DNA of 60,538 bases, filler included, from Hausera hauseri (taxonomy: Eukaryota), in NCBI GenBank assembly GCA_046269625.1. It is 11 parts of 11 records of this genome, joined end to end, with 100 filler letters (N's around TTAATTAATTAA, not from the genome) between each part and the next. Parts side by side here need not be neighbours in the genome. Positions count along the whole stretch, not along the records: positions 9,955 to 14,646 come from JBJURY010473799.1; 10 more parts are not named here. One strand, written 5' to 3'. Below, one piece after another: positions 1-60,538 of the stretch (positions are counted from its first letter, which is position 1; each line of letters begins with the position of its first letter). The position numbers and the translations under genes are program-made. The notes under the pieces are model-generated. The model made no database searches and was not told where the DNA came from. It saw only the letters and a list, made by a program, of their open reading frames with translations.

Positions 1-290
1 TTTAAAAATCCCACAAATTTAAAAAGGCGGTAAATTTAAAAATCCCGCAAATTTAAAAACGCGGCAAAAAGATTTAAAAACGCGACAAATTTAAAAATCC
101 CACAAATTTAAAAAGGCGGTAAATTTAAAAATCCCGCAAATTTAAAAACGCGGCAAAAAGATTTAACAACGCGACAAATTTAAAAATCCCACAAAATTAA
201 AAGCGCGGCAAATTTAAAATTCCCGCAAATTTAAAAACGCGGTAAATTTAAAAATCCCGCAAATTTAAAAACGCGGCAAATTTAAAAACT
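1..290. repeat. Minisatellite of 17-bp monomers (AAATTTAAAAA + 6 variable nt) with an 89-bp higher-order period
   Basis: TTTAAAAATCCCAC recurs at 1, 90 and 179. Monomers alternate TCCCAC/GGCGGT/TCCCGC/CGCGGC plus one 21-bp variant. Confidence 0.9.
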
Positions 291-382
291 ACACAAATTT
301 TAAATTTGCGGAATTTTGTACTTGATTAGAAATTACAAATACTTTATTGGATTTACGTAATAATTGAGTAGAGAATAAAATA

Positions 383-2899
383 TTGACAGAAAACATAGAA
401 ATGCCAACTGTATATTTACATTTGATTATCATGACGAAATTAAAACGACAAATTATTAGACCAGTTAGTGAAAACAAATCACCATCAACAGAAGAAATAG
501 AACAGCAACTCTATACGAAATATTATCGACTAATCCTCAGATTAGCCACCCATAAAGAAATACAAGACATGACGAAATTCCCATTGAGTGAATATTCACG
601 AATTATTTACGACCATCCAGTATTCGATATTCCAACATTACTCGACATTTGTTCCATTTTTGCTGATGCTAATCCTGATGTTCTATCAAAACTTATTGTT
701 GGCCTATTCAAATGTCAACAAAATTTCATTGGAGACTTGATTGAAGTTGGGCAATCATTTATGAAATTTATGAAGGACAATATCATCGATCAATTATCGA
801 ATAATAACAGACAAACGGGAAATAAATTAAATGTACATTCATTGCATCATAATGACATCATAGGACATACCGAACTCATTGATTTACTGGCATACGTCAC
901 TGATGCAATTCGGTCATGGTACTTACTGTTGCGTTGTGTCCGTCCTGTCTATGCCACATACGATGGACTGTACCATGGAGGATTCCACAACTTTATCGAG
1001 TTATTTGTTGATCGAATTTGTCGAATTGCTTATGAACATGTGGACAAATTTGTCACAACTCATCCAGATAAAATTAAACAATTGCTTGTGGAATTTTCCT
1101 ATTACGGTGTCAGTACATGGCGATTGATTGTTGGTGGGAAATTTCTTGATAAATTCACTGGAGATCATCAATCAGCTTTATGTAGTAATAGGACAGAGGA
1201 GAATTTCGATTTGATCAATGAATATTTGGGTGTGTTACATGAGGTGCAGAATAATTGGGTGTTTGCTGATGCGATGAATGTTGTTTATCCATTACGTGAT
1301 GATGAGGATTTGGTGGTACGGTTTATTAAGATGGACAGGTTAGTTATTTGATAATGATTTATATTTTGATATTGGTTTGGTTTCTTGATTGTGATTTGGT
1401 GTGTGACTTTTTGTATTGTTTGAATTTGATTGGTTGGATTTTTTGATTGGCTGATCTTTCTGATTGGTTCGATTTTCTGATTGGTTGGACTTTCTGAATG
1501 GTTTCACTTTTTGATTGGTTGGATTTCTGATTGGTTTCACTTTCTGATTGGTTGGATTTCTGATTGGTTGGAATTTCTGATTGGTTGGACCTTCTGATTG
1601 GTTGGATTTTCTGATTGGTTGGACCTTCTTTCTGGTTGGTTGGACTTTCTGATTGGTTGGACTTTCTGATTGGTTGGACTTTCTGATTGATTGTTTTTTA
1701 TTGGTTATGTATTTCATTAAATTTTCATTCATTAATTTATCTTGTATTTATAAATTATTTAATCAGGTACGAATATTATCTGGACCATGTGCGGAGTAGT
1801 TTCGATGCATTATACAAAGAAATCAAATCACGGCAGTCAATATTTTCCATTAGTGAAAACTCATCAAACGATGATAATCAGCATGTTAATGATGACCATC
1901 GGCAATTAGCATCAGTTGCTGGTGCTGATGGCAATAATATTGACAATGAATGTGCTGAATTGCTGCAGGTGTTTGATGATTTGACTGTTGCTGATGTGCA
2001 GGTGAGGGTCTTGCATTTACGGTGGATGGGCAAATATTCCAGTCGTGAATATTTGCTCAATCTGTCTCTCATTTTCATCATCATTGCTAATTGACACGGG
2101 CATCATTTAGTCATATCTCCATAAATTCCAATGCACCGGCAAAGATCTGATGGAAGCATTGCTAGAAGGGGCCATCAGTACAGAATACGTAAAGGCTGTA
2201 AAACATGAGAATGATGTCGTCATTGGGTGGAATAATAATTTGCCAACTGAAATGTCCAATGGGGAAATGAATGAATTAATTAGAGAAAATCAGACGAATG
2301 ACCAATTGGTGATGAGTGGCAAACGGAATGAGCCATTTGAATTTCATGTTGATGCGGATCTGCATAGGGCGATTATGAAATGTACTGAATTACAGCAGCA
2401 GCAGGAGGGGGAGGGGGAGAAATGGATGATGAAACTGACATCAGAATTGTACAATGACGAATTTGATGATGTTTATGGCGTGGATCATGACGTTGCTGTG
2501 GACAGGAGGTTGGGATGTTGTGATGGAACTTGGTGTGTTAGTGGGAATGGATTCAGGATGGGTGATGAGGCAGGGCGTCAGCAGGATGATGAGGGGACTG
2601 AAGGTGGTGCTGATGCTGATGCTGATGATGGTGATGATGGCAATGCACAGAGGCTGGGCAATGAAATGGGCTGGCCAAATGGACATTTGCCGCTGATGGA
2701 ACCGAGTAAGGCACGACATAACACACAATACCACAGAAATCTGGCACTGAAGAAAGGCAGCAGCAACTGCAGAGTTCGTCATGAGCAGAATGACAACAGT
2801 CAGCAGCAGCAGCAGCGGCAGGAACGACGACAGCAGCATCATCAGAGGGCTGGCCAGCATCACAGAAATTTCAATCAGCACAGCAACGGTCGACGTTGA
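383..2899 (+). CDS. ASCC2: Activating signal cointegrator 1 complex subunit 2 homolog (CUE domain), spliced, probably 5'-incomplete
   Basis: LILRLATHKE...IIYDHPVFDIPTLLDICSIF matches the ASCC2 N-terminal domain. Two GT-AG introns join the three ORFs in frame: 1339-1766 (GTTAGT...ATCAG, phase 2) and 2002-2110 (GTGAGG...TTTAG, phase 0). Splicing rebuilds a CUE domain (AELLQVFDDLTVADVQ|SYLHKFQCTGKDLMEALLEG); YNDEFDDVY resembles the ASCC2 YEDEYDDTY motif. A possible acceptor AG at 458-459 suggests more exons upstream. Confidence 0.85.
1428..1692. repeat. Intronic minisatellite, about 15 copies of a ~17-bp unit GATTGGTTGGACTTTCT
   Basis: Directly visible tandem array inside ASCC2 intron 1339-1766; it accounts for the repetitive minus-strand ORF 1340-1732. 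Confidence 0.92.
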
Positions 2900-3495
2900 T
2901 TTTTGATTTTTTGGAATAAATTTTTTTTGTTTTTTGGTAAATAGTACACAGAATCATTGAATTATTATAGAAATCGTTATTAATTATTATGTTTAAATTT
3001 GAATTTATTCAATATTATTGATTTCATTATGAAGTATTACAATTTTCCCAAATTCTCATTCAATTGTTTCATTTATCATTTTACTTGATCAATTCATGTG
3101 GAATGACTGTTTATCAATTTTACTCATTCAATTCATCAATTGCATACTGCAGTAATTTACACACACTCACAATTTACAATTGCCAATTTCAATAATCCAC
3201 ATTTTACTAAGACTATGTTTATTAGTTGATTTGTATAATTCGTTTCAAATCATGGAATGTAAACAGTGAAAAATAATGACCTATTTGCATTAATGTCAGA
3301 ATAACATTTTCATAATTCCATTATAGAAGTTGGCCATACTCAAATAAATAAAAATCTCATCCTATCCCATCAAACATAAATGAGAACCATTACGAAACCA
3401 TTTGACCCTACAACATAGGAAAGTCAAACCAATCTATAAAACCAATAGAATATTGATATTCCAATTTCAAATTTCATCATTACTGATTATCAAAA

Positions 3496-4611
3496 ATGCA
3501 CTGCTGTAATTATGTTATCGAAGGAAGAAACATGGCGGAACAACTGTATTACCATCCTTGTCAACAACAGAGAGTAAAATTCGCAGAGAGTAAAAACCAA
3601 AACAACAAAAATTCTAAAAGACAAAAACGCAAACAACGAGAAGCCATTTTCCAAGAAGCCGATAAACCACCAAGAGATACTGGTGATGTCGAAGGGTCTG
3701 ATGTAATTCATGGTCAGATGCAGCAGTACTGTGTAAAAGGAGCTGACGTGATAATTCGACAAATCGAGTTCAGTAGAAATGATAAGAAAAGGACACTTGT
3801 AATCACAGTTGAAGGAAAGAAACCCCAAATGGATTTGTACCAAATTTTGTTGACAAAGAACATTTGTCCATTCAGTTTCAAGGATGAAAATGCATTTGTC
3901 ATAAAGGCATTGAATTTGCAACAGAAAGTAAAGAGCATGACATTCAAGGGTAATGACGAGGTGGATAAATACAATTGGTTGGAAAGATTCGGTATTGACA
4001 TTAATGATGGACAGAAATTGTTAGACAAATGTATTGAGGAAATAGAACGACGACGATTCCATCTGGGAATAAAGAAACGCCATGAAGAGAAAAGCAAAAT
4101 GAAAATTTCCTCTAATATTCTCATTGAATTGATCAGAGGTGGGGTCAAATGGGATTTTGACAACGAGAAGAAATGGTCGGTAACAAATTTAGAAAAATTA
4201 ATACAATTGCTATTAAATGAACTTGTTGAACCACTGATTCCTTACATCAATCAAAAAATAATCCGTCGACCTGATATAGGGAATTTTGATGCAACAAAAG
4301 AAGGACAAAAACTCATTAGGGTCATTCCATACAAGAACCGTATGATCCTCATGTCAATAACTGCCCATATGGAACGATTATCGAAATATTATTTGATCGT
4401 CATGAGTTCAGATAACAAGGATTTACCACAAATAAGACAAAATATTTGTAAGAGATTGACATCAGTTATATTTCGTCTACAACATGACGTTTGTGGTGAT
4501 GTGATATTTTCTAGAGCATCCAGTATTTTATACCATGTCATGATGTTCCATGTAAATTCAACTAATGAACGACCAATAACAAATTTTACAAATTCCATTC
4601 GAGATATTTAA
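3496..4611 (+). CDS. Hypothetical protein, 371 aa, single exon, with basic NLS-like stretch
   Basis: Long uninterrupted ORF in AT-rich DNA with ATG start and SKRQKRKQR. No family recognised. Confidence 0.55.
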   Translation: MHCCNYVIEGRNMAEQLYYHPCQQQRVKFAESKNQNNKNSKRQKRKQREAIFQEADKPPRDTGDVEGSDVIHGQMQQYCVKGADVIIRQIEFSRNDKKRTLVITVEGKKPQMDLYQILLTKNICPFSFKDENAFVIKALNLQQKVKSMTFKGNDEVDKYNWLERFGIDINDGQKLLDKCIEEIERRRFHLGIKKRHEEKSKMKISSNILIELIRGGVKWDFDNEKKWSVTNLEKLIQLLLNELVEPLIPYINQKIIRRPDIGNFDATKEGQKLIRVIPYKNRMILMSITAHMERLSKYYLIVMSSDNKDLPQIRQNICKRLTSVIFRLQHDVCGDVIFSRASSILYHVMMFHVNSTNERPITNFTNSIRDI

Positions 4612-4689
4612 TCCCATGGAATATCTCAATGTCGATGTTATGAATTTTTACGTGTGATTATTTTTGAAAATTCTATACGTTTGTTGTCA

Positions 4690-4737
4690 TGATCCCAGTG
4701 ACCCCAGTGACCCCAGTGACCCCAGTGATCCCAATGA
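4690..4737. repeat. 9-bp tandem repeat (TGACCCCAG) x5
   Basis: Directly visible at the end of contig 1. Confidence 0.9.
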
Positions 4738-4745
4738 AAATTCAA

Positions 4746-4845
4746 NNNNNNNNNNNNNNNNNNNNNNNNNNNNNNNNNNNNNNNNNNNNTTAATTAATTA
4801 ANNNNNNNNNNNNNNNNNNNNNNNNNNNNNNNNNNNNNNNNNNNN
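4746..4845. other. Artificial contig linker (N44-TTAATTAATTAA-N44), first of 10
   Basis: Identical 100-nt blocks with stops in all six frames at 4746-4845, 9855-9954, 14647-14746, 20442-20541, 27425-27524, 31652-31751, 38464-38563, 45637-45736, 51272-51371, 55412-55511. Adjacency across them carries no biological meaning. Confidence 0.98.
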
Positions 4846-6441
4846 GTATAACAATAAAAAGTGTTACCCTCGCGATTGCCGGATGCGTTTGACGAAACAT
4901 GAAGTGAATTTGGCCCGAGCCGTTTTCTTGGATATTAAGAATCGTATACCCAGAGCTCTAACGACAATTCCTTGGGAAAATAGTTTCGTGTCAATGTTTA
5001 GTAAGGACAATCTCAATTTGCTGTTTAGTATGTGCCGATTTGACTGTGAAATTACGCCAAAATATATTAGAAGATAGTCAGTAGTGCAGTGCAAAATGGG
5101 AATCACAAAACGATGATACCAAAGGTACAAATAGCTGTTACTAACATACAAAAATTCCATAATTAAGTGCTTCAAATTCTCATGGCATCAGATTCTACAA
5201 CATTTACAAAAGTCGTTAACAAATGGAATACTGTTCTTATTGGTTTGATGACTTATTTTAGAAAAGGTTTGTTTTGGAAAAAAGCTAACGGTTTTGAAGA
5301 ATCGATGAAGTATAAAAAATTGACTAGTGCCCAGCGTAGTGATCTGAACCAAATTCCGAATCGTAAATTTACATTATAGTGGTCACCAAATATTAATAGA
5401 ACCAATGTGTACGTTGGATTTCAAATTCAATTGGATTTAACCGGAATAGTTATGCATGGAAAGATTCTGACGTTGAAGGATTCATTTATTCAAATATTCC
5501 GAGCTCATCTGTGGCAAAAGGTCCACGAAACCACAAACCATTTTTGTCAAGTTTTGGATTAACATTTAGATTCTTTGGAAATTGACGCTGTTCAAAAAGA
5601 AACTATTCATCCCCGGAAATCATACAAAATGAATTCAAGTTACGCAGATATTTTACTGTTTGTTGCGTATAAATGGAATGTTTCTAAGCCTAGTTTATTG
5701 GTCGAATCAAATGACTTGACAAACGGAACTACTACACAAAAGTTCTGGATTGACGTGCAGTTGCAATGGGGTGATTATGATTTTCATGACGTTGAACGAT
5801 ATTCTGAGTTGAAATTTAACGATTATGTTAATGATGCTATGTTCATTTATCCATCACCAACTGGAGTTATGGTGGCAATTGATTTGGCATACAACAGCAA
5901 TTCTGCATACGAAAACAAGGTACCTGGTTTGAAGAAATTGATGCAGCGGACAATGACAAAAATAACGAAATTAAATCCCGCATTGTATGTATTGTGGGAA
6001 CATATTCGTAAAGCAGTACGGGTATATTCCAGTGAACCAACGGAACCTTACTTAAGTTCTTAGAATTACAATGAATTGTTCTTAAATCAAATTATATGGT
6101 TTGCTGATGATACGACAATCTGACTACAAAACTTATCAACAGAGCAATTTTTATATTCAACTCACGAACTAGACAATTATATTTGAAAATTATTCACACC
6201 TTAGTACGGTCAGGCCAGATACGTCTTGGTCAGTTAACCAGGTGGAAAATAGCGGAAGAAATAGTAGCTCTTATTCGATCAGTGCCTGTTGAAGAACAAC
6301 CGAAACAGATTATCGTTACAATAAATGAAATGTTAAATCCTCGCAAAGTGCACTTGCTTGATTTTTCCAAATATTATCATCAAGGGTAGCGAGTTACAGC
6401 TTCCATTACAAGCATGTCTTAAGGTAGAAAAATTTAGAGAC
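4846..6441 (+). pseudogene. PRPF8: PRP8 (pre-mRNA processing factor 8) pseudogene fragment, no introns seen, internally deleted
   Basis: [104 protein letters not shown] and [12 protein letters not shown] are all PRP8 motifs, with many stops and frameshifts. Confidence 0.95.
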
Positions 6442-7478
6442 GAACAATATATGATGTAATAATTAGGGAAATAGAAATAACACAAATTACCAAAAAAGTG
6501 ATAAAGATATATTTTCATTACATATATATAGTCCACGCACAAATGGGGAACATCGCCGTATACTTTTACCAAGGCACATAAAATCACAAAGAATCCAACA
6601 TCATTCACATATTGCATAATACCCATAAATTACACATTTTCATTAATTATAATTATTCAAATATTCCTAATAGTAATGACGAAAACAATTAACAAAAGTC
6701 GTGTTCCATTCTGTTTGTAATTTAATAAATGTTTCAGGCCGTTAAATTTTCAAAAATTTCTTTTATTGAAATACTTTAAAATAAAGAAATTTGTTAAAGT
6801 TGACTTACATATTTAACTTACCTGTTTTTGTTAAAAATTTAAGAAGTTGGGGTGGCCTACCAATACCTTTCACTGTTCAGCTTTCTCTTATAAAACAAGT
6901 AGATCCCTTATTTTGTTTCTAATTGTTTTAAACAGCATAATCCTCAATAACTGATTTATAACTGATCAACATATCCTGTTAATGAGGTCATTGTTGTGCA
7001 TATGTGACAGCAGAGTAACAAATGTGGTAGATTAGATTGGATTTACTACCCTTGTGAAGTTGGTAATGCATACGTAGTCGGCATATGTTAAACCACAAAA
7101 GTGATAAACGACATCCCTAACTAACATATCACATTTGTTGTACCCAGGTTAAGTACTAGTTTCCTTCTTAGATACACCTTCCTTGGTTTCCTTTTATGTT
7201 GAACTATGGTCGCATATTTTATGCAACTCCTGTAATATATACTATTACAATCATAAATTCAATGCGTTATACATATTAAACAATGAGTTAGTGTCTCGGA
7301 TTTTCAAAAAATATATTCCATGCAATTTGGAGAGCGAAAAAAATTTGACCCGAGTCAATACATTCATGTCAAATACGGCTGATTAATATTTTTGTCTACG
7401 TCTTTAGTTTTGTCGAAAATCAAACCTGCATTTATAATTTGTATGCCAACAAATAAAGCCACATTGTTTAATAAAATA

Positions 7479-9244
7479 CCGTAAATCTTTAAAAGAAAGC
7501 CGGGCGGAATTTCAAATCGACCCCAAAAAATCAGGCGTTAACTCGAGGTGGAAGACTGTTTAAGGCCGGTGGAAGAATGCTTTCACATATGCCCAGATTA
7601 CTTCATTGTCAATTTAGTCATCTGTACATATAAAAATTCAAGAACAGCTAGGTACAACATACACGCATAAAATATAGGTATGTTTCACAAAAAATGTCTC
7701 AACATAGATTAATTATCATCGTCAATAACTATTTCATTGACTTCATTCTGCTTCTCATCAATTTCCTCTGCCAAGACATTTTGATCGACTTCATAAAGAT
7801 TCTGACGATGCTCCAGAAGGACGTTCCAAGTTCCTCGGCAAGCTTGACCCTTCTTCAAGCAATGAATCCGATCGTCTTTGGAACAGTCGAACTCAACACT
7901 TAGACCGACTGATTTGAACGATCTCCGAATTAATTCTGCCGGCAGATTATTCTATGATTCTAAAATCCATTGCAACAGTAAATGCTTGTTAGGAGGCTTT
8001 ATATTCCCGCTTAACGTAAATTCCATCGCATTGTCAGATGCTAACCAGCTTCTCATAGTTATTTCGGGCTTGAAAATATTCTGTACACACCTTGGAACAA
8101 CTACAGGGCAAACATTAAAATGTTTTTGTGTTTTAGTTGTCTGTGAAATATGACACCTGTAGCTGTCCCATGCTAAAATAGGTTTGCCAAAGTTCAACTT
8201 CCCCTATATACTGTCCAACCACTGACATGTAGTGTCATCATTCATCCATCCATTCTTAGTTGACATGACCTTCAACCCAGGAACATCATGCAGAGCCTTC
8301 ACTTCTCTCACTGCTCCCTTGAAAACTACAAATGGCTTTAGTTTGCTCCCTTTCCACCTAATACTACTGTGAAATTAGCCTTCTCGTTACCGATTGAACG
8401 GATTCAGATGGTGAATGCCCCGCGTTGATCCACAGGCACATTTGAAATCATGTTAAAAACACGGCAGTTTCATCCATTGATACGATATGTGCGTTCTGGA
8501 TTTTATATTCTTTTTAAATTTCAGACAAAAATGCGATGTATAATACGAATTTCTCTAGGAGAGCTTCCGGTTACCGTTTGAAAATCCATTCCTGTTAAAA
8601 AATTTTGTAACCCCCTTGACTGGCTGAAAATATCTGCACAGTAGAGTCATTGAGTGCCTCATTATAAATATTGAGTGCCTTGACCTGAATCATTTTTCGC
8701 GAAACACAATTTCCTTGCGCTCTCATGTCCACTATCCATTCCACTACCTGATTATCCAAGTCTTCGCTAGTAATTCTACTGCCACCATTTGGTAATTTCT
8801 TTCTTATTGACGGCAAGTGAATCAGTCGACAGCTGAGCTAAAAGTAGTTTTAAAAATGTAAACAATTAACTTTTGTAATTTTTTTTACACTAAAAATGAT
8901 TTTACTTACTTAATTCTTGCTTTTGGGTTTTGTATTCCCTGACGCGTTTTGAATCAACAGAAAATTTTCCTGCTGCTGCCTCGTTGCTACTATTTTCGGC
9001 AAAATTAACTGCCTCTAACTTTAATTTTAAACTAAATGATCGTTTCGACATTTTAAATGTTGTCTAATAACACTCAACAATTAATATTGCAATTATAACA
9101 AATTTGCATTACGATTATGATCACAGACATTTAGAATTAAAATGCATCATGATGCTCAATTGCACCGCATATTACCATTTTTGATTCGGCGTTAATTCGA
9201 GGCCGGCATATATTCAAAGTAGGCGTTCGTTTCAGCATTTACGG
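7479..9244 (-). mobile_element. Degenerate pogo/Tigger-type DNA transposon (CENP-B HTH + DDE transposase)
   Basis: Termini TA|CCGTAAAT (7479) and ATTTACGG|CA (9244); motif GGCGTTAA(C/T)TCGAGG near both ends. ATG at 9051 (MSKRSFSLKLKLEAV), CENP-B-like LDNQVVEWIVDMRAQGNCVSRKMIQ, SMDETA, ILAWDSY; frameshifted. Candidate 72-bp GTAAGT...TTTTAG intron at 8838-8909. Confidence 0.82.
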
Positions 9245-9954
9245 CATATTATTAAAGAAAAGCACATATTTTAACACTCCATATACTGAGTAAATGAAAT
9301 ACCACGCAAAAAATATGAATTTCAATTTCCAATTGTGACAACTTTATTAGTCATGTTATGAAATATTAACAAAGGGGCGTATAGTTCTTTAAATTCTTAA
9401 AAATCCGAAATTGATTTTTTCGTTATTTTTCGACACTCACGGAATTAGCCAAACACAATATTTACCAAAAGTTTTTATGCATTTATTGATCAACACTATT
9501 TCGATTATACGTCAAGTTGCATTCGACAGAACAATAATAAAAAATTAATTATTTTTATAGTAAATCCACTAAAATTTGAGACTTAATTTTTTTGATAAAA
9601 ATTATAATTCCGTTGCTATGAAATAATAGCATAAAATTTACATTAGAGACAAATATTTTTAGCTTTATGTTTATATATCGCATAAAGCATGATAATAGTA
9701 GGGAGAAAATGGGGATTCGGGCACAGACCCCCCCCCCGGGGGAGTTGGATCGATAAATCGATATTGCACATGCGCCAATCGATAGTGCACCCGGAACACT
9801 ATCGATCCATAAAGTGCTAGGCAACGGTTCCGTTTGGCACCGTTGCTAGGCACANNNNNNNNNNNNNNNNNNNNNNNNNNNNNNNNNNNNNNNNNNNNTT
9901 AATTAATTAANNNNNNNNNNNNNNNNNNNNNNNNNNNNNNNNNNNNNNNNNNNN

Positions 9955-12900
9955 ATTTTATAGATCTCTTCCAGTATCGTCGCTTCTTGTTTCTTCTTCA
10001 TAAAATTAAGTCGTCGTAATGCTTCGAATCTCGTTCGGATATCTATTTTTGCTGGTATCGTATCTAAATTACGTGCGCTTTCTTCTAACTGTTTCTTTAC
10101 AGAAGTCTCGCTTTCTGGAAATTCCTTCTTTCGGTTTTCTACTAATTTGCTTAATCGCATTACTAATTCGGACCATTCTGACAATTGATTTGCGATTATT
10201 GGCTTTGCCATTATAGCCTTACCTAGCATCTTATATGCAACTTTTAACTCATCGTCTGGCACTCTTAGAAAATTCATAATCCTGCCGACATAACTATACT
10301 CGTCCTTATGTTTGCCCAATTCTACGATACAAGCCTTTACTACGTATTGAGTCTCCTCATGGTTTGGGGACAAGATTCGGTTTTTCAAACTATAAATTTG
10401 TGTTCGCTTTTCATTTTCCATTTTAAATCAACTTTCTAGATTCGTGTGCTGTTTAGGTTCAGAGAAAGCGATTTTTATCATCTCCATTAAGGAGGAATAT
10501 CTACTTGGTCTATACCCAATATTTCCAAATCGATATTACTTCAATGGTTCTCAATTGTTAGTGTGTAGTTTGGTATTCTGGAAGGTTTTTAACCTTGGAT
10601 TGTCCCAAATTGTTGATCTAGTTTCTATATTCCGAGGTTCTCTCGGAAAATACCACATCCTGGGACCCTCTGTGGATTGTTGGTAACACATTTTCCGTAG
10701 GATCCTGTAGCGTTTCGTTCCTTCATAATGTTCTTCTACATTAATTGTTCTTTTATAAACCTCCGTCTTATATGAACTCATTGATCGTTTGTCGAATTCT
10801 TCATAGATTGGAGCAGTAGGAGGCAGCATAGGCAATGGCGCTTTAATAACATAGTACATCTTATGTCTGTTTATTCGTGAAAGTACTTCTCCTCCCTTAG
10901 GCTTGTCATCATCTAAATTATTTCTTCGTGTATTAGGTTTTGTACATTTCCGCTTTTGCAAGAATATAGGACTTCCTTTTCGTTTAGGATTATAATAACT
11001 GACGTGGCATTCTACGTCCGATTTCCATTTATTTTTTTCGTATGCCTTTAAGAATTTTACAAAAGGCGTTATGATCGCAGTTAGTATTTTGCATAAAAAT
11101 CCAGTCAACATAAATATTTCATACCCATTTATTACTGCTTGGATGACTGCTTTAATCATTTTGTATCAGAAAATATGTCGCTAAAAATTCGGATGCAGCT
11201 TGTCCGAAAATCAAGAATCGTCCCCAAATTTTATAGAGTATTTTGGTCGTTACTCACTGATAATGGTTTACGCCAAGTAGAGATTCCCATTTATCCTGAT
11301 ATCGTGAATCTTCTACTACTGAGGCCATGGCTCGGTTTAATTCATGTGTTCGTTGTCGCGGAAAAGCGAGGATTTGTCTGAAGACTTCAATTTCCTTAGG
11401 CCTGTATATGCCTTTCGACGAGGTGTCTTAAAATTTATCGCCCGTAATTCCTTTTGCAAGGTTTGTTCCAGTTAATTTATTTGGAGCGGCAATGATACCT
11501 CCATTTGGCAAACTAACACAGTCTGTTTCACTGCGCCTAAACATGGGCTTTCCTAAGCTTGCCTTACAGTCTCTAAGGATTGTTGGTTGGATTGCATTGT
11601 CCAATAACACTCTCGTCAACGGTGTAGCTAACCTGGGAGTATTTTGATAAATCACAGGAAGTTTCTGAATGCAACGTTTTTCTTCCACGTTAATGAGTAC
11701 ATCTTTTTTTTCGCATTCATAGGTTAGCAGTACTTCGCCTTGAACCCGTCCGAAAATTTCCTTTTTTATCGGAATTATTGGCGAAGCCAGTCCTGGTTTG
11801 GCGTATATAAGGGCGTGTTTCATCCTCATGATCTCGTTATTTAATTTACAGTCGTTCGTTATCATTTTGTGATATAATTCAGTTATTCCGACTTGCACTT
11901 TGTAATAGAAGTAGTCATCTCGGTTTTTCAAGTAATCCTCAATTCGGCCATACTGTGTTTCTAGTTTCTAAGTCTTCGCATTTATTTCCGTTTCTGCGAC
12001 GAAAAAGGCCTCATAGTTAGTGGCGAACATCATTACGTCACAACGAGAAATCATTTCTTTCTTAATACATTTTAGTCCGTGCTGATCAGAGATTAAAATA
12101 GTGTGTGTAAGATGTTCTGATACATCCTTGCGTGTCCTTGAGTTGGTATCTGATTTATCCACATATCGTTTTCCAGCAGTCTCAATAAACTTCAGTTCCT
12201 TAATTTTAATAAAGTTACAACTTCTTCCAATGGGCGGTTTCCATATTATACCAGAACTTCTAAAAGCACAGGTTCCATCTTGTTAGTGGCACTTTTGGTT
12301 TTTAGTATATAACTTGGTGACACCATGGAACATTACTTTCTGTGATCGCATCTCTGATTCGTAGAAATCCACGACTACCACATTTGCTTGTAATCCTTTT
12401 CCAGTGTCGTATTTTGCTCCGTAACAATGTCCGCTATGCATATATAACCTTCCGACCACTATCTCGTACGCCCTAATTATCTTTCCTGGCTGCATTTCCA
12501 ATTGCATACTATCCCATTGTATCCTTGCAGTCTCCTTGACTTGTTTGCAGTGCTGGCGTTCTAGATTCATTGGGATCAGAGGAGTTGTTGGTTTGATTAT
12601 TGAGGAATGTCCGTGAACTAACCCACAGTGAAAAATGCTACGTGATTGTCTCAAAATGCATTCCATTCCATCTAACGATATCAGTTTTTGTTGTTGGTAC
12701 AAGAAGTATTTTTCCTCTCTTGGTTCCAACTTGTGTAGTCTGGCATCTTCGCACACTTCTAGATCCATTAGGGAATATCTCTGCCCTAGTTTAAACTTAT
12801 CGCAGTCGTAGACGGTTACAGGGCCTATATGCTTTATTTGCATCATCAAGGTAAGTAGGCTGATTAACCGATTTAATTCATTAGTCCGATAGCCAACATC

Positions 12901-14646
12901 CGCTGTTGTTAAATTTCGTAACATATCGCCGAGTTCATCACCGGTCCGTCTGTCCTCTTCCTTGTCAAATAGTCTTGACCAATTCACTTTGCAGAGCAAT
13001 TTTTTCGCTGAGTTTTGTGCTAAGTATATAGCTCTATTGATTTCATTCGCTCGATTAAGGTTTATTTTGATAGCTAAGTATAGTAATACTTTTCTCAATT
13101 CCTCGTTGGTGTTTTCCACCATGATCTTTTTGATTACCGATTTGTCGGATAAGTTACTTTTTGATAGTTTAAAACGTGAACTTCGCATCACTCTAGCTGC
13201 ATCGAATATTATCTTTTCTTTATCATCTAATACATCACTTCGAAGGCTCGAATAATTTACAATTCGTATTAAATTCTTTATTAACTCACTTAATTCCTCA
13301 TTGTTTGTACTGAGAGTCGGAATCGACATCTGCCTCACTTCTCTAATCAATTCTTCATTATAGTCCACTTCATATCTCATTTTCTTAGGCCTGCCAACTG
13401 GGCGTTTCGGCCTTTGGTCTTTAGTGGTTAGTTCACTGAGTGGTACTAAATTTGTATCGTATTGTTCCTTATCTTCATCTGTTTGTAAATACTCGAAATA
13501 CATTGCAGCGTCTCGGACTCCCATGATTTATCCTACGCATTGTTCTGCCTTGGCCTTACCTGTAGCCTCTTCTTTTGTTTGTTCGTTCGCCACTATTGCT
13601 ACTATCCGATTCGTTTCGTCGGGAATAATTCCGACGTCTATTAATTGTTCTAGATCATCAAGAATTCTACCTCTAAAGTAAAATCTCTAATTAAGCTCGT
13701 TTGTTCCGCCGTTATTTAATAACCATTCTCTTACGGCCCTTACATAGAAATATGTAGTTAACTCACATTCTTTTTTGTCCATCCACTCGGATGATTCCAT
13801 TACTTTCATCGCTACCTCAGGTTTAGCCCTCAAGATTTTAACGTATTTCTTAATCAAAAGTTTCGGTACCGTGACATAAATTGTGTTCTCACTAGATAAT
13901 TTCGTTAATGTCGGAATAAGTTGTCTTAATTTACTTTCAGAAATGTTTACGTTAATTAATTCGATTAAGTCTTTTTCAGATAGCGCTGAATCCAGGAGCA
14001 TCACCACATTGAATCTTCTGTTCTGCGGACATGTTTCTATCTTATTTAGTTGCACTGGAGTCACTAGTTTTTCGGAAAATATTGCATCTAAGTATGCATC
14101 CCATTCGGGGTCGTTTCCAGCATCTGGAAATCCATAGTCTACTAAGGCTGCATTCGTTCTTTTCACATTTTCTCAAATTTCTTTTAATCTGGGTTGTATT
14201 TCCTTCATTTGCGTAGTGCGGAAACCTATTCCGTTTGCGCAGGCATACTGAATCATTTTCAGTAATTCACCTAATTCATTAGAATTGATGAGTACTATTT
14301 GGTGATAATCTGTTAATTCAATAATTGCATCTTTTTGCCATCTTTGTACAAATTCTCGCTTATTTTTGATTTCTGATTCGGTAAAAGCATATTTGTTTCG
14401 GTAAATCTCGAATTCTTTTGCTAGTTCATCTAGTCTCGTTGCTCTTTGTTTTGCTCTGATACATATTTCTTCTACTTGCTGTAATTTGGGCACCAATTGC
14501 CTCATCTTTTCGTCATTAATCACCGCCATTTCTACCCATAAGTACATTTTATTTATGAGTTTTGAGTCAGGATCCATCGCATCCAACAATTTCCATATGA
14601 ATTTGGATTCCTGAAAACTAAGATGTTGGTCATTTCTTATCTTTAT
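9955..14646 (-). pseudogene. Decayed viral/retroelement polyprotein spanning all of contig 3
   Basis: ORFs starting 14589, 14166, 13524, 12162 and 11931 share one frame, open to the contig edge and broken only by isolated stops (14173, 13687, 13528, 12283, 11968, 11428, 11254). After one frameshift near 11160, ORFs 11159 and 10421 share the next frame. Confidence 0.75.
11040..12870 (-). pseudogene. Chuvirus-like (Monjiviricetes-type, class III / gB-related) fusion glycoprotein
   Basis: Hydrophobic segment, then VTVYDC..YSLMDLEVC, LYQQ..C....R.IFHCG..GHSS, GHCYGAKY...NVVV, GRVQGEVLLTYEC, RCIQKLPVIYQN..LATPLTRVL, KGIY, IWGRFLIFGQ..IKAVIQAVINGY. This cysteine and motif order is typical of chuviral G and its retroelement-captured homologs. 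Confidence 0.82.
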
Positions 14647-14759
14647 NNNNNNNNNNNNNNNNNNNNNNNNNNNNNNNNNNNNNNNNNNNNTTAATTAATT
14701 AANNNNNNNNNNNNNNNNNNNNNNNNNNNNNNNNNNNNNNNNNNNNGCTGGCAGATATA

Positions 14760-15260
14760 CTGAGGATGAAGTCGGAGCACCTATGGACTTGTCCAGTGTG
14801 TAATGATGATGACCTGACGACTAACTAACTAACTAACAAGGCAAGACATGCTTTTATGTCACAAAGGAACATGAAAAGATCACAGTCTCAGAACTCAAAC
14901 CAAACATCACATTTTTTACTCCTGTGTAAAACCAGTATTACTTTATGACACAGAAACATGGAAGAACTTAGGGACTGTGGCACACAGACAACAAAAATGT
15001 GTAAATAAATGCTTAACGCGAATACTTGGAGTTGGTTGGTCAGACACCATTTTAAATGAAAGTCTGCTAGAGAAGCTAAGGCATGACCTAGTCATGGACC
15101 AGATCAGAAAGAGGACATGGAAGTGGATAGGACATACACTACGCAGAGAGTAAGATAACATTGCCAGACCTGCGCTATAATTGAACTTCATTGGACAGGG
15201 GAGTATCGGGAGACCAGTGGCAACCTAGAGAAGTTAAAGCAACAGATACATTATGGAGCG
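14760..15260 (+). mobile_element. RTE-like non-LTR retrotransposon 3' fragment, degenerate
   Basis: Translates as YDTETW...VNKCLTRILGVGWSDTILNESLL...QIRKRTWKWIGHTLRR...IARPAL...GRP, the conserved C-terminal tail of RTE-clade ORFs. Confidence 0.75.
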
Positions 15261-16194
15261 AGATAAAGAAAAATGCTTTGCACCATCAGAGGTTGGTTGT
15301 TGTTGTTAGTTGTAGATGTTTCTGTCACTGTGAGTAGGAACCCTTGGCAGTTGGTTCGACCATTATCTTTCTCTACAAGTGCAGACAATGCAGTCACCTT
15401 CCAATAGCTTTGACGCATCCCGGTCCCCATATAAGGGCATGGGTCCCACTTTTACTGGAAATTCGCAGTTCTCCTTCTGACCTGGGGAGATATTGTTGAC
15501 TGTGTAGTGATCCAGAATTTCTTCAGTTTCTCTTTGAATCAGAAAACTCCTCCTGGCATGAAGGCATCAGCAGAGAGAAGCTGCTTGCCCAGAGTTTCAC
15601 TTTATTTTTCAAACCAAAAGCTAAACAGATCAGTACCTTCCCCATTTACTGGCAAGGTTTATGGACTAAGTTACTGAAGTAAAAAAGGGAAAAGGTGAGA
15701 ACTCATTGCATCTTTTCTTCAAAGCGAGAAAATTAAATAAGCCAACAGGAAGGAGAATAGCTGAGGTGTTACAATATCTTAAACTCTCCACAGTCCAGAA
15801 TGAAAGGGTAGCAAGGCCAAAACCAAACCATTGTTCAGGATTCAGAAATATGCATTGACCAAGCAAACCTCTGTGCAATGGCTAAGAGATGTTTTCTAAA
15901 AGTAACCAGAAAACAATTAAATCCATTCTTCAAAGTTTTATTTTAATGAATTCTCCTGCTCCATATGAACGTTTGTCGCAAGCAATATTCCAATCTATCA
16001 AAAAACTAGCTTCGTTTACTCTGTCATCTTCACGATTAAAAGAAGACAACCCAGCAAACACACACCCGCTGGCGATGTACCTTACCAGTGCCTTCATGCC
16101 GTCACTTCTGGTACCCGGCCGTTACTGGCTTCAAGTAACGGCGTCGTAACTAACGTGTCCAACCCGGCGCAACCGGCCCATCAGTGCGGGGAGA

Positions 16195-16287
16195 CACTGG
16201 CACTGTACCGGCTCTCGGGGCACATCTACAGTAAAGGCACTGGCACTGTACCGGCTCTCGGGGCACATCTACCGTAAAGGCACTGGC
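16195..16287. repeat. 43-bp direct tandem duplication within a GC-richer patch (16050-16460)
   Basis: CACTGGCACTGTACCGGCTCTCGGGGCACATCTAC(A/C)GTAAAGG occurs twice. The patch begins CCCAGCAAACA at 16050, similar to animal EnSpm/CACTA-type ends (tentative). Confidence 0.8.
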
Positions 16288-16492
16288 CCAGTAACTTTGC
16301 TATACTGCTTTTTTGATGGTAACGTACTGTGCCAGTACCCAAAAGCCGTCACTTCTGACACTCCCTTTCCGGCTCGAGGGCACCTGAACGATACTTTTTA
16401 GGTACTGGCATCCTGCAGTTCAGGTACCGGAGTTTTAACGGTATTATTTAACGTACACTGCCCCAATGACTTTAATGAAAAATAAAATTATG

Positions 16493-17009
16493 GAGAGGAT
16501 GCTGAAATTTTTATTACTTTTAATCATATTATGAAATTAATTGCACGAAACTTACTGTAAACTCTGTGGAACTTGAAAATATAAAATGTTTGAAAAAACG
16601 AGTCTTATAAGAAAAACAAAAGGTTTTCATAAAATACTTACTTAAAACTAAAAAAATTAAATTACTTCACAATTATGATTTAACATTATTTGATTTGATA
16701 ATCATAAAATTTACAGGATATTGGGCATGTTAAGCTCAGTTTCAACAAGCTAGCATGCCAGTAACCAAATATCCTGTTAATTTTAGGATTCTCATAAATC
16801 AAATAATGTTAAATTATATAATTTGTGAAGCGATTTAATTTTTAATATAAAATAAGTACTCTATTAAAATTTTTTGTTTTTATTTATATCAAGTTGTTTG
16901 AAAGATTTTATATTTGAAAGTTCCCCTGAGTTTACAGTAAATTTTGCTTACCTGATTTTTTAATATATGATTAGAAAAGCAATAGAAATTTCAGAGTTAG
17001 CATCCTCTC
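16493..17009. mobile_element. Foldback / MITE-like element: ~517-bp imperfect palindrome with ~230-bp arms
   Basis: GAGAGGATGCT...AGCATCCTCTC termini. Internal blocks pair in inverted order: TTACTGTAAACTC/GAGTTTACAGTAA, TTTAACATTATTTGATTT/AAATCAAATAATGTTAAA, ACAGGATATT/AATATCCTGT. Confidence 0.85.
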
Positions 17010-17662
17010 AATGTTTTTTTTCCCGTTTCCAGATGGTATTCATGAAATTAATTCTCAGCAAGTCCCCTCCCTCAATTGCTAAAACTTTCTATTTAAGCAT
17101 GCTTTGCACATTATTACTATTTAGAATTCTGAAAAAAGCAGTGACCAACCCTCCAAAACTTAGAACTTATATTCAGTTTCTTTCAGATCTGTCACTGTCA
17201 TCTCAGCAGAAAATCATTTGACTTTACAGTTTCCTTTAAAATTCTACTATTTTAATATAAAAATGACATTTATTTTCTTGCATTTTCTAGGGGGGGGGGG
17301 AAGTTTGCTATAAATATATATTTGGAAAAAAATTAAAGGAACCATAAAAATTAACATTTGTGATAATGAAAATGAGTCCCAATTTTTTTTTATACAAAAG
17401 CAGTTATGTCTTGCTACCTTCTAAACGGTAGTGCCTGCCAGTGAAATTTTTTGTTTCTTATATGTTGAAGAACTATGCCACTCTCAAGTGCTAAAACAAA
17501 ATTAAATATCTGGCATATTTTTTTACATTAATAATTTTGTAAAAGAACAAAACATATCTTGACTATAATATAAATGACATAAAGCACTGATGCATAAATA
17601 CATATAAACAAGATTAAACATTGAATATACACCATAAATACTCGAAAAAGAAACAAAAAATT

Positions 17663-17711
17663 CCTTACGAGCCCGTTTCAAGAGATTAATTATATCTCCC
17701 TTCTTCAGAGG
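17663..17711 (-). ncRNA. Minimal type I hammerhead ribozyme in the Penelope 3' region
   Basis: Minus strand reads CCT-CTGAAGA-AGGGAGAT(ATAATTA)ATCTCTT-GAAA-CG(GGCT)CG-TA-AGG: CUGANGA and GAAA core, stem II, short stem III, GUA cleavage triplet, CCT/AGG stem I. It lies 130 nt downstream of the PLE stop. Confidence 0.8.
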
Positions 17712-17841
17712 TTAGTGCGACACGCAAAATGGCGTTGATCACACGGAAGCAAACATATAAATAGTGAGAATGACCGTTGCCAACGTGGAAAGCGAAAAGA
17801 TAGTAAATAAAAATAGCCAATAAGAAGAAAGGGGGGAGGAG

Positions 17842-20091
17842 CTACAGAGACCCATGGAGTAAATATTTCCAGGCGCTATGTAAAAAGGGCGTGGAAGTAT
17901 CGTCATTAACCAGGTTACTAGAATTCTGCATGATAGAATAAGATTCAAGAACATCCAAATGGCCAACAGAATTAGGCGTGCATAAAATTTTTGCCTTGGA
18001 AAAATTAAAACGATGTCCAGAATTCCAACAATGAGTAGCGATAGAAGATTTAGAAAGCTCCTGATTGGAAATATACCTTTGATGCTCTTTCAGCCGAAAT
18101 TTGAGAGCACGTTTAGTTTGGCCAATATAGCCAAGATCACACTCACAAGGAATAAAATAAACACCCCAACGATTTTCAACAGAAATGGGATCTTTAGGTG
18201 AAGAAAACCTAAGTTTATTAACAGGTTTAAAGACAACTTTGAACCCGAAACGAGAAAGTAAATTGGAAATTTTGTAACAGAAAGTGGAAAAGAAAGGTAA
18301 AATGACAATATCAGAAAAGTCAGAAACAACACCACGGGAAGGATTAGGTTTAGAAAGCTTAGAAACGGCCTTCGAAATAATAGAAGGATCATACCCACGA
18401 GACACAGCAAGAGATTTAAGATAATTCAATTCGATATGGAGAGACGATGGATCGGAACAAAGTTTAAGAGCACGATGCACATAAGTGTAAAAAGCAGACA
18501 TTTTCTGCTTATGAGGATGATTGGAACTAAAGTGCGGAGGCAGAGAAACAGCGAAAGACTTTCTATAGACAGACGTGGCGAAACGATTAGGTTGTTTCGT
18601 AACCAAAACATCAAGAAATGGTAAAGAATTGTTGGACTCTTCTTCGAGAGTGAACTGGATGCAAGGATCAATAGAATTTACAACCGAAAGCAATACTGCT
18701 AAATCAACCTTAGGATGGACTAAAACGAAGGTATCGTCAACATATCTCATCCAAGAAACAAAATCAAACACTTTAAAAAGCTTTTCTTCAAAATAATGCA
18801 TGTAGATATCGCAAAGTATAGGAGAAAGGGGGTTTCCCATAGCCAGACCCTCAGTTTGTTTGTAGAATTTACCATTAAAAATGAAAGCAGTTTGTTTAAC
18901 ACAAACCCTAACCAAACTAAGAAATTCCTCAATTTCCACAGAGGAATAATGGAATTCACTTAATCTTGAACCTAAACAAATGATAGCACCCTCAACAGGG
19001 ACATTAGTGAAAAGAGATTTGACATCAAGTGAAAGCATACGACAGTTAGAAGGATTCATGTTATTAATTTTTTTGACAAAATCATACGAATTTTTCACAG
19101 TGTGAATATTATTAATAGTTAGAGGGGAGAGCGTGCGTACGAGAAAGCGGGCAAGATTGTACGAGGCAGTGCCAATATTCGAAACAATAGGACGAAAGGA
19201 GAGAACGGGTTTGTGGATTTTTGGAAGGGCATAAAAGCGAGCACAGTTAGCAATAGACGGGATAACAGATTTCTTCGTGGACACATTTAAAATAACACTT
19301 TGTTTAACAACGCGTTTGATTTCATTAAGATGAGAATTAGTGGGATCGGATTTTAAGAGAGAATAAGGTCCAGAAGATAACATGTTATCAACAGAAGAAA
19401 CATAAGATGATTTATTCATTAAAACAGTTTGACCGCCTTTATCGGCTTTAGTTATAAGCAAGTCCGGAACAGAATTTAACTCCTTAAGAGCCGACTTTTG
19501 GGAGTGGGAAAGGTTTGATTTAGAATTTAAGTTGTTAGACGAAATAGCATTTGCTAGAAGGTGACGTAAAGTGTCTTTTTGGCCAGAAGAGATTTTACTA
19601 TGTTTAAAGGCATTTTCAATAGGAGCAATTAAATTAGGAGCCGAAACATTACGCACACGGGAAAAATTTAGACCTAAATTAAGAACATCCTTCTGACTGT
19701 CAGTAAGAATATGCGAGGATAAGTTAACAATAGTATTTTGAGACAAAGGTTGAAAATTGTGAGAACTAGAACTATTGGAACTTACAAGAGCATTAAATTT
19801 CCTTTCTAAAACGAATCTATGGGAAACCGCCAACTTTTCAACATAAGCAAAACTGTGTTTTTCCCATTGAGAAAACTCCGGAACAGCATCACTCAACAGA
19901 AGATGTAAATGAAAAAGTTCAGATTCAATATCAGACAAACGATGTCGAACGCCTTTAATCACGGCGCGTAAGACCGAACACCTAGACCTATTCAAAGCTA
20001 TATTCGCACGAAAAGAAAAAGTAATATATTTCAGTGAATTGAACTTTAAATGGCATTCTCTTGCATGTTTGTTTGAAGACCTGTGGAACAT
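17842..20091 (-). mobile_element. Penelope-like element ORF (reverse transcriptase + GIY-YIG endonuclease), uninterrupted 749 aa, probably 5'-truncated
   Basis: ITKADKG, FYALPKIHK..FRPIVS, LSLDVKSLFTNVP, GLAMGNPLSP, RYVDDTF, LPFLDV, and GIY-YIG motif GVYFIPCECDLGYIGQTKRALKFRLKEH. Confidence 0.95.
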
Positions 20092-20161
20092 TCATGCCTT
20101 CCAAATTTTTTCTATCTTCTGACTTGTCTGGAGTCCATTTTTTAACCATTCTCCCCTTCAG

Positions 20162-20331
20162 TTCTACAGAGCCTTGAACATCAGGGTGGCTCTGGTGGGT
20201 CTGGAGGTGTGGAGCGACTCTGACAAATGCCCCGTCACTCAGGATCCCTTCACCACTCTGCATGAGTTCCTAGACTGGAGGAAAGTAAAACTGCTGCCCC
20301 AGAAGCCTCACGACAATGCGCAGCTCATAAG
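20162..20331 (+). CDS. ADAM12: Single internal exon of ADAM12 (metalloprotease domain), vertebrate/teleost-like
   Basis: Flanked by CCCCTTCAG| and |GTGAAC. Encodes FYRALNIRVALVGLEVWSDSDKCPVTQDPFTTLHEFLDWRKVKLLPQKPHDNAQLI, close to vertebrate ADAM12. Not in the supplied ORF track. Confidence 0.85.
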
Positions 20332-20541
20332 GTGAACATTTATTTTGACAGCCACAAACACCTCTGGGCATTTTGGGTTTGTTTGTTTCACCTGAAAAAA
20401 AAAAAAAACATCCTCAAAATCTTTCAGGGACAGCCCCACATNNNNNNNNNNNNNNNNNNNNNNNNNNNNNNNNNNNNNNNNNNNNTTAATTAATTAANNN
20501 NNNNNNNNNNNNNNNNNNNNNNNNNNNNNNNNNNNNNNNNN

Positions 20542-21825
20542 AGTATGGACAGTATTTATCGGAAAATAAACCAATTGTTATTTATACTGACCACAAACCA
20601 CTACAATGGCTAAAGAGTCATAAGAATCCAAATAGTCGTTTAATGAAATTAGCAATGTTACATCAACCATACGAATTCAAGTTCAAATATAAAACTGGTA
20701 AGGCTAATGCAAATGCAGACTATATGTCAAGAATACCAGATGACATAGATCGAGAGGAAGAAATAACAGATAAATCAGGTGTTATAGCAGCTATTTGGAG
20801 TATCACGGAACACGAAAAATCGTTGCAACAAAAACAACACAACGATGAACGAATCCTCCAAAAGAAAATCATACCAAAAGAAATTGATCTTCACGCTCAT
20901 TTAGTAAAGTTTGCCGAAAATTATCAGACGAAAGATGGTATATTATACTACAATTGCAAAGGAAAATTGGTCGTTGTTGTTCCCCAAGAAGAAGTAAAAC
21001 TATTGCTAACACAGTACCATGATGGTATGTTGGGAGGACATCAATCAAAGAAGCGAACCATAGGCAGATTAAAAAGAAAATATTATTGGCATAATATGCT
21101 TAAAGATGTAGAAGAGTGGTGTAAAAGTTGACCCATTTGTGCTACAAGGAAGAATACGGGAACAAGAATTAAAGTCCCCCTTAAACCATTGGAATGTCCA
21201 CCAGCTCCAATGGAATTTTCGGCGATGGATATCATGGGACTTTTGCCAATAACGATAAATGGAAATAAGTATATGCTAGTGTTTGTCGACTTATTTTCCA
21301 TATGGTCAGTAATAGTTCTGATACCAGATCAGAAGGCCGCCACTATTGCTCAAGTATTCGTTGAAGAAACCGTATTTAATTACGGAGCGCCCACCAAACT
21401 ATTGACGGATCAAGCTCCAAATTTCACAGGAGAAGAGATGACAGAGATATAAAAAATATTTCAAGTATTACAATTGAAAACTACTCCATACTATCCACAG
21501 ACTAATGGAACAGTCGAGTGATTTAACGAAACATTAACTAACATGTTAGCAACAATGGTTAATGAACGACGGGACGACTGGGACGAATACATTAAACCCT
21601 GTCTGTTCGCCATTAGGAATACGATCCACCCTGCAACCAAAGTAACCCAATTTTATCTAATATACCTGAGGAATACTAATATGCCAATTGATTTGGATTT
21701 TAAGGTATCAATTTCACATTTAAAAGACATAAAATATAAAGAAATACTAGAAGAAAAACCAAGTTATGTGTGGAATTTGGCCTCACGAAACATAAAAATA
21801 TGCCAAAAAGAATATAAAGATAGAT
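20542..21825 (+). mobile_element. Gypsy/Ty3 pol fragment (RNase H end + integrase), degenerate
   Basis: IYTDHKPLQWL, KYKTGKANANADYMSR, HHCC region YHDGMLGGH...WCKS*PIC, AMDIMG, LLTDQAPNF, YPQTNGTVE; internal stops. Confidence 0.9.
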
Positions 21826-22850
21826 TCGGCATTCAGAAGGTGTAGTAGTGCCTTTGCCAGACTTTTCCGTGACTTCTGGAGGCAAATTTAGTTTTTTTGA
21901 AAAGTAAACTAGGACGACTATTAGATAAAAAGGTTGCACGTGCGTCGTTCGTATCTGTTTTGAAAGTGCAGCGTGGAATGCATTTACGGGCTTGATTTTG
22001 AAACTTTGCGTGGTAAATGCAAACAATGGTGTCCTAGAAAAAGCTTTTATTATAAAATTTGCACCCTAGGCAACATTTCTTGGCATTCTTATTGAATCTG
22101 CTGTGGTAGTGGCAGATAGACGAACGCGCAGGTGATGGTAACCGGTTTCTAGATGCAGAATGGGCGCGGTCAGCAACAAAATCCCTTCGTCGGGACACGG
22201 AAAGTTCATTTAATTTGTTGTTTAGATTGTTAATTGTTGCTTGTAGTGCTGTATTTTCGGCAGGTAACTGATTTAGTTGTTGATTTATTGATGTGTTTTT
22301 GTTTTTTATACCGGTAGTGGCAACTGTCGCCGAAATGACTGGTGGGAAATTTAAGTGTAGAACGTCGTGTGTTGTATTGGCTAATTCGGCCAATTTCTCA
22401 AGAGCCGTGGAGTCCTCCACCACGGTAAGTAGGTCCCGAATTTGGATGGGCAACGCGTTGATGAAGTTGTGACGCAGTAATTCTGGATTTTATTCTTTAT
22501 TGACACGAAGGGTTTGTTGATGTGCTAAAACAGTGCGTAAAATCTGATGGTCGTTGTGTGCCTATAGCATTGTCGTAAAAGAAGCGTTGTATTATCGTGC
22601 CCTTTGAGGGTTCTGTGGTCTTAAGAACAGCGTTGAAAAGTTGTGAATATGGGTCAGGAAGTTCAGAGATTTCGAGGATGTTGTGAATTTGTGTTTTGAT
22701 GCTTTTAAGGCTTAAGAAGAGGAGACTGTGTGCTTTGGTTAAGGAATCGGTGATATTATTTGCTTGTAGCCACAGCTCGTGGAATTTAAACGAAGTTTTG
22801 CTGAAGCCTGGTTGTCAATGAAGAATTCGGTGCAGTGAGGGAAAGGAGTG
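21826..22850 (-). mobile_element. Gypsy gag fragment, same family as the contig 11 element
   Basis: LPIQIRDLL..LEKLAELA and the Cys/His motif ICHYHSRFNKNAKKC. About 21826-22370 is clearly similar at nucleotide level to about 59235-59755. Confidence 0.8.
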
Positions 22851-23997
22851 GAAGGTGTAGTAGGTGAAAAGTTATTGGCAGAGATAGGGGTGGATTTTTG
22901 AAGGAGTATAACAGATTTTGGTTTCGTGGCGGTTTTATCCGTGGTGTCGACGAATTCATGCCACCACGGATGCGGAAGTGTATGTGGAGATGGGTATAAG
23001 TTGAAGAAGATAGTAGGGTTCCGGAGATAGGTACTGTGGAGCCATTGTGCATGATGTAAAAGTCAGATGAGCGACGAAAAGTGGTTATGACGTTGTGGGT
23101 AGCTGCAGTGTTTAAGTGTGTTAGTGCCGTTGTGTAAATGTTTGTTATTTAAAAAAAAGAAGGAATACGGTGTGGTCGTGTAGCCAGGGGCGTGTCCTGG
23201 GGCGTCAGCGAACGGTGCCGTCTGACCCAATGGCATAGGGTGGGCGGCCGGAACTTCAGCCTCATCGCGGCGAATCCCAATCTTCAGGTTGACCGAGCTC
23301 CACGCAGAAATGGTAGGTCTGGGACGCGTATTATCGGGCGTGTATATTTGACAACTATTAGAATTACACAGTTTCACAGATAAGGTATAAATATGTGCTT
23401 TGCCCGTTTGTAAGACCCGAATGTTCTCTCGTAGTGAAATAGGAAATGTCAAGAATCGCGTTTCAACGACCGGTAAAATGGGTGCAGGATGTCAGACTTC
23501 ATCTGTAATATGTTTGTCAAGAAGTGTAGCTACAATTTGGGCGTATTTTTTGCTGTAAGAGTTGAGCGCTGAGTATCAGGGACTGTGGTGTCACTGTTGT
23601 TGGCTTGGAGGACATATTGATCGCTCGAAAGTTTTACTTCTATAGATGATCTTTAACTATGTATGTACATTTTATAGGATATGTAAATGATAGGGACCAG
23701 GTATATGTATTGTGGCGATAAAGCAATATTAGCTATGAGTAGAAGGCTAACATCTTTACTATGTATAATATTTTTGACTTTTTGGTCGTGAAATATTAAA
23801 AGAAGTCTAGTGGACCCTGATTTCAGACCGCTGACTAACATGATAAAATGTATGGAATGGATAAAAGGAAATCCTTTTATTAATTTATAAATGACGATCA
23901 GTATTACCGTGTTCCGTTGCATATTACCCATTGCTGTACATTGCCGGCGAATATCCTTGATGTATGCGTCTGGCCGCCGGCGGATTGCTGAATGTGC

Positions 23998-24306
23998 ACT
24001 CAGCAATCTCAGATCACCTAGTTCTTTAGGCGTATAGAAAACAACTGGAGAAAATCTAGCAGGTGTTTTTGAATTCAGACCGATCTTTATACGCGTTTGT
24101 ATTTTATTCTCGCACTTGACAAGAAGGTGCGACAGTTCCAGTGTGCCTATAATTAGTTCTCTAAAATAAGTCATCAAAGCGATAAGAGCAGTATTTCGAC
24201 AATCGCCAGGCCAGCATTTTTTATTGTTATACCCAACAATGTTTTCATTATCCGGATCCGGATTCTCGTTTAAATAAGGCTGAAGCAAATCCCGAGCCTC
24301 TTCAGC
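23998..24306 (-). pseudogene. PRPF8: Second PRP8 pseudogene fragment, internally deleted
   Basis: [37 protein letters not shown] is fused directly to [13 protein letters not shown]...[33 protein letters not shown]. Confidence 0.92.
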
Positions 24307-24879
24307 CATGTGGAATGAAACCCAATTTCTCGACGGATCGAGATGGTTATCCACCAGTACCACCCAAATTAAATGCCCGTATTCCGATGGAGTCATTTGT
24401 TGGTGCATGGAAATTCGATAGGGCAGCAATTCTGGTGCGGTGTTTTGGATTTTGTGTCGATTACAAATAAATTCTAAATGATCGAAACAACACAGAAAAC
24501 GTCTGATTGAAATAAACGTCACAATGAGGCTGTTAGAATTCAATCGGTTGGTCGGCCAGAGCGGATTCATTCGATGAAAATCGGCTGACGATGTCTTTTG
24601 TTTCTAATGTTAAGATGTGAGTCGAATGTAAATCAAATTCCGAGAGTAATTTCGTAGCTTTAACACACGCCGAATTGGAATCAACGTAATATTTCTGAAT
24701 GACTCCGGCATTGTTGATTCTGCTGGGGATCAGTTGAGACCTGGTTCAATTTCCATTCAACGGTTTGAATCAGATCGATGTTGATTTCTTTATGAAATAA
24801 TTTCAGCAAAGTCCATGGCTGTTGCATGTGGTAAAAGCTGATGGTGGTCGGTTCAATTGTTCCATGTTGTGTGACAATC

Positions 24880-25640
24880 CAATAACTGTATCCATCGATT
24901 TTCTGACACAATTTGTTATGCTCTGTTAAAACATAAAAATCAAAATCAATAAATCCTTCAATATCAAAAAGTGTTTTCTGCTTTAAAATAGCTTTCCCAA
25001 AACACAAAATCTTATACAATATTCCTTATGTAACAAACCATATATTCCAAAAAACGAATTAGTTTCACATCGATAGATGTCATCTCCAGGTGAATAATAA
25101 GCACAAATATCCATACGATTATGAAAAGAAATTTTATATTTGAAATATTGCAAGCAAAATTCACAAATGGAAATAACAAAAAAATTTGTTACATTTTCCG
25201 GATAATCACTGGAAAACCAAATAGAAAGTTCCAAATTCCAAATACATTTTTCTTAATTCTATATTTCATATCATCTAGTGATGAAATGGCATTTAAATTT
25301 CCTTCGTCAACATTTAATCGAAATATTATTTCGAAATATTTCAACACTTCTGGTAATTGATCAGAAACAACTGATTGCTGAATTCTTCTAAAATGGTATA
25401 TTGAATAATTCGATGTGATACCAGTAAGTTTAAGTTCCTTAATTAAAATATCGGAAATATCAAAATTAGTATCATTAGACACTCGTTTTCCTTCTTCTCT
25501 GTACACATGTCGTTCGATTCTGTTTTTGTTGAACTATGATAATTAGGACATGAAGCAGTTGGTAAATGAAAACCTCCTTTTCCATTTACGTAACCAGACG
25601 AATTGCAATTTACGAAAGGACATTTTGACATTTCGGAATA
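24880..25640 (-). pseudogene. KAT7: MYST histone acetyltransferase (KAT7/HBO1-like) pseudogene, frameshifted and truncated
   Basis: C2HC finger CPFVNCNSSGYVNGK..FHLPTASCPNYH; LTGITSNYSIYHFRRIQ resembles HBO1; MYST motifs FGIWELSIWFSSDYP, ICEFCLQY, PGDDIYR, YCIRFCVLGKLF, KTLFD, FYVLTE, spread over several frames. Confidence 0.8.
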
Positions 25641-25834
25641 AGCAGTCAAAAAACGAATTTAAACAAACTTTGTCTGCAAAAACTGTTACGGAAAATGTTA
25701 AATAAAATGTCCGGTAAATCTGGTAAATTTTTGAGCATCGTTTCAATGACAAGTATGATATTTTCCATGCCAACATTTTAAATCAACGATGTTATGGATG
25801 ACCAAAAATAAAAGCAGAGCCGAGTCGGATTAGA

Positions 25835-26120
25835 TTACGGCTTAACATCAACACTCGAAGAGACATCAAACTATCTAGTCCTGATATCTATTCGATCCTA
25901 TTGTCATAGAGATCTGACAGAATCAATTTACAAAGTTTGTCCAAATGTTGAATTTTAGTAATATAATTGTATTGGAAATTGAGCAGTCGCAAATTTTCTT
26001 CATTTTCCAAAATCGGACAACTCGTGAAATTTTGCCGATTTAGACAGATTCGGTCAGGCCTTTTCGCCTTTTCTTCTACTGTTCGCCGTATAACAATTGT
26101 AGGAATAGTTGATTTGTCTG
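25835..26120 (-). pseudogene. LRRC49: LRRC49-like leucine-rich-repeat gene fragment
   Basis: RTVEEKAKRPDRICLNRQNFTSCPILENEENLRLLNFQYNYITKIQHL..L..L..DLYDNRIE*ISGLDSLMSLRVLML matches the LRRC49 N-terminal LRR region; in-frame stop at 25888. Confidence 0.75.
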
Positions 26121-26974
26121 ATGAATAAAAGGCACGCTTAGACAAAATCTGCTTTTGGAAATGTAGGATGAATGAATCCTCCCGGCAATCAAAAGTAGTT
26201 CTTTGTTTTCTCGTTGTGGAATAGATAATTTTGAAAGTTTCTACTCAGATATTTGGAAACACAGTAAGATGTTTTGCTTCTGGCACTCTGAAATATATTG
26301 ACAAATTGATCTGGTAGATTAAATGTGAACCTGTGGATTTCGCGTGTCGCTGATAGTTTGCATCTTGTGGATGAACTAAGTTTGAAATACAAACGTACAT
26401 AATCAAATTTGCGACAAATTTGATATTTAGTAACAAATCAAATGTGTTCGAAATTCTCGATGATCAACAGAATATTGCAAAATTACACTGGAAAAACAGC
26501 AACATTATTGAATCTGTTGCGTCCTTCGTTCCATTTACGGTGTTGATATGGGGATAGTAATCTAATTGTCAAATCCGTAGAGCAGTTTCATTACATCGAG
26601 ATCTGAAAAATCATTTTCCTCAATAAACAGAGGCAAATTTCTAACGTACACATTCGATAATGGAAACGCAGTTGATTTCACCGTACATTCATCTGTTGTA
26701 AACAATAACGATTTCCTGTTGAGAAACCCGTCGCCATGCGTTAAATTGTTCATTGTCCGAGTTATAATACAAAACTGTGACAAAACTCCTCGTCAGAGAA
26801 TGCAAGACAAGTTGTAGAGTTCCCAAATTTTCATTAATAACATTTTCATTGTAAGAAAAATTGTCAAATTTTTGAGGTGGAAGATCAAGTCCGATTATGG
26901 GTCCGACGCGGCGACAGCGGACATCCGGCCATGCCCAACCAAATGGGCAAAAGGCACCGGTCGCGGTGGGCACC

Positions 26975-27424
26975 ACAACATCCTTTGTCTTTTTGAAACG
27001 TTAAAAATTGACATTCGATTCTCGTCAGTTAATAATACTTTTCCCAAAACTGGGGAGGCTTTTCAACATATTTCTTAGCAAACCTCATACACATTTGCTT
27101 GTGTCTGGTTGGAAGTAACGGTTTGGGTCGTGGGAAATTTGACCTTATACCCATTTTATGCAGGTAATTATAAATTGTTTTTTTTATCACAGAAATCCCA
27201 AATTCATTCCTAACCAATCTCATCATCGAAGCGGCTGAATCTCATCCTACTTGCTGAAAGAATGCTAAGTCTACCATCATTTTCATATGAATTTGTTATT
27301 TTGCCAGTTTCCTTAAACAATTTTACTATTTTCGATATCACACCAATTGAAATATTTAAGTTATTACTAATCTGTCTAAAACTATTAACATTTCTTACCC
27401 TCTGCATTATCAACTGATGCATTC
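26975..27424 (-). mobile_element. Tc1-family transposase N-terminal fragment
   Basis: HTH SFRQISNNLNISIGVISKIVKLFKETG, TIYNYLHKMG..PRPKPLL..RHKQMCMRFAK, FWEK..LTDE; frameshifted. Confidence 0.8.
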
Positions 27425-27530
27425 NNNNNNNNNNNNNNNNNNNNNNNNNNNNNNNNNNNNNNNNNNNNTTAATTAATTAANNNNNNNNNNNNNNNNNNNN
27501 NNNNNNNNNNNNNNNNNNNNNNNNTATTCA

Positions 27531-28169
27531 GTGGCCAAGGACACGTACCTGTGTCCCGTGTGTTTTATTCAAAACACATGCCCGTACGCCGACTTTTATG
27601 AGATGCACAATCATCATCTCGGTCCGTTCACGCGTTCCAAGATGATGATTGTGCATTGCCCCACGTATCCGCGATACTGTAGTAGTAGTAGAGTGCATGA
27701 CGCTGATGGTTGCTATAGTGTAATGGAGCAGTACTATGGCGCCACAACGGTGCACCGTAAACGGGCCTACGTTTGTCCCAGTTGTTCTATATTTGATGAA
27801 ATCAATTATGAACAATTCTACAACACTCACAAGGAACACTTGGACCAGTTCCAGAGGTCCAAAAAGAAAATATTAATGGACGCAGAAAGAAGCAGCAAGA
27901 AACGTCAAGCATCAGCAAGCCTTGACGAATACTTTGAAAACGACAGAAGTCAGAAATACCAACAACAGCAGCAGGAGGAACGTGAACCGCACATTAATAT
28001 CAAGTACGACCTGAACAGATCGTACGTGAACATGAAGGTGGACATGTCGACGAAAACAGCAGAGCAATTGAAGGATGTACTCGCTAATGTGCGTAACCGG
28101 TTGGAATCAGCTGGCCAAATTCCAACAACACCACTGCAAAGTGCAATATTATGCACTTGCAGAATTTGA
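27531..28169 (+). CDS. Cys/His-rich hypothetical protein upstream of pPolB (probably Polinton-encoded, 5' end at contig edge)
   Basis: Two similar units, YLCPVC..YADFYEMHNHHL and YVCPSC..YEQFYNTHKEHL. Same strand and similar composition as the polymerase. Confidence 0.5.
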   Translation: MAKDTYLCPVCFIQNTCPYADFYEMHNHHLGPFTRSKMMIVHCPTYPRYCSSSRVHDADGCYSVMEQYYGATTVHRKRAYVCPSCSIFDEINYEQFYNTHKEHLDQFQRSKKKILMDAERSSKKRQASASLDEYFENDRSQKYQQQQQEEREPHINIKYDLNRSYVNMKVDMSTKTAEQLKDVLANVRNRLESAGQIPTTPLQSAILCTCRI

Positions 28170-28239
28170 AAATCTGCAGGGTGACAAGAAACAATGGTAC
28201 CTGTCACATTAAGCCGTACCATACTCTGAGGATTTTATA

Positions 28240-31200
28240 GCCGATGTAGGCGAAAAGCTTTACGAAAAAATTGCCAACTACACCGAAAAGGGACGTGGTT
28301 GGCAAGTTGTAAAGATTGTCTCTCTCGGCTTTATTCTGACCAAGACGAGTGATATGATTTACCTGTCTGGACGTTCATTCATACCAACACATGCAACCTT
28401 GAAGCAGTCTCTGGTGGTAGTGAATGTACAAAATACTAACGACAAATACTGCTTTATTTACAGCATATTGAAATATAATCAAGTGTCCAGACATCATGCA
28501 AATTATCCAAAGCAGTACAGTAAGCATTTCTCAGAATTGGACTACGACGAGTGTTGGATGTCAATGAAACTCAAAACCATTCCGGCTTTTGATCGGCGTA
28601 ATGCGACACTGACAATCAACGTGTCCCGGTAAAACACAATCGTAGAAATACCAGCAGACGAAGAGATACAAAAACCCACACGTGGATATAATTTATCGCA
28701 GTCGGAACCCGAATGGACGATGGTAAATTTATTGCTGTTGAAACAAGTAGATAAATTTCACTACGTGGCAGTAACCAATGTAGACAGACTGTTGAACATG
28801 GATCACCACCAATTCATCAAAAAGCGTATAAATTGTAAATGGTGCCCTACATGCCTGTATGGTTTCAGGTCAAAAACGTGTCGCTGTGCAGATAAAATTC
28901 AATAGGGACAACAATGTACGTCATGCCAGTCAAAAAGGAGCTGAGATTCAGTGACTGGTTGGAAACAGACAGTCCGGTATATGTGGTATATGCCGATATC
29001 GAGGCAATCCTATCGTGGCACAACGTATACGACCAAAAGCACATTCCAATCGCCGTCGCTATGTTGGTTGTTTCAATAAAAGCCACTGGACAACTGCAAT
29101 ATTACGTTTTTCATGGCTGGAACTGTATACCCGATTTCCTGCAACAGTTGGAAACGATAGTGGAAACGGAAATCGCACCGTGGTACAGTAACAATAACAC
29201 TAAGCCCTTGATATGGACAGATGAATATGAACCGCTGCTCTTCGCTGCCACCCATGAACGTTACTTCTGCCACAAAATATTTCCTTTTGATGAACAGGAA
29301 CGGCTCGTACAGGACCATGACCATTTCACCGGTCGATACCTGGGAGTAGCATGCAACGCATGCAATTTAACAAGGCGTGTGCGGCCATTTGCGGTGATCT
29401 TTCATAATTTCCGAAATTATGATTGTCACCATATACTGAAATGGGCCATCAATAGATTTCCGCACTGGGCACTGTCCATAATCCCAAAAACAACGGAGAA
29501 GTACCTGCCCCTGTCAGCATGCATAAACCGGTTCCAGGTACGCTTCCTTGATTCATTGCAATTTCTCAATGAATCATTGGCGAAGCTGGTAAATGCCTTG
29601 CCGGATGTGCCAATAACCTCAACGCAATTCCCCGCATATTGCACGAAGCATAGGCATATTTCCATGACTTTTCAACATCATATGAGAGACTCCGGACAGC
29701 AGAGGAATTACCGCCGAGATGGATAGGCATCATAGAAGATGAATATCAGAGATCACAAGAATCTTGGACAGAACTGGGCTGTAGAAACATGTTGGATTAC
29801 ACGCTCCAGTATCTTAAACTGGATGTGTACTTATTAGCCGATGTGTTCCAGGCGTTTCGAGCGAAAGCGTTTGCGGAAGATAGGCTGGAGCCACTCAACT
29901 TATATTCAATACCCGGAATGAGTTGGGCATCAGCTCTGATGTCACTGGATCGGGATATCGAGCTATTGCAAGAACCGGAAATGTAACGAATGTTTGATGT
30001 TGGTATTCGTGGCGGCATGACATTTGTCAACAAACATCAAGTAACCAGTGATGATACCACATCACTGTTGTATATCGACATTAATAACCCGTATGGCTGG
30101 GCGCTTTCACAACCCTTTCCGTACGGTTCATTCGAATGGGTAGTCGACAAACAAGACCCGGACACAATACTGGAAAATGTGTCGAGAGCAGACACAAGAG
30201 CAAAAAACAGCTCAATTTGATACCTGATGGAGGTCGATCTCGTGGTACCAGATAAGCTGCATGACTTTTTGGATGAACTTCCTGTCGCACCAATTAGCCA
30301 ATGTCCGCCGGGCTCGAAGGTAAAGAAGATGCTTATGACACATGAACTCAAGCGAAATTACATAGTTCATTGGCGTCTGTTGCAATTTTACATGCAGTTG
30401 AGTGTACGCGTAATACGGCTACATCGCGCAATCCGATTTGCTCAGGCTCCCATATTTAAGACGTACATAAATGGAAATTCGGAGAAACGCGCCGCAGCTT
30501 GCACAAAGTTGGAAAAGAACTACTACAAGCTGAAAAACAATTCCCTGTATGGGAAAACAGTGGAGAATCTGAAAAAGCGGCTCAATGTACGCCTATGCAA
30601 TAAAGAAAAGCGGTTGGTCACGTGCACGAGTAAGGCGCAGTTTCGGAGGTCAATGCACATTACCAATGGATTGGTTGTCGTGCTTTTAAACAGAGCAGTC
30701 GTTTTGGACCGGCCAAGTTACATCGGACAAGTGGTATTGGACATGAGCAAGTTGCGGATGTATGAGCTGGAGTATCGCGATTTGGCACGTTACCGGCAAA
30801 TGTTCGGCGACGGCGGCGGCAAAATAAATATAATTGCTGGTGACACAGAGTTTTTCTTGGAACTGGAAAACGTCAATCGCGAACAACTAAAGAAAATGAT
30901 GGCAGCCGGATTACTGGACACGTTCAATTACCCACAGAATCATCCATGTCATAACAAACAAAGAAAGTAAAGGGCGGGTTCAGTATCGGAAATGGGTATT
31001 CTACGGCCAAAATGTTAGTCTTTCAACTGACTGTGGACCGAAAATGCGCGCCAAAGGAGTTCAGTTGGCCCAGACGGAAATAAATAACGGTGATTATCGC
31101 CGTGTCTATGAAGGAGAAAAATCAAGAGCTGTTGCGTCTCAAACGATCATACGATCGATTGAGCACCAGCTGTATACGGTGACCAATACAAGTCGCTTTA

Positions 31201-31275
31201 TCATGCAGTGATGATAAGCGCAAGTGGGTGGGGAGGAATAAGATTTTGGCGTACGGACATCGTCGTTTGGAATAA
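28240..31275 (+). mobile_element. Polinton/Maverick-type protein-primed DNA polymerase B, pseudogenised
   Basis: KGRGW, VNVQNTNDKYCF, VNLLLL..HYV, Exo I VVYADIE, DHDHFTGRYLGVACNACN, Exo II IFHNFRNYD, FLDSLQFL, YLKLDVYLLADVF, GIRGG, YIDINNPYG, KLKNNSLYGKT, GDT, AKGV, terminal DDKR..AYGH with stop at 31273; many stops and frameshifts. Confidence 0.92.
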
Positions 31276-32663
31276 AACACGCATGAATTCAGTGCTGATG
31301 GTACAAACAGATCAAATTACTATGACAATTCACTGTGATCTGTTTGTTTTGTATAAATAATGTATATTGTTCGTTGTTTTTGCCTTTTGTTTTATTATCA
31401 TTTAATTTAACTATATACATGTATACATTTGACTTAATGTGACGAGAAACTATTAAAAAAAGTAAAATCAATAAATTTATTAATCAAATTTGTGAGGATA
31501 TAATGGAGAACAAAAATTCTAAATTTAAATTAGACAGATTTTCAAATTTAAATTAAGTCTGATTTAAATTTAAAAAATTTGTTTCCAAATAAATATTTTG
31601 GATAATAAAAAATTTTCTACAACTGTTGTTTACTTTCCAATGAGTAATTTCNNNNNNNNNNNNNNNNNNNNNNNNNNNNNNNNNNNNNNNNNNNNTTAAT
31701 TAATTAANNNNNNNNNNNNNNNNNNNNNNNNNNNNNNNNNNNNNNNNNNNNCCCACCTACGGTCCAACTGGTTCGACCAAAAAATGTTTTCCTAAAGAAA
31801 TTTATACATTTTCAAAGAATTGTATCACGATGCCCCCCCCATGTGTCAGTATAAAAGGCAAGTATATGCCAATTAATTAAATTCAAACTAACCACATCTA
31901 AAGTAATAAACAGTTCTTCACCAGATGCCAATCGTTGTGAAGATTCTCTAATAATATCACTAGCGTTTTTCCATGACTTCTCCATTTCACGAGCATTGCG
32001 AAGTCCGTCGTCCACATCACGTTCCAATTGTTCACAAAATTGTTTGTATATACCGAATATTTCTGTACCATATTCGTGAGCTTTCTTACGTAATAATTAT
32101 CGTTTTTTTACAATTCCGAAACGACAAAATCTCACTTTTATTTTATCGATTATTTCATTGTTCTCGTTTCCCAACGCTTCATTTTCACTCGTCGCTGAAC
32201 CAATCGACGATTCTGAATATTTGTCAATAATTCGTTGTTTGAGTACGTTTATCCAATGGACAGATGGCCGAATTTCGTTCTCCATGTTTAACATGTTTCA
32301 GGCTGACTCTGTCGGAGAGCGACAGCCTTCGCAGACAGAGCTACAAGCAGCAGCAGGTGGTCCATGGTCCTCAGGAACCCCAGGCAGACTCTGACCTCGG
32401 GCAGAGAGACGGGAGTCCTGATGGAGCACCAGCAACAGGCCATGGTCACTGATGAGTCCAGGGTTCTGAGAACCCCTGAAGCAGACAGACAGGAAGTAGA
32501 CGTGACACAAAGCCTCTATAAACCAATCAGAGTGAACTTCAGAGCTGTGGGTCTGATGGTCCCTCTGAGGGAGGACCCCCACCAGGTTCCGAAGAGGGAG
32601 TGAAGCAGTGAGGTGAAAGATCAGAACCACAGATCTGGAAATGTTAGGCAGCCTGTAACAGAT

Positions 32664-32853
32664 GTTCCCTTTCAGTCAGTTCACTGCGGTGCAACACATC
32701 AGTATGGGAAATGCGCCCCCGCGCGTTCACCTTGTGAAGCATATATAAAACGCCTGTTAAGGCCGGAGAGGCGTCAGCGTCACCAAGGGGCTCCGCCCCC
32801 TTGGTATAAAAGACGCTGCACGTCTCGAGTCCGCCATCTACTTGCACTTCACC
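32664..32853 (+). repeat. DIRS left terminal repeat region
   Basis: 32763-32853 is the reverse complement of about 38373-38463. Contains TATAAAA near 32805 and the hairpin ACCAAGGGG...CCCCTTGGT. Confidence 0.9.
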
Positions 32854-33178
32854 TCGCTTCACCGTGAACTTCGCAGGATCTTCAGTGGCTGAACCGTCCG
32901 ACCGGAGGTGAGCGTGCTCCCTACCCAGGGCGTCACTTGAAGACTTTTCTCCTGCGAAAGCCTAGCTTAGCGCTGCTAGCTAGCTGTGTTAACGTTTAGC
33001 TTGCTAACGTTACTTCCGAGGCTGTTTCGTCGTTCTGTTTAGCGCCGCTAACTGAACCACGCGCGCTCCCTGTTTAGCTTGCTAACTGGGCCGCCCGCAC
33101 ACGAACAGCTCAGCGAGACAAGACTCCGAACCTGTTTAGCACCGCTAACTGGTTCTGGAAGAAGAGCCTCTCCTCGAC

Positions 33179-34738
33179 ATGGCTCCGGAGAAGAGCAAGA
33201 GGAAGGCAAAGACCTCGGGCGACGCCAGTAGACCGGGAAGTCCCGGGTCACGGCCGTGCCCGAGCGCATGCGGCTTCTTCATATCGGCGACGGACACCCA
33301 CGAGGCCTGCCCGATGTGCCTGGGAATGCTGCACGCTAAAGAAGCCCTGGCCACCCCGGAGTCGTGCTTGCACTGCAGCCAACTCCGCGAATCGGTGCGC
33401 CAGAGGCGGATGGACTTCGTAGCCAGAGCGATGAGCTCCAACGTGGCTAGAGACCCGCTCCTGTCCGAATCCCTCAGACCCTCAGCGGAGCTGGAGTCTG
33501 ACGACTTGGAGGACAGCGGCGCGATGAGCTGGGGCGACCAGATGGACAGTCTCCTTCCCCAGGTGGGAAAGACTGACACCACCGACTTCGAGATGCTCCA
33601 CGCGGACGAGGTTTCGCTGCTAGCATCAGGCGAACTGTCGGAAGAGGATCAAGACGACGAAGGAGAAGTCGAAGACCTCACTCAGGAGGCCACGACGGCT
33701 CCAGTCGAGACGGACGGCACCACCCCAGCTCTATTCGACTTGTGCCGCAGAGCGGCCGAGTTCTTGAAGGTGTCATGGCCTGCCCCCCCTCCTCGTCAAC
33801 AGCTAACGAGGCTGGCGGGCAACTATTTTCTGCCGAAACAACAAGCCACGGTGAGACACAAAATGCCTGTGTTCCCGGACTTCTTAACAGAGCTGACTCG
33901 ATCATGGTCCACACCAAAGGCCCAACTGTACCTGCCTTTAGCCCAGTTCCTGGACGTCGAAGGCATGGAACAAGCAGGACTGGCTCACATCCCACAGATG
34001 GATGAGACGTTAGCCTCGCACCTGGCGCCGAAAACCTCGAGCTCCAAACCAACGCTCCCCAGCAAGCAGTGTCGTTTCTCCGCACTCCAGCTGGAGAAGA
34101 CGTACCGTGCACAAGGCCTCTCAGCCCGGGCGCTGAACACGGCCTCCCTGCTTCAAGCCTACCAGGCTGAAAAGCTACAAGAGCTGCAACAGACGACTTC
34201 AAAGCGTAAGGCAGCAGAAACGCTGGAGGAGGCCCGCAGAGCCGCGGACTTCATCCTCCGCCTAACTGGAGCTGCAGCCGTCGCCCTGGGAAAGGCCATG
34301 GCTGAGACTGTGATCGCTCAGAGACATTTATGGCTCACGCTGACTGAGCTCCCAGAGAGCCAACGTGCAGCCTTCCTTCATCAAGCTGTGGAGCCCACAG
34401 GCCTGTTCGGCAGCGCCCTGGAGAAAATCCAGAGCCGATGCGACCAGAGGAAGAAACAAGAGGAGGCCCTACGTGAAGGCCTGCCCAGGAGACACTTCTC
34501 ACAGCCCAGAGACACAAGTTGTCCCGGGGTCACGTCACAACGTCAAAACTCTGCCCCCAGACGCCCGGCACACAAGAGGCCGACGCTCGAGGCTGAGCAG
34601 AGGACGACTCCCTCGTCAGAGCAACGTGGACGCGCTCCTCAGGGCCAATCGTGGTCAAAGAACCGGTTTGCCTCGAGACAAGCGGGACAGCTCAGGACTT
34701 CTTCGACGGGGAGAGACAGAAAGCCGAAGTCAGCCTAA
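33179..34738 (+). CDS. DIRS ORF1 (Gag-like), 519 aa
   Basis: N-terminal Cys/His cluster CPSACG..DTHEACPMCLG..H..CLHC and RHLWL..LFG motifs typical of fish DIRS ORF1. Confidence 0.9.
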   Translation: MAPEKSKRKAKTSGDASRPGSPGSRPCPSACGFFISATDTHEACPMCLGMLHAKEALATPESCLHCSQLRESVRQRRMDFVARAMSSNVARDPLLSESLRPSAELESDDLEDSGAMSWGDQMDSLLPQVGKTDTTDFEMLHADEVSLLASGELSEEDQDDEGEVEDLTQEATTAPVETDGTTPALFDLCRRAAEFLKVSWPAPPPRQQLTRLAGNYFLPKQQATVRHKMPVFPDFLTELTRSWSTPKAQLYLPLAQFLDVEGMEQAGLAHIPQMDETLASHLAPKTSSSKPTLPSKQCRFSALQLEKTYRAQGLSARALNTASLLQAYQAEKLQELQQTTSKRKAAETLEEARRAADFILRLTGAAAVALGKAMAETVIAQRHLWLTLTELPESQRAAFLHQAVEPTGLFGSALEKIQSRCDQRKKQEEALREGLPRRHFSQPRDTSCPGVTSQRQNSAPRRPAHKRPTLEAEQRTTPSSEQRGRAPQGQSWSKNRFASRQAGQLRTSSTGRDRKPKSA

Positions 34739-37700
34739 CAGCGGGTTTAGAGCTGCTTCCAGAACTTTCCAGGCATTTTCACCCACAGGGAAAAAGAAAA
34801 GCCGAACAGTTGTACCCAGTGTCTGTGGAAAAGAAACCCAGATTAACGGGCCAGAACTGTATTATTTCACACAAATCACACCAAAATGTTTGTGTAATAA
34901 AGTCAAATTATTGTTTTCAAACGACAATAAAAGCTCAAAATGCACAACGTGTCTTGCTTCGCGACCCGGCATTAAAGAGCAACCACTTTTTCATGAAACC
35001 AGAGTCAATAAAGAGGCCCGGGGACCGTCTCACGCAGTCAGGTCGCCCCACTCTAATAAGACTCAATCCACATCGGGTCTCAATGAGCCCACAGGTGTTA
35101 ACAAAGGGCCGTCTGGCACAGCCAGACCCCACGTTTCTGTTAAACACACATTGTCCACTAGAGGGCCCCAAAAGCCCAGGGATAACAGCAAAGAGGCAAG
35201 CCTCTCAGCCAGACACATTGGATGTCACGCTGCGGCCTCTAGAGGGCCTCCAGAGCCCCCGTTTAAATATGCCTCTCAGACTTGCTGCTCACACATTAAA
35301 ATGGGCCTCGTGTGCCCCACCTTTATGGATCAAACACACGGTAGTCCATGGTTTCAGGCTACAATTCAACAAAAGACCACCACCTTTCAGAGGCGTGACA
35401 ATGTCGACTATAAGCCCAGCGGGAGTCCCCACAATGAGAGAGGAGATTCACTCACTCCTAAACAAAGGAGCAATCAGAGTGATCCCTCCTCAGGAGAAGA
35501 ACAAAGGCTTTTACAGCCGGTACTTCGTAATCCCCAAGAGGGGTGGGGGCCTACGCCCAATTTTGGATTTGAGGTGCTTGAACAGCAGACTGAGGTCATT
35601 CAGGTTCAAGATGTTGACATTACGCCAGGTGATGCAGTCTGTTCGACCAGGAGACTGGTGTACGAGCGTCGACTTAAAAGACGCCTTCTTCCACATTCCC
35701 ATCCTGCCAAAACACAGGAAATTCCTGCGTTTTGCCTTCGAGGACACTGCGTACGAGTACCAGGTCCTCCCATTCGGATTATCACTGGCCCCCAGAGTGT
35801 TCACAAAGTGCCTCGAGGCGGCCCTGGTGCCATTAAAAAGTCAAGGTGTCAGAACACTGGACTACCTGGACGACTTGCTGGTCCTGGCGGAATCACACCA
35901 CCAAGCCAGAGCACACACGAACCTGCTGATGTCACACCTGACATCCTTAGGCTTTGTGATAAATGCAGAGAAGAGCCAACTGTCGCCCACCCAGAACATC
36001 ACGTACCTGGGAGTGGTGCTAGACTCGGTTCTTTACAGAGCAAAACTGTCAGACAGGAGAATAACAGACCTCCAACAGTGTTTGGCTTTGTTCCAACACA
36101 GGAGGATGTTACCCCCCAGGCAGTGCCGACGCCTCTTGGGCCTCATGGCAGCTGCGGTTGCCACGGTCCCCTTAGGCTTATTGCAAATGAGACCGTTCCA
36201 GATGTGGTTCCACAAACAACAGAGTCTCGCCCCCCCGCATCAGCGGAAAATTCGAGTCTCTGCAGCCTGCATGAAAGCCCTTTTACCATGGAGGGGGGGA
36301 GCGGCCCTCAATGGAGGAGCCCCCCTGGGCAGAATCTTGTCACGGGTGCTCGTGACCACAGATGCTTCAAAGGCAGGTTGGGGAGGAATATGCAGGAACC
36401 AGCACGTAAGAGGGCTGTGGTCCCCACAGGAGGCCCAGCTGCACATAAACAAACTGGAAATGATGGCTGTGTTCCTGTCACTGAAACATTTCAACAGGAC
36501 GGGCCTGGTCTCACAACAGAATGTTCTGATAAGATCAGACAACAGGTGCGTGGTCGCGCACGTAAACAAACAGGGGAGCACGCGATCCGCGTCCCTCCTC
36601 CGTCTGACTCAGAAGCTGCTGCGTTGGAGCAGCTTAAACCTGCTGTCACTCAGAGCAACACATGTGCCAGGAGTGCTAAACCACGGGGCAGACGCGCTCT
36701 CCAGAGGCGCTCCTCTCCCCACAGAATGGAGGCTACATCCCCACATTGTGAACCAGATCTGGACACGCTTCGGCAAAGCCGACGTAGATCTGTTCGCATC
36801 CAGGGACAACGCCCACTGTCATATGTATTTCTCCATTCGGGACGTGAACGCACCACTCGGCGTGGACGCGCTAGCTCACGAATGGCCAGCAGAGGGGCGC
36901 TATTACGCCTTCCCACCAGTGGCCTTGATCCAGGCGACACTAGAACGTGTACGCAGGGGAGCCCTCACTCTAATCCTCGTCGCTCCAAGATGGACGAAGA
37001 AGGTTTGGTTTGCAGAGATAATATCTCTGTTGTCAGGACAACCGTGGAAACTGCCTGTTCGCAGAGATCTTCTGTCGCAGGCGCACGGACAGATCTGGCA
37101 CCCACATCCAGAACTGTGGGACCTGTGGGCCTGGCCCCTGAAAGGGAAAAGCTCAGGGCCGCAGGCCTCCCCAGCAATGTGGTGAACACAATCCAGTGTG
37201 CACGAGCTGAGTCGACGCAGACACTCTATGCCTCGAAATGGCGAGTGTTCGAGACCTGGTGTCAGGAGAGAAATATTATTTCTTACTCCAGTGACGTAAC
37301 ACAGGTGCTCACCTTTCTACAAGAATTGTTAGAAAAAGGTCGCTCCTTTTCTACAATTAAGGTGTTTTTGTCAGCTATCTCAGCATGCCACGAAGGATGG
37401 AGGGAGAGGTCTCCGGGCGCTCACCCCCTCGTGATTCGCTTCATGAAGGGAGTGTTGAGAAAAAGGCCCCCAGGCAGAGTGCTGGCTCCACAATGGGACC
37501 TAACGCTGGTCTTGGATGCCCTCTGTGACCCACCGTTTGAACCTTTACAGAGCATTAAGATGGATCTTCTGTCTTACAAGACAGCTCTCCTCTTAGCTAT
37601 ATGTTCTGCAAAACGTGTCGGCGACCTCCACGCCCTCTCAGTTCACCCCCTGTGCACCCAGTTTGCCCAGGATAACTCTAAGGTGTTATTACGCCCGAAC

Positions 37701-38180
37701 CCAGCGTACGTGCCTAAAGTCCCATCTTTGGCTTATCAGTGCCTGGGGTTCGAACTGTCAGCTTTCCCTCCGCCTCCAGTTTTAACTAGAGAGCAGAGAC
37801 GCATGAGCTCACTTTGCCCTGTACGTGCTTTACGCATCTACATGGAGAGAACAAGTAGCTGGCGCAAAACTAATCAGCTGTTTGTGTGCTTTGCTACACC
37901 TGCTGCAGGTAAAGCTCTATCCAAACAACGCCTCTCACATTGGGTGACAGAGGCTATTTCGAGAGCTTACAAAAGCAGAGGCCAAGAGGCCCCGAATGGG
38001 TTGCACGCTCACTCCACGAGAGGACTGGCAACCTCATGGGCGTTATTTAGGGGCGTTCCAGTTGCACAGATATGTTCTGCTGCAAACTGGGCGTCGCCTA
38101 ATACGTTCATAAAACACTACAGCCTGGACGTCACAAGAGATGACGTCACCCAGGCGGTGCTTTCCGCTCAGGAGCGCTAA
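34365..38180 (+). CDS. DIRS tyrosine recombinase ORF (YR domain in the C-terminal ~350 aa; N-terminal part overlaps RT in another frame)
   Basis: SAKRVGDL (catalytic R), LCPVRAL, AHSTR (HxxR), W.SPNTFIKHY (catalytic Y). Confidence 0.92.
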   Translation: MQPSFIKLWSPQACSAAPWRKSRADATRGRNKRRPYVKACPGDTSHSPETQVVPGSRHNVKTLPPDARHTRGRRSRLSRGRLPRQSNVDALLRANRGQRTGLPRDKRDSSGLLRRGETESRSQPNSGFRAASRTFQAFSPTGKKKSRTVVPSVCGKETQINGPELYYFTQITPKCLCNKVKLLFSNDNKSSKCTTCLASRPGIKEQPLFHETRVNKEARGPSHAVRSPHSNKTQSTSGLNEPTGVNKGPSGTARPHVSVKHTLSTRGPQKPRDNSKEASLSARHIGCHAAASRGPPEPPFKYASQTCCSHIKMGLVCPTFMDQTHGSPWFQATIQQKTTTFQRRDNVDYKPSGSPHNERGDSLTPKQRSNQSDPSSGEEQRLLQPVLRNPQEGWGPTPNFGFEVLEQQTEVIQVQDVDITPGDAVCSTRRLVYERRLKRRLLPHSHPAKTQEIPAFCLRGHCVRVPGPPIRIITGPQSVHKVPRGGPGAIKKSRCQNTGLPGRLAGPGGITPPSQSTHEPADVTPDILRLCDKCREEPTVAHPEHHVPGSGARLGSLQSKTVRQENNRPPTVFGFVPTQEDVTPQAVPTPLGPHGSCGCHGPLRLIANETVPDVVPQTTESRPPASAENSSLCSLHESPFTMEGGSGPQWRSPPGQNLVTGARDHRCFKGRLGRNMQEPARKRAVVPTGGPAAHKQTGNDGCVPVTETFQQDGPGLTTECSDKIRQQVRGRARKQTGEHAIRVPPPSDSEAAALEQLKPAVTQSNTCARSAKPRGRRALQRRSSPHRMEATSPHCEPDLDTLRQSRRRSVRIQGQRPLSYVFLHSGRERTTRRGRASSRMASRGALLRLPTSGLDPGDTRTCTQGSPHSNPRRSKMDEEGLVCRDNISVVRTTVETACSQRSSVAGARTDLAPTSRTVGPVGLAPEREKLRAAGLPSNVVNTIQCARAESTQTLYASKWRVFETWCQERNIISYSSDVTQVLTFLQELLEKGRSFSTIKVFLSAISACHEGWRERSPGAHPLVIRFMKGVLRKRPPGRVLAPQWDLTLVLDALCDPPFEPLQSIKMDLLSYKTALLLAICSAKRVGDLHALSVHPLCTQFAQDNSKVLLRPNPAYVPKVPSLAYQCLGFELSAFPPPPVLTREQRRMSSLCPVRALRIYMERTSSWRKTNQLFVCFATPAAGKALSKQRLSHWVTEAISRAYKSRGQEAPNGLHAHSTRGLATSWALFRGVPVAQICSAANWASPNTFIKHYSLDVTRDDVTQAVLSAQER
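34651..37185 (+). CDS. DIRS RT / RNase H / N6-adenine methyltransferase-like ORF (true start uncertain)
   Basis: GGLRPILDLR, VDLKDAFFHI, LPFGLSLAPRVFTK, YLDD; RNase H TTDASKAGWGG, HINKLEM, RSDN; MT-like VDLFAS, DALAHEW, YAFPP. Confidence 0.95.
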   Translation: MVKEPVCLETSGTAQDFFDGERQKAEVSLTAGLELLPELSRHFHPQGKRKAEQLYPVSVEKKPRLTGQNCIISHKSHQNVCVIKSNYCFQTTIKAQNAQRVLLRDPALKSNHFFMKPESIKRPGDRLTQSGRPTLIRLNPHRVSMSPQVLTKGRLAQPDPTFLLNTHCPLEGPKSPGITAKRQASQPDTLDVTLRPLEGLQSPRLNMPLRLAAHTLKWASCAPPLWIKHTVVHGFRLQFNKRPPPFRGVTMSTISPAGVPTMREEIHSLLNKGAIRVIPPQEKNKGFYSRYFVIPKRGGGLRPILDLRCLNSRLRSFRFKMLTLRQVMQSVRPGDWCTSVDLKDAFFHIPILPKHRKFLRFAFEDTAYEYQVLPFGLSLAPRVFTKCLEAALVPLKSQGVRTLDYLDDLLVLAESHHQARAHTNLLMSHLTSLGFVINAEKSQLSPTQNITYLGVVLDSVLYRAKLSDRRITDLQQCLALFQHRRMLPPRQCRRLLGLMAAAVATVPLGLLQMRPFQMWFHKQQSLAPPHQRKIRVSAACMKALLPWRGGAALNGGAPLGRILSRVLVTTDASKAGWGGICRNQHVRGLWSPQEAQLHINKLEMMAVFLSLKHFNRTGLVSQQNVLIRSDNRCVVAHVNKQGSTRSASLLRLTQKLLRWSSLNLLSLRATHVPGVLNHGADALSRGAPLPTEWRLHPHIVNQIWTRFGKADVDLFASRDNAHCHMYFSIRDVNAPLGVDALAHEWPAEGRYYAFPPVALIQATLERVRRGALTLILVAPRWTKKVWFAEIISLLSGQPWKLPVRRDLLSQAHGQIWHPHPELWDLWAWPLKGKSSGPQASPAMW

Positions 38181-38242
38181 GGCGCACTCCTGTTGCAGCC
38201 TTAGGCCCAAGTCTGCCGGCACTTCCGGGGCGTGATGGTATG

Positions 38243-38346
38243 TTCCCATACTTATGTGTTGCACCGCAGTGAACTGACTGAAAGGGAACTGGAGGTTATG
38301 CACCATAACCAATGTTCCCTGAAGGAAGGGAACAAGGTGCAACACT
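38243..38346 (+). repeat. DIRS internal complementary region (ICR)
   Basis: 38243-38289 is the reverse complement of the first ~47 nt of the element, followed by hairpin GGTTATG-CAC-CATAACC and GTTCCC...GGGAAC. Confidence 0.88.
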
Positions 38347-38372
38347 AGTTGGCCCCTCCAATGCATGGGCTC

Positions 38373-38463
38373 GGTGAAGTGCTTAAAGATGGCGGACTCG
38401 AGACGTGCAGCGTCTTTTATACCAAGGGGGCGGAGCCCCTTGGTGACGCTGACGCCTCTCCGG
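38373..38463 (-). repeat. DIRS right inverted terminal repeat (partial)
   Basis: Near-perfect reverse complement of 32763-32853. Confidence 0.9.
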
Positions 38464-39049
38464 NNNNNNNNNNNNNNNNNNNNNNNNNNNNNNNNNNNNN
38501 NNNNNNNTTAATTAATTAANNNNNNNNNNNNNNNNNNNNNNNNNNNNNNNNNNNNNNNNNNNNCTGAGACAGAGCAATGTAGGGGTTTATTTGTTAGATC
38601 TAATGAATAATAATAGCATGGTTGTCCTGCCCCTTGGAGGACATAAAGGTCTCCTTTCACCAAATTTTCACCATCACAACCGAAGCTTCTACAATTTTTA
38701 TTTAATTCTCTCCTTTCTGTGGGTGCTTTCAATCATAATTTAGCACACATCAACTCCTCCTCTATGGTTTGCCATTAATCATTTTTAATTTCCCATCTAT
38801 GTTATTTTTCTTTTTTCCATTATTTAAAATACTCAGCAATCTTTTTTAGCTTTAGTTTGATTTGTATTGTGTGCTTTCTCAGAAAAAGTGCCGTAAGTCG
38901 GCGCTCAGTGTCTTGCGAAGACAGAGAGTTTTACTCCACAAAGAGAGAAGCACCATTCACACACGAACAACAGAGCAGAGCATCAATGACAAACAGACAA
39001 AACAACAGCACAGTAATGACAAAACAACAATGACAAATTTCTTATTTAC

Positions 39050-39266
39050 ACAAGGCCTTTCCTTCCCTCTAGTTTTAACTTTTATCTTCTGTTGTGGGGT
39101 TTTAATGCTGATTGTGCTTAGTTTTCCATTAAATCATACTGTTTTATCCAATAAGGTAAGAGAGCTAATGCTTCAGGGTGTGTTTTTTCTACCAACTTCC
39201 AATCTTTGCATACAAGTCCGTCAAGGACTTTTTGTTTAGCTTTGCTTTTCTTTTTCCCTTTCCCAT
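39050..39266 (-). pseudogene. ERV gag N-terminus (matrix-like), frameshifted
   Basis: MGKGKKKSKAKQKVLDGLVCKDWKLVEKTHPEALALLPYWIKQYD..GKLS; Met-Gly plus basic patch, about 1 kb downstream of the PBS. Confidence 0.6.
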
Positions 39267-40239
39267 TTTGAACTAAATTTGGTTCCAGTTCTTTGTTAAC
39301 ACCTAGGGTGTTCTAAAACTGGATTTTCAACTTCAGAGGGACAGTGATCAACTTTACCTCTGTGGTAAAACTCACTTCAACCGTCAAGGTGGAGTTTTCT
39401 TGTCTACGAACATCCACAGAGGCTCACTGTTTGCTTCCCACTGTTTTGGTATAAGGAGTTCAGACCAAGCGGTTTGACCTCCTTCACACACACTCACATT
39501 CACACTTTTAGGCACCTTTGTTCGCGTCGCGTTCCTAATTATTTTATTGTTTATAGACCAGAGGACGCCGCCGCCCTTCACAGAATTTAACTGGTTTGGA
39601 CCAGAGGAGTCTGATCCTCCCTGCGGACTTTAACTGTCTTTGCACCTGACAGAGTCTAGAATTTCTCAGGGTTTTATTCACTTATTGTTTGTAGACCTTC
39701 TTTCACACTCACTTTCACACTCACTTTCACACCTACAAAATCATTTCATTTATTTCAAACAGAGGACTCCGTCGTCCCTGCAGAATTTAACTGAAAGAGG
39801 TATTATCCAATACTTAATCAGAGGAGTCTGCCCTCCTGTGGAATTTAACTGTTTCTTTTCATTTATTTAATCATTTCATTTATTTACAAAATCATTTCAT
39901 TTATTCATTTCATTACTTCGTTATTCATTCTCTCATCACATTCATTCTTTTTTTCGTTATTTATTTTCTCATCACATTCACTCCTTTTTCGTTATTCATT
40001 CTCTCATCACATTCTCTACTTAGGTCTCACAAACTTTTCCTTTTCCTTTTTACTTATTTCTCACACAATTTCTTTTTAATTGAAACCTACTCACCAGTCT
40101 CTGAAGCCTCCCTGGAACTCGTCAACCGTCCGGTCCCAGCCCGTGAGGGAGAAACCAGTCCTTTAACAGGTATTTTGCTGTGGCCACAGACTTCCCTGGA
40201 TCTCACTCACGCGCTGGACTCAGGATCGGTGTCTTGAGA

Positions 40240-40258
40240 TCCGGCTCTCGAAGGACCA
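40240..40258 (-). promoter_or_regulatory. Primer-binding site complementary to tRNA-Tyr
   Basis: TGGTCCTTCGAG(AG)CCGGA, 6 nt after the LTR end; complements the tRNA-Tyr 3' end TCCGGCTCGAAGGACCA with a 2-nt insertion. Confidence 0.82.
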
Positions 40259-40264
40259 ATTAAA

Positions 40265-40762
40265 TGTTCGGTCTAAAACCCGAACATTTGTAAACACGCT
40301 GTATAAAAGAAGACAACAGAGACGTGAGTTAAGGTTTAAACTCGCGAGGAGAGGGGTTCGGAGATGTGTCAGTTACATGCCTCAAAAATCCTCTGACAAA
40401 TCTCCGATCTCAACGCTTTTTAATGAATTTAGGAACGCCCTCATACATGAGTTCCAACCGCTAAAGGATTTGAAGAAACCGGTTGGAACTAAAACATATC
40501 AAACAAACAAAGATATACACTAGTCAAAATGTCAAGGTTCCGCTGCTCATTCCGCCTCCTTATCTGGCTCTGGCTCTGCTCTGTCTCTTCCAGCAGGCCC
40601 ATGTTTACAAACACAGACTGGGTGTGTGAGCCTGTCTTCTTGCAGCAGCAGCACAAAGAAAAGCAATGTTTAAGCACAAAGAAAAACTGTAGCATCTATG
40701 AATTAATACTTTTCTTAATGATAACAACTTCAAAATGAATCAAAACTAATTTGGTTCTAACA
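40265..40762 (-). repeat. ERV LTR (498 bp, TGTT...AACA)
   Basis: Bounded upstream by the PPT and downstream by the PBS, with canonical TG...CA termini. Confidence 0.82.
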
Positions 40763-40776
40763 ATTCCCCCCTTTTT
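40763..40776 (-). promoter_or_regulatory. Polypurine tract
   Basis: AAAAAGGGGGGAAT immediately before the TG of the LTR. Confidence 0.85.
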
Positions 40777-41129
40777 ATCGTTTAGAAAAGACCTATCAAA
40801 TTACACCAAACTACTTCTTCTTAACAGATTTTCAGTAGATGGATCACACACGGTCTCCATGTAAAGTTTATACTCAAAGGGTCAGACTGCTCCCAACCTC
40901 TTCTTCTCTGCTCAGCTGGAAGCCTCATCAGGGGAGCAATCTGAAAGAAGGCAAATCTCAAAAATAGGAAAGTATTAAAAGTAAATATATACACTTTAAT
41001 AGTCATCAGGATTTGGATAAAGATCAGGGAAATGTATAGGAAAAACATTATCCTCGTCTTCTCCGTTGTCATCTTTGTCTGGAATTTCTTCAAGGGGCAG
41101 CAGGGAGTGAAAGAGAAAAAGAAACCTAC

Positions 41130-42500
41130 TGTAGCAGCGGGGAGGAGAGGTGACTGCTGCTCCATAGGTGCAATGGCTGTAGTAATTAATCTATTTAGCA
41201 GTGCTCTCAGACAGGGAATACAACAACATCCACACAAGGTTAGAATAGCTGCAAACACAGCAATAGAGATTAGTACAGAAACAACTAAGTCTTTGTACTT
41301 GACAACCATATTAGCCCAGGCATCCCCATCTTAGTGTCAACTCCAGAATGGTCTTTCATTTTGCCATTTAGGGATCTGAGCCCATCCAGGGCCCTTGTCA
41401 TTGCCGGCCAAACATAGCACAAACTCCTCCTTCCTTCCTTAGCCAACAGCATGTCAATGGCAATTCTGTTCCGGAAAGCCATCAAAGAGGTAGCTGACGA
41501 TTGTTCGTGGATAGCCTTGAACCCTTCTTGTGTCTTATTTCCTAAATTTTTTTACGTTGTAATGGATGTAGTTGATTCTGTCTACGTTTTTGTTTATAGT
41601 GCACCATCAGCAAATGGATGATTCAAAACCTGCTGTAATTTAATTTACAAGTTTATACTCATCAGGAACTTCCCCGTGAACGCCTATACTATTAATTATT
41701 AATATAATTTATCCATGATTCAGGCATTATGTCATTAGTATGTGAGACTAATTCTTCTACATTTACTACAGTTGCGCGTTCTGTACTGTTTAATGCTCAA
41801 CGTTTTTCCTGTACCGAGTCTATTTATGCAAGTAAAGCTCCCTTTTTCTATTTTTCTGGAGAAAATTGGTTTTTTGGGCACTGTGTTATTCATTACAGTG
41901 ACTAGACATTCAGGTGTTATAGGGGCAGGAACAACACGAAGGACTGGTCATCTGAATTTGTGAATCAACAATTCATTTTTTGCATGTAAGGTGAGGTGAG
42001 GTCCTTTTACTAGGGTTGTAGTTTCATTGCTAACCTGACTGTCAGAAAAATTCTTGCAAATGGACAGAAAACACATATGATCTTTTCCTGATTTATACAC
42101 ATACACTCTCAGGTGTATGCATGGAGTCGGTAGATAGGTGTAGTTATTTTTAACTAATCAAACAGTGGCTGTGATGTGGTATTAAAGCTTAACAACAGTG
42201 CAGTTTTAGTTGCAGATATGTTAATTAAATTCAGATCTCTTTATTCTTTTATGTATGGTTGTATTTCTTTGTGACAGATTCCAGGTGTTTTGTTCTATTA
42301 TCCACAGAACCACGCATGTTATAAGCAGGAGGATCGCTCCTACACAAAACCAAATCTTGTTCTGTTTTGAAAGTATTTCCTTTTGGATTTGATCCCCTTC
42401 CTAAAAACCCCTCGGCAGAGATGTGGACAATCTTCACCGGTTTGAGACAATTGTATACTGAAAATACAATTCCCTTTGTACCACGGGCTTCCTCTGGGGG
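41130..42500 (-). pseudogene. ERV env (gamma-type TM subunit; SU heavily deleted)
   Basis: IGVHGEVPDEYK, INKNVDRINYIHYNV, immunosuppressive-domain-like MAFRNRIAIDMLLAKEG, TM VLISIAVFAAILTLCGCCCIPC. The 5' boundary is approximate. Confidence 0.88.
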
Positions 42501-42589
42501 TCAGTGAAGGTTAGCAAATCTTACAGAAAATGAGATATTGTCACACAGAATACTATAATAGAAAATATAATTCTAATCACTTTCCTGCT

Positions 42590-44890
42590 TTAACACCAGT
42601 TTACAATGTGTAAGATGAATCCATGTGCTTCTCTCAGCTATTTTTAAAGCTGTTGGTGTGGTTAATAATACTTGGTAGGGGCCTTCCCACCTTGGGGAGT
42701 GCCAATGTTTCTTCTTTATGCTTTTAATGAGGACCCAGTCTCCTGGTTTAGCTAATGGTTCTTCCTGTAGATCTGTGCAGACAAATTATGATTGGTCAAC
42801 ATAAATTCTTTGCAAACTTTGAAGATCGCATATAAACACAAAAAGGTCATATTTACTGACTAATTCATTTTTTTCTCATTTTTCTAAAATGCCATAAAGT
42901 TTTACTCTTCATATCCATTACCTACATTTGAAGCGTATTGTACTATGCGTCTATAAAGTTGTAGTTAATTACTAATGAGGATATCTGATTATTAAACTTC
43001 ATAAACATAAAACGGTAAAATAATTTGACAGAAGTGACATTGCAGTTTTTTCTTCTCTGTAAATTATAACTGCTCAACTCCATAATTGCGACTATTTAAT
43101 CTAAATGCATATAATAAATAGATATGCACTGGAAAAAATTTTGCTGTACCTCTAAAGCTTGATGATTGTGCCATAAACAGATACTTGAACCAAGTACCCA
43201 AAATATGCATAAAAATATAAAAAAATGTCTGATGCCATTTGATGAAGTTTGATTTTATTTCATGTATGATATATATATATATTTTTGTAGCAATTAAGGA
43301 CCTTTTTGGAAAATTTATTTACCCTTTAATACAGAATGTATTTTAGTCATGAATATTTCAGAACACTTTATTTTCATAATGCCTTTTACAAAATGATTTT
43401 TTAAAGTAATGTGGAAGGCTTGTCCTATTTTAGTTATTATTTGGTTTACAAAATGGCTTCCATTATCACTGTATATTTTTTCAGGTATTCCATATCTAGG
43501 TATAATGTCTTTACATAATGCTTTTGCAACTGTTAAGGCATCTGGGTGTTTTGTAGGGAACAGTTCAATCCATTTTGAAAAGGAGTCTATTATGACTAAA
43601 CAAAACTTTTTTCCTTCACTGCTATTTAACTCTATGAAGTCCATGTGCAGATGTTGAAATGGATATTTAGGTTTTGGAAAACTACCTCTTTTAGGTCTTA
43701 AGTTTCCTTGGGCATTGTGTTTTGCACAGATCAAACAGGTTCTACAAAAAAATTTTTTGAATAAGAAATATAATGTTGGTGAACCAATCCACACATCCTC
43801 CCTGTTGAGACATGGACCTTTGTTCATGACTCAAAATTGCTGCCCATTTATATAGTTTTTTTTTTTTTTAAGTAGGATTGGTTTACCTTCAGGTCATATG
43901 TAAATTCCATCTTTTTGTTTTGCTCCTTTAGCCGTCTAGTGTTTCTGTTCTGTCTGTGGAGCTTGTTCTTACATTTGCCTTAGTGCGTCATCAGTTAAAT
44001 CTGTGTTTTGAAAATAAATTTCAGGGGGTGACCTTGCTGCTTCTTTTGCTATTTTATCAGCGAAGGCATTCCCTTTGCTAAGCTGTACTGCTTCTAAAAG
44101 TTCTTTTAACAGTTCTGCATGAGTGACGGGCTTGCCTGTTGATGGCCTAAATATTTTACATTTTCTTTGCAGAACTGTAGTTTGTTTTTGCTAACTTTGT
44201 GACCTTCATTAGCCAAGTGAATCAATAAGGCTAGAGTGTCTGTTAAGCAGTCTTCCTTTGTTTCAGAGGCCACCAATATGTCATCCACATATACTAACAA
44301 CTGTTACTTTTAAAGGTAAAAGCGAACCAGAACTGACTGTCTTTATGGACAGACGGTGAGAAAAATGCATTACTGATGTTTACTACTGTAAAGCATTTTG
44401 CTTTTGGATTTAATGAATTTAATAAAGTATGAGGATCTGGCACACAAGGTGCCCTCTGGTTCACTTCATTATTAACTGCTTGTAAGTCCTGCACCATCCT
44501 CCAGCCCACATTGTACCATGTAGTTGGTCAGGGGACATTGAATCCTGAACCTGGCTGATTGTTTGTTTTCCTTCTTCTATCAGGTGCTGCTCTGGCAGTC
44601 ACAGAATCTGGTCCTAAGTTGACCCATGGAAGTGATTCTTTAATGGTTGTTCTACATGCTCTAGTTAAAGCAAAAATTTCTGCCTGTGCAGAAAGAGTGC
44701 TTGAGAGTTGTTCAGCTTCGATTATTTTATTTGGTAGAGCAACAACAGAATGACCTGTCAGATTTTTTTTTTTATTTTTTATTTTTTTCCTGGGGTCTTT
44801 TGAACAAGGCTCGTCAACAAACCAAACTTCTCGCATAATTAAGAGTGTCTTGTAAGTCTGACCTTGGAAGTTGCAAGTGCTCTGTAGCTT
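42590..44890 (-). pseudogene. ERV pol fragments (RNase H, RT, integrase), scrambled and interrupted
   Basis: WFVD..SAQAEIFALTRAC (44610-44830); WRMVQDLQAVN and YVDDIL (44140-44510); GNAFAD (~44060); HLHMDFIEL and YSDNGSHF (43390-43760); [14 protein letters not shown] (42590-42750); unrelated AT-rich insert ~42800-43390. Confidence 0.9.
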
Positions 44891-45436
44891 CACGCAGTTT
44901 GTAAATCCGTTCCTACAGTTTACAGTCTAAATAAAAGTTTTTATTATTATTATTTTTTTTTATGATATATATATATTTTATAGTTTGGAAGAATCAAATC
45001 ATCACCTGCATTAATGCTTGTTTTTTAGTGTCAGGAAACTGTTCTTCCTGGCCTGCTTTCCCTCAGGGAGAGTGTGTGTGCGTGTCTCGATAATTCACCT
45101 CGCCTCACTCCCTGCAGCGGCGGGGGGGGCAGCTGCTTTTGCTCGCTCCGCCAAGGCTCCTTTTTTTTTTTTTTTTTTTTTACGGTAAAATAGGTATGTT
45201 ACAAGGAGTTTGATCATTTAATTATTATACCTGCTTTAATAAAGTCCTCAATTACCGGTTTTATGCCTTCATAAGCATCTTATTTAAATTAGTATTATCT
45301 AATACATGGTCTGTATTCTGTTTTATAATGTTTTTCTGACTCTAGCTTTGTTTTAAACCACGATGTTACATATATCCTCATCTGACATTTTACAAAGAGA
45401 ATTCTAGATATAACATTTTTCCTTCTGTCAGTAATA

Positions 45437-45636
45437 CTGAGACAGAGCAATGTAGGGGTTCCCTGCCCCTTGGAGGACATAAAAATCTCCTTTCACCAAA
45501 TTTTCACCATCACAACCGAAGCTTCTACAATTTTTATTTAATTCTCTCCTTTCGGTGGGTGCTTTCAATCATAATTTAGCACACATCAACTCATCCTCTA
45601 TGGTTTGCCATTAATCATTTTTAATTTCCCATCTAT
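45437..45636. repeat. Diverged direct repeat of the contig start (38564-38800)
   Basis: Same sequence with a net 37-bp deletion and several substitutions. Confidence 0.92.
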
Positions 45637-48152
45637 NNNNNNNNNNNNNNNNNNNNNNNNNNNNNNNNNNNNNNNNNNNNTTAATTAATTAANNNNNNNN
45701 NNNNNNNNNNNNNNNNNNNNNNNNNNNNNNNNNNNNTAAAAAATTAAATATAAACGTTGCCCGATGAATTTACTTCATAAAGTAATCATCTAGGGGCGAT
45801 ATGATATGATCCAAAATTTGACTCACCCTAGTACTTAATATTACTATTGATAACTTTTTTCTTTGAAAATTATTTTTTATTCTCACTGTAATTGTAAGGC
45901 AAAACCTTACATTGCGTTTCATGCACCATTAAGAATAACTTTAGTCTTCTCTCCATTAAATAACATGCAAAGTGTTAATCTCAGTCGTAAATTCAGGAAT
46001 TCGGGTAATTTTATTTTTTCCCATAAGGTTCCATGTTTACTGCATGTCAACTATTTGTTCAGTCCTCATATATTCGAGTTTGGAGAGACTTATTAATTGA
46101 ACATGTGTTGAATTAACGGGGAGAACAAATTTACTTCAACGATTATTTTTAGCGCGTTGAGTACGGTGAGACAGACGATAGGATCTTACCTAGCCTTAAG
46201 TTATAGGTAATATGTAAGGGGATAGTGGTCGTTACGGCTGATTTTATCTTACTTTCTACGGTTTACTTAAAGTCAAATTACTTAAATATACGGGCTGCCG
46301 TCAGGTAGGTTTGACCTGGACGGCTGTTTCTTCCAATTTACTTGAGAATTTACTTATTTAGTTACTTTAGTTACAGTGGGAGAACAATTCTTGATGTAAA
46401 AATGCAATGCATTATTAACGATAACAACGTTATAAGAATAAAACATACGATTAAAAGATAACCAATTTATAAAATGTATCACCATTACCAAAAATCAGAG
46501 TAAAAATGACGGTAATACTCACGTAAAATATTTGAATCACGAGAGAAGTGTCTCAAGCCGAAGACAAAAATAGTTAAATTGTGACAGAATACTACTATAT
46601 TTATAGTCATCTCTCAACCACCATGTAAACAAGAAAATGTACAAATCCATTAGATAAATACACAATTCTCCAACAAAAACTAAAAGAAATTACCAAAGTT
46701 GATTAACACTTTTCAGACTATACAGGTAATTGCTATTTACATTTCATATGGTTAATTGATTTTTAGATTGCCAGTTCGTTGTTGTTTTCATTTCTCATTG
46801 AGGTAATTGGCTTTTGTTTGTTTTTAATTTCGGTTTTTATTTGTTTTATTTTAGGAAGTCTGTCATATTATCCAACTGTGAATCATCATCTCAGTCTTCA
46901 ATCCAGCAAATGCCATTCATCTTTCTGTGGGTCTGACAGTGAAACTGCCTGCGTCTGAATTCGGTCGTCTTGTTGTAATGATAGGCTCGCAAAACTCAGA
47001 TAATACATCTATTTTCATACATAATGAATTAGTGATATAAAAAGATTAGAATGTAATTGATAATAAATCAAATGAATCGACATTTTCTGTGAAAAAATTT
47101 ATTTTACTAAAAAACAGGTACACCATTCGGACGGCTTCATTTCATTAATTAATTAATTAAATTAAAATTTAATTTATTACCTTTGACGTTGCCATTATTA
47201 GGTACCACTCCGTCATTTCTTTCTAACCCGCTTATGTTGGATATTGTTAGGATTTAGTTGATCAAATTCGCCGTACAATATTAACTGAATTTTGTGACGT
47301 GTCGTCGTACGAAATTCTTTGTCCATTTGTTGCTATCGGTTCTGTTCCGAATACTCTTCTATGCTATGACTTGGTGTAAACTTGCATTGGAATAACTTTA
47401 ATTACCGATTGATTTGAATTTGCTACTCGTACAAAGTCAATTAGAAGAATATTGTCTTCGCGGATTTATGATTCCTTTTCTGTAGACAATAATGGGGTAA
47501 CTCTGAAGTTGGAACAAACTGATTTAATTTTGAAAATTTGGAGAAATTCTGAAGTCAAACAGTAACAATTATCGTATTATTAAAGTTTACCTAGGACAAT
47601 TCCTTGAGAATCTCGCTGAATATTTAGAAAATATTTTGTCACAAACTTGAATCGCAATAATTATGGTTATTTGACTACTTTGATGATGGTTTATATACTG
47701 TCTCACATCGAGTACGCTATAAGGTAAAAATGTTCCATCGGTAGATCAAGAATCTAATTCCTGTAAAATTTATGTTGCATTCCAACTAAGAGAAATAAAA
47801 TATTAGTAAGTTCTGTAATCAATTATTGAAATCATACTTGTTTATTCAGCTACATTTTTATCAAGCGGTATTTATATATGTAAAGATCTGTTAGCAGATA
47901 GATAAATATCTACATAAAAGCAGAATTATTCAAATAAAAAATATTTTAGATGGCTCGTCGTTCGAGAAACAACAAATGGCGAATCAATAATCTCAAGAAA
48001 GGAATCCAGAACAATCCAAAAAGTGACAAGTTTTGAGGAATGATTTTGTGAAAAAAAATAAGGCACTGAAAAAATCGATACCTGGCGGATCAAAGAATGG
48101 CACAAATTTTATCGAACCTAAAGACAAAGGAAAACACTTGAAAATGCTCGAA

Positions 48153-49406
48153 AGTAGTGCGCCCAATAAGTAGTGAGACTCTTATAGAAAGAAGTACATA
48201 AAATAAGTCAAACTAAAAATATATATTCTCTAATATATATGGGTAAATATTATACAATTTGTTTTATCTAACTACTTTTGCTTTTGTCACTTTAGCATTT
48301 ATTTCAAAATGTCTGGAAAGCATACAGTATCGCAATGTCATTCGTTTCCTATTTAAGTAAGGCAAGAGTAGGGAAGAAGTCAATGAAGAGTTGATTGATG
48401 TTTATGGAAATAAGTGTCCTTCTAGAACAACATTTTATCGTTGGTACAATTACGTTCAGAGTGGAATGTCCTCCATTATTGATGACGAGAAGCCAGGGGG
48501 CCTTGTGAAATTGATCAAAAAATAAAGGAAGAACTGAGAAAAATAGTTCAGAACAAGAGAAAAATTACAACCAGAGAATTGACAACGAGTCTTAATGTGA
48601 CTAAAGGAACTATTAGCACCCTGCTCAGTGAAACTGGAATCAGAAAATTATGTTCTCGCTTCGTGCCACGATTTTTAACTGGTGAAATGTAAAATCGCCG
48701 ACTGCAATGTTGCAGAGAGAACCGTCAGATTTTAGACGATGTTGGAGAGCGTTTCTTGGATAATATCATTACCATGGATAAGACATCGCTATTATTGTAT
48801 GTCCCAGAGTCTAAACGGGAATCTTTAGAGCGGAGACTGCCTGGAGAGGCCAACTCAAAGAAGATGAGGTCTTTAACACGTCACCAAAATGTTCTCATAT
48901 TGACTGCCTTTTGAGATGCTAATGGCATTATCCTGGCTGATTTTGCTGAAAATGGTATGAGAATCAACAGCTCCTACTACTCTAATATCGTACAACAAAC
49001 AAAAAAGGTCCAAAGAAAAAGCCGAATTTATTCGCACAAGCGGAGTTTCATTGGGCACAATTGAGGGTTGTGAATTAAAACGGCTTCCGCATCCTCCATA
49101 CAGTCCGGATTTAGCTCCATTGGACTTCTACTTGCTTAATCATTTTAAAAGAACGCTGCGAGGTCAGAAATTTGCCTCAAAGGAAGATTTGAAAGATACA
49201 GTGACGCACTTTTTACCAAAAAGTCTTTCGATTTCTTCAAAATCAACTTCAAAAACCTGGTCACACGCTGGAAAAGTGTTTTGATAAAAATAAAAAATAT
49301 TTTCGAGAAATAAATTCTACATGGCTTCCTTGCTGCAAATACAAAATATATTTGGCTTTACTTATTTCTTTCTTTAAGTCTCATTTTATTTATTGGGCTT
49401 ACCACG
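48153..49406 (+). mobile_element. Degenerate mariner element with TIRs
   Basis: TIRs ..GCCCAATAAGTAGTGAGACT and AGTCTCATTTTATTTATTGGGC..CG|TA. Transposase ~48309-49315: YRNVIRFL, TTFYRWY, FVPRFL, IITMDKT, LPHPPYSPDLAPLDFYL; stops and deletions. Confidence 0.9.
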
Positions 49407-50704
49407 TATGCTCAAAAAGAAATCAACGGCAAGCCAAATTTTGATCAAAACATTAAAATATTCTCGTCTTTACTCTCTGCGTAAGGAAAAGGAAAAGAAG
49501 TTAATTTCCAGGGTTTATCAACTTTTAAGACATGCATCGCTACACTCGAAAAACTTTTAGGAATGATATGCAGCGCAAGAATGTCGGATACAGCACCAGT
49601 GAAGATGAACTGTTTCTTTCAAAACTTGATTGGCTCTGTCATTGCTCCAAAACGTTTCTGGGATCAGACCAGAAAGAAATTAAAGGCTATTATTTGTTAT
49701 GAAAGCGATGAAAACGGGGTTGTGACTCTCATGAACATTGAAAAATTGTAGAAGAAAGGAAAAAACGACTTAGATTAAGCGACGAACAAGGAAACGTTTT
49801 GTTGTATTCACTGGATAAAGGTCGTGAAAGAGTTTTGCAACCATCTCCTTTGTATTTCATCAAAAGACTTCGTCATACTATAATTGTCTTTTTGTTTTAT
49901 GTTGAGAGGGATCCGATTACTATTCGAGTTTGAGCGTCAAGAAAATAAAAACGCCGTATGATGCTCTTTTGAAAGCCAGCTATAAGATTTTCTTGGGTGG
50001 TGACTTGTCATTTTTAAGCACCAATTTTGGTTTTACGTGTGTAATGACTTTTAGATGTGGTTGATGCTCCAAATGATTTGAAAAAGGAAAATCGACAAAC
50101 CTATGCATGATTAATTTCCAAAAGTACAAAGCGAGAACCGAGACATGTCCGAACACTGAGAAACGAAATCGAAAACAAAAGTTGGTTCCAAAAATGGGGT
50201 CTTATTGAGGTCCTGAAAAAAAACTTTTTCCTCCCATATTACAGACTAAAATCAAAATCGGAAACAGTTCATTTGAGCAATTGCAAAAATTGAATAATGA
50301 TTTCCTGACTTTCAACATTTTTACAAAGAAAAGCATTTGAATTTAGATAGGAAAGTAAAACAAGTTTTCTATGCAAAGTTTCACGAAAATGATATAAAGC
50401 GATTATTTTCTATTTTACCTGAACTGGGATGCCTTTTGGCCAAAAAAAGCGTACCGGAAAAGAGTAGGTAGATGTGAGCACACCAGGCCAGACCCCCACC
50501 CCACCGCGGCAAACAAATTGATGTGGTTCGCGGATAAGTCATGGGGTAGAAAGAATTATACACGCATACACGGTTAATAGGGCAGAGATAAGAGGCACAC
50601 AGTTACAAAGTGGATACACACAAGCACGCGAAATGTATGGATTTGGGCGGGATAAAAAAATTTGAATTTGGCGCTAAAAAATTTTGTTTATATTTTGCCA
50701 GTGA

Positions 50705-50795
50705 AAAAGCATTTTCTGGCCTGATTGTGGTTTTACTATTCCCACCCCTAGAACAAAGCATTCTGGTTTGATGGTGGTTTCACTATTCTCACCAC
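50705..50795. repeat. Two ~47-bp tandem units; related copy at 59880-59950
   Basis: TGGCCTGATTGTGGTTTTACTATTCCCACCCCTAGAACAAAG versus TGGCCTCATTTGGTTTCACTATTCCCACCCCGAACAAAG in contig 11. Confidence 0.7.
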
Positions 50796-52244
50796 ACTTT
50801 GTTTAAATTTTGGTGCAAACGTAATCTGGTTGGTCGGCTTGCGCCAAAAAAATTTGTTTAAATTTCACAAATTTTTTATAAATATTCATGTGAAACTGTC
50901 ACTTATGAAAATGTCTCAACCAGATATCTTGGCAACATTTAAGTCGAAAATGGCAGTTTATGCAGCAGTGATTAAGTTGAAACAAGAAGATATTCATCAA
51001 TGATTACATGAATTTCAGGCTGTGTTTACTACAACAGATGATTTAGCGTATGGAACACCGCAGATTCTGTTGGCGGTAATACGGAGCAGATTGATTATTG
51101 TTAGTCCAATGATTGAAAAAATAATCAGAATGGCAGAAGAATTAGAAAGCAGTCAGAAAGAACTGAGCAGTGTGATTGTTGAATTTAATAGACAATGAAT
51201 GTATTCAGTAACCTGATTGTATAATAAATCTTGTATTCAGTGACTTGTTATTTTTAACTATAAAACATGTTNNNNNNNNNNNNNNNNNNNNNNNNNNNNN
51301 NNNNNNNNNNNNNNNTTAATTAATTAANNNNNNNNNNNNNNNNNNNNNNNNNNNNNNNNNNNNNNNNNNNNATTTTTTAATACACATACATACATTAAGG
51401 CCTTATATGCTATTTACGAACCCTTCTTTTCGAAGGAGGGGGAATTAGTTACAATACATGATTTTTAGGTGTGCGCATACATGAAAAAATAAATCACATG
51501 ACTTTTTATATACGCATACATTTTCGATAGACATATCCATGCATCTACACATTACCTATGTAACTTTAAACTACTTTGATTTCTTTTCAAAAAACCGATG
51601 TCAGATGTAAGTTTTGTTTTAAGCATTTTTCATTTTTTACATTAATTTTGTTAGAAATGTCAACTTTACAAATCCCGCAATTCTGCAGTGCACAACGAAA
51701 GAAATTGTCATAGAACAATGGAAAAATATTATGGAGTTTTATTTTATTGTTCAAATTATTATATTTCCATTCTATAAGACAATCACAAGGCTTCCTTATT
51801 CAGAATTTTTCAAAAAGCATGGACATCACCTGTCCGATTTCTGTCAAAAGAAGAGTGATTTTTCAAAATCAAAAGGAGGCACTGGATATGGCAAAGAAAT
51901 TATTCAAGCAGAATAATGATAATGGACAATCAACCAGTGCATCAGTACAAACATGACGAGGCCGAAAGCGCTCTAGTGTCATTTTGACTGGGCGGCTTAA
52001 GCAAGGAAGACATTCAGATGGTGTTGCTTTTAAAAGTCGAAATCGAAAATTTTTACTACCTGCAACAGGACAAAATATGTTGCAGGATTTTCTGGATTCC
52101 ATTTTAAATGAATCAATAGGAATAGGGATCTTCAACATGACTTATTTCTCATGTATCAGCTTTCCACCATTTCCATATATTTGCGATTGATGATTCACAG
52201 AAAATTTATCCATTCAAAATATTGAATGTTGAAAACCAGGTCAT

Positions 52245-52435
52245 AGGGACATACTTTTACTAAACGAAGAGGACAAAAATCACTATGTATGGATCAAAAG
52301 CCTTTCACGACTGGCCAAAAAAGAAATCTCTACTCAACATTGGAGTATTTAAGTGTGCAAAAGATGCTTGAAACACTTTAATGATTGTACGGATCAAATG
52401 AAAATACAAGAACACGAACTGTATTGCAATGAAAG
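52245..52435 (+). mobile_element. Remnant of Polinton pPolB N-terminal region
   Basis: HILLLNEEDKNHYVWIKSLSRL..VCKRCLKHF..EHELYC, the same motif class as 28720-28870. Confidence 0.7.
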
Positions 52436-52669
52436 GCGTACTTACGAGTTGAGTTTGCAAAGGTGAATTACAATGTTTCAGTTGTATTCAAATTCTCAGA
52501 GTACCAATATTACACCCGATACGGCATGTCATCAAAATCCTCAACAGTCCCATACTGCACATATTAAGGCTATTAATGTGTATCTTTCTAAGCTTCTCTT
52601 GTCACTAGTAAAATTCTTTGCTAGTGTAGGGTTGTTGTAGAAAATAAAACATACATTATACATGTATTT

Positions 52670-55088
52670 GTGTAATACTATTTGTAAGGCGTTTTTGACC
52701 AAAAGGTTGGACCCTAAAATAAAGTGATTTCACTGAAATTTTAAAAATAGATATACGTTGATATGGAGCAACTTTGGGTACAATATCCGTTAAAAATTCT
52801 TAGTAAAAGTAAAATTGTGCCCGCCTTGCTATACAATAAGATGCCAATGAACTGTCGGACATTTTTGTCCGTGAAATCCATAGGACCTTTGAGTCAGGCC
52901 TACTTGTTCTTTTGATAAGTACCAGAAGAGCAAAGCGAACGTTTGGCTGGTTTTCAGTTAAGTCTGCCTCTGCTCTTACTTCAGCAGACGGTTCATAAGC
53001 TGGAAATCATTGAGAAACGCTTTAATGGCGAGGGCCTTCATCTATGTGAAAAGGTAGGCAAGGCGGCAAACACCGCGAGGTCTCGGATTCTTTGCCATGT
53101 AGTGGCATTCATCCAAAATTCTTCCCGAAATAACCATATCTTTGTAGCATAATTAACCAACGGGCTCGATATTCATCGACTTCCTCTCATCGTTTCAAAT
53201 GAATGGAAGCAAACATTTTCAACCGATAATCCTCCAAGAAAGATGAAACAGAGCTGCAAGTACTTTTCGTAGTCGTCTCGAGCCATTTGCATTTTAAGTT
53301 AATTTTGAAGGAAGGCTAGGATGTCGGCGCGTGACGTTGCCACAATCGATTCGACGGACAGATCCGACGATGCAGGCTGAAAGTTATAGTTGTTGATCGA
53401 TGTTTATTCGTTCTGAAATCGCTTGAATAGAAGGATTTCTGGACCCGTAGATTCTCCGATTATTGCGTAAAAGGCGCTATCAACGATGATATCCATTACA
53501 TGGTGCCGACATGCAAACCAAAGCAGATCCTCCTGTAATTTTTTTCCAAAAGTGCGCATGTATCGGAACGGTGACGTATTGCTAGACGTAGTGTCAAAGT
53601 AGACGGCGTCAACCCGTTCCTTTAAGTTCCATTTTCGATTTTCTCTGTCACTGTGTCGATTGTTGCTCACCTATTTTACATGTGAGTTTTGGTACTCCCA
53701 AAAGCTGCACCACGCCAGCGCCGGAAATGAGAATGGTCGATCCACGTGCTGTTTGAAAAGAAAGTCCCCAAGAAGTTTCACGTCCCAATGAATCGTTAAG
53801 AGGACCAAATTGCAAAATTCAGATATATCAGTCTGGTATACATTGTTTTACGTGAACGTGATTTTTTCCGGTGGATTGACCTTTTGTTGATGTTCAAAGA
53901 GCCTACATAAAAACCAAGACCAGAAGCGGCCTCATTAAGAATGTAAGGGACCTTTTTGGATGACGTCTGTGTCCTGTTCCATGCATCGGCAAGACCTGGT
54001 ATCGTGATGCTGATTCTGGCTCGCTTTGACTCACCTGCACCAACAAATGCTCAAATCGATTACGAAAGAACGGAGGAATTGCTGTCGTATTCTGCTTCAA
54101 TATCACTAGTGGAATCAGACATTACTATACATTGGCATTCGGAAGGCTTTTTTGGCTGAAACTGCTTCCTTCCTACGCAAACCAGCTTTCAAACGTTCAA
54201 TGTTCTTATCGTTTCGCTTTGTCTGAAACTTGCCCAGTTACGCAATTGATTTCGGTCGACACCTCTTGTTTTGTGAAAGTAAATGTTTACTATCCTCCGG
54301 AATTTTCATCATCTTAAACGCATCGGCATGGGCAAGTTGAATACACCGTTCAGACGAGCAATGAACTCATACTCCTTTTTCTTGTGTCCTGGCGTAGCAC
54401 AAGGAAATGTTTTAGCAAGCACTTCTAGTCTGTGAATACCATCGCCAGTTTCGCAATAGAGTCCTGCAAATGTTGCGCCCGAACTCTTGCCTTTTCCCAT
54501 ATTTTTGTTGCCGATTGTACTGTGTTTTTGCTTGCTTCGCGAATCGTTTTCTGCTTACATTGATGCACGTACAAGAAAATTGAAAAAACTTGTTTGTACG
54601 ATGGTCGCTTGGCACCAACGATTTCGGTTTGATAACAATTAATTAAATACAATTTATCAGCACTCCTCGTTATCTTTTTCTTCTCCATTTTCTTTATTAA
54701 ATTATCTAAAATAATTGACAGCCAAAGTGCTTTATTATGTGATTCAATTATAAAGTGCGTATCGATAAACAAGCAATCTAAATTTAAAAATTTAAATTTA
54801 AATTTTCTGTCACCGTTGTTTACAAACACAACTTCTTCATTTAGTTCTCAAAATACATTCTTATTTTTTACAATATTGCATGTGACAGTATAATGGACAC
54901 AGGGTGGCAGAAAGATAACTCATACTGTGGTACATTGTAGTTATTAGGGCGCAACTTTGCGCCTCGAGGGCTACCTCTAAATATTGTTTGATTTTGGTCA
55001 AATTTTGTCCAAAATGCTTTTGAATACAATGAAATAAAATGAGGAGGTCAGAGTGAAAAATTTAAAAAGAAATATTAGAGACACCCTA
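52670..55088 (-). mobile_element. Degenerate hATm-like DNA transposon
   Basis: 5' terminus TAGGGTGT (ACACCCTA at 55081-55088). Motifs GAKRPSYKQV, IWEKAR, IHWD.KLL, FDTTSSNT, LLWFACRHH, GPEILLFKRFQ, RDDY, RWMAT. Left end uncertain; ATGTATTT at 52662-52669 and 55089-55096 is a candidate 8-bp TSD. Confidence 0.75.
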
Positions 55089-55096
55089 ATGTATTT

Positions 55097-55305
55097 AAGA
55101 AACCAAAATATCGACTAGGGGATTATGTTAGAATATCTCAACATAGTACTATTCCATTTGTTAAGAAGTTTTGCAAATAATTTGAGTGATGAAGTGTTTA
55201 AAATTGATGCAATAAATACAAGATAAATGCCTATAATCTATGAAATAAAGGATGAGGAGAACAAAACAATTCGATAGGTTTTACGAATCTGAAATAAACA
55301 ATATT
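55097..55305 (+). mobile_element. Remnant of Polinton c-integrase C-terminal domain
   Basis: KKPKYRLGDYVRIS...SDEVFKI...PIIYEIKD...FYESEI matches the Maverick integrase tail pattern. Confidence 0.75.
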
Positions 55306-55599
55306 TAGTTAAGTGACATGGTTATAATAAACTGAAGTAGAATTTTCCATAAGGTTTTTATTGTAAAAGTTGATATAACATTTCACTCAATTCAATCAGT
55401 AAATGAACCTTNNNNNNNNNNNNNNNNNNNNNNNNNNNNNNNNNNNNNNNNNNNNTTAATTAATTAANNNNNNNNNNNNNNNNNNNNNNNNNNNNNNNNN
55501 NNNNNNNNNNNAAAAGAACAAAATAGACAGAAACAAAATCGCCAAACGGAAAAATGTTGTATCAATTGGTCTTAGTTTGAACAAGACGTTGGGTGCCCT

Positions 55600-58500
55600 C
55601 TACTGATTTTCCCTGCTATACATGCTAAATGTGACTTTGCGTGTTTTGTCTGTATGTGATGTGTTTGCTTGCAGAGTTTGAAGTTTGGGAAAAATTTTCA
55701 GATTTTGTTATGGGTGGTGTGTCGTGAAAAGACAAGTCAGAGAGAAGGGAAGAAGGAAGTGAAGGAGGAAGAGAGATTGTCGAAGGCGGACGGTTGAAGG
55801 AGTTTAAGAGAATGTTAGAATACAAGGGACTGGCAAAAGACGTAGTGGCGGATGAAGAAGGAGGGACGGAAATTGAAATAGGGATTGGAATTGCATTAGG
55901 CGAAAGAGTAGAAGTAGAAAGTGAAACAGATGTAGTGGTAGAGATAGGAATAGAAGTAGTGTAGAAAATGATAAAGCAGAACCAGGAGCAGAAGGAGGAG
56001 GTGGAACAAGTGTAGCAACAGATATAGGAACAGCAGGAAGTGTAGGAGTGAGAAAAGAGGTCGACGTGTCGATTGGTGAAGTGTCGTCGACAAAAAAGAC
56101 GGACTTTAAGTTGGTAATAAGCACTGTAAGGTCTCTGTCGTCTTTAGAAATAATAGCGTTGGGCGAATGCAGCTGTACCAGATTATATGGCCCCAGATAC
56201 CGCGGCTGAAAACAGCATGGCGTTTGATTCTTTAGCCATACGAATTTTGCCGAATACAAGTCTTTGGGTAAATATGTTTTGTTTTTGTGAAGTAACCTGC
56301 AGAATGAATCTCTGCTGACCGTAACGAAGTGATTTTGCGCTGCCCGTATTGTTTCATCTGTGGGTGTGTCGTCTAAGGCGGTTAGTTCGAATAATGATCG
56401 TACAGGACCTCCGAATAAGGCTTCGGTAGGTGAGAATCCTGTAGAAGTAGACGGAGTGTTCTACCAGCCAAGCAGAACAAACGGAAGAAGGTTCGTCCAA
56501 CTAGTATTGGACTCTGCAAGGATTCTTAGCGACGTTTTCAATGTTCGGTGGAAGCGTTCTAAAAGGCCATTCGATTGAGGATGGTAAGGCATAGTATGTA
56601 TGTGATGGATTCCCAATCGGTTAACAAGGGACTTGAACAGGTTGGATTCAAACTGTGGTCTAATGTCCGTGATGATGAAGCGAGGTGATCCGAACCTTCC
56701 AATCCATGTACGAATGAAAACGTCAGCTATGGTGTCAGGATTTGTGCTCTGCAGAGGGTGGCTTCTGGACATCGCGAGGAACGGTCCATCATGGTGAGAA
56801 TGAATTAATGACCGTTGTCTGGAGGAAGAGGGCCGACGATGTCAATATGCACGGATTCAATACGCGATGTGCAAGGAAAGTGGAATAGTGGTGGCTTTAA
56901 ATGCTTAGTTGTTTTGTATTTTTGCAAGCAACGCACTTCTTAACCCATGCCTGCACATAGGAACGCATTGACGGCCAAACTACTTGTCGGTGGAGTAAAC
57001 GAAAAGTGGCTTTAGCACCAGGGTGGTGTATCGAATGTACACTATTAAATGCTTGCCTTAGCAACGGTGGTGCAAGAATTATTACGGAATGACCTGGTTT
57101 GGGAGTGTCTAAAGCCACGCCGTCAACAATTGTGCAAGACTTGAAAGAATTAAGCATGTCCTGAAGTGGCTGGTTCTGTTGAAGTTGTGCTTGAGTAAAG
57201 ATTGGTGAAAAACTAATCGAACTAACCGGCCTAGATAAAAAATCGGCAACTAAATTATTAACCCCATTGATATGTTTTATGTCGAAGTTAAATGTCGACA
57301 GATATGATATCTGTCGTTCTTGGCGTGTGGAAGCATGTTTCATATCCATGATGTTTGTTAAGGGCTTGTGATCAGTCTGTATGGTAAAATGGCGGGCGAC
57401 AAGTAGGTGGGAGAAATGCTTTAAGGCGAGAAAGATGGCCAATAATTCCCGATCGAACGTTGAGTATCTAGTTTTACGGGTGTTAGCTTACGAGAGAAAA
57501 ATTCTAGCGGTTGATTTTCTCCTTTGTGGATTTGGTGAAGCACAGCACCTACCGCAGTGGTTGAAGCATCTGTGGTAAGGATAAGTTCCGCGTCAGGTAT
57601 GGGGAAAGCGAGAATGTCGACAGTCTTAATTCCTTCGCGTAGCTTATCAAACTTATCAACCAATTCAGGAGTCCACTGAATTGGCTGTTTTTTGCCTCCG
57701 CTTAAGTGTGCAAATGGTGCTGTCAATTCAGAACAATATGGTACATATTTATGTACAAAGTGTAGTGTACCAAGGAAGCTGCGCATTTCAGTGGTCGTAC
57801 GTGGTAGCTGAATATTCTTAAAGACGTCAACTCCGTCTGGTTGGGGAGAGTGGCCGTCTAGTGAAATAACGTGGCCAAAAAATTGATGCGCTTTTTGAAG
57901 AAGTGGCATTTGTCAAAATTGACTTGGCGATTATGGTGATTAAGGCGCGTTGGAATATTGCGTTTCTCATGTTGTTTGGCTGAAGCGAAACGTCCAGAAT
58001 ATCATCAATATAAGGCTGCGCAAACGGGAAATCTGAGAGAATTGTATCAATGTATCTCTGAAAGGTCTATGCGACATTTCACAAACCGAATGGCATAATC
58101 AGGTACTCGTAGAGACCAAAAGGAGAAGTGACAGAGGTCTTTTCTATGTCTTCGGGTGCAACTGGTATTTAGTGATATGCTTTGGCCAAATCGATTGTCG
58201 AATAAATTGCGGTTGAATTAAGGCGATGCAAGATATTTTTGCTGAGTGGCAGGGGTACGCATCCATAATAGTCAAGTTCAACTGTCGGTAGTCTAAAAGT
58301 TCCGTCCTTTTTGTACGACATGTAAAGGTGATGACGGTCGAGATTTGGAACGGCGTAAAATGCCGGAGCGTTCTAGTTCAAGAAATTCGGTTTCTGCGGC
58401 CTGCCTACGACAGTGGTCGTACCTTTTGACGTATTGGTCGTTGGTGCTGTGTAACTATGTGGTGTAAAGTACTGTTTCCAGGAGTAAACATACGACCTTT

Positions 58501-59757
58501 TTTAAGTACACGTGGAAATGTGTTGACGAATTGCTTCAAAGTTGAAGGCAATTGAGAGATTCGGTGATGATGGTGAAACAGCTTGAGTGGTAGCGGATGC
58601 AATTTGTGACTTTTTTGCTGACGTAAAGTCAATTGGTATTTGGTGCAAAACGGTCGAATTGAAAATGGTTGGATGAAGTGATTTCGTCGAGCGAATTAAC
58701 ATTGGTGACAATACCACCATTAACGACATCAAACTTCGACTGAATATCAATGCTATGATTTAAAAATTTACGGAATGAAATGTAATTATTACCGAAATTC
58801 GAATTAATTTGTGATTTCCTCAAAATTTATCTCCGCGTCCCGATCGACTGCGCGGTAGTCGAAATGCTATTTATGCGCTTGCTAACGCTGTCAGTGGTGC
58901 CGCTCCTCAGACATCGTTGACTGCAGTCAACCAATAAATTATACTGCGATAAAAAATCAGAAATTAGAATTGCCGTCTGGACATTGGCAACTGTGAACGT
59001 CCAGTGGAAAGGTGAAGGAAATTTTGGTAAGGTAAAAATAGTTTAGCCATGCCAGAAATGTGCAGCAGTTGACCCGAAACGGTGTATAAAGACTTGATTT
59101 GGAACGGCGAATTTTGGACAGGAAGTTTCTGGTAATAAAGAGATCGCTGCACCTGTGTCAATGAGGAAATCAACGGATTGCGTTGTAGGAGCGGTGATTG
59201 TAGCCCTTTAGGATAAAGACAGCAAAAGAGGCGTTTCGGCATTCAAAAGGTGAAACGGTGCTTTTATCAGAGTTTGCCGTGACTTCTGGGGCGAACTTAG
59301 TTTTTCTGGAAAGGTGAACTAGGACGACTATTAGAAGAAGAGGTAGCACGTCCGTCGTTCGTATCTGTTTTGAAAGTGCAGCCTGGATTTCTAAATTTTG
59401 GCGGTAAATGCAAACAACGGTGTCTGAAAAAAACTTTTATTGTAAAATCTGCATCCTAGGCAGCATTATTTGACACTTTTATTGAATCTGCTGTGATAAT
59501 AGCAGATAGGTGACCGCACAGGCGATGGTGACCGGTTTCTAGGTACAAGATGGGCGCGATCAGCGACAAAATCTCTTCGGCGAGACAGCGAAAGTTCATT
59601 TAGTTTATTATTAATATTACTAATTGTTGCGTGCAGTGATGTATTTTTAGCACGTAGTTGGCTGAGCTGTTGTTCAATTGATGCGTTGTTGCTGTGAATA
59701 TCGTGTGCAGCAATTGTTGCCGAAACGAATGGTGGGGAGTTTAAGTGTAGAACCTCA
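55600..59757 (-). mobile_element. Degenerate Gypsy/Ty3 retrotransposon (gag end, PR, RT, RH, IN)
   Basis: ICYYHSRF (gag), FLIDTGA (~59150-59170), MPFG and YIDD (~58000-58100), TTDAS, TDHKPL, HSIHHPG..CVAC, HIDIVGP, YHPQSNGLLERFHR, PRYLGPY; canonical Gypsy order with many frameshifts. No LTR identified. Confidence 0.92.
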
Positions 59758-59964
59758 GTAGATATATATGAGGACATGAGGCCAATCCCTCCTCCAGGGA
59801 AAGAAAGTAACCACACGTCTTCAGGAGGGGGTAAGGAAAACTGACCAATCAGAGAGCAGTATTCGGTAGACCCCCCAGAGAACAAAGGAATTTTTGGCCT
59901 CATTTGGTTTCACTATTCCCACCCCGAACAAAGACATTAGAACAAAGACCCCCATTGACCCTCT

Positions 59965-60050
59965 CAGGATAAAAATCGACCACCTCGAGATAAAAATTGA
60001 CCTCGAAATAAAAATTGACCCCCTCGAAATAAAAATTGACCCCCTCGAGG
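59965..60050. repeat. Short tandem array of ~18-21-bp units (ATAAAAATTGACCCCCTCGA)
   Basis: Four visible copies. Confidence 0.8.
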
Positions 60051-60174
60051 GATAACATGAAGCTATGCTAACAGAATCCGAGAAATAGTAAAATACTGGT
60101 TTATATTGTCATTTAAAAATTATGGAAATAAGTATAATAATCAATACAAACACAATAAATACAATTCAAAATTG

Positions 60175-60453
60175 TTATACTTGACATAGATTATCATGTT
60201 CTGGTCGTTTTTCTTCGGCGTCTTTGCTTTGTAAATCAATTTTTTCCGTTGACTTATGCCGCGACCTACCCGAATGACGAAGCTTAAACGTAACTAAAAG
60301 AAACAAGAGCCCGAGAGCAAGAAGTACAAGGCACCAAAGCAATAGAATAATGAATGTTGTTAAGCTCATTGAAAACAACGGTTTCTCGCTTGGAATAAGT
60401 GCTGTTTTGTTTATCATATATCCCAGAGACCAGCCGACAGTAGCATCATTGAC
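60175..60453 (-). CDS. Last exon of an E-NTPDase (CD39/GDA1 family ectonucleoside triphosphate diphosphohydrolase)
   Basis: Acceptor ..TTTAAATCAG|GTC; ACR5-like VGWSLGYMINKTALIPSEKP followed by a C-terminal TM helix and short tail. Confidence 0.85.
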   Translation of the reverse strand, partial: VNDATVGWSLGYMINKTALIPSEKPLFSMSLTTFIILLLWCLVLLALGLLFLLVTFKLRHSGRSRHKSTEKIDLQSKDAEEKRPEHDNLCQV

Positions 60454-60538
60454 CTGATTTAAACATTGATTCAAACGAGAATAAATTATTCAAAAATTAC
60501 GGATTTTTTTCAAGCACTTATGCAACATTACTCCTTCA

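Follow-up and report, generated by a model that had tools for sequence, protein, structure and literature searches.

Dugesiid planarians harbor Burro (GYPSM1) elements, which are gypsy-like LTR retrotransposons of giant size (Arkhipova and Yushenova 2019, PMC6431247). According to this review, ORF1 of Burro encodes a 4,873-residue polyprotein in which an in-frame env is preceded by a BCL2-like domain and followed by the protease; in some elements the accessory domains form separate ORFs. Thousands of copies occur in planarians, and fragments with stops and frameshifts are known from Dugesia japonica. The review links the Burro env to gypsy Env and to F-type fusion proteins (paramyxovirus/baculovirus type) as well as to mononegavirus hits and so does not fix its class. 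Gypsy elements of the order GAG-ENV-POL, with a chuvirus-like ENV of the gB type, are described from flatworms, nematodes and bryozoans by Chary and Hayashi (2026, PMC13524379), who treat "ancient errantiviruses", a Platyhelminthes C1a group and Smed_errantivirus_1-6. The same study gives 45, 215, 3, 8, 1 and 1 near-identical copies for the flatworm elements and an internal ENV identity of 27.4-63.7% for the C1a group. Furthermore, the literature describes Anakin, a mosquito BEL/Pao element with a chuvirus-like G (Dezordi et al. 2020, PMC7642597), and nematode Mavericks that carry the gB-like fusogen MFUS-1, a stand-alone protein of 866 residues with an N-terminal signal (Widen et al., bioRxiv 10.1101/2022.07.12.499685). 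Troyka was considered as a further lead and dropped, since the first part of its description (PMC12440569) holds nothing on such a layout.

The window analyzed here is a stretch of 60,538 nucleotides from Hausera hauseri in which 11 short contigs are joined by N spacers. Positions 9955-14646 form one whole contig; hence, both ends of its reading frame run off the contig. On the minus strand, frame A (14646-11155) comprises 1,164 codons with 7 internal stops, where base composition predicts about 86 (Poisson p ~2e-28). A shift by one base near 11160 leads into frame B (11165-9957), which continues for 403 codons with 3 stops against about 30 expected (p ~5e-10). Codon-position bias is of the coding type in frames A and B, with G at 28% and 23% of first positions and at 15% and 16% of second positions, respectively; together with the stop deficit, it rules out a chance open frame. 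Because of the 10 stops and the frameshift, this copy is unable to make the polyprotein.

Coordinates of the features of the contig at 9955-14646, with the basis of each assignment
Feature	Position	Strand	Basis
Internal part of a single decayed copy; element present in many copies	9955..14646	-	X1 coverage; repeat scan
N-terminal flank, 593 codons, predicted helical, 3 stops (14175, 13689, 13530)	12868..14646	-	translation, Pfam, searches
Helical segment, residues 34-184	14095..14547	-	one natural homologue, P0003
BH2-like motif, residues 298-314, candidate remnant of a BCL2-like domain	13705..13755	-	motif pattern written after seeing the sequence
Short basic, proline-containing stretch, residues 405-425	13372..13434	-	sequence
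Internal signal-like hydrophobic segment before G	12811..12867	-	residues 594-612, mean hydropathy 1.37
Class III (chuvirus / gB-type) fusion glycoprotein ectodomain	11161..12864	-	PF24664; ENV rows by eye; motifs
Stops within G	12285, 11970, 11430, 11256	-	inside the PF24664 match
All stops of frame A	14175, 13689, 13530, 12285, 11970, 11430, 11256	-	frame translation
One-base frameshift zone, likely within membrane-proximal G	11152..11168	-	frame comparison, hydropathy
Predicted C-terminal membrane anchor of G	11046..11126	-	frame B residues 14-40, hydropathy up to 1.89
Basic, low-complexity tail with PTAP motif	10791..11045	-	sequence, motif scan
PTAP motif	10803-10820	-	motif scan
Stops of frame B	10553, 10538, 10430	-	frame translation
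C-terminal segment running off the contig	9957..10493	-	motifs, Pfam, read contigs

A fusion glycoprotein (G) lies internally in these at least 1,560 near-open codons of both frames. The Pfam profile PF24664 (Monjiviricetes_fusion) matches residues 595-1162 of frame A with E 9e-43 and 146.6 bits (cut-off 27 bits; profile span 6-562 of 653), i.e. well above the curated cut-off and across most of the model, which identifies a class III fusion glycoprotein of the Monjiviricetes type. The hydrophobic segment that adjoins it is the sole 19-residue window above 1.3 in frame A, with a marginal value. Hydropathy reveals no membrane anchor after the ectodomain in frame A, while a strongly hydrophobic segment is present in frame B; the frameshift is therefore likely located inside G, in its membrane-proximal part. 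The preliminary description had reported an almost open frame of about 1160 codons with 7 stops, a continuation of about 400 codons past one frameshift, ends running off the contig, and a G about 590 codons in, behind a signal-like stretch; these statements agree with our analysis, and the failure against class III fusion profiles that it had allowed for did not occur. A search of the PDB sequences with frame A returned 0 matches, and a single-sequence AlphaFold model, consulted for the gB-like five-domain fold, was unusable (pLDDT 29.5; fold matches with TM <=0.10), so that the lack of a fold match rules nothing out. Word-based homologue searches found nothing for the whole of frame A (7,999 candidates scored), for G alone (2,243 candidates) or for G residues 895-1075 (362 candidates, E up to 1); as these searches require shared exact words and cover limited lengths, their negative outcome does not show absence.

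Comparison by eye and by motifs suggests that G best resembles the ENVs of GAG-ENV-POL gypsy elements from Schmidtea mediterranea, among 101 of 229 ENV rows whose categories include no free chuvirus G. Domains I-II align to the ENV of Schmidtea errantivirus 5 with three one-residue gaps outside one variable loop, and about 60 of 208 residues are identical (29%, hand count). For one hymenopteran ENV row, the hand-counted identity is about 20-22%; the nematode, bryozoan, branchiopod, tunicate and mosquito BEL rows compared appear less like G by eye. All three planarian-type motifs are found in G and none of the three insect-type ones, with motifs written after the sequences had been seen. Shuffled sequences matched the planarian motifs in 70, 13 and 0 of 5,000 cases, counts that overstate significance for the same reason.

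The contig is a many-copy repeat. Contigs of run X1, 15,709 in number (which is not a copy number) and 80-100% identical, cover 30 of 30 bins including the flanks: 606 at 99% or above, 2,076 at 95-99%, 5,874 at 90-95% and 7,153 at 80-90%. Hence, many diverged copies of the whole stretch exist, and this coverage of G and flanks rules out a single-copy, one-off viral insertion. Transitions account for 914 of 1,213 variable sites; 86 joints mark rearranged copies, mostly deletions among the 15 listed. Among the contigs listed, none spans or usefully extends positions 9955-14646. No LTR-like repeat was detected within these positions, only short repeats at chance level (<=33 nt); the sequence consists of coding frame throughout. 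Rfam gave 0 matches within the window, and locus scans of viral and metagenome contigs confirmed nothing.

The long frame with its breaks, the glycoprotein match and the diverged copies mark the contig as a disrupted, internal part of a repeat with many copies, with a class III G in its long frame. Most likely, at roughly 0.74, this repeat is a Burro-like Ty3/gypsy element of the order GAG-(accessory domains)-ENV-POL from a free-living flatworm. Pfam, motif and repeat scans of the contig yielded no protease, RT, integrase, Gag or LTR; because gag, pol and LTR are absent from it, membership in a retroelement family is what we infer. The element is likely a divergent member of a known layout, a distant example rather than a new kind. 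Its repeat family or flanks may already be among the ORF maps, ENV alignments and sequences of PMC13524379.

Among 1.84 billion protein representatives (HMMER), the N-terminal flank has a single detectable relative, P0003, which aligns to its helical segment with E 8e-18 and 38% identity; neither P0003 nor the last open stretch led to anything usable when looked up in the Atlas. The Pfam profiles for Gag, Pol, N and L leave the flanks unmatched, in line with the earlier remark that they resemble neither gag, pol, chuviral N nor L. Furthermore, the 593 upstream codons show no Gag profile or zinc knuckle up to where the frame runs off the contig, and no protease, RT or zinc-knuckle motif is reached in the C-terminal segment. 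Since copies in run X1 vary in length near 10420-10500, the frame is insecure in that part. Residues 298-314, about 285 residues before G, form a candidate BH2-like motif, which does not have the terminal tryptophan of the BH2 consensus; a lone BH1-like motif is situated 250 residues to the wrong side. For the candidate BCL2-like domain, the Pfam search was blank, the PDB sequence search of the region gave 1 chance match, and the single-sequence AlphaFold model (pLDDT 35.5, unusable; best Z 4.5) yielded no Bcl-2 row, which rules nothing out. The PTAP motif in the tail of G resembles an ESCRT late domain and may act as one. Shuffling reproduced the BH2-like core in 1 of 20,000 and PTAP in 95 of 20,000 cases; these patterns, too, were written post hoc, and the counts overstate significance.

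A tentative reading of the same features, to which we would give a modest chance, is that of a new lineage of giant enveloped retroelements whose class III env would be flanked by accessory domains unlike those of Burro, with an apoptosis regulator in degenerate form among them and an Env tail that carries an ESCRT late motif. The flanks so understood amount to about 950 residues with one detectable relative in the N-flank search of the 1.84 billion representatives. In its boldest form, this reading may extend to a non-gypsy, undescribed enveloped mobile element with hundreds or thousands of copies. The preliminary description had likewise proposed "an undescribed enveloped retroelement or virus" with a large accessory/env polyprotein. 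An enveloped retroelement with such a polyprotein stands as likely, on the grounds of the many-copy repeat and the missing Gag, Pol, N and L profiles; the word "undescribed" does not, in view of Burro (PMC6431247) and the GAG-ENV-POL gypsy elements (PMC13524379), and the repeat pattern makes a free virus unlikely.

The stops bear on whether the frame was ever one polyprotein. Five of the 7 stops in frame A look like lesions, i.e. the four within the G match and the one at 14175, across which the homologue P0003 aligns; at one G stop, ~99% of the read-contig depth in run X1 differs from our contig. The evidence for lesions covers these five, and 13689, 13530 and the three stops of frame B fall outside it. 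It is unlikely that an element of the same type was instead divided into one or more upstream accessory genes and an env ORF, the latter starting from the ATG two codons beyond the stop at 13530 or ending near the 10550 stops. In agreement with such a division, 13689, 13530, 10553, 10538 and 10430 are without copy-specific evidence among the 40 of 1,213 variable sites listed, and the accessory domains of Burro are sometimes separate ORFs (PMC6431247). However, three pieces in one frame across two stops are explained more simply by point decay of a single ORF, and the other five stops in frame A behave as lesions.

The same Pfam family would also be matched if G followed integrase in the 3' env region of a conventional GAG-POL-ENV element, be it gypsy or BEL/Pao of the Anakin type, and chuvirus-like G is known from mosquito Pao (PMC7642597) and insect gypsy (PMC13524379); yet this order is improbable to a high degree, because neither integrase nor any other sign of Pol was detected in the 593 codons before G, the anchor is followed by at least 363 codons, and the insect-type motifs are missing. 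In particular, the Anakin-like order of G behind a Pao integrase is contradicted by the lack of any Pol or integrase profile in these upstream codons.

Another contig of the window contains pieces of a protein-primed PolB. These pieces, and the gB-like fusogen that nematode Mavericks bear (bioRxiv 10.1101/2022.07.12.499685), would fit a fusogen region of a Maverick/Polinton or another DNA-virus-like element comparable to MFUS-1. We regard this as scarcely probable, for the PolB contig has no DNA or protein match to positions 9955-14646, MFUS-1 is stand-alone with an N-terminal signal and not an internal domain, and the best visible relatives of G are gypsy ENVs. Similarly slim is the prospect of an endogenised piece of an unusual RNA virus (jingchu- or mononegavirus-like, with a polyprotein) that was later multiplied as cargo of a non-autonomous element, or of free viruses forming a diverse population in run X1: the PF24664 family was built on Monjiviricetes glycoproteins, no free chuvirus G stood in the ENV comparison set and records do not state what kind of run X1 is, but the flanks are in-frame coding rather than of the pattern of endogenous Jingchuvirales elements (G by itself or next to N or L, surrounded by host or transposon DNA), give no N or L signal in Pfam and were multiplied together with G, and the stops, frameshift and many deletion joints are unfit for a replicating virus.

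For the Burro-like gypsy element that we favor, we hypothesize that a functional family member would make one very long polyprotein. Its first part – Gag, off the contig, followed by accessory domains, one of them possibly BCL2-like – would remain cytosolic; the internal signal segment would lead the ectodomain of G into the ER until the anchor that follows halts the transfer. The PTAP tail would return to the cytosol together with the downstream part, for which protease, RT, RNase H and integrase are predicted past the end of the contig. Signal peptidase and the element's own protease could then cut the parts free, and particles might bud with G, reach new cells or the germ line, and integrate after reverse transcription. 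This predicted topology of signal, ectodomain, anchor and PTAP tail suggests a way for Gag, Env and Pol to be made in one frame and delivered to the membrane. With this locus, a distant case would join the retroelements whose single giant polyprotein includes a class III fusion protein, an arrangement known from few animal groups. Such elements are easily misread as unknown viruses, since protein databases contain next to nothing like their flanking domains.

Among the known systems, MFUS-1 resembles our G as a gB-like fusogen of class III that a mobile element carries. It is, however, a stand-alone gene of a DNA element, expected beside PolB, integrase, ATPase and capsid genes within terminal inverted repeats, whereas our G is not stand-alone. 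Anakin shares a chuvirus-type G multiplied by a retroelement; it differs by its BEL/Pao backbone and insect-type G motifs, and no giant flanks are described in the passages considered. Nematode endogenous retroviruses, reportedly the subject of Sacco and colleagues in 2022, are said to place env before pol in a continuous gag-env-pro-pol ORF. They have in common with our model an Env upstream of Pol in a metavirus, although their ENV rows (33 of 36 compared) are far less like G than the planarian rows. Burro differs in that none of its named accessory domains (BIR, MATH, ankyrin, SUMO-like, BCL2) was matched by Pfam in our contig, and likewise neither AIR1 nor SMC, within 4.7 kb of sequence against a Burro total of >30 kb; Gag, Pol and LTRs are absent from the contig, and the Burro env is also linked to F-type proteins. 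What both share are mononegavirus-type glycoprotein matches, very many copies, and decayed fragments with stops and frameshifts; our contig probably also agrees with Burro in placing a viral fusion protein in frame among the accessory domains of a giant polyprotein, and one of its motifs gives a hint of a BCL2-like domain ahead of env. Finally, the C1a errantiviruses differ in that our G, on a decayed copy, is placed at the distant edge of their group, but by eye and by motifs written post hoc it appears to agree with them in the cysteine spacing of ENV domains I-II, the three group motifs, the long variable loop, an identity of ~29% by hand count that lies inside the group range, and the internal ENV position expected from the GAG-ENV-POL order.

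The contig at positions 9955-14646, one of the 11 short contigs that make up the window between N spacers, carries a long coding region on its minus strand. Frame A (1,164 codons) contains 7 stops against about 86 expected; frame B, one base on, contains 3 against about 30 in 403 codons. In a Pfam profile search, with X written at the stop codons of the translation, residues 595-1162 of frame A match the Monjiviricetes fusion glycoprotein (PF24664, E = 9e-43). A marginal signal-like segment lies directly upstream of this glycoprotein region (G). Because its likely membrane anchor, as judged from sequence, is found in frame B, the frameshift near 11160 is probably situated within G. The preliminary description of a long, nearly open frame with few stops, a frameshift and an internal glycoprotein behind a signal-like stretch was accurate, and the profile match supports a class III fusion glycoprotein.

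We interpret the contig as part of a new, distant Burro-like GAG-ENV-POL gypsy element, with a probability of roughly three in four. Membership of the gypsy group is something we infer from the likeness of G, the copy pattern and the layout, since profile, motif and repeat searches found no Gag, Pol or LTR on the contig, and no longer locus of the repeat was found among viral contigs, metagenome contigs or the contigs of X1, a public sequencing run. A new lineage with accessory domains of its own, or a carrier other than gypsy, appears unlikely. Profile searches assigned no domain to the flanks of about 950 residues, and the 595-residue segment upstream of G has a sole match among 1.84 billion representatives: P0003 (E = 8e-18, 38%), a singleton encoded on a 2,157-base ENA contig and aligned to residues 34-184. 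Literature searches, whose scope lay outside Repbase and the figures and GitHub sequences of PMC13524379, returned no description of this repeat family.

The copy in the window carries 10 stops plus a frameshift and is dead. Four frame-A stops fall within the profile-matching part of G, and at one of these about 99% of the aligned X1 depth differs from the target copy; the P0003 alignment runs straight across the stop at 14175. This evidence covers the stops in G and 14175; the stops at 13689 and 13530, like all three of frame B, lie outside it. The aligned X1 contigs vary in length near 10420-10500; among the X1 rows listed there is no indel at the 11160 shift, where absence carries no weight.

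X1, which may itself be the source of the window, contains 53% of the sampled words, and 15,709 of its contigs align at 80% likeness, covering 30 of 30 bins (606 at 99% identity or more, 2,076 at 95-99%, 5,874 at 90-95% and 7,153 below 90%). Summed depth per bin, which is not equivalent to copy number, ranges from 2,077 to 20,297; the eight longest pieces have depths of 4.5 to 8.8. Transitions account for 914 of 1,213 variable sites, and 14 of the 15 displayed joints, out of 86 counted, are skips. Because many distinct, diverged contigs cover flanks and G alike, the data indicate that the repeat is a large genomic family with its copies in decay. The same copies argue against a one-off viral insertion.

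Word-based searches of proteins and scans of viral and metagenome contigs recovered no relative. Ty3/gypsy elements with a gB-type, chuvirus-like ENV in the order GAG-ENV-POL are described from nematodes, bryozoans and flatworms (Chary and Hayashi 2026, PMC13524379). Of the 229 rows that the supplement gives for ENV domains I-II, we compared G with 101, of which 15 belong to the 124 insect rows; the ENV sheet contains no free chuvirus G, and the comparison excludes free chuviruses. By eye, six Schmidtea mediterranea (Smed) rows stand out among these 101 as likest to G. A hand count, not a computed value, gives about 60 of 208 identical residues (29%) with Smed element 5, and three one-residue gaps outside a variable loop common to both; the Schmidtea group's own identity range is 27.4-63.7% (PMC13524379). 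For one hymenopteran row the hand-counted identity is about 20-22%. Three planarian-type motifs are present in G, and the three insect-type motifs sought are all absent; both sets were chosen post hoc.

In the 30 of 55 screen rows covered from that study, Schmidtea has 253 ENV matches adjoining POL, Macrostomum 51, Girardia 20, Prostheceraeus 15 and Dugesia 5, and each of the parasitic flatworm rows has none or one (PMC13524379). Because matches in these rows concentrate in free-living flatworms, a free-living flatworm is the likely carrier of the repeat. The target contig has a GC content of 37% and a CpG observed/expected ratio of 1.09, i.e. no CpG depletion, which fits such a carrier, low GC without CpG depletion being planarian traits.

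The 11 contigs span CpG observed/expected ratios of 0.41 to 1.09 and GC contents of 34% to 54%; because of this spread, the window may contain more than one organism. The contig at 31752-38463 is GC-rich (54%), unlike the remaining contigs in composition, and has three long overlapping open frames of 529, 862 and 1,278 residues, one with matches to RT, RNase H and an adenine-methyltransferase-like domain and another with a weak tyrosine-recombinase SAM-like match; it is a DIRS-type retroelement, apparently intact. Contig 1-4745 has a pair of tandem arrays with a 17-bp unit, at 1-304 and at 1427-1693, next to frames seemingly free of introns, one with a weak RhoGAP match. The polymerase B contig has no match to the target contig.

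Features on other contigs of the window
Feature	Position	Strand	Remark
RT frame, unbroken, 749 residues	17842-20091	-	RT profile match; presumably Penelope-type
Gypsy-type RNase H and integrase pieces	20544-21128		On the contig also bearing the PRP8 piece
PRP8 piece, decayed	23653-24603	-	U5-snRNA binding site 2, E = 4e-28; likely a retrocopy
Protein-primed DNA polymerase B pieces and endonuclease VII match	28896-30970	+	Maverick/adintovirus-like
Gypsy-type Pol pieces, decayed	55804-57912, 43315-43830	-	RNase H, integrase zinc finger, integrase core

The internal class III G is flanked by the signal-like segment and the likely anchor, and the tail beyond the anchor is basic and contains a PTAP motif. 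A functional family member would make a single polyprotein crossing the ER membrane twice, with the G ectodomain in the lumen and the upstream Gag/accessory parts and downstream Pol remaining cytosolic; signal peptidase and the element's own protease would cleave it. PTAP in the G tail might bring in ESCRT-I for budding, a role that we assume by analogy with retroviral late domains. Enveloped particles would take the RNA into further cells, to be reverse-transcribed and integrated there as new copies.

Planarian Burro elements reach thousands of copies (Arkhipova and Yushenova 2019, PMC6431247). Their ORF1 of 4,873 residues comprises Gag, MATH, SUMO-like, BIR, ankyrin and BCL2-like domains, and between BCL2 and protease sits env, in the same frame; decaying fragments with stops and frameshifts occur in Dugesia japonica (PMC6431247). 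Burro env matches fusion proteins of mononegaviruses from arthropods and fish, and is linked also to gypsy Env and F-type proteins, its class being unsettled in that account (PMC6431247). LTRs within 3 kb are called for none of the six Smed elements (PMC13524379); this lack would fit their being inner parts of giant elements, a link that we infer. The preliminary suggestion of an undescribed enveloped retroelement or virus is supported as to an enveloped retroelement, which is likely, but not as to undescribed, since an in-frame env inside a giant polyprotein is a layout already published for Burro. From the Burro domain order, a BCL2-like domain is predicted upstream of G. Residues 298-314 of frame A form a candidate BH2-like motif; it lacks the final tryptophan of the consensus and a correctly placed BH1 partner, and Pfam, PDB sequence and fold searches (the latter with a low-confidence model) gave no support for a BCL2-like domain there, so that the motif is only a hint of a BCL2-like remnant.
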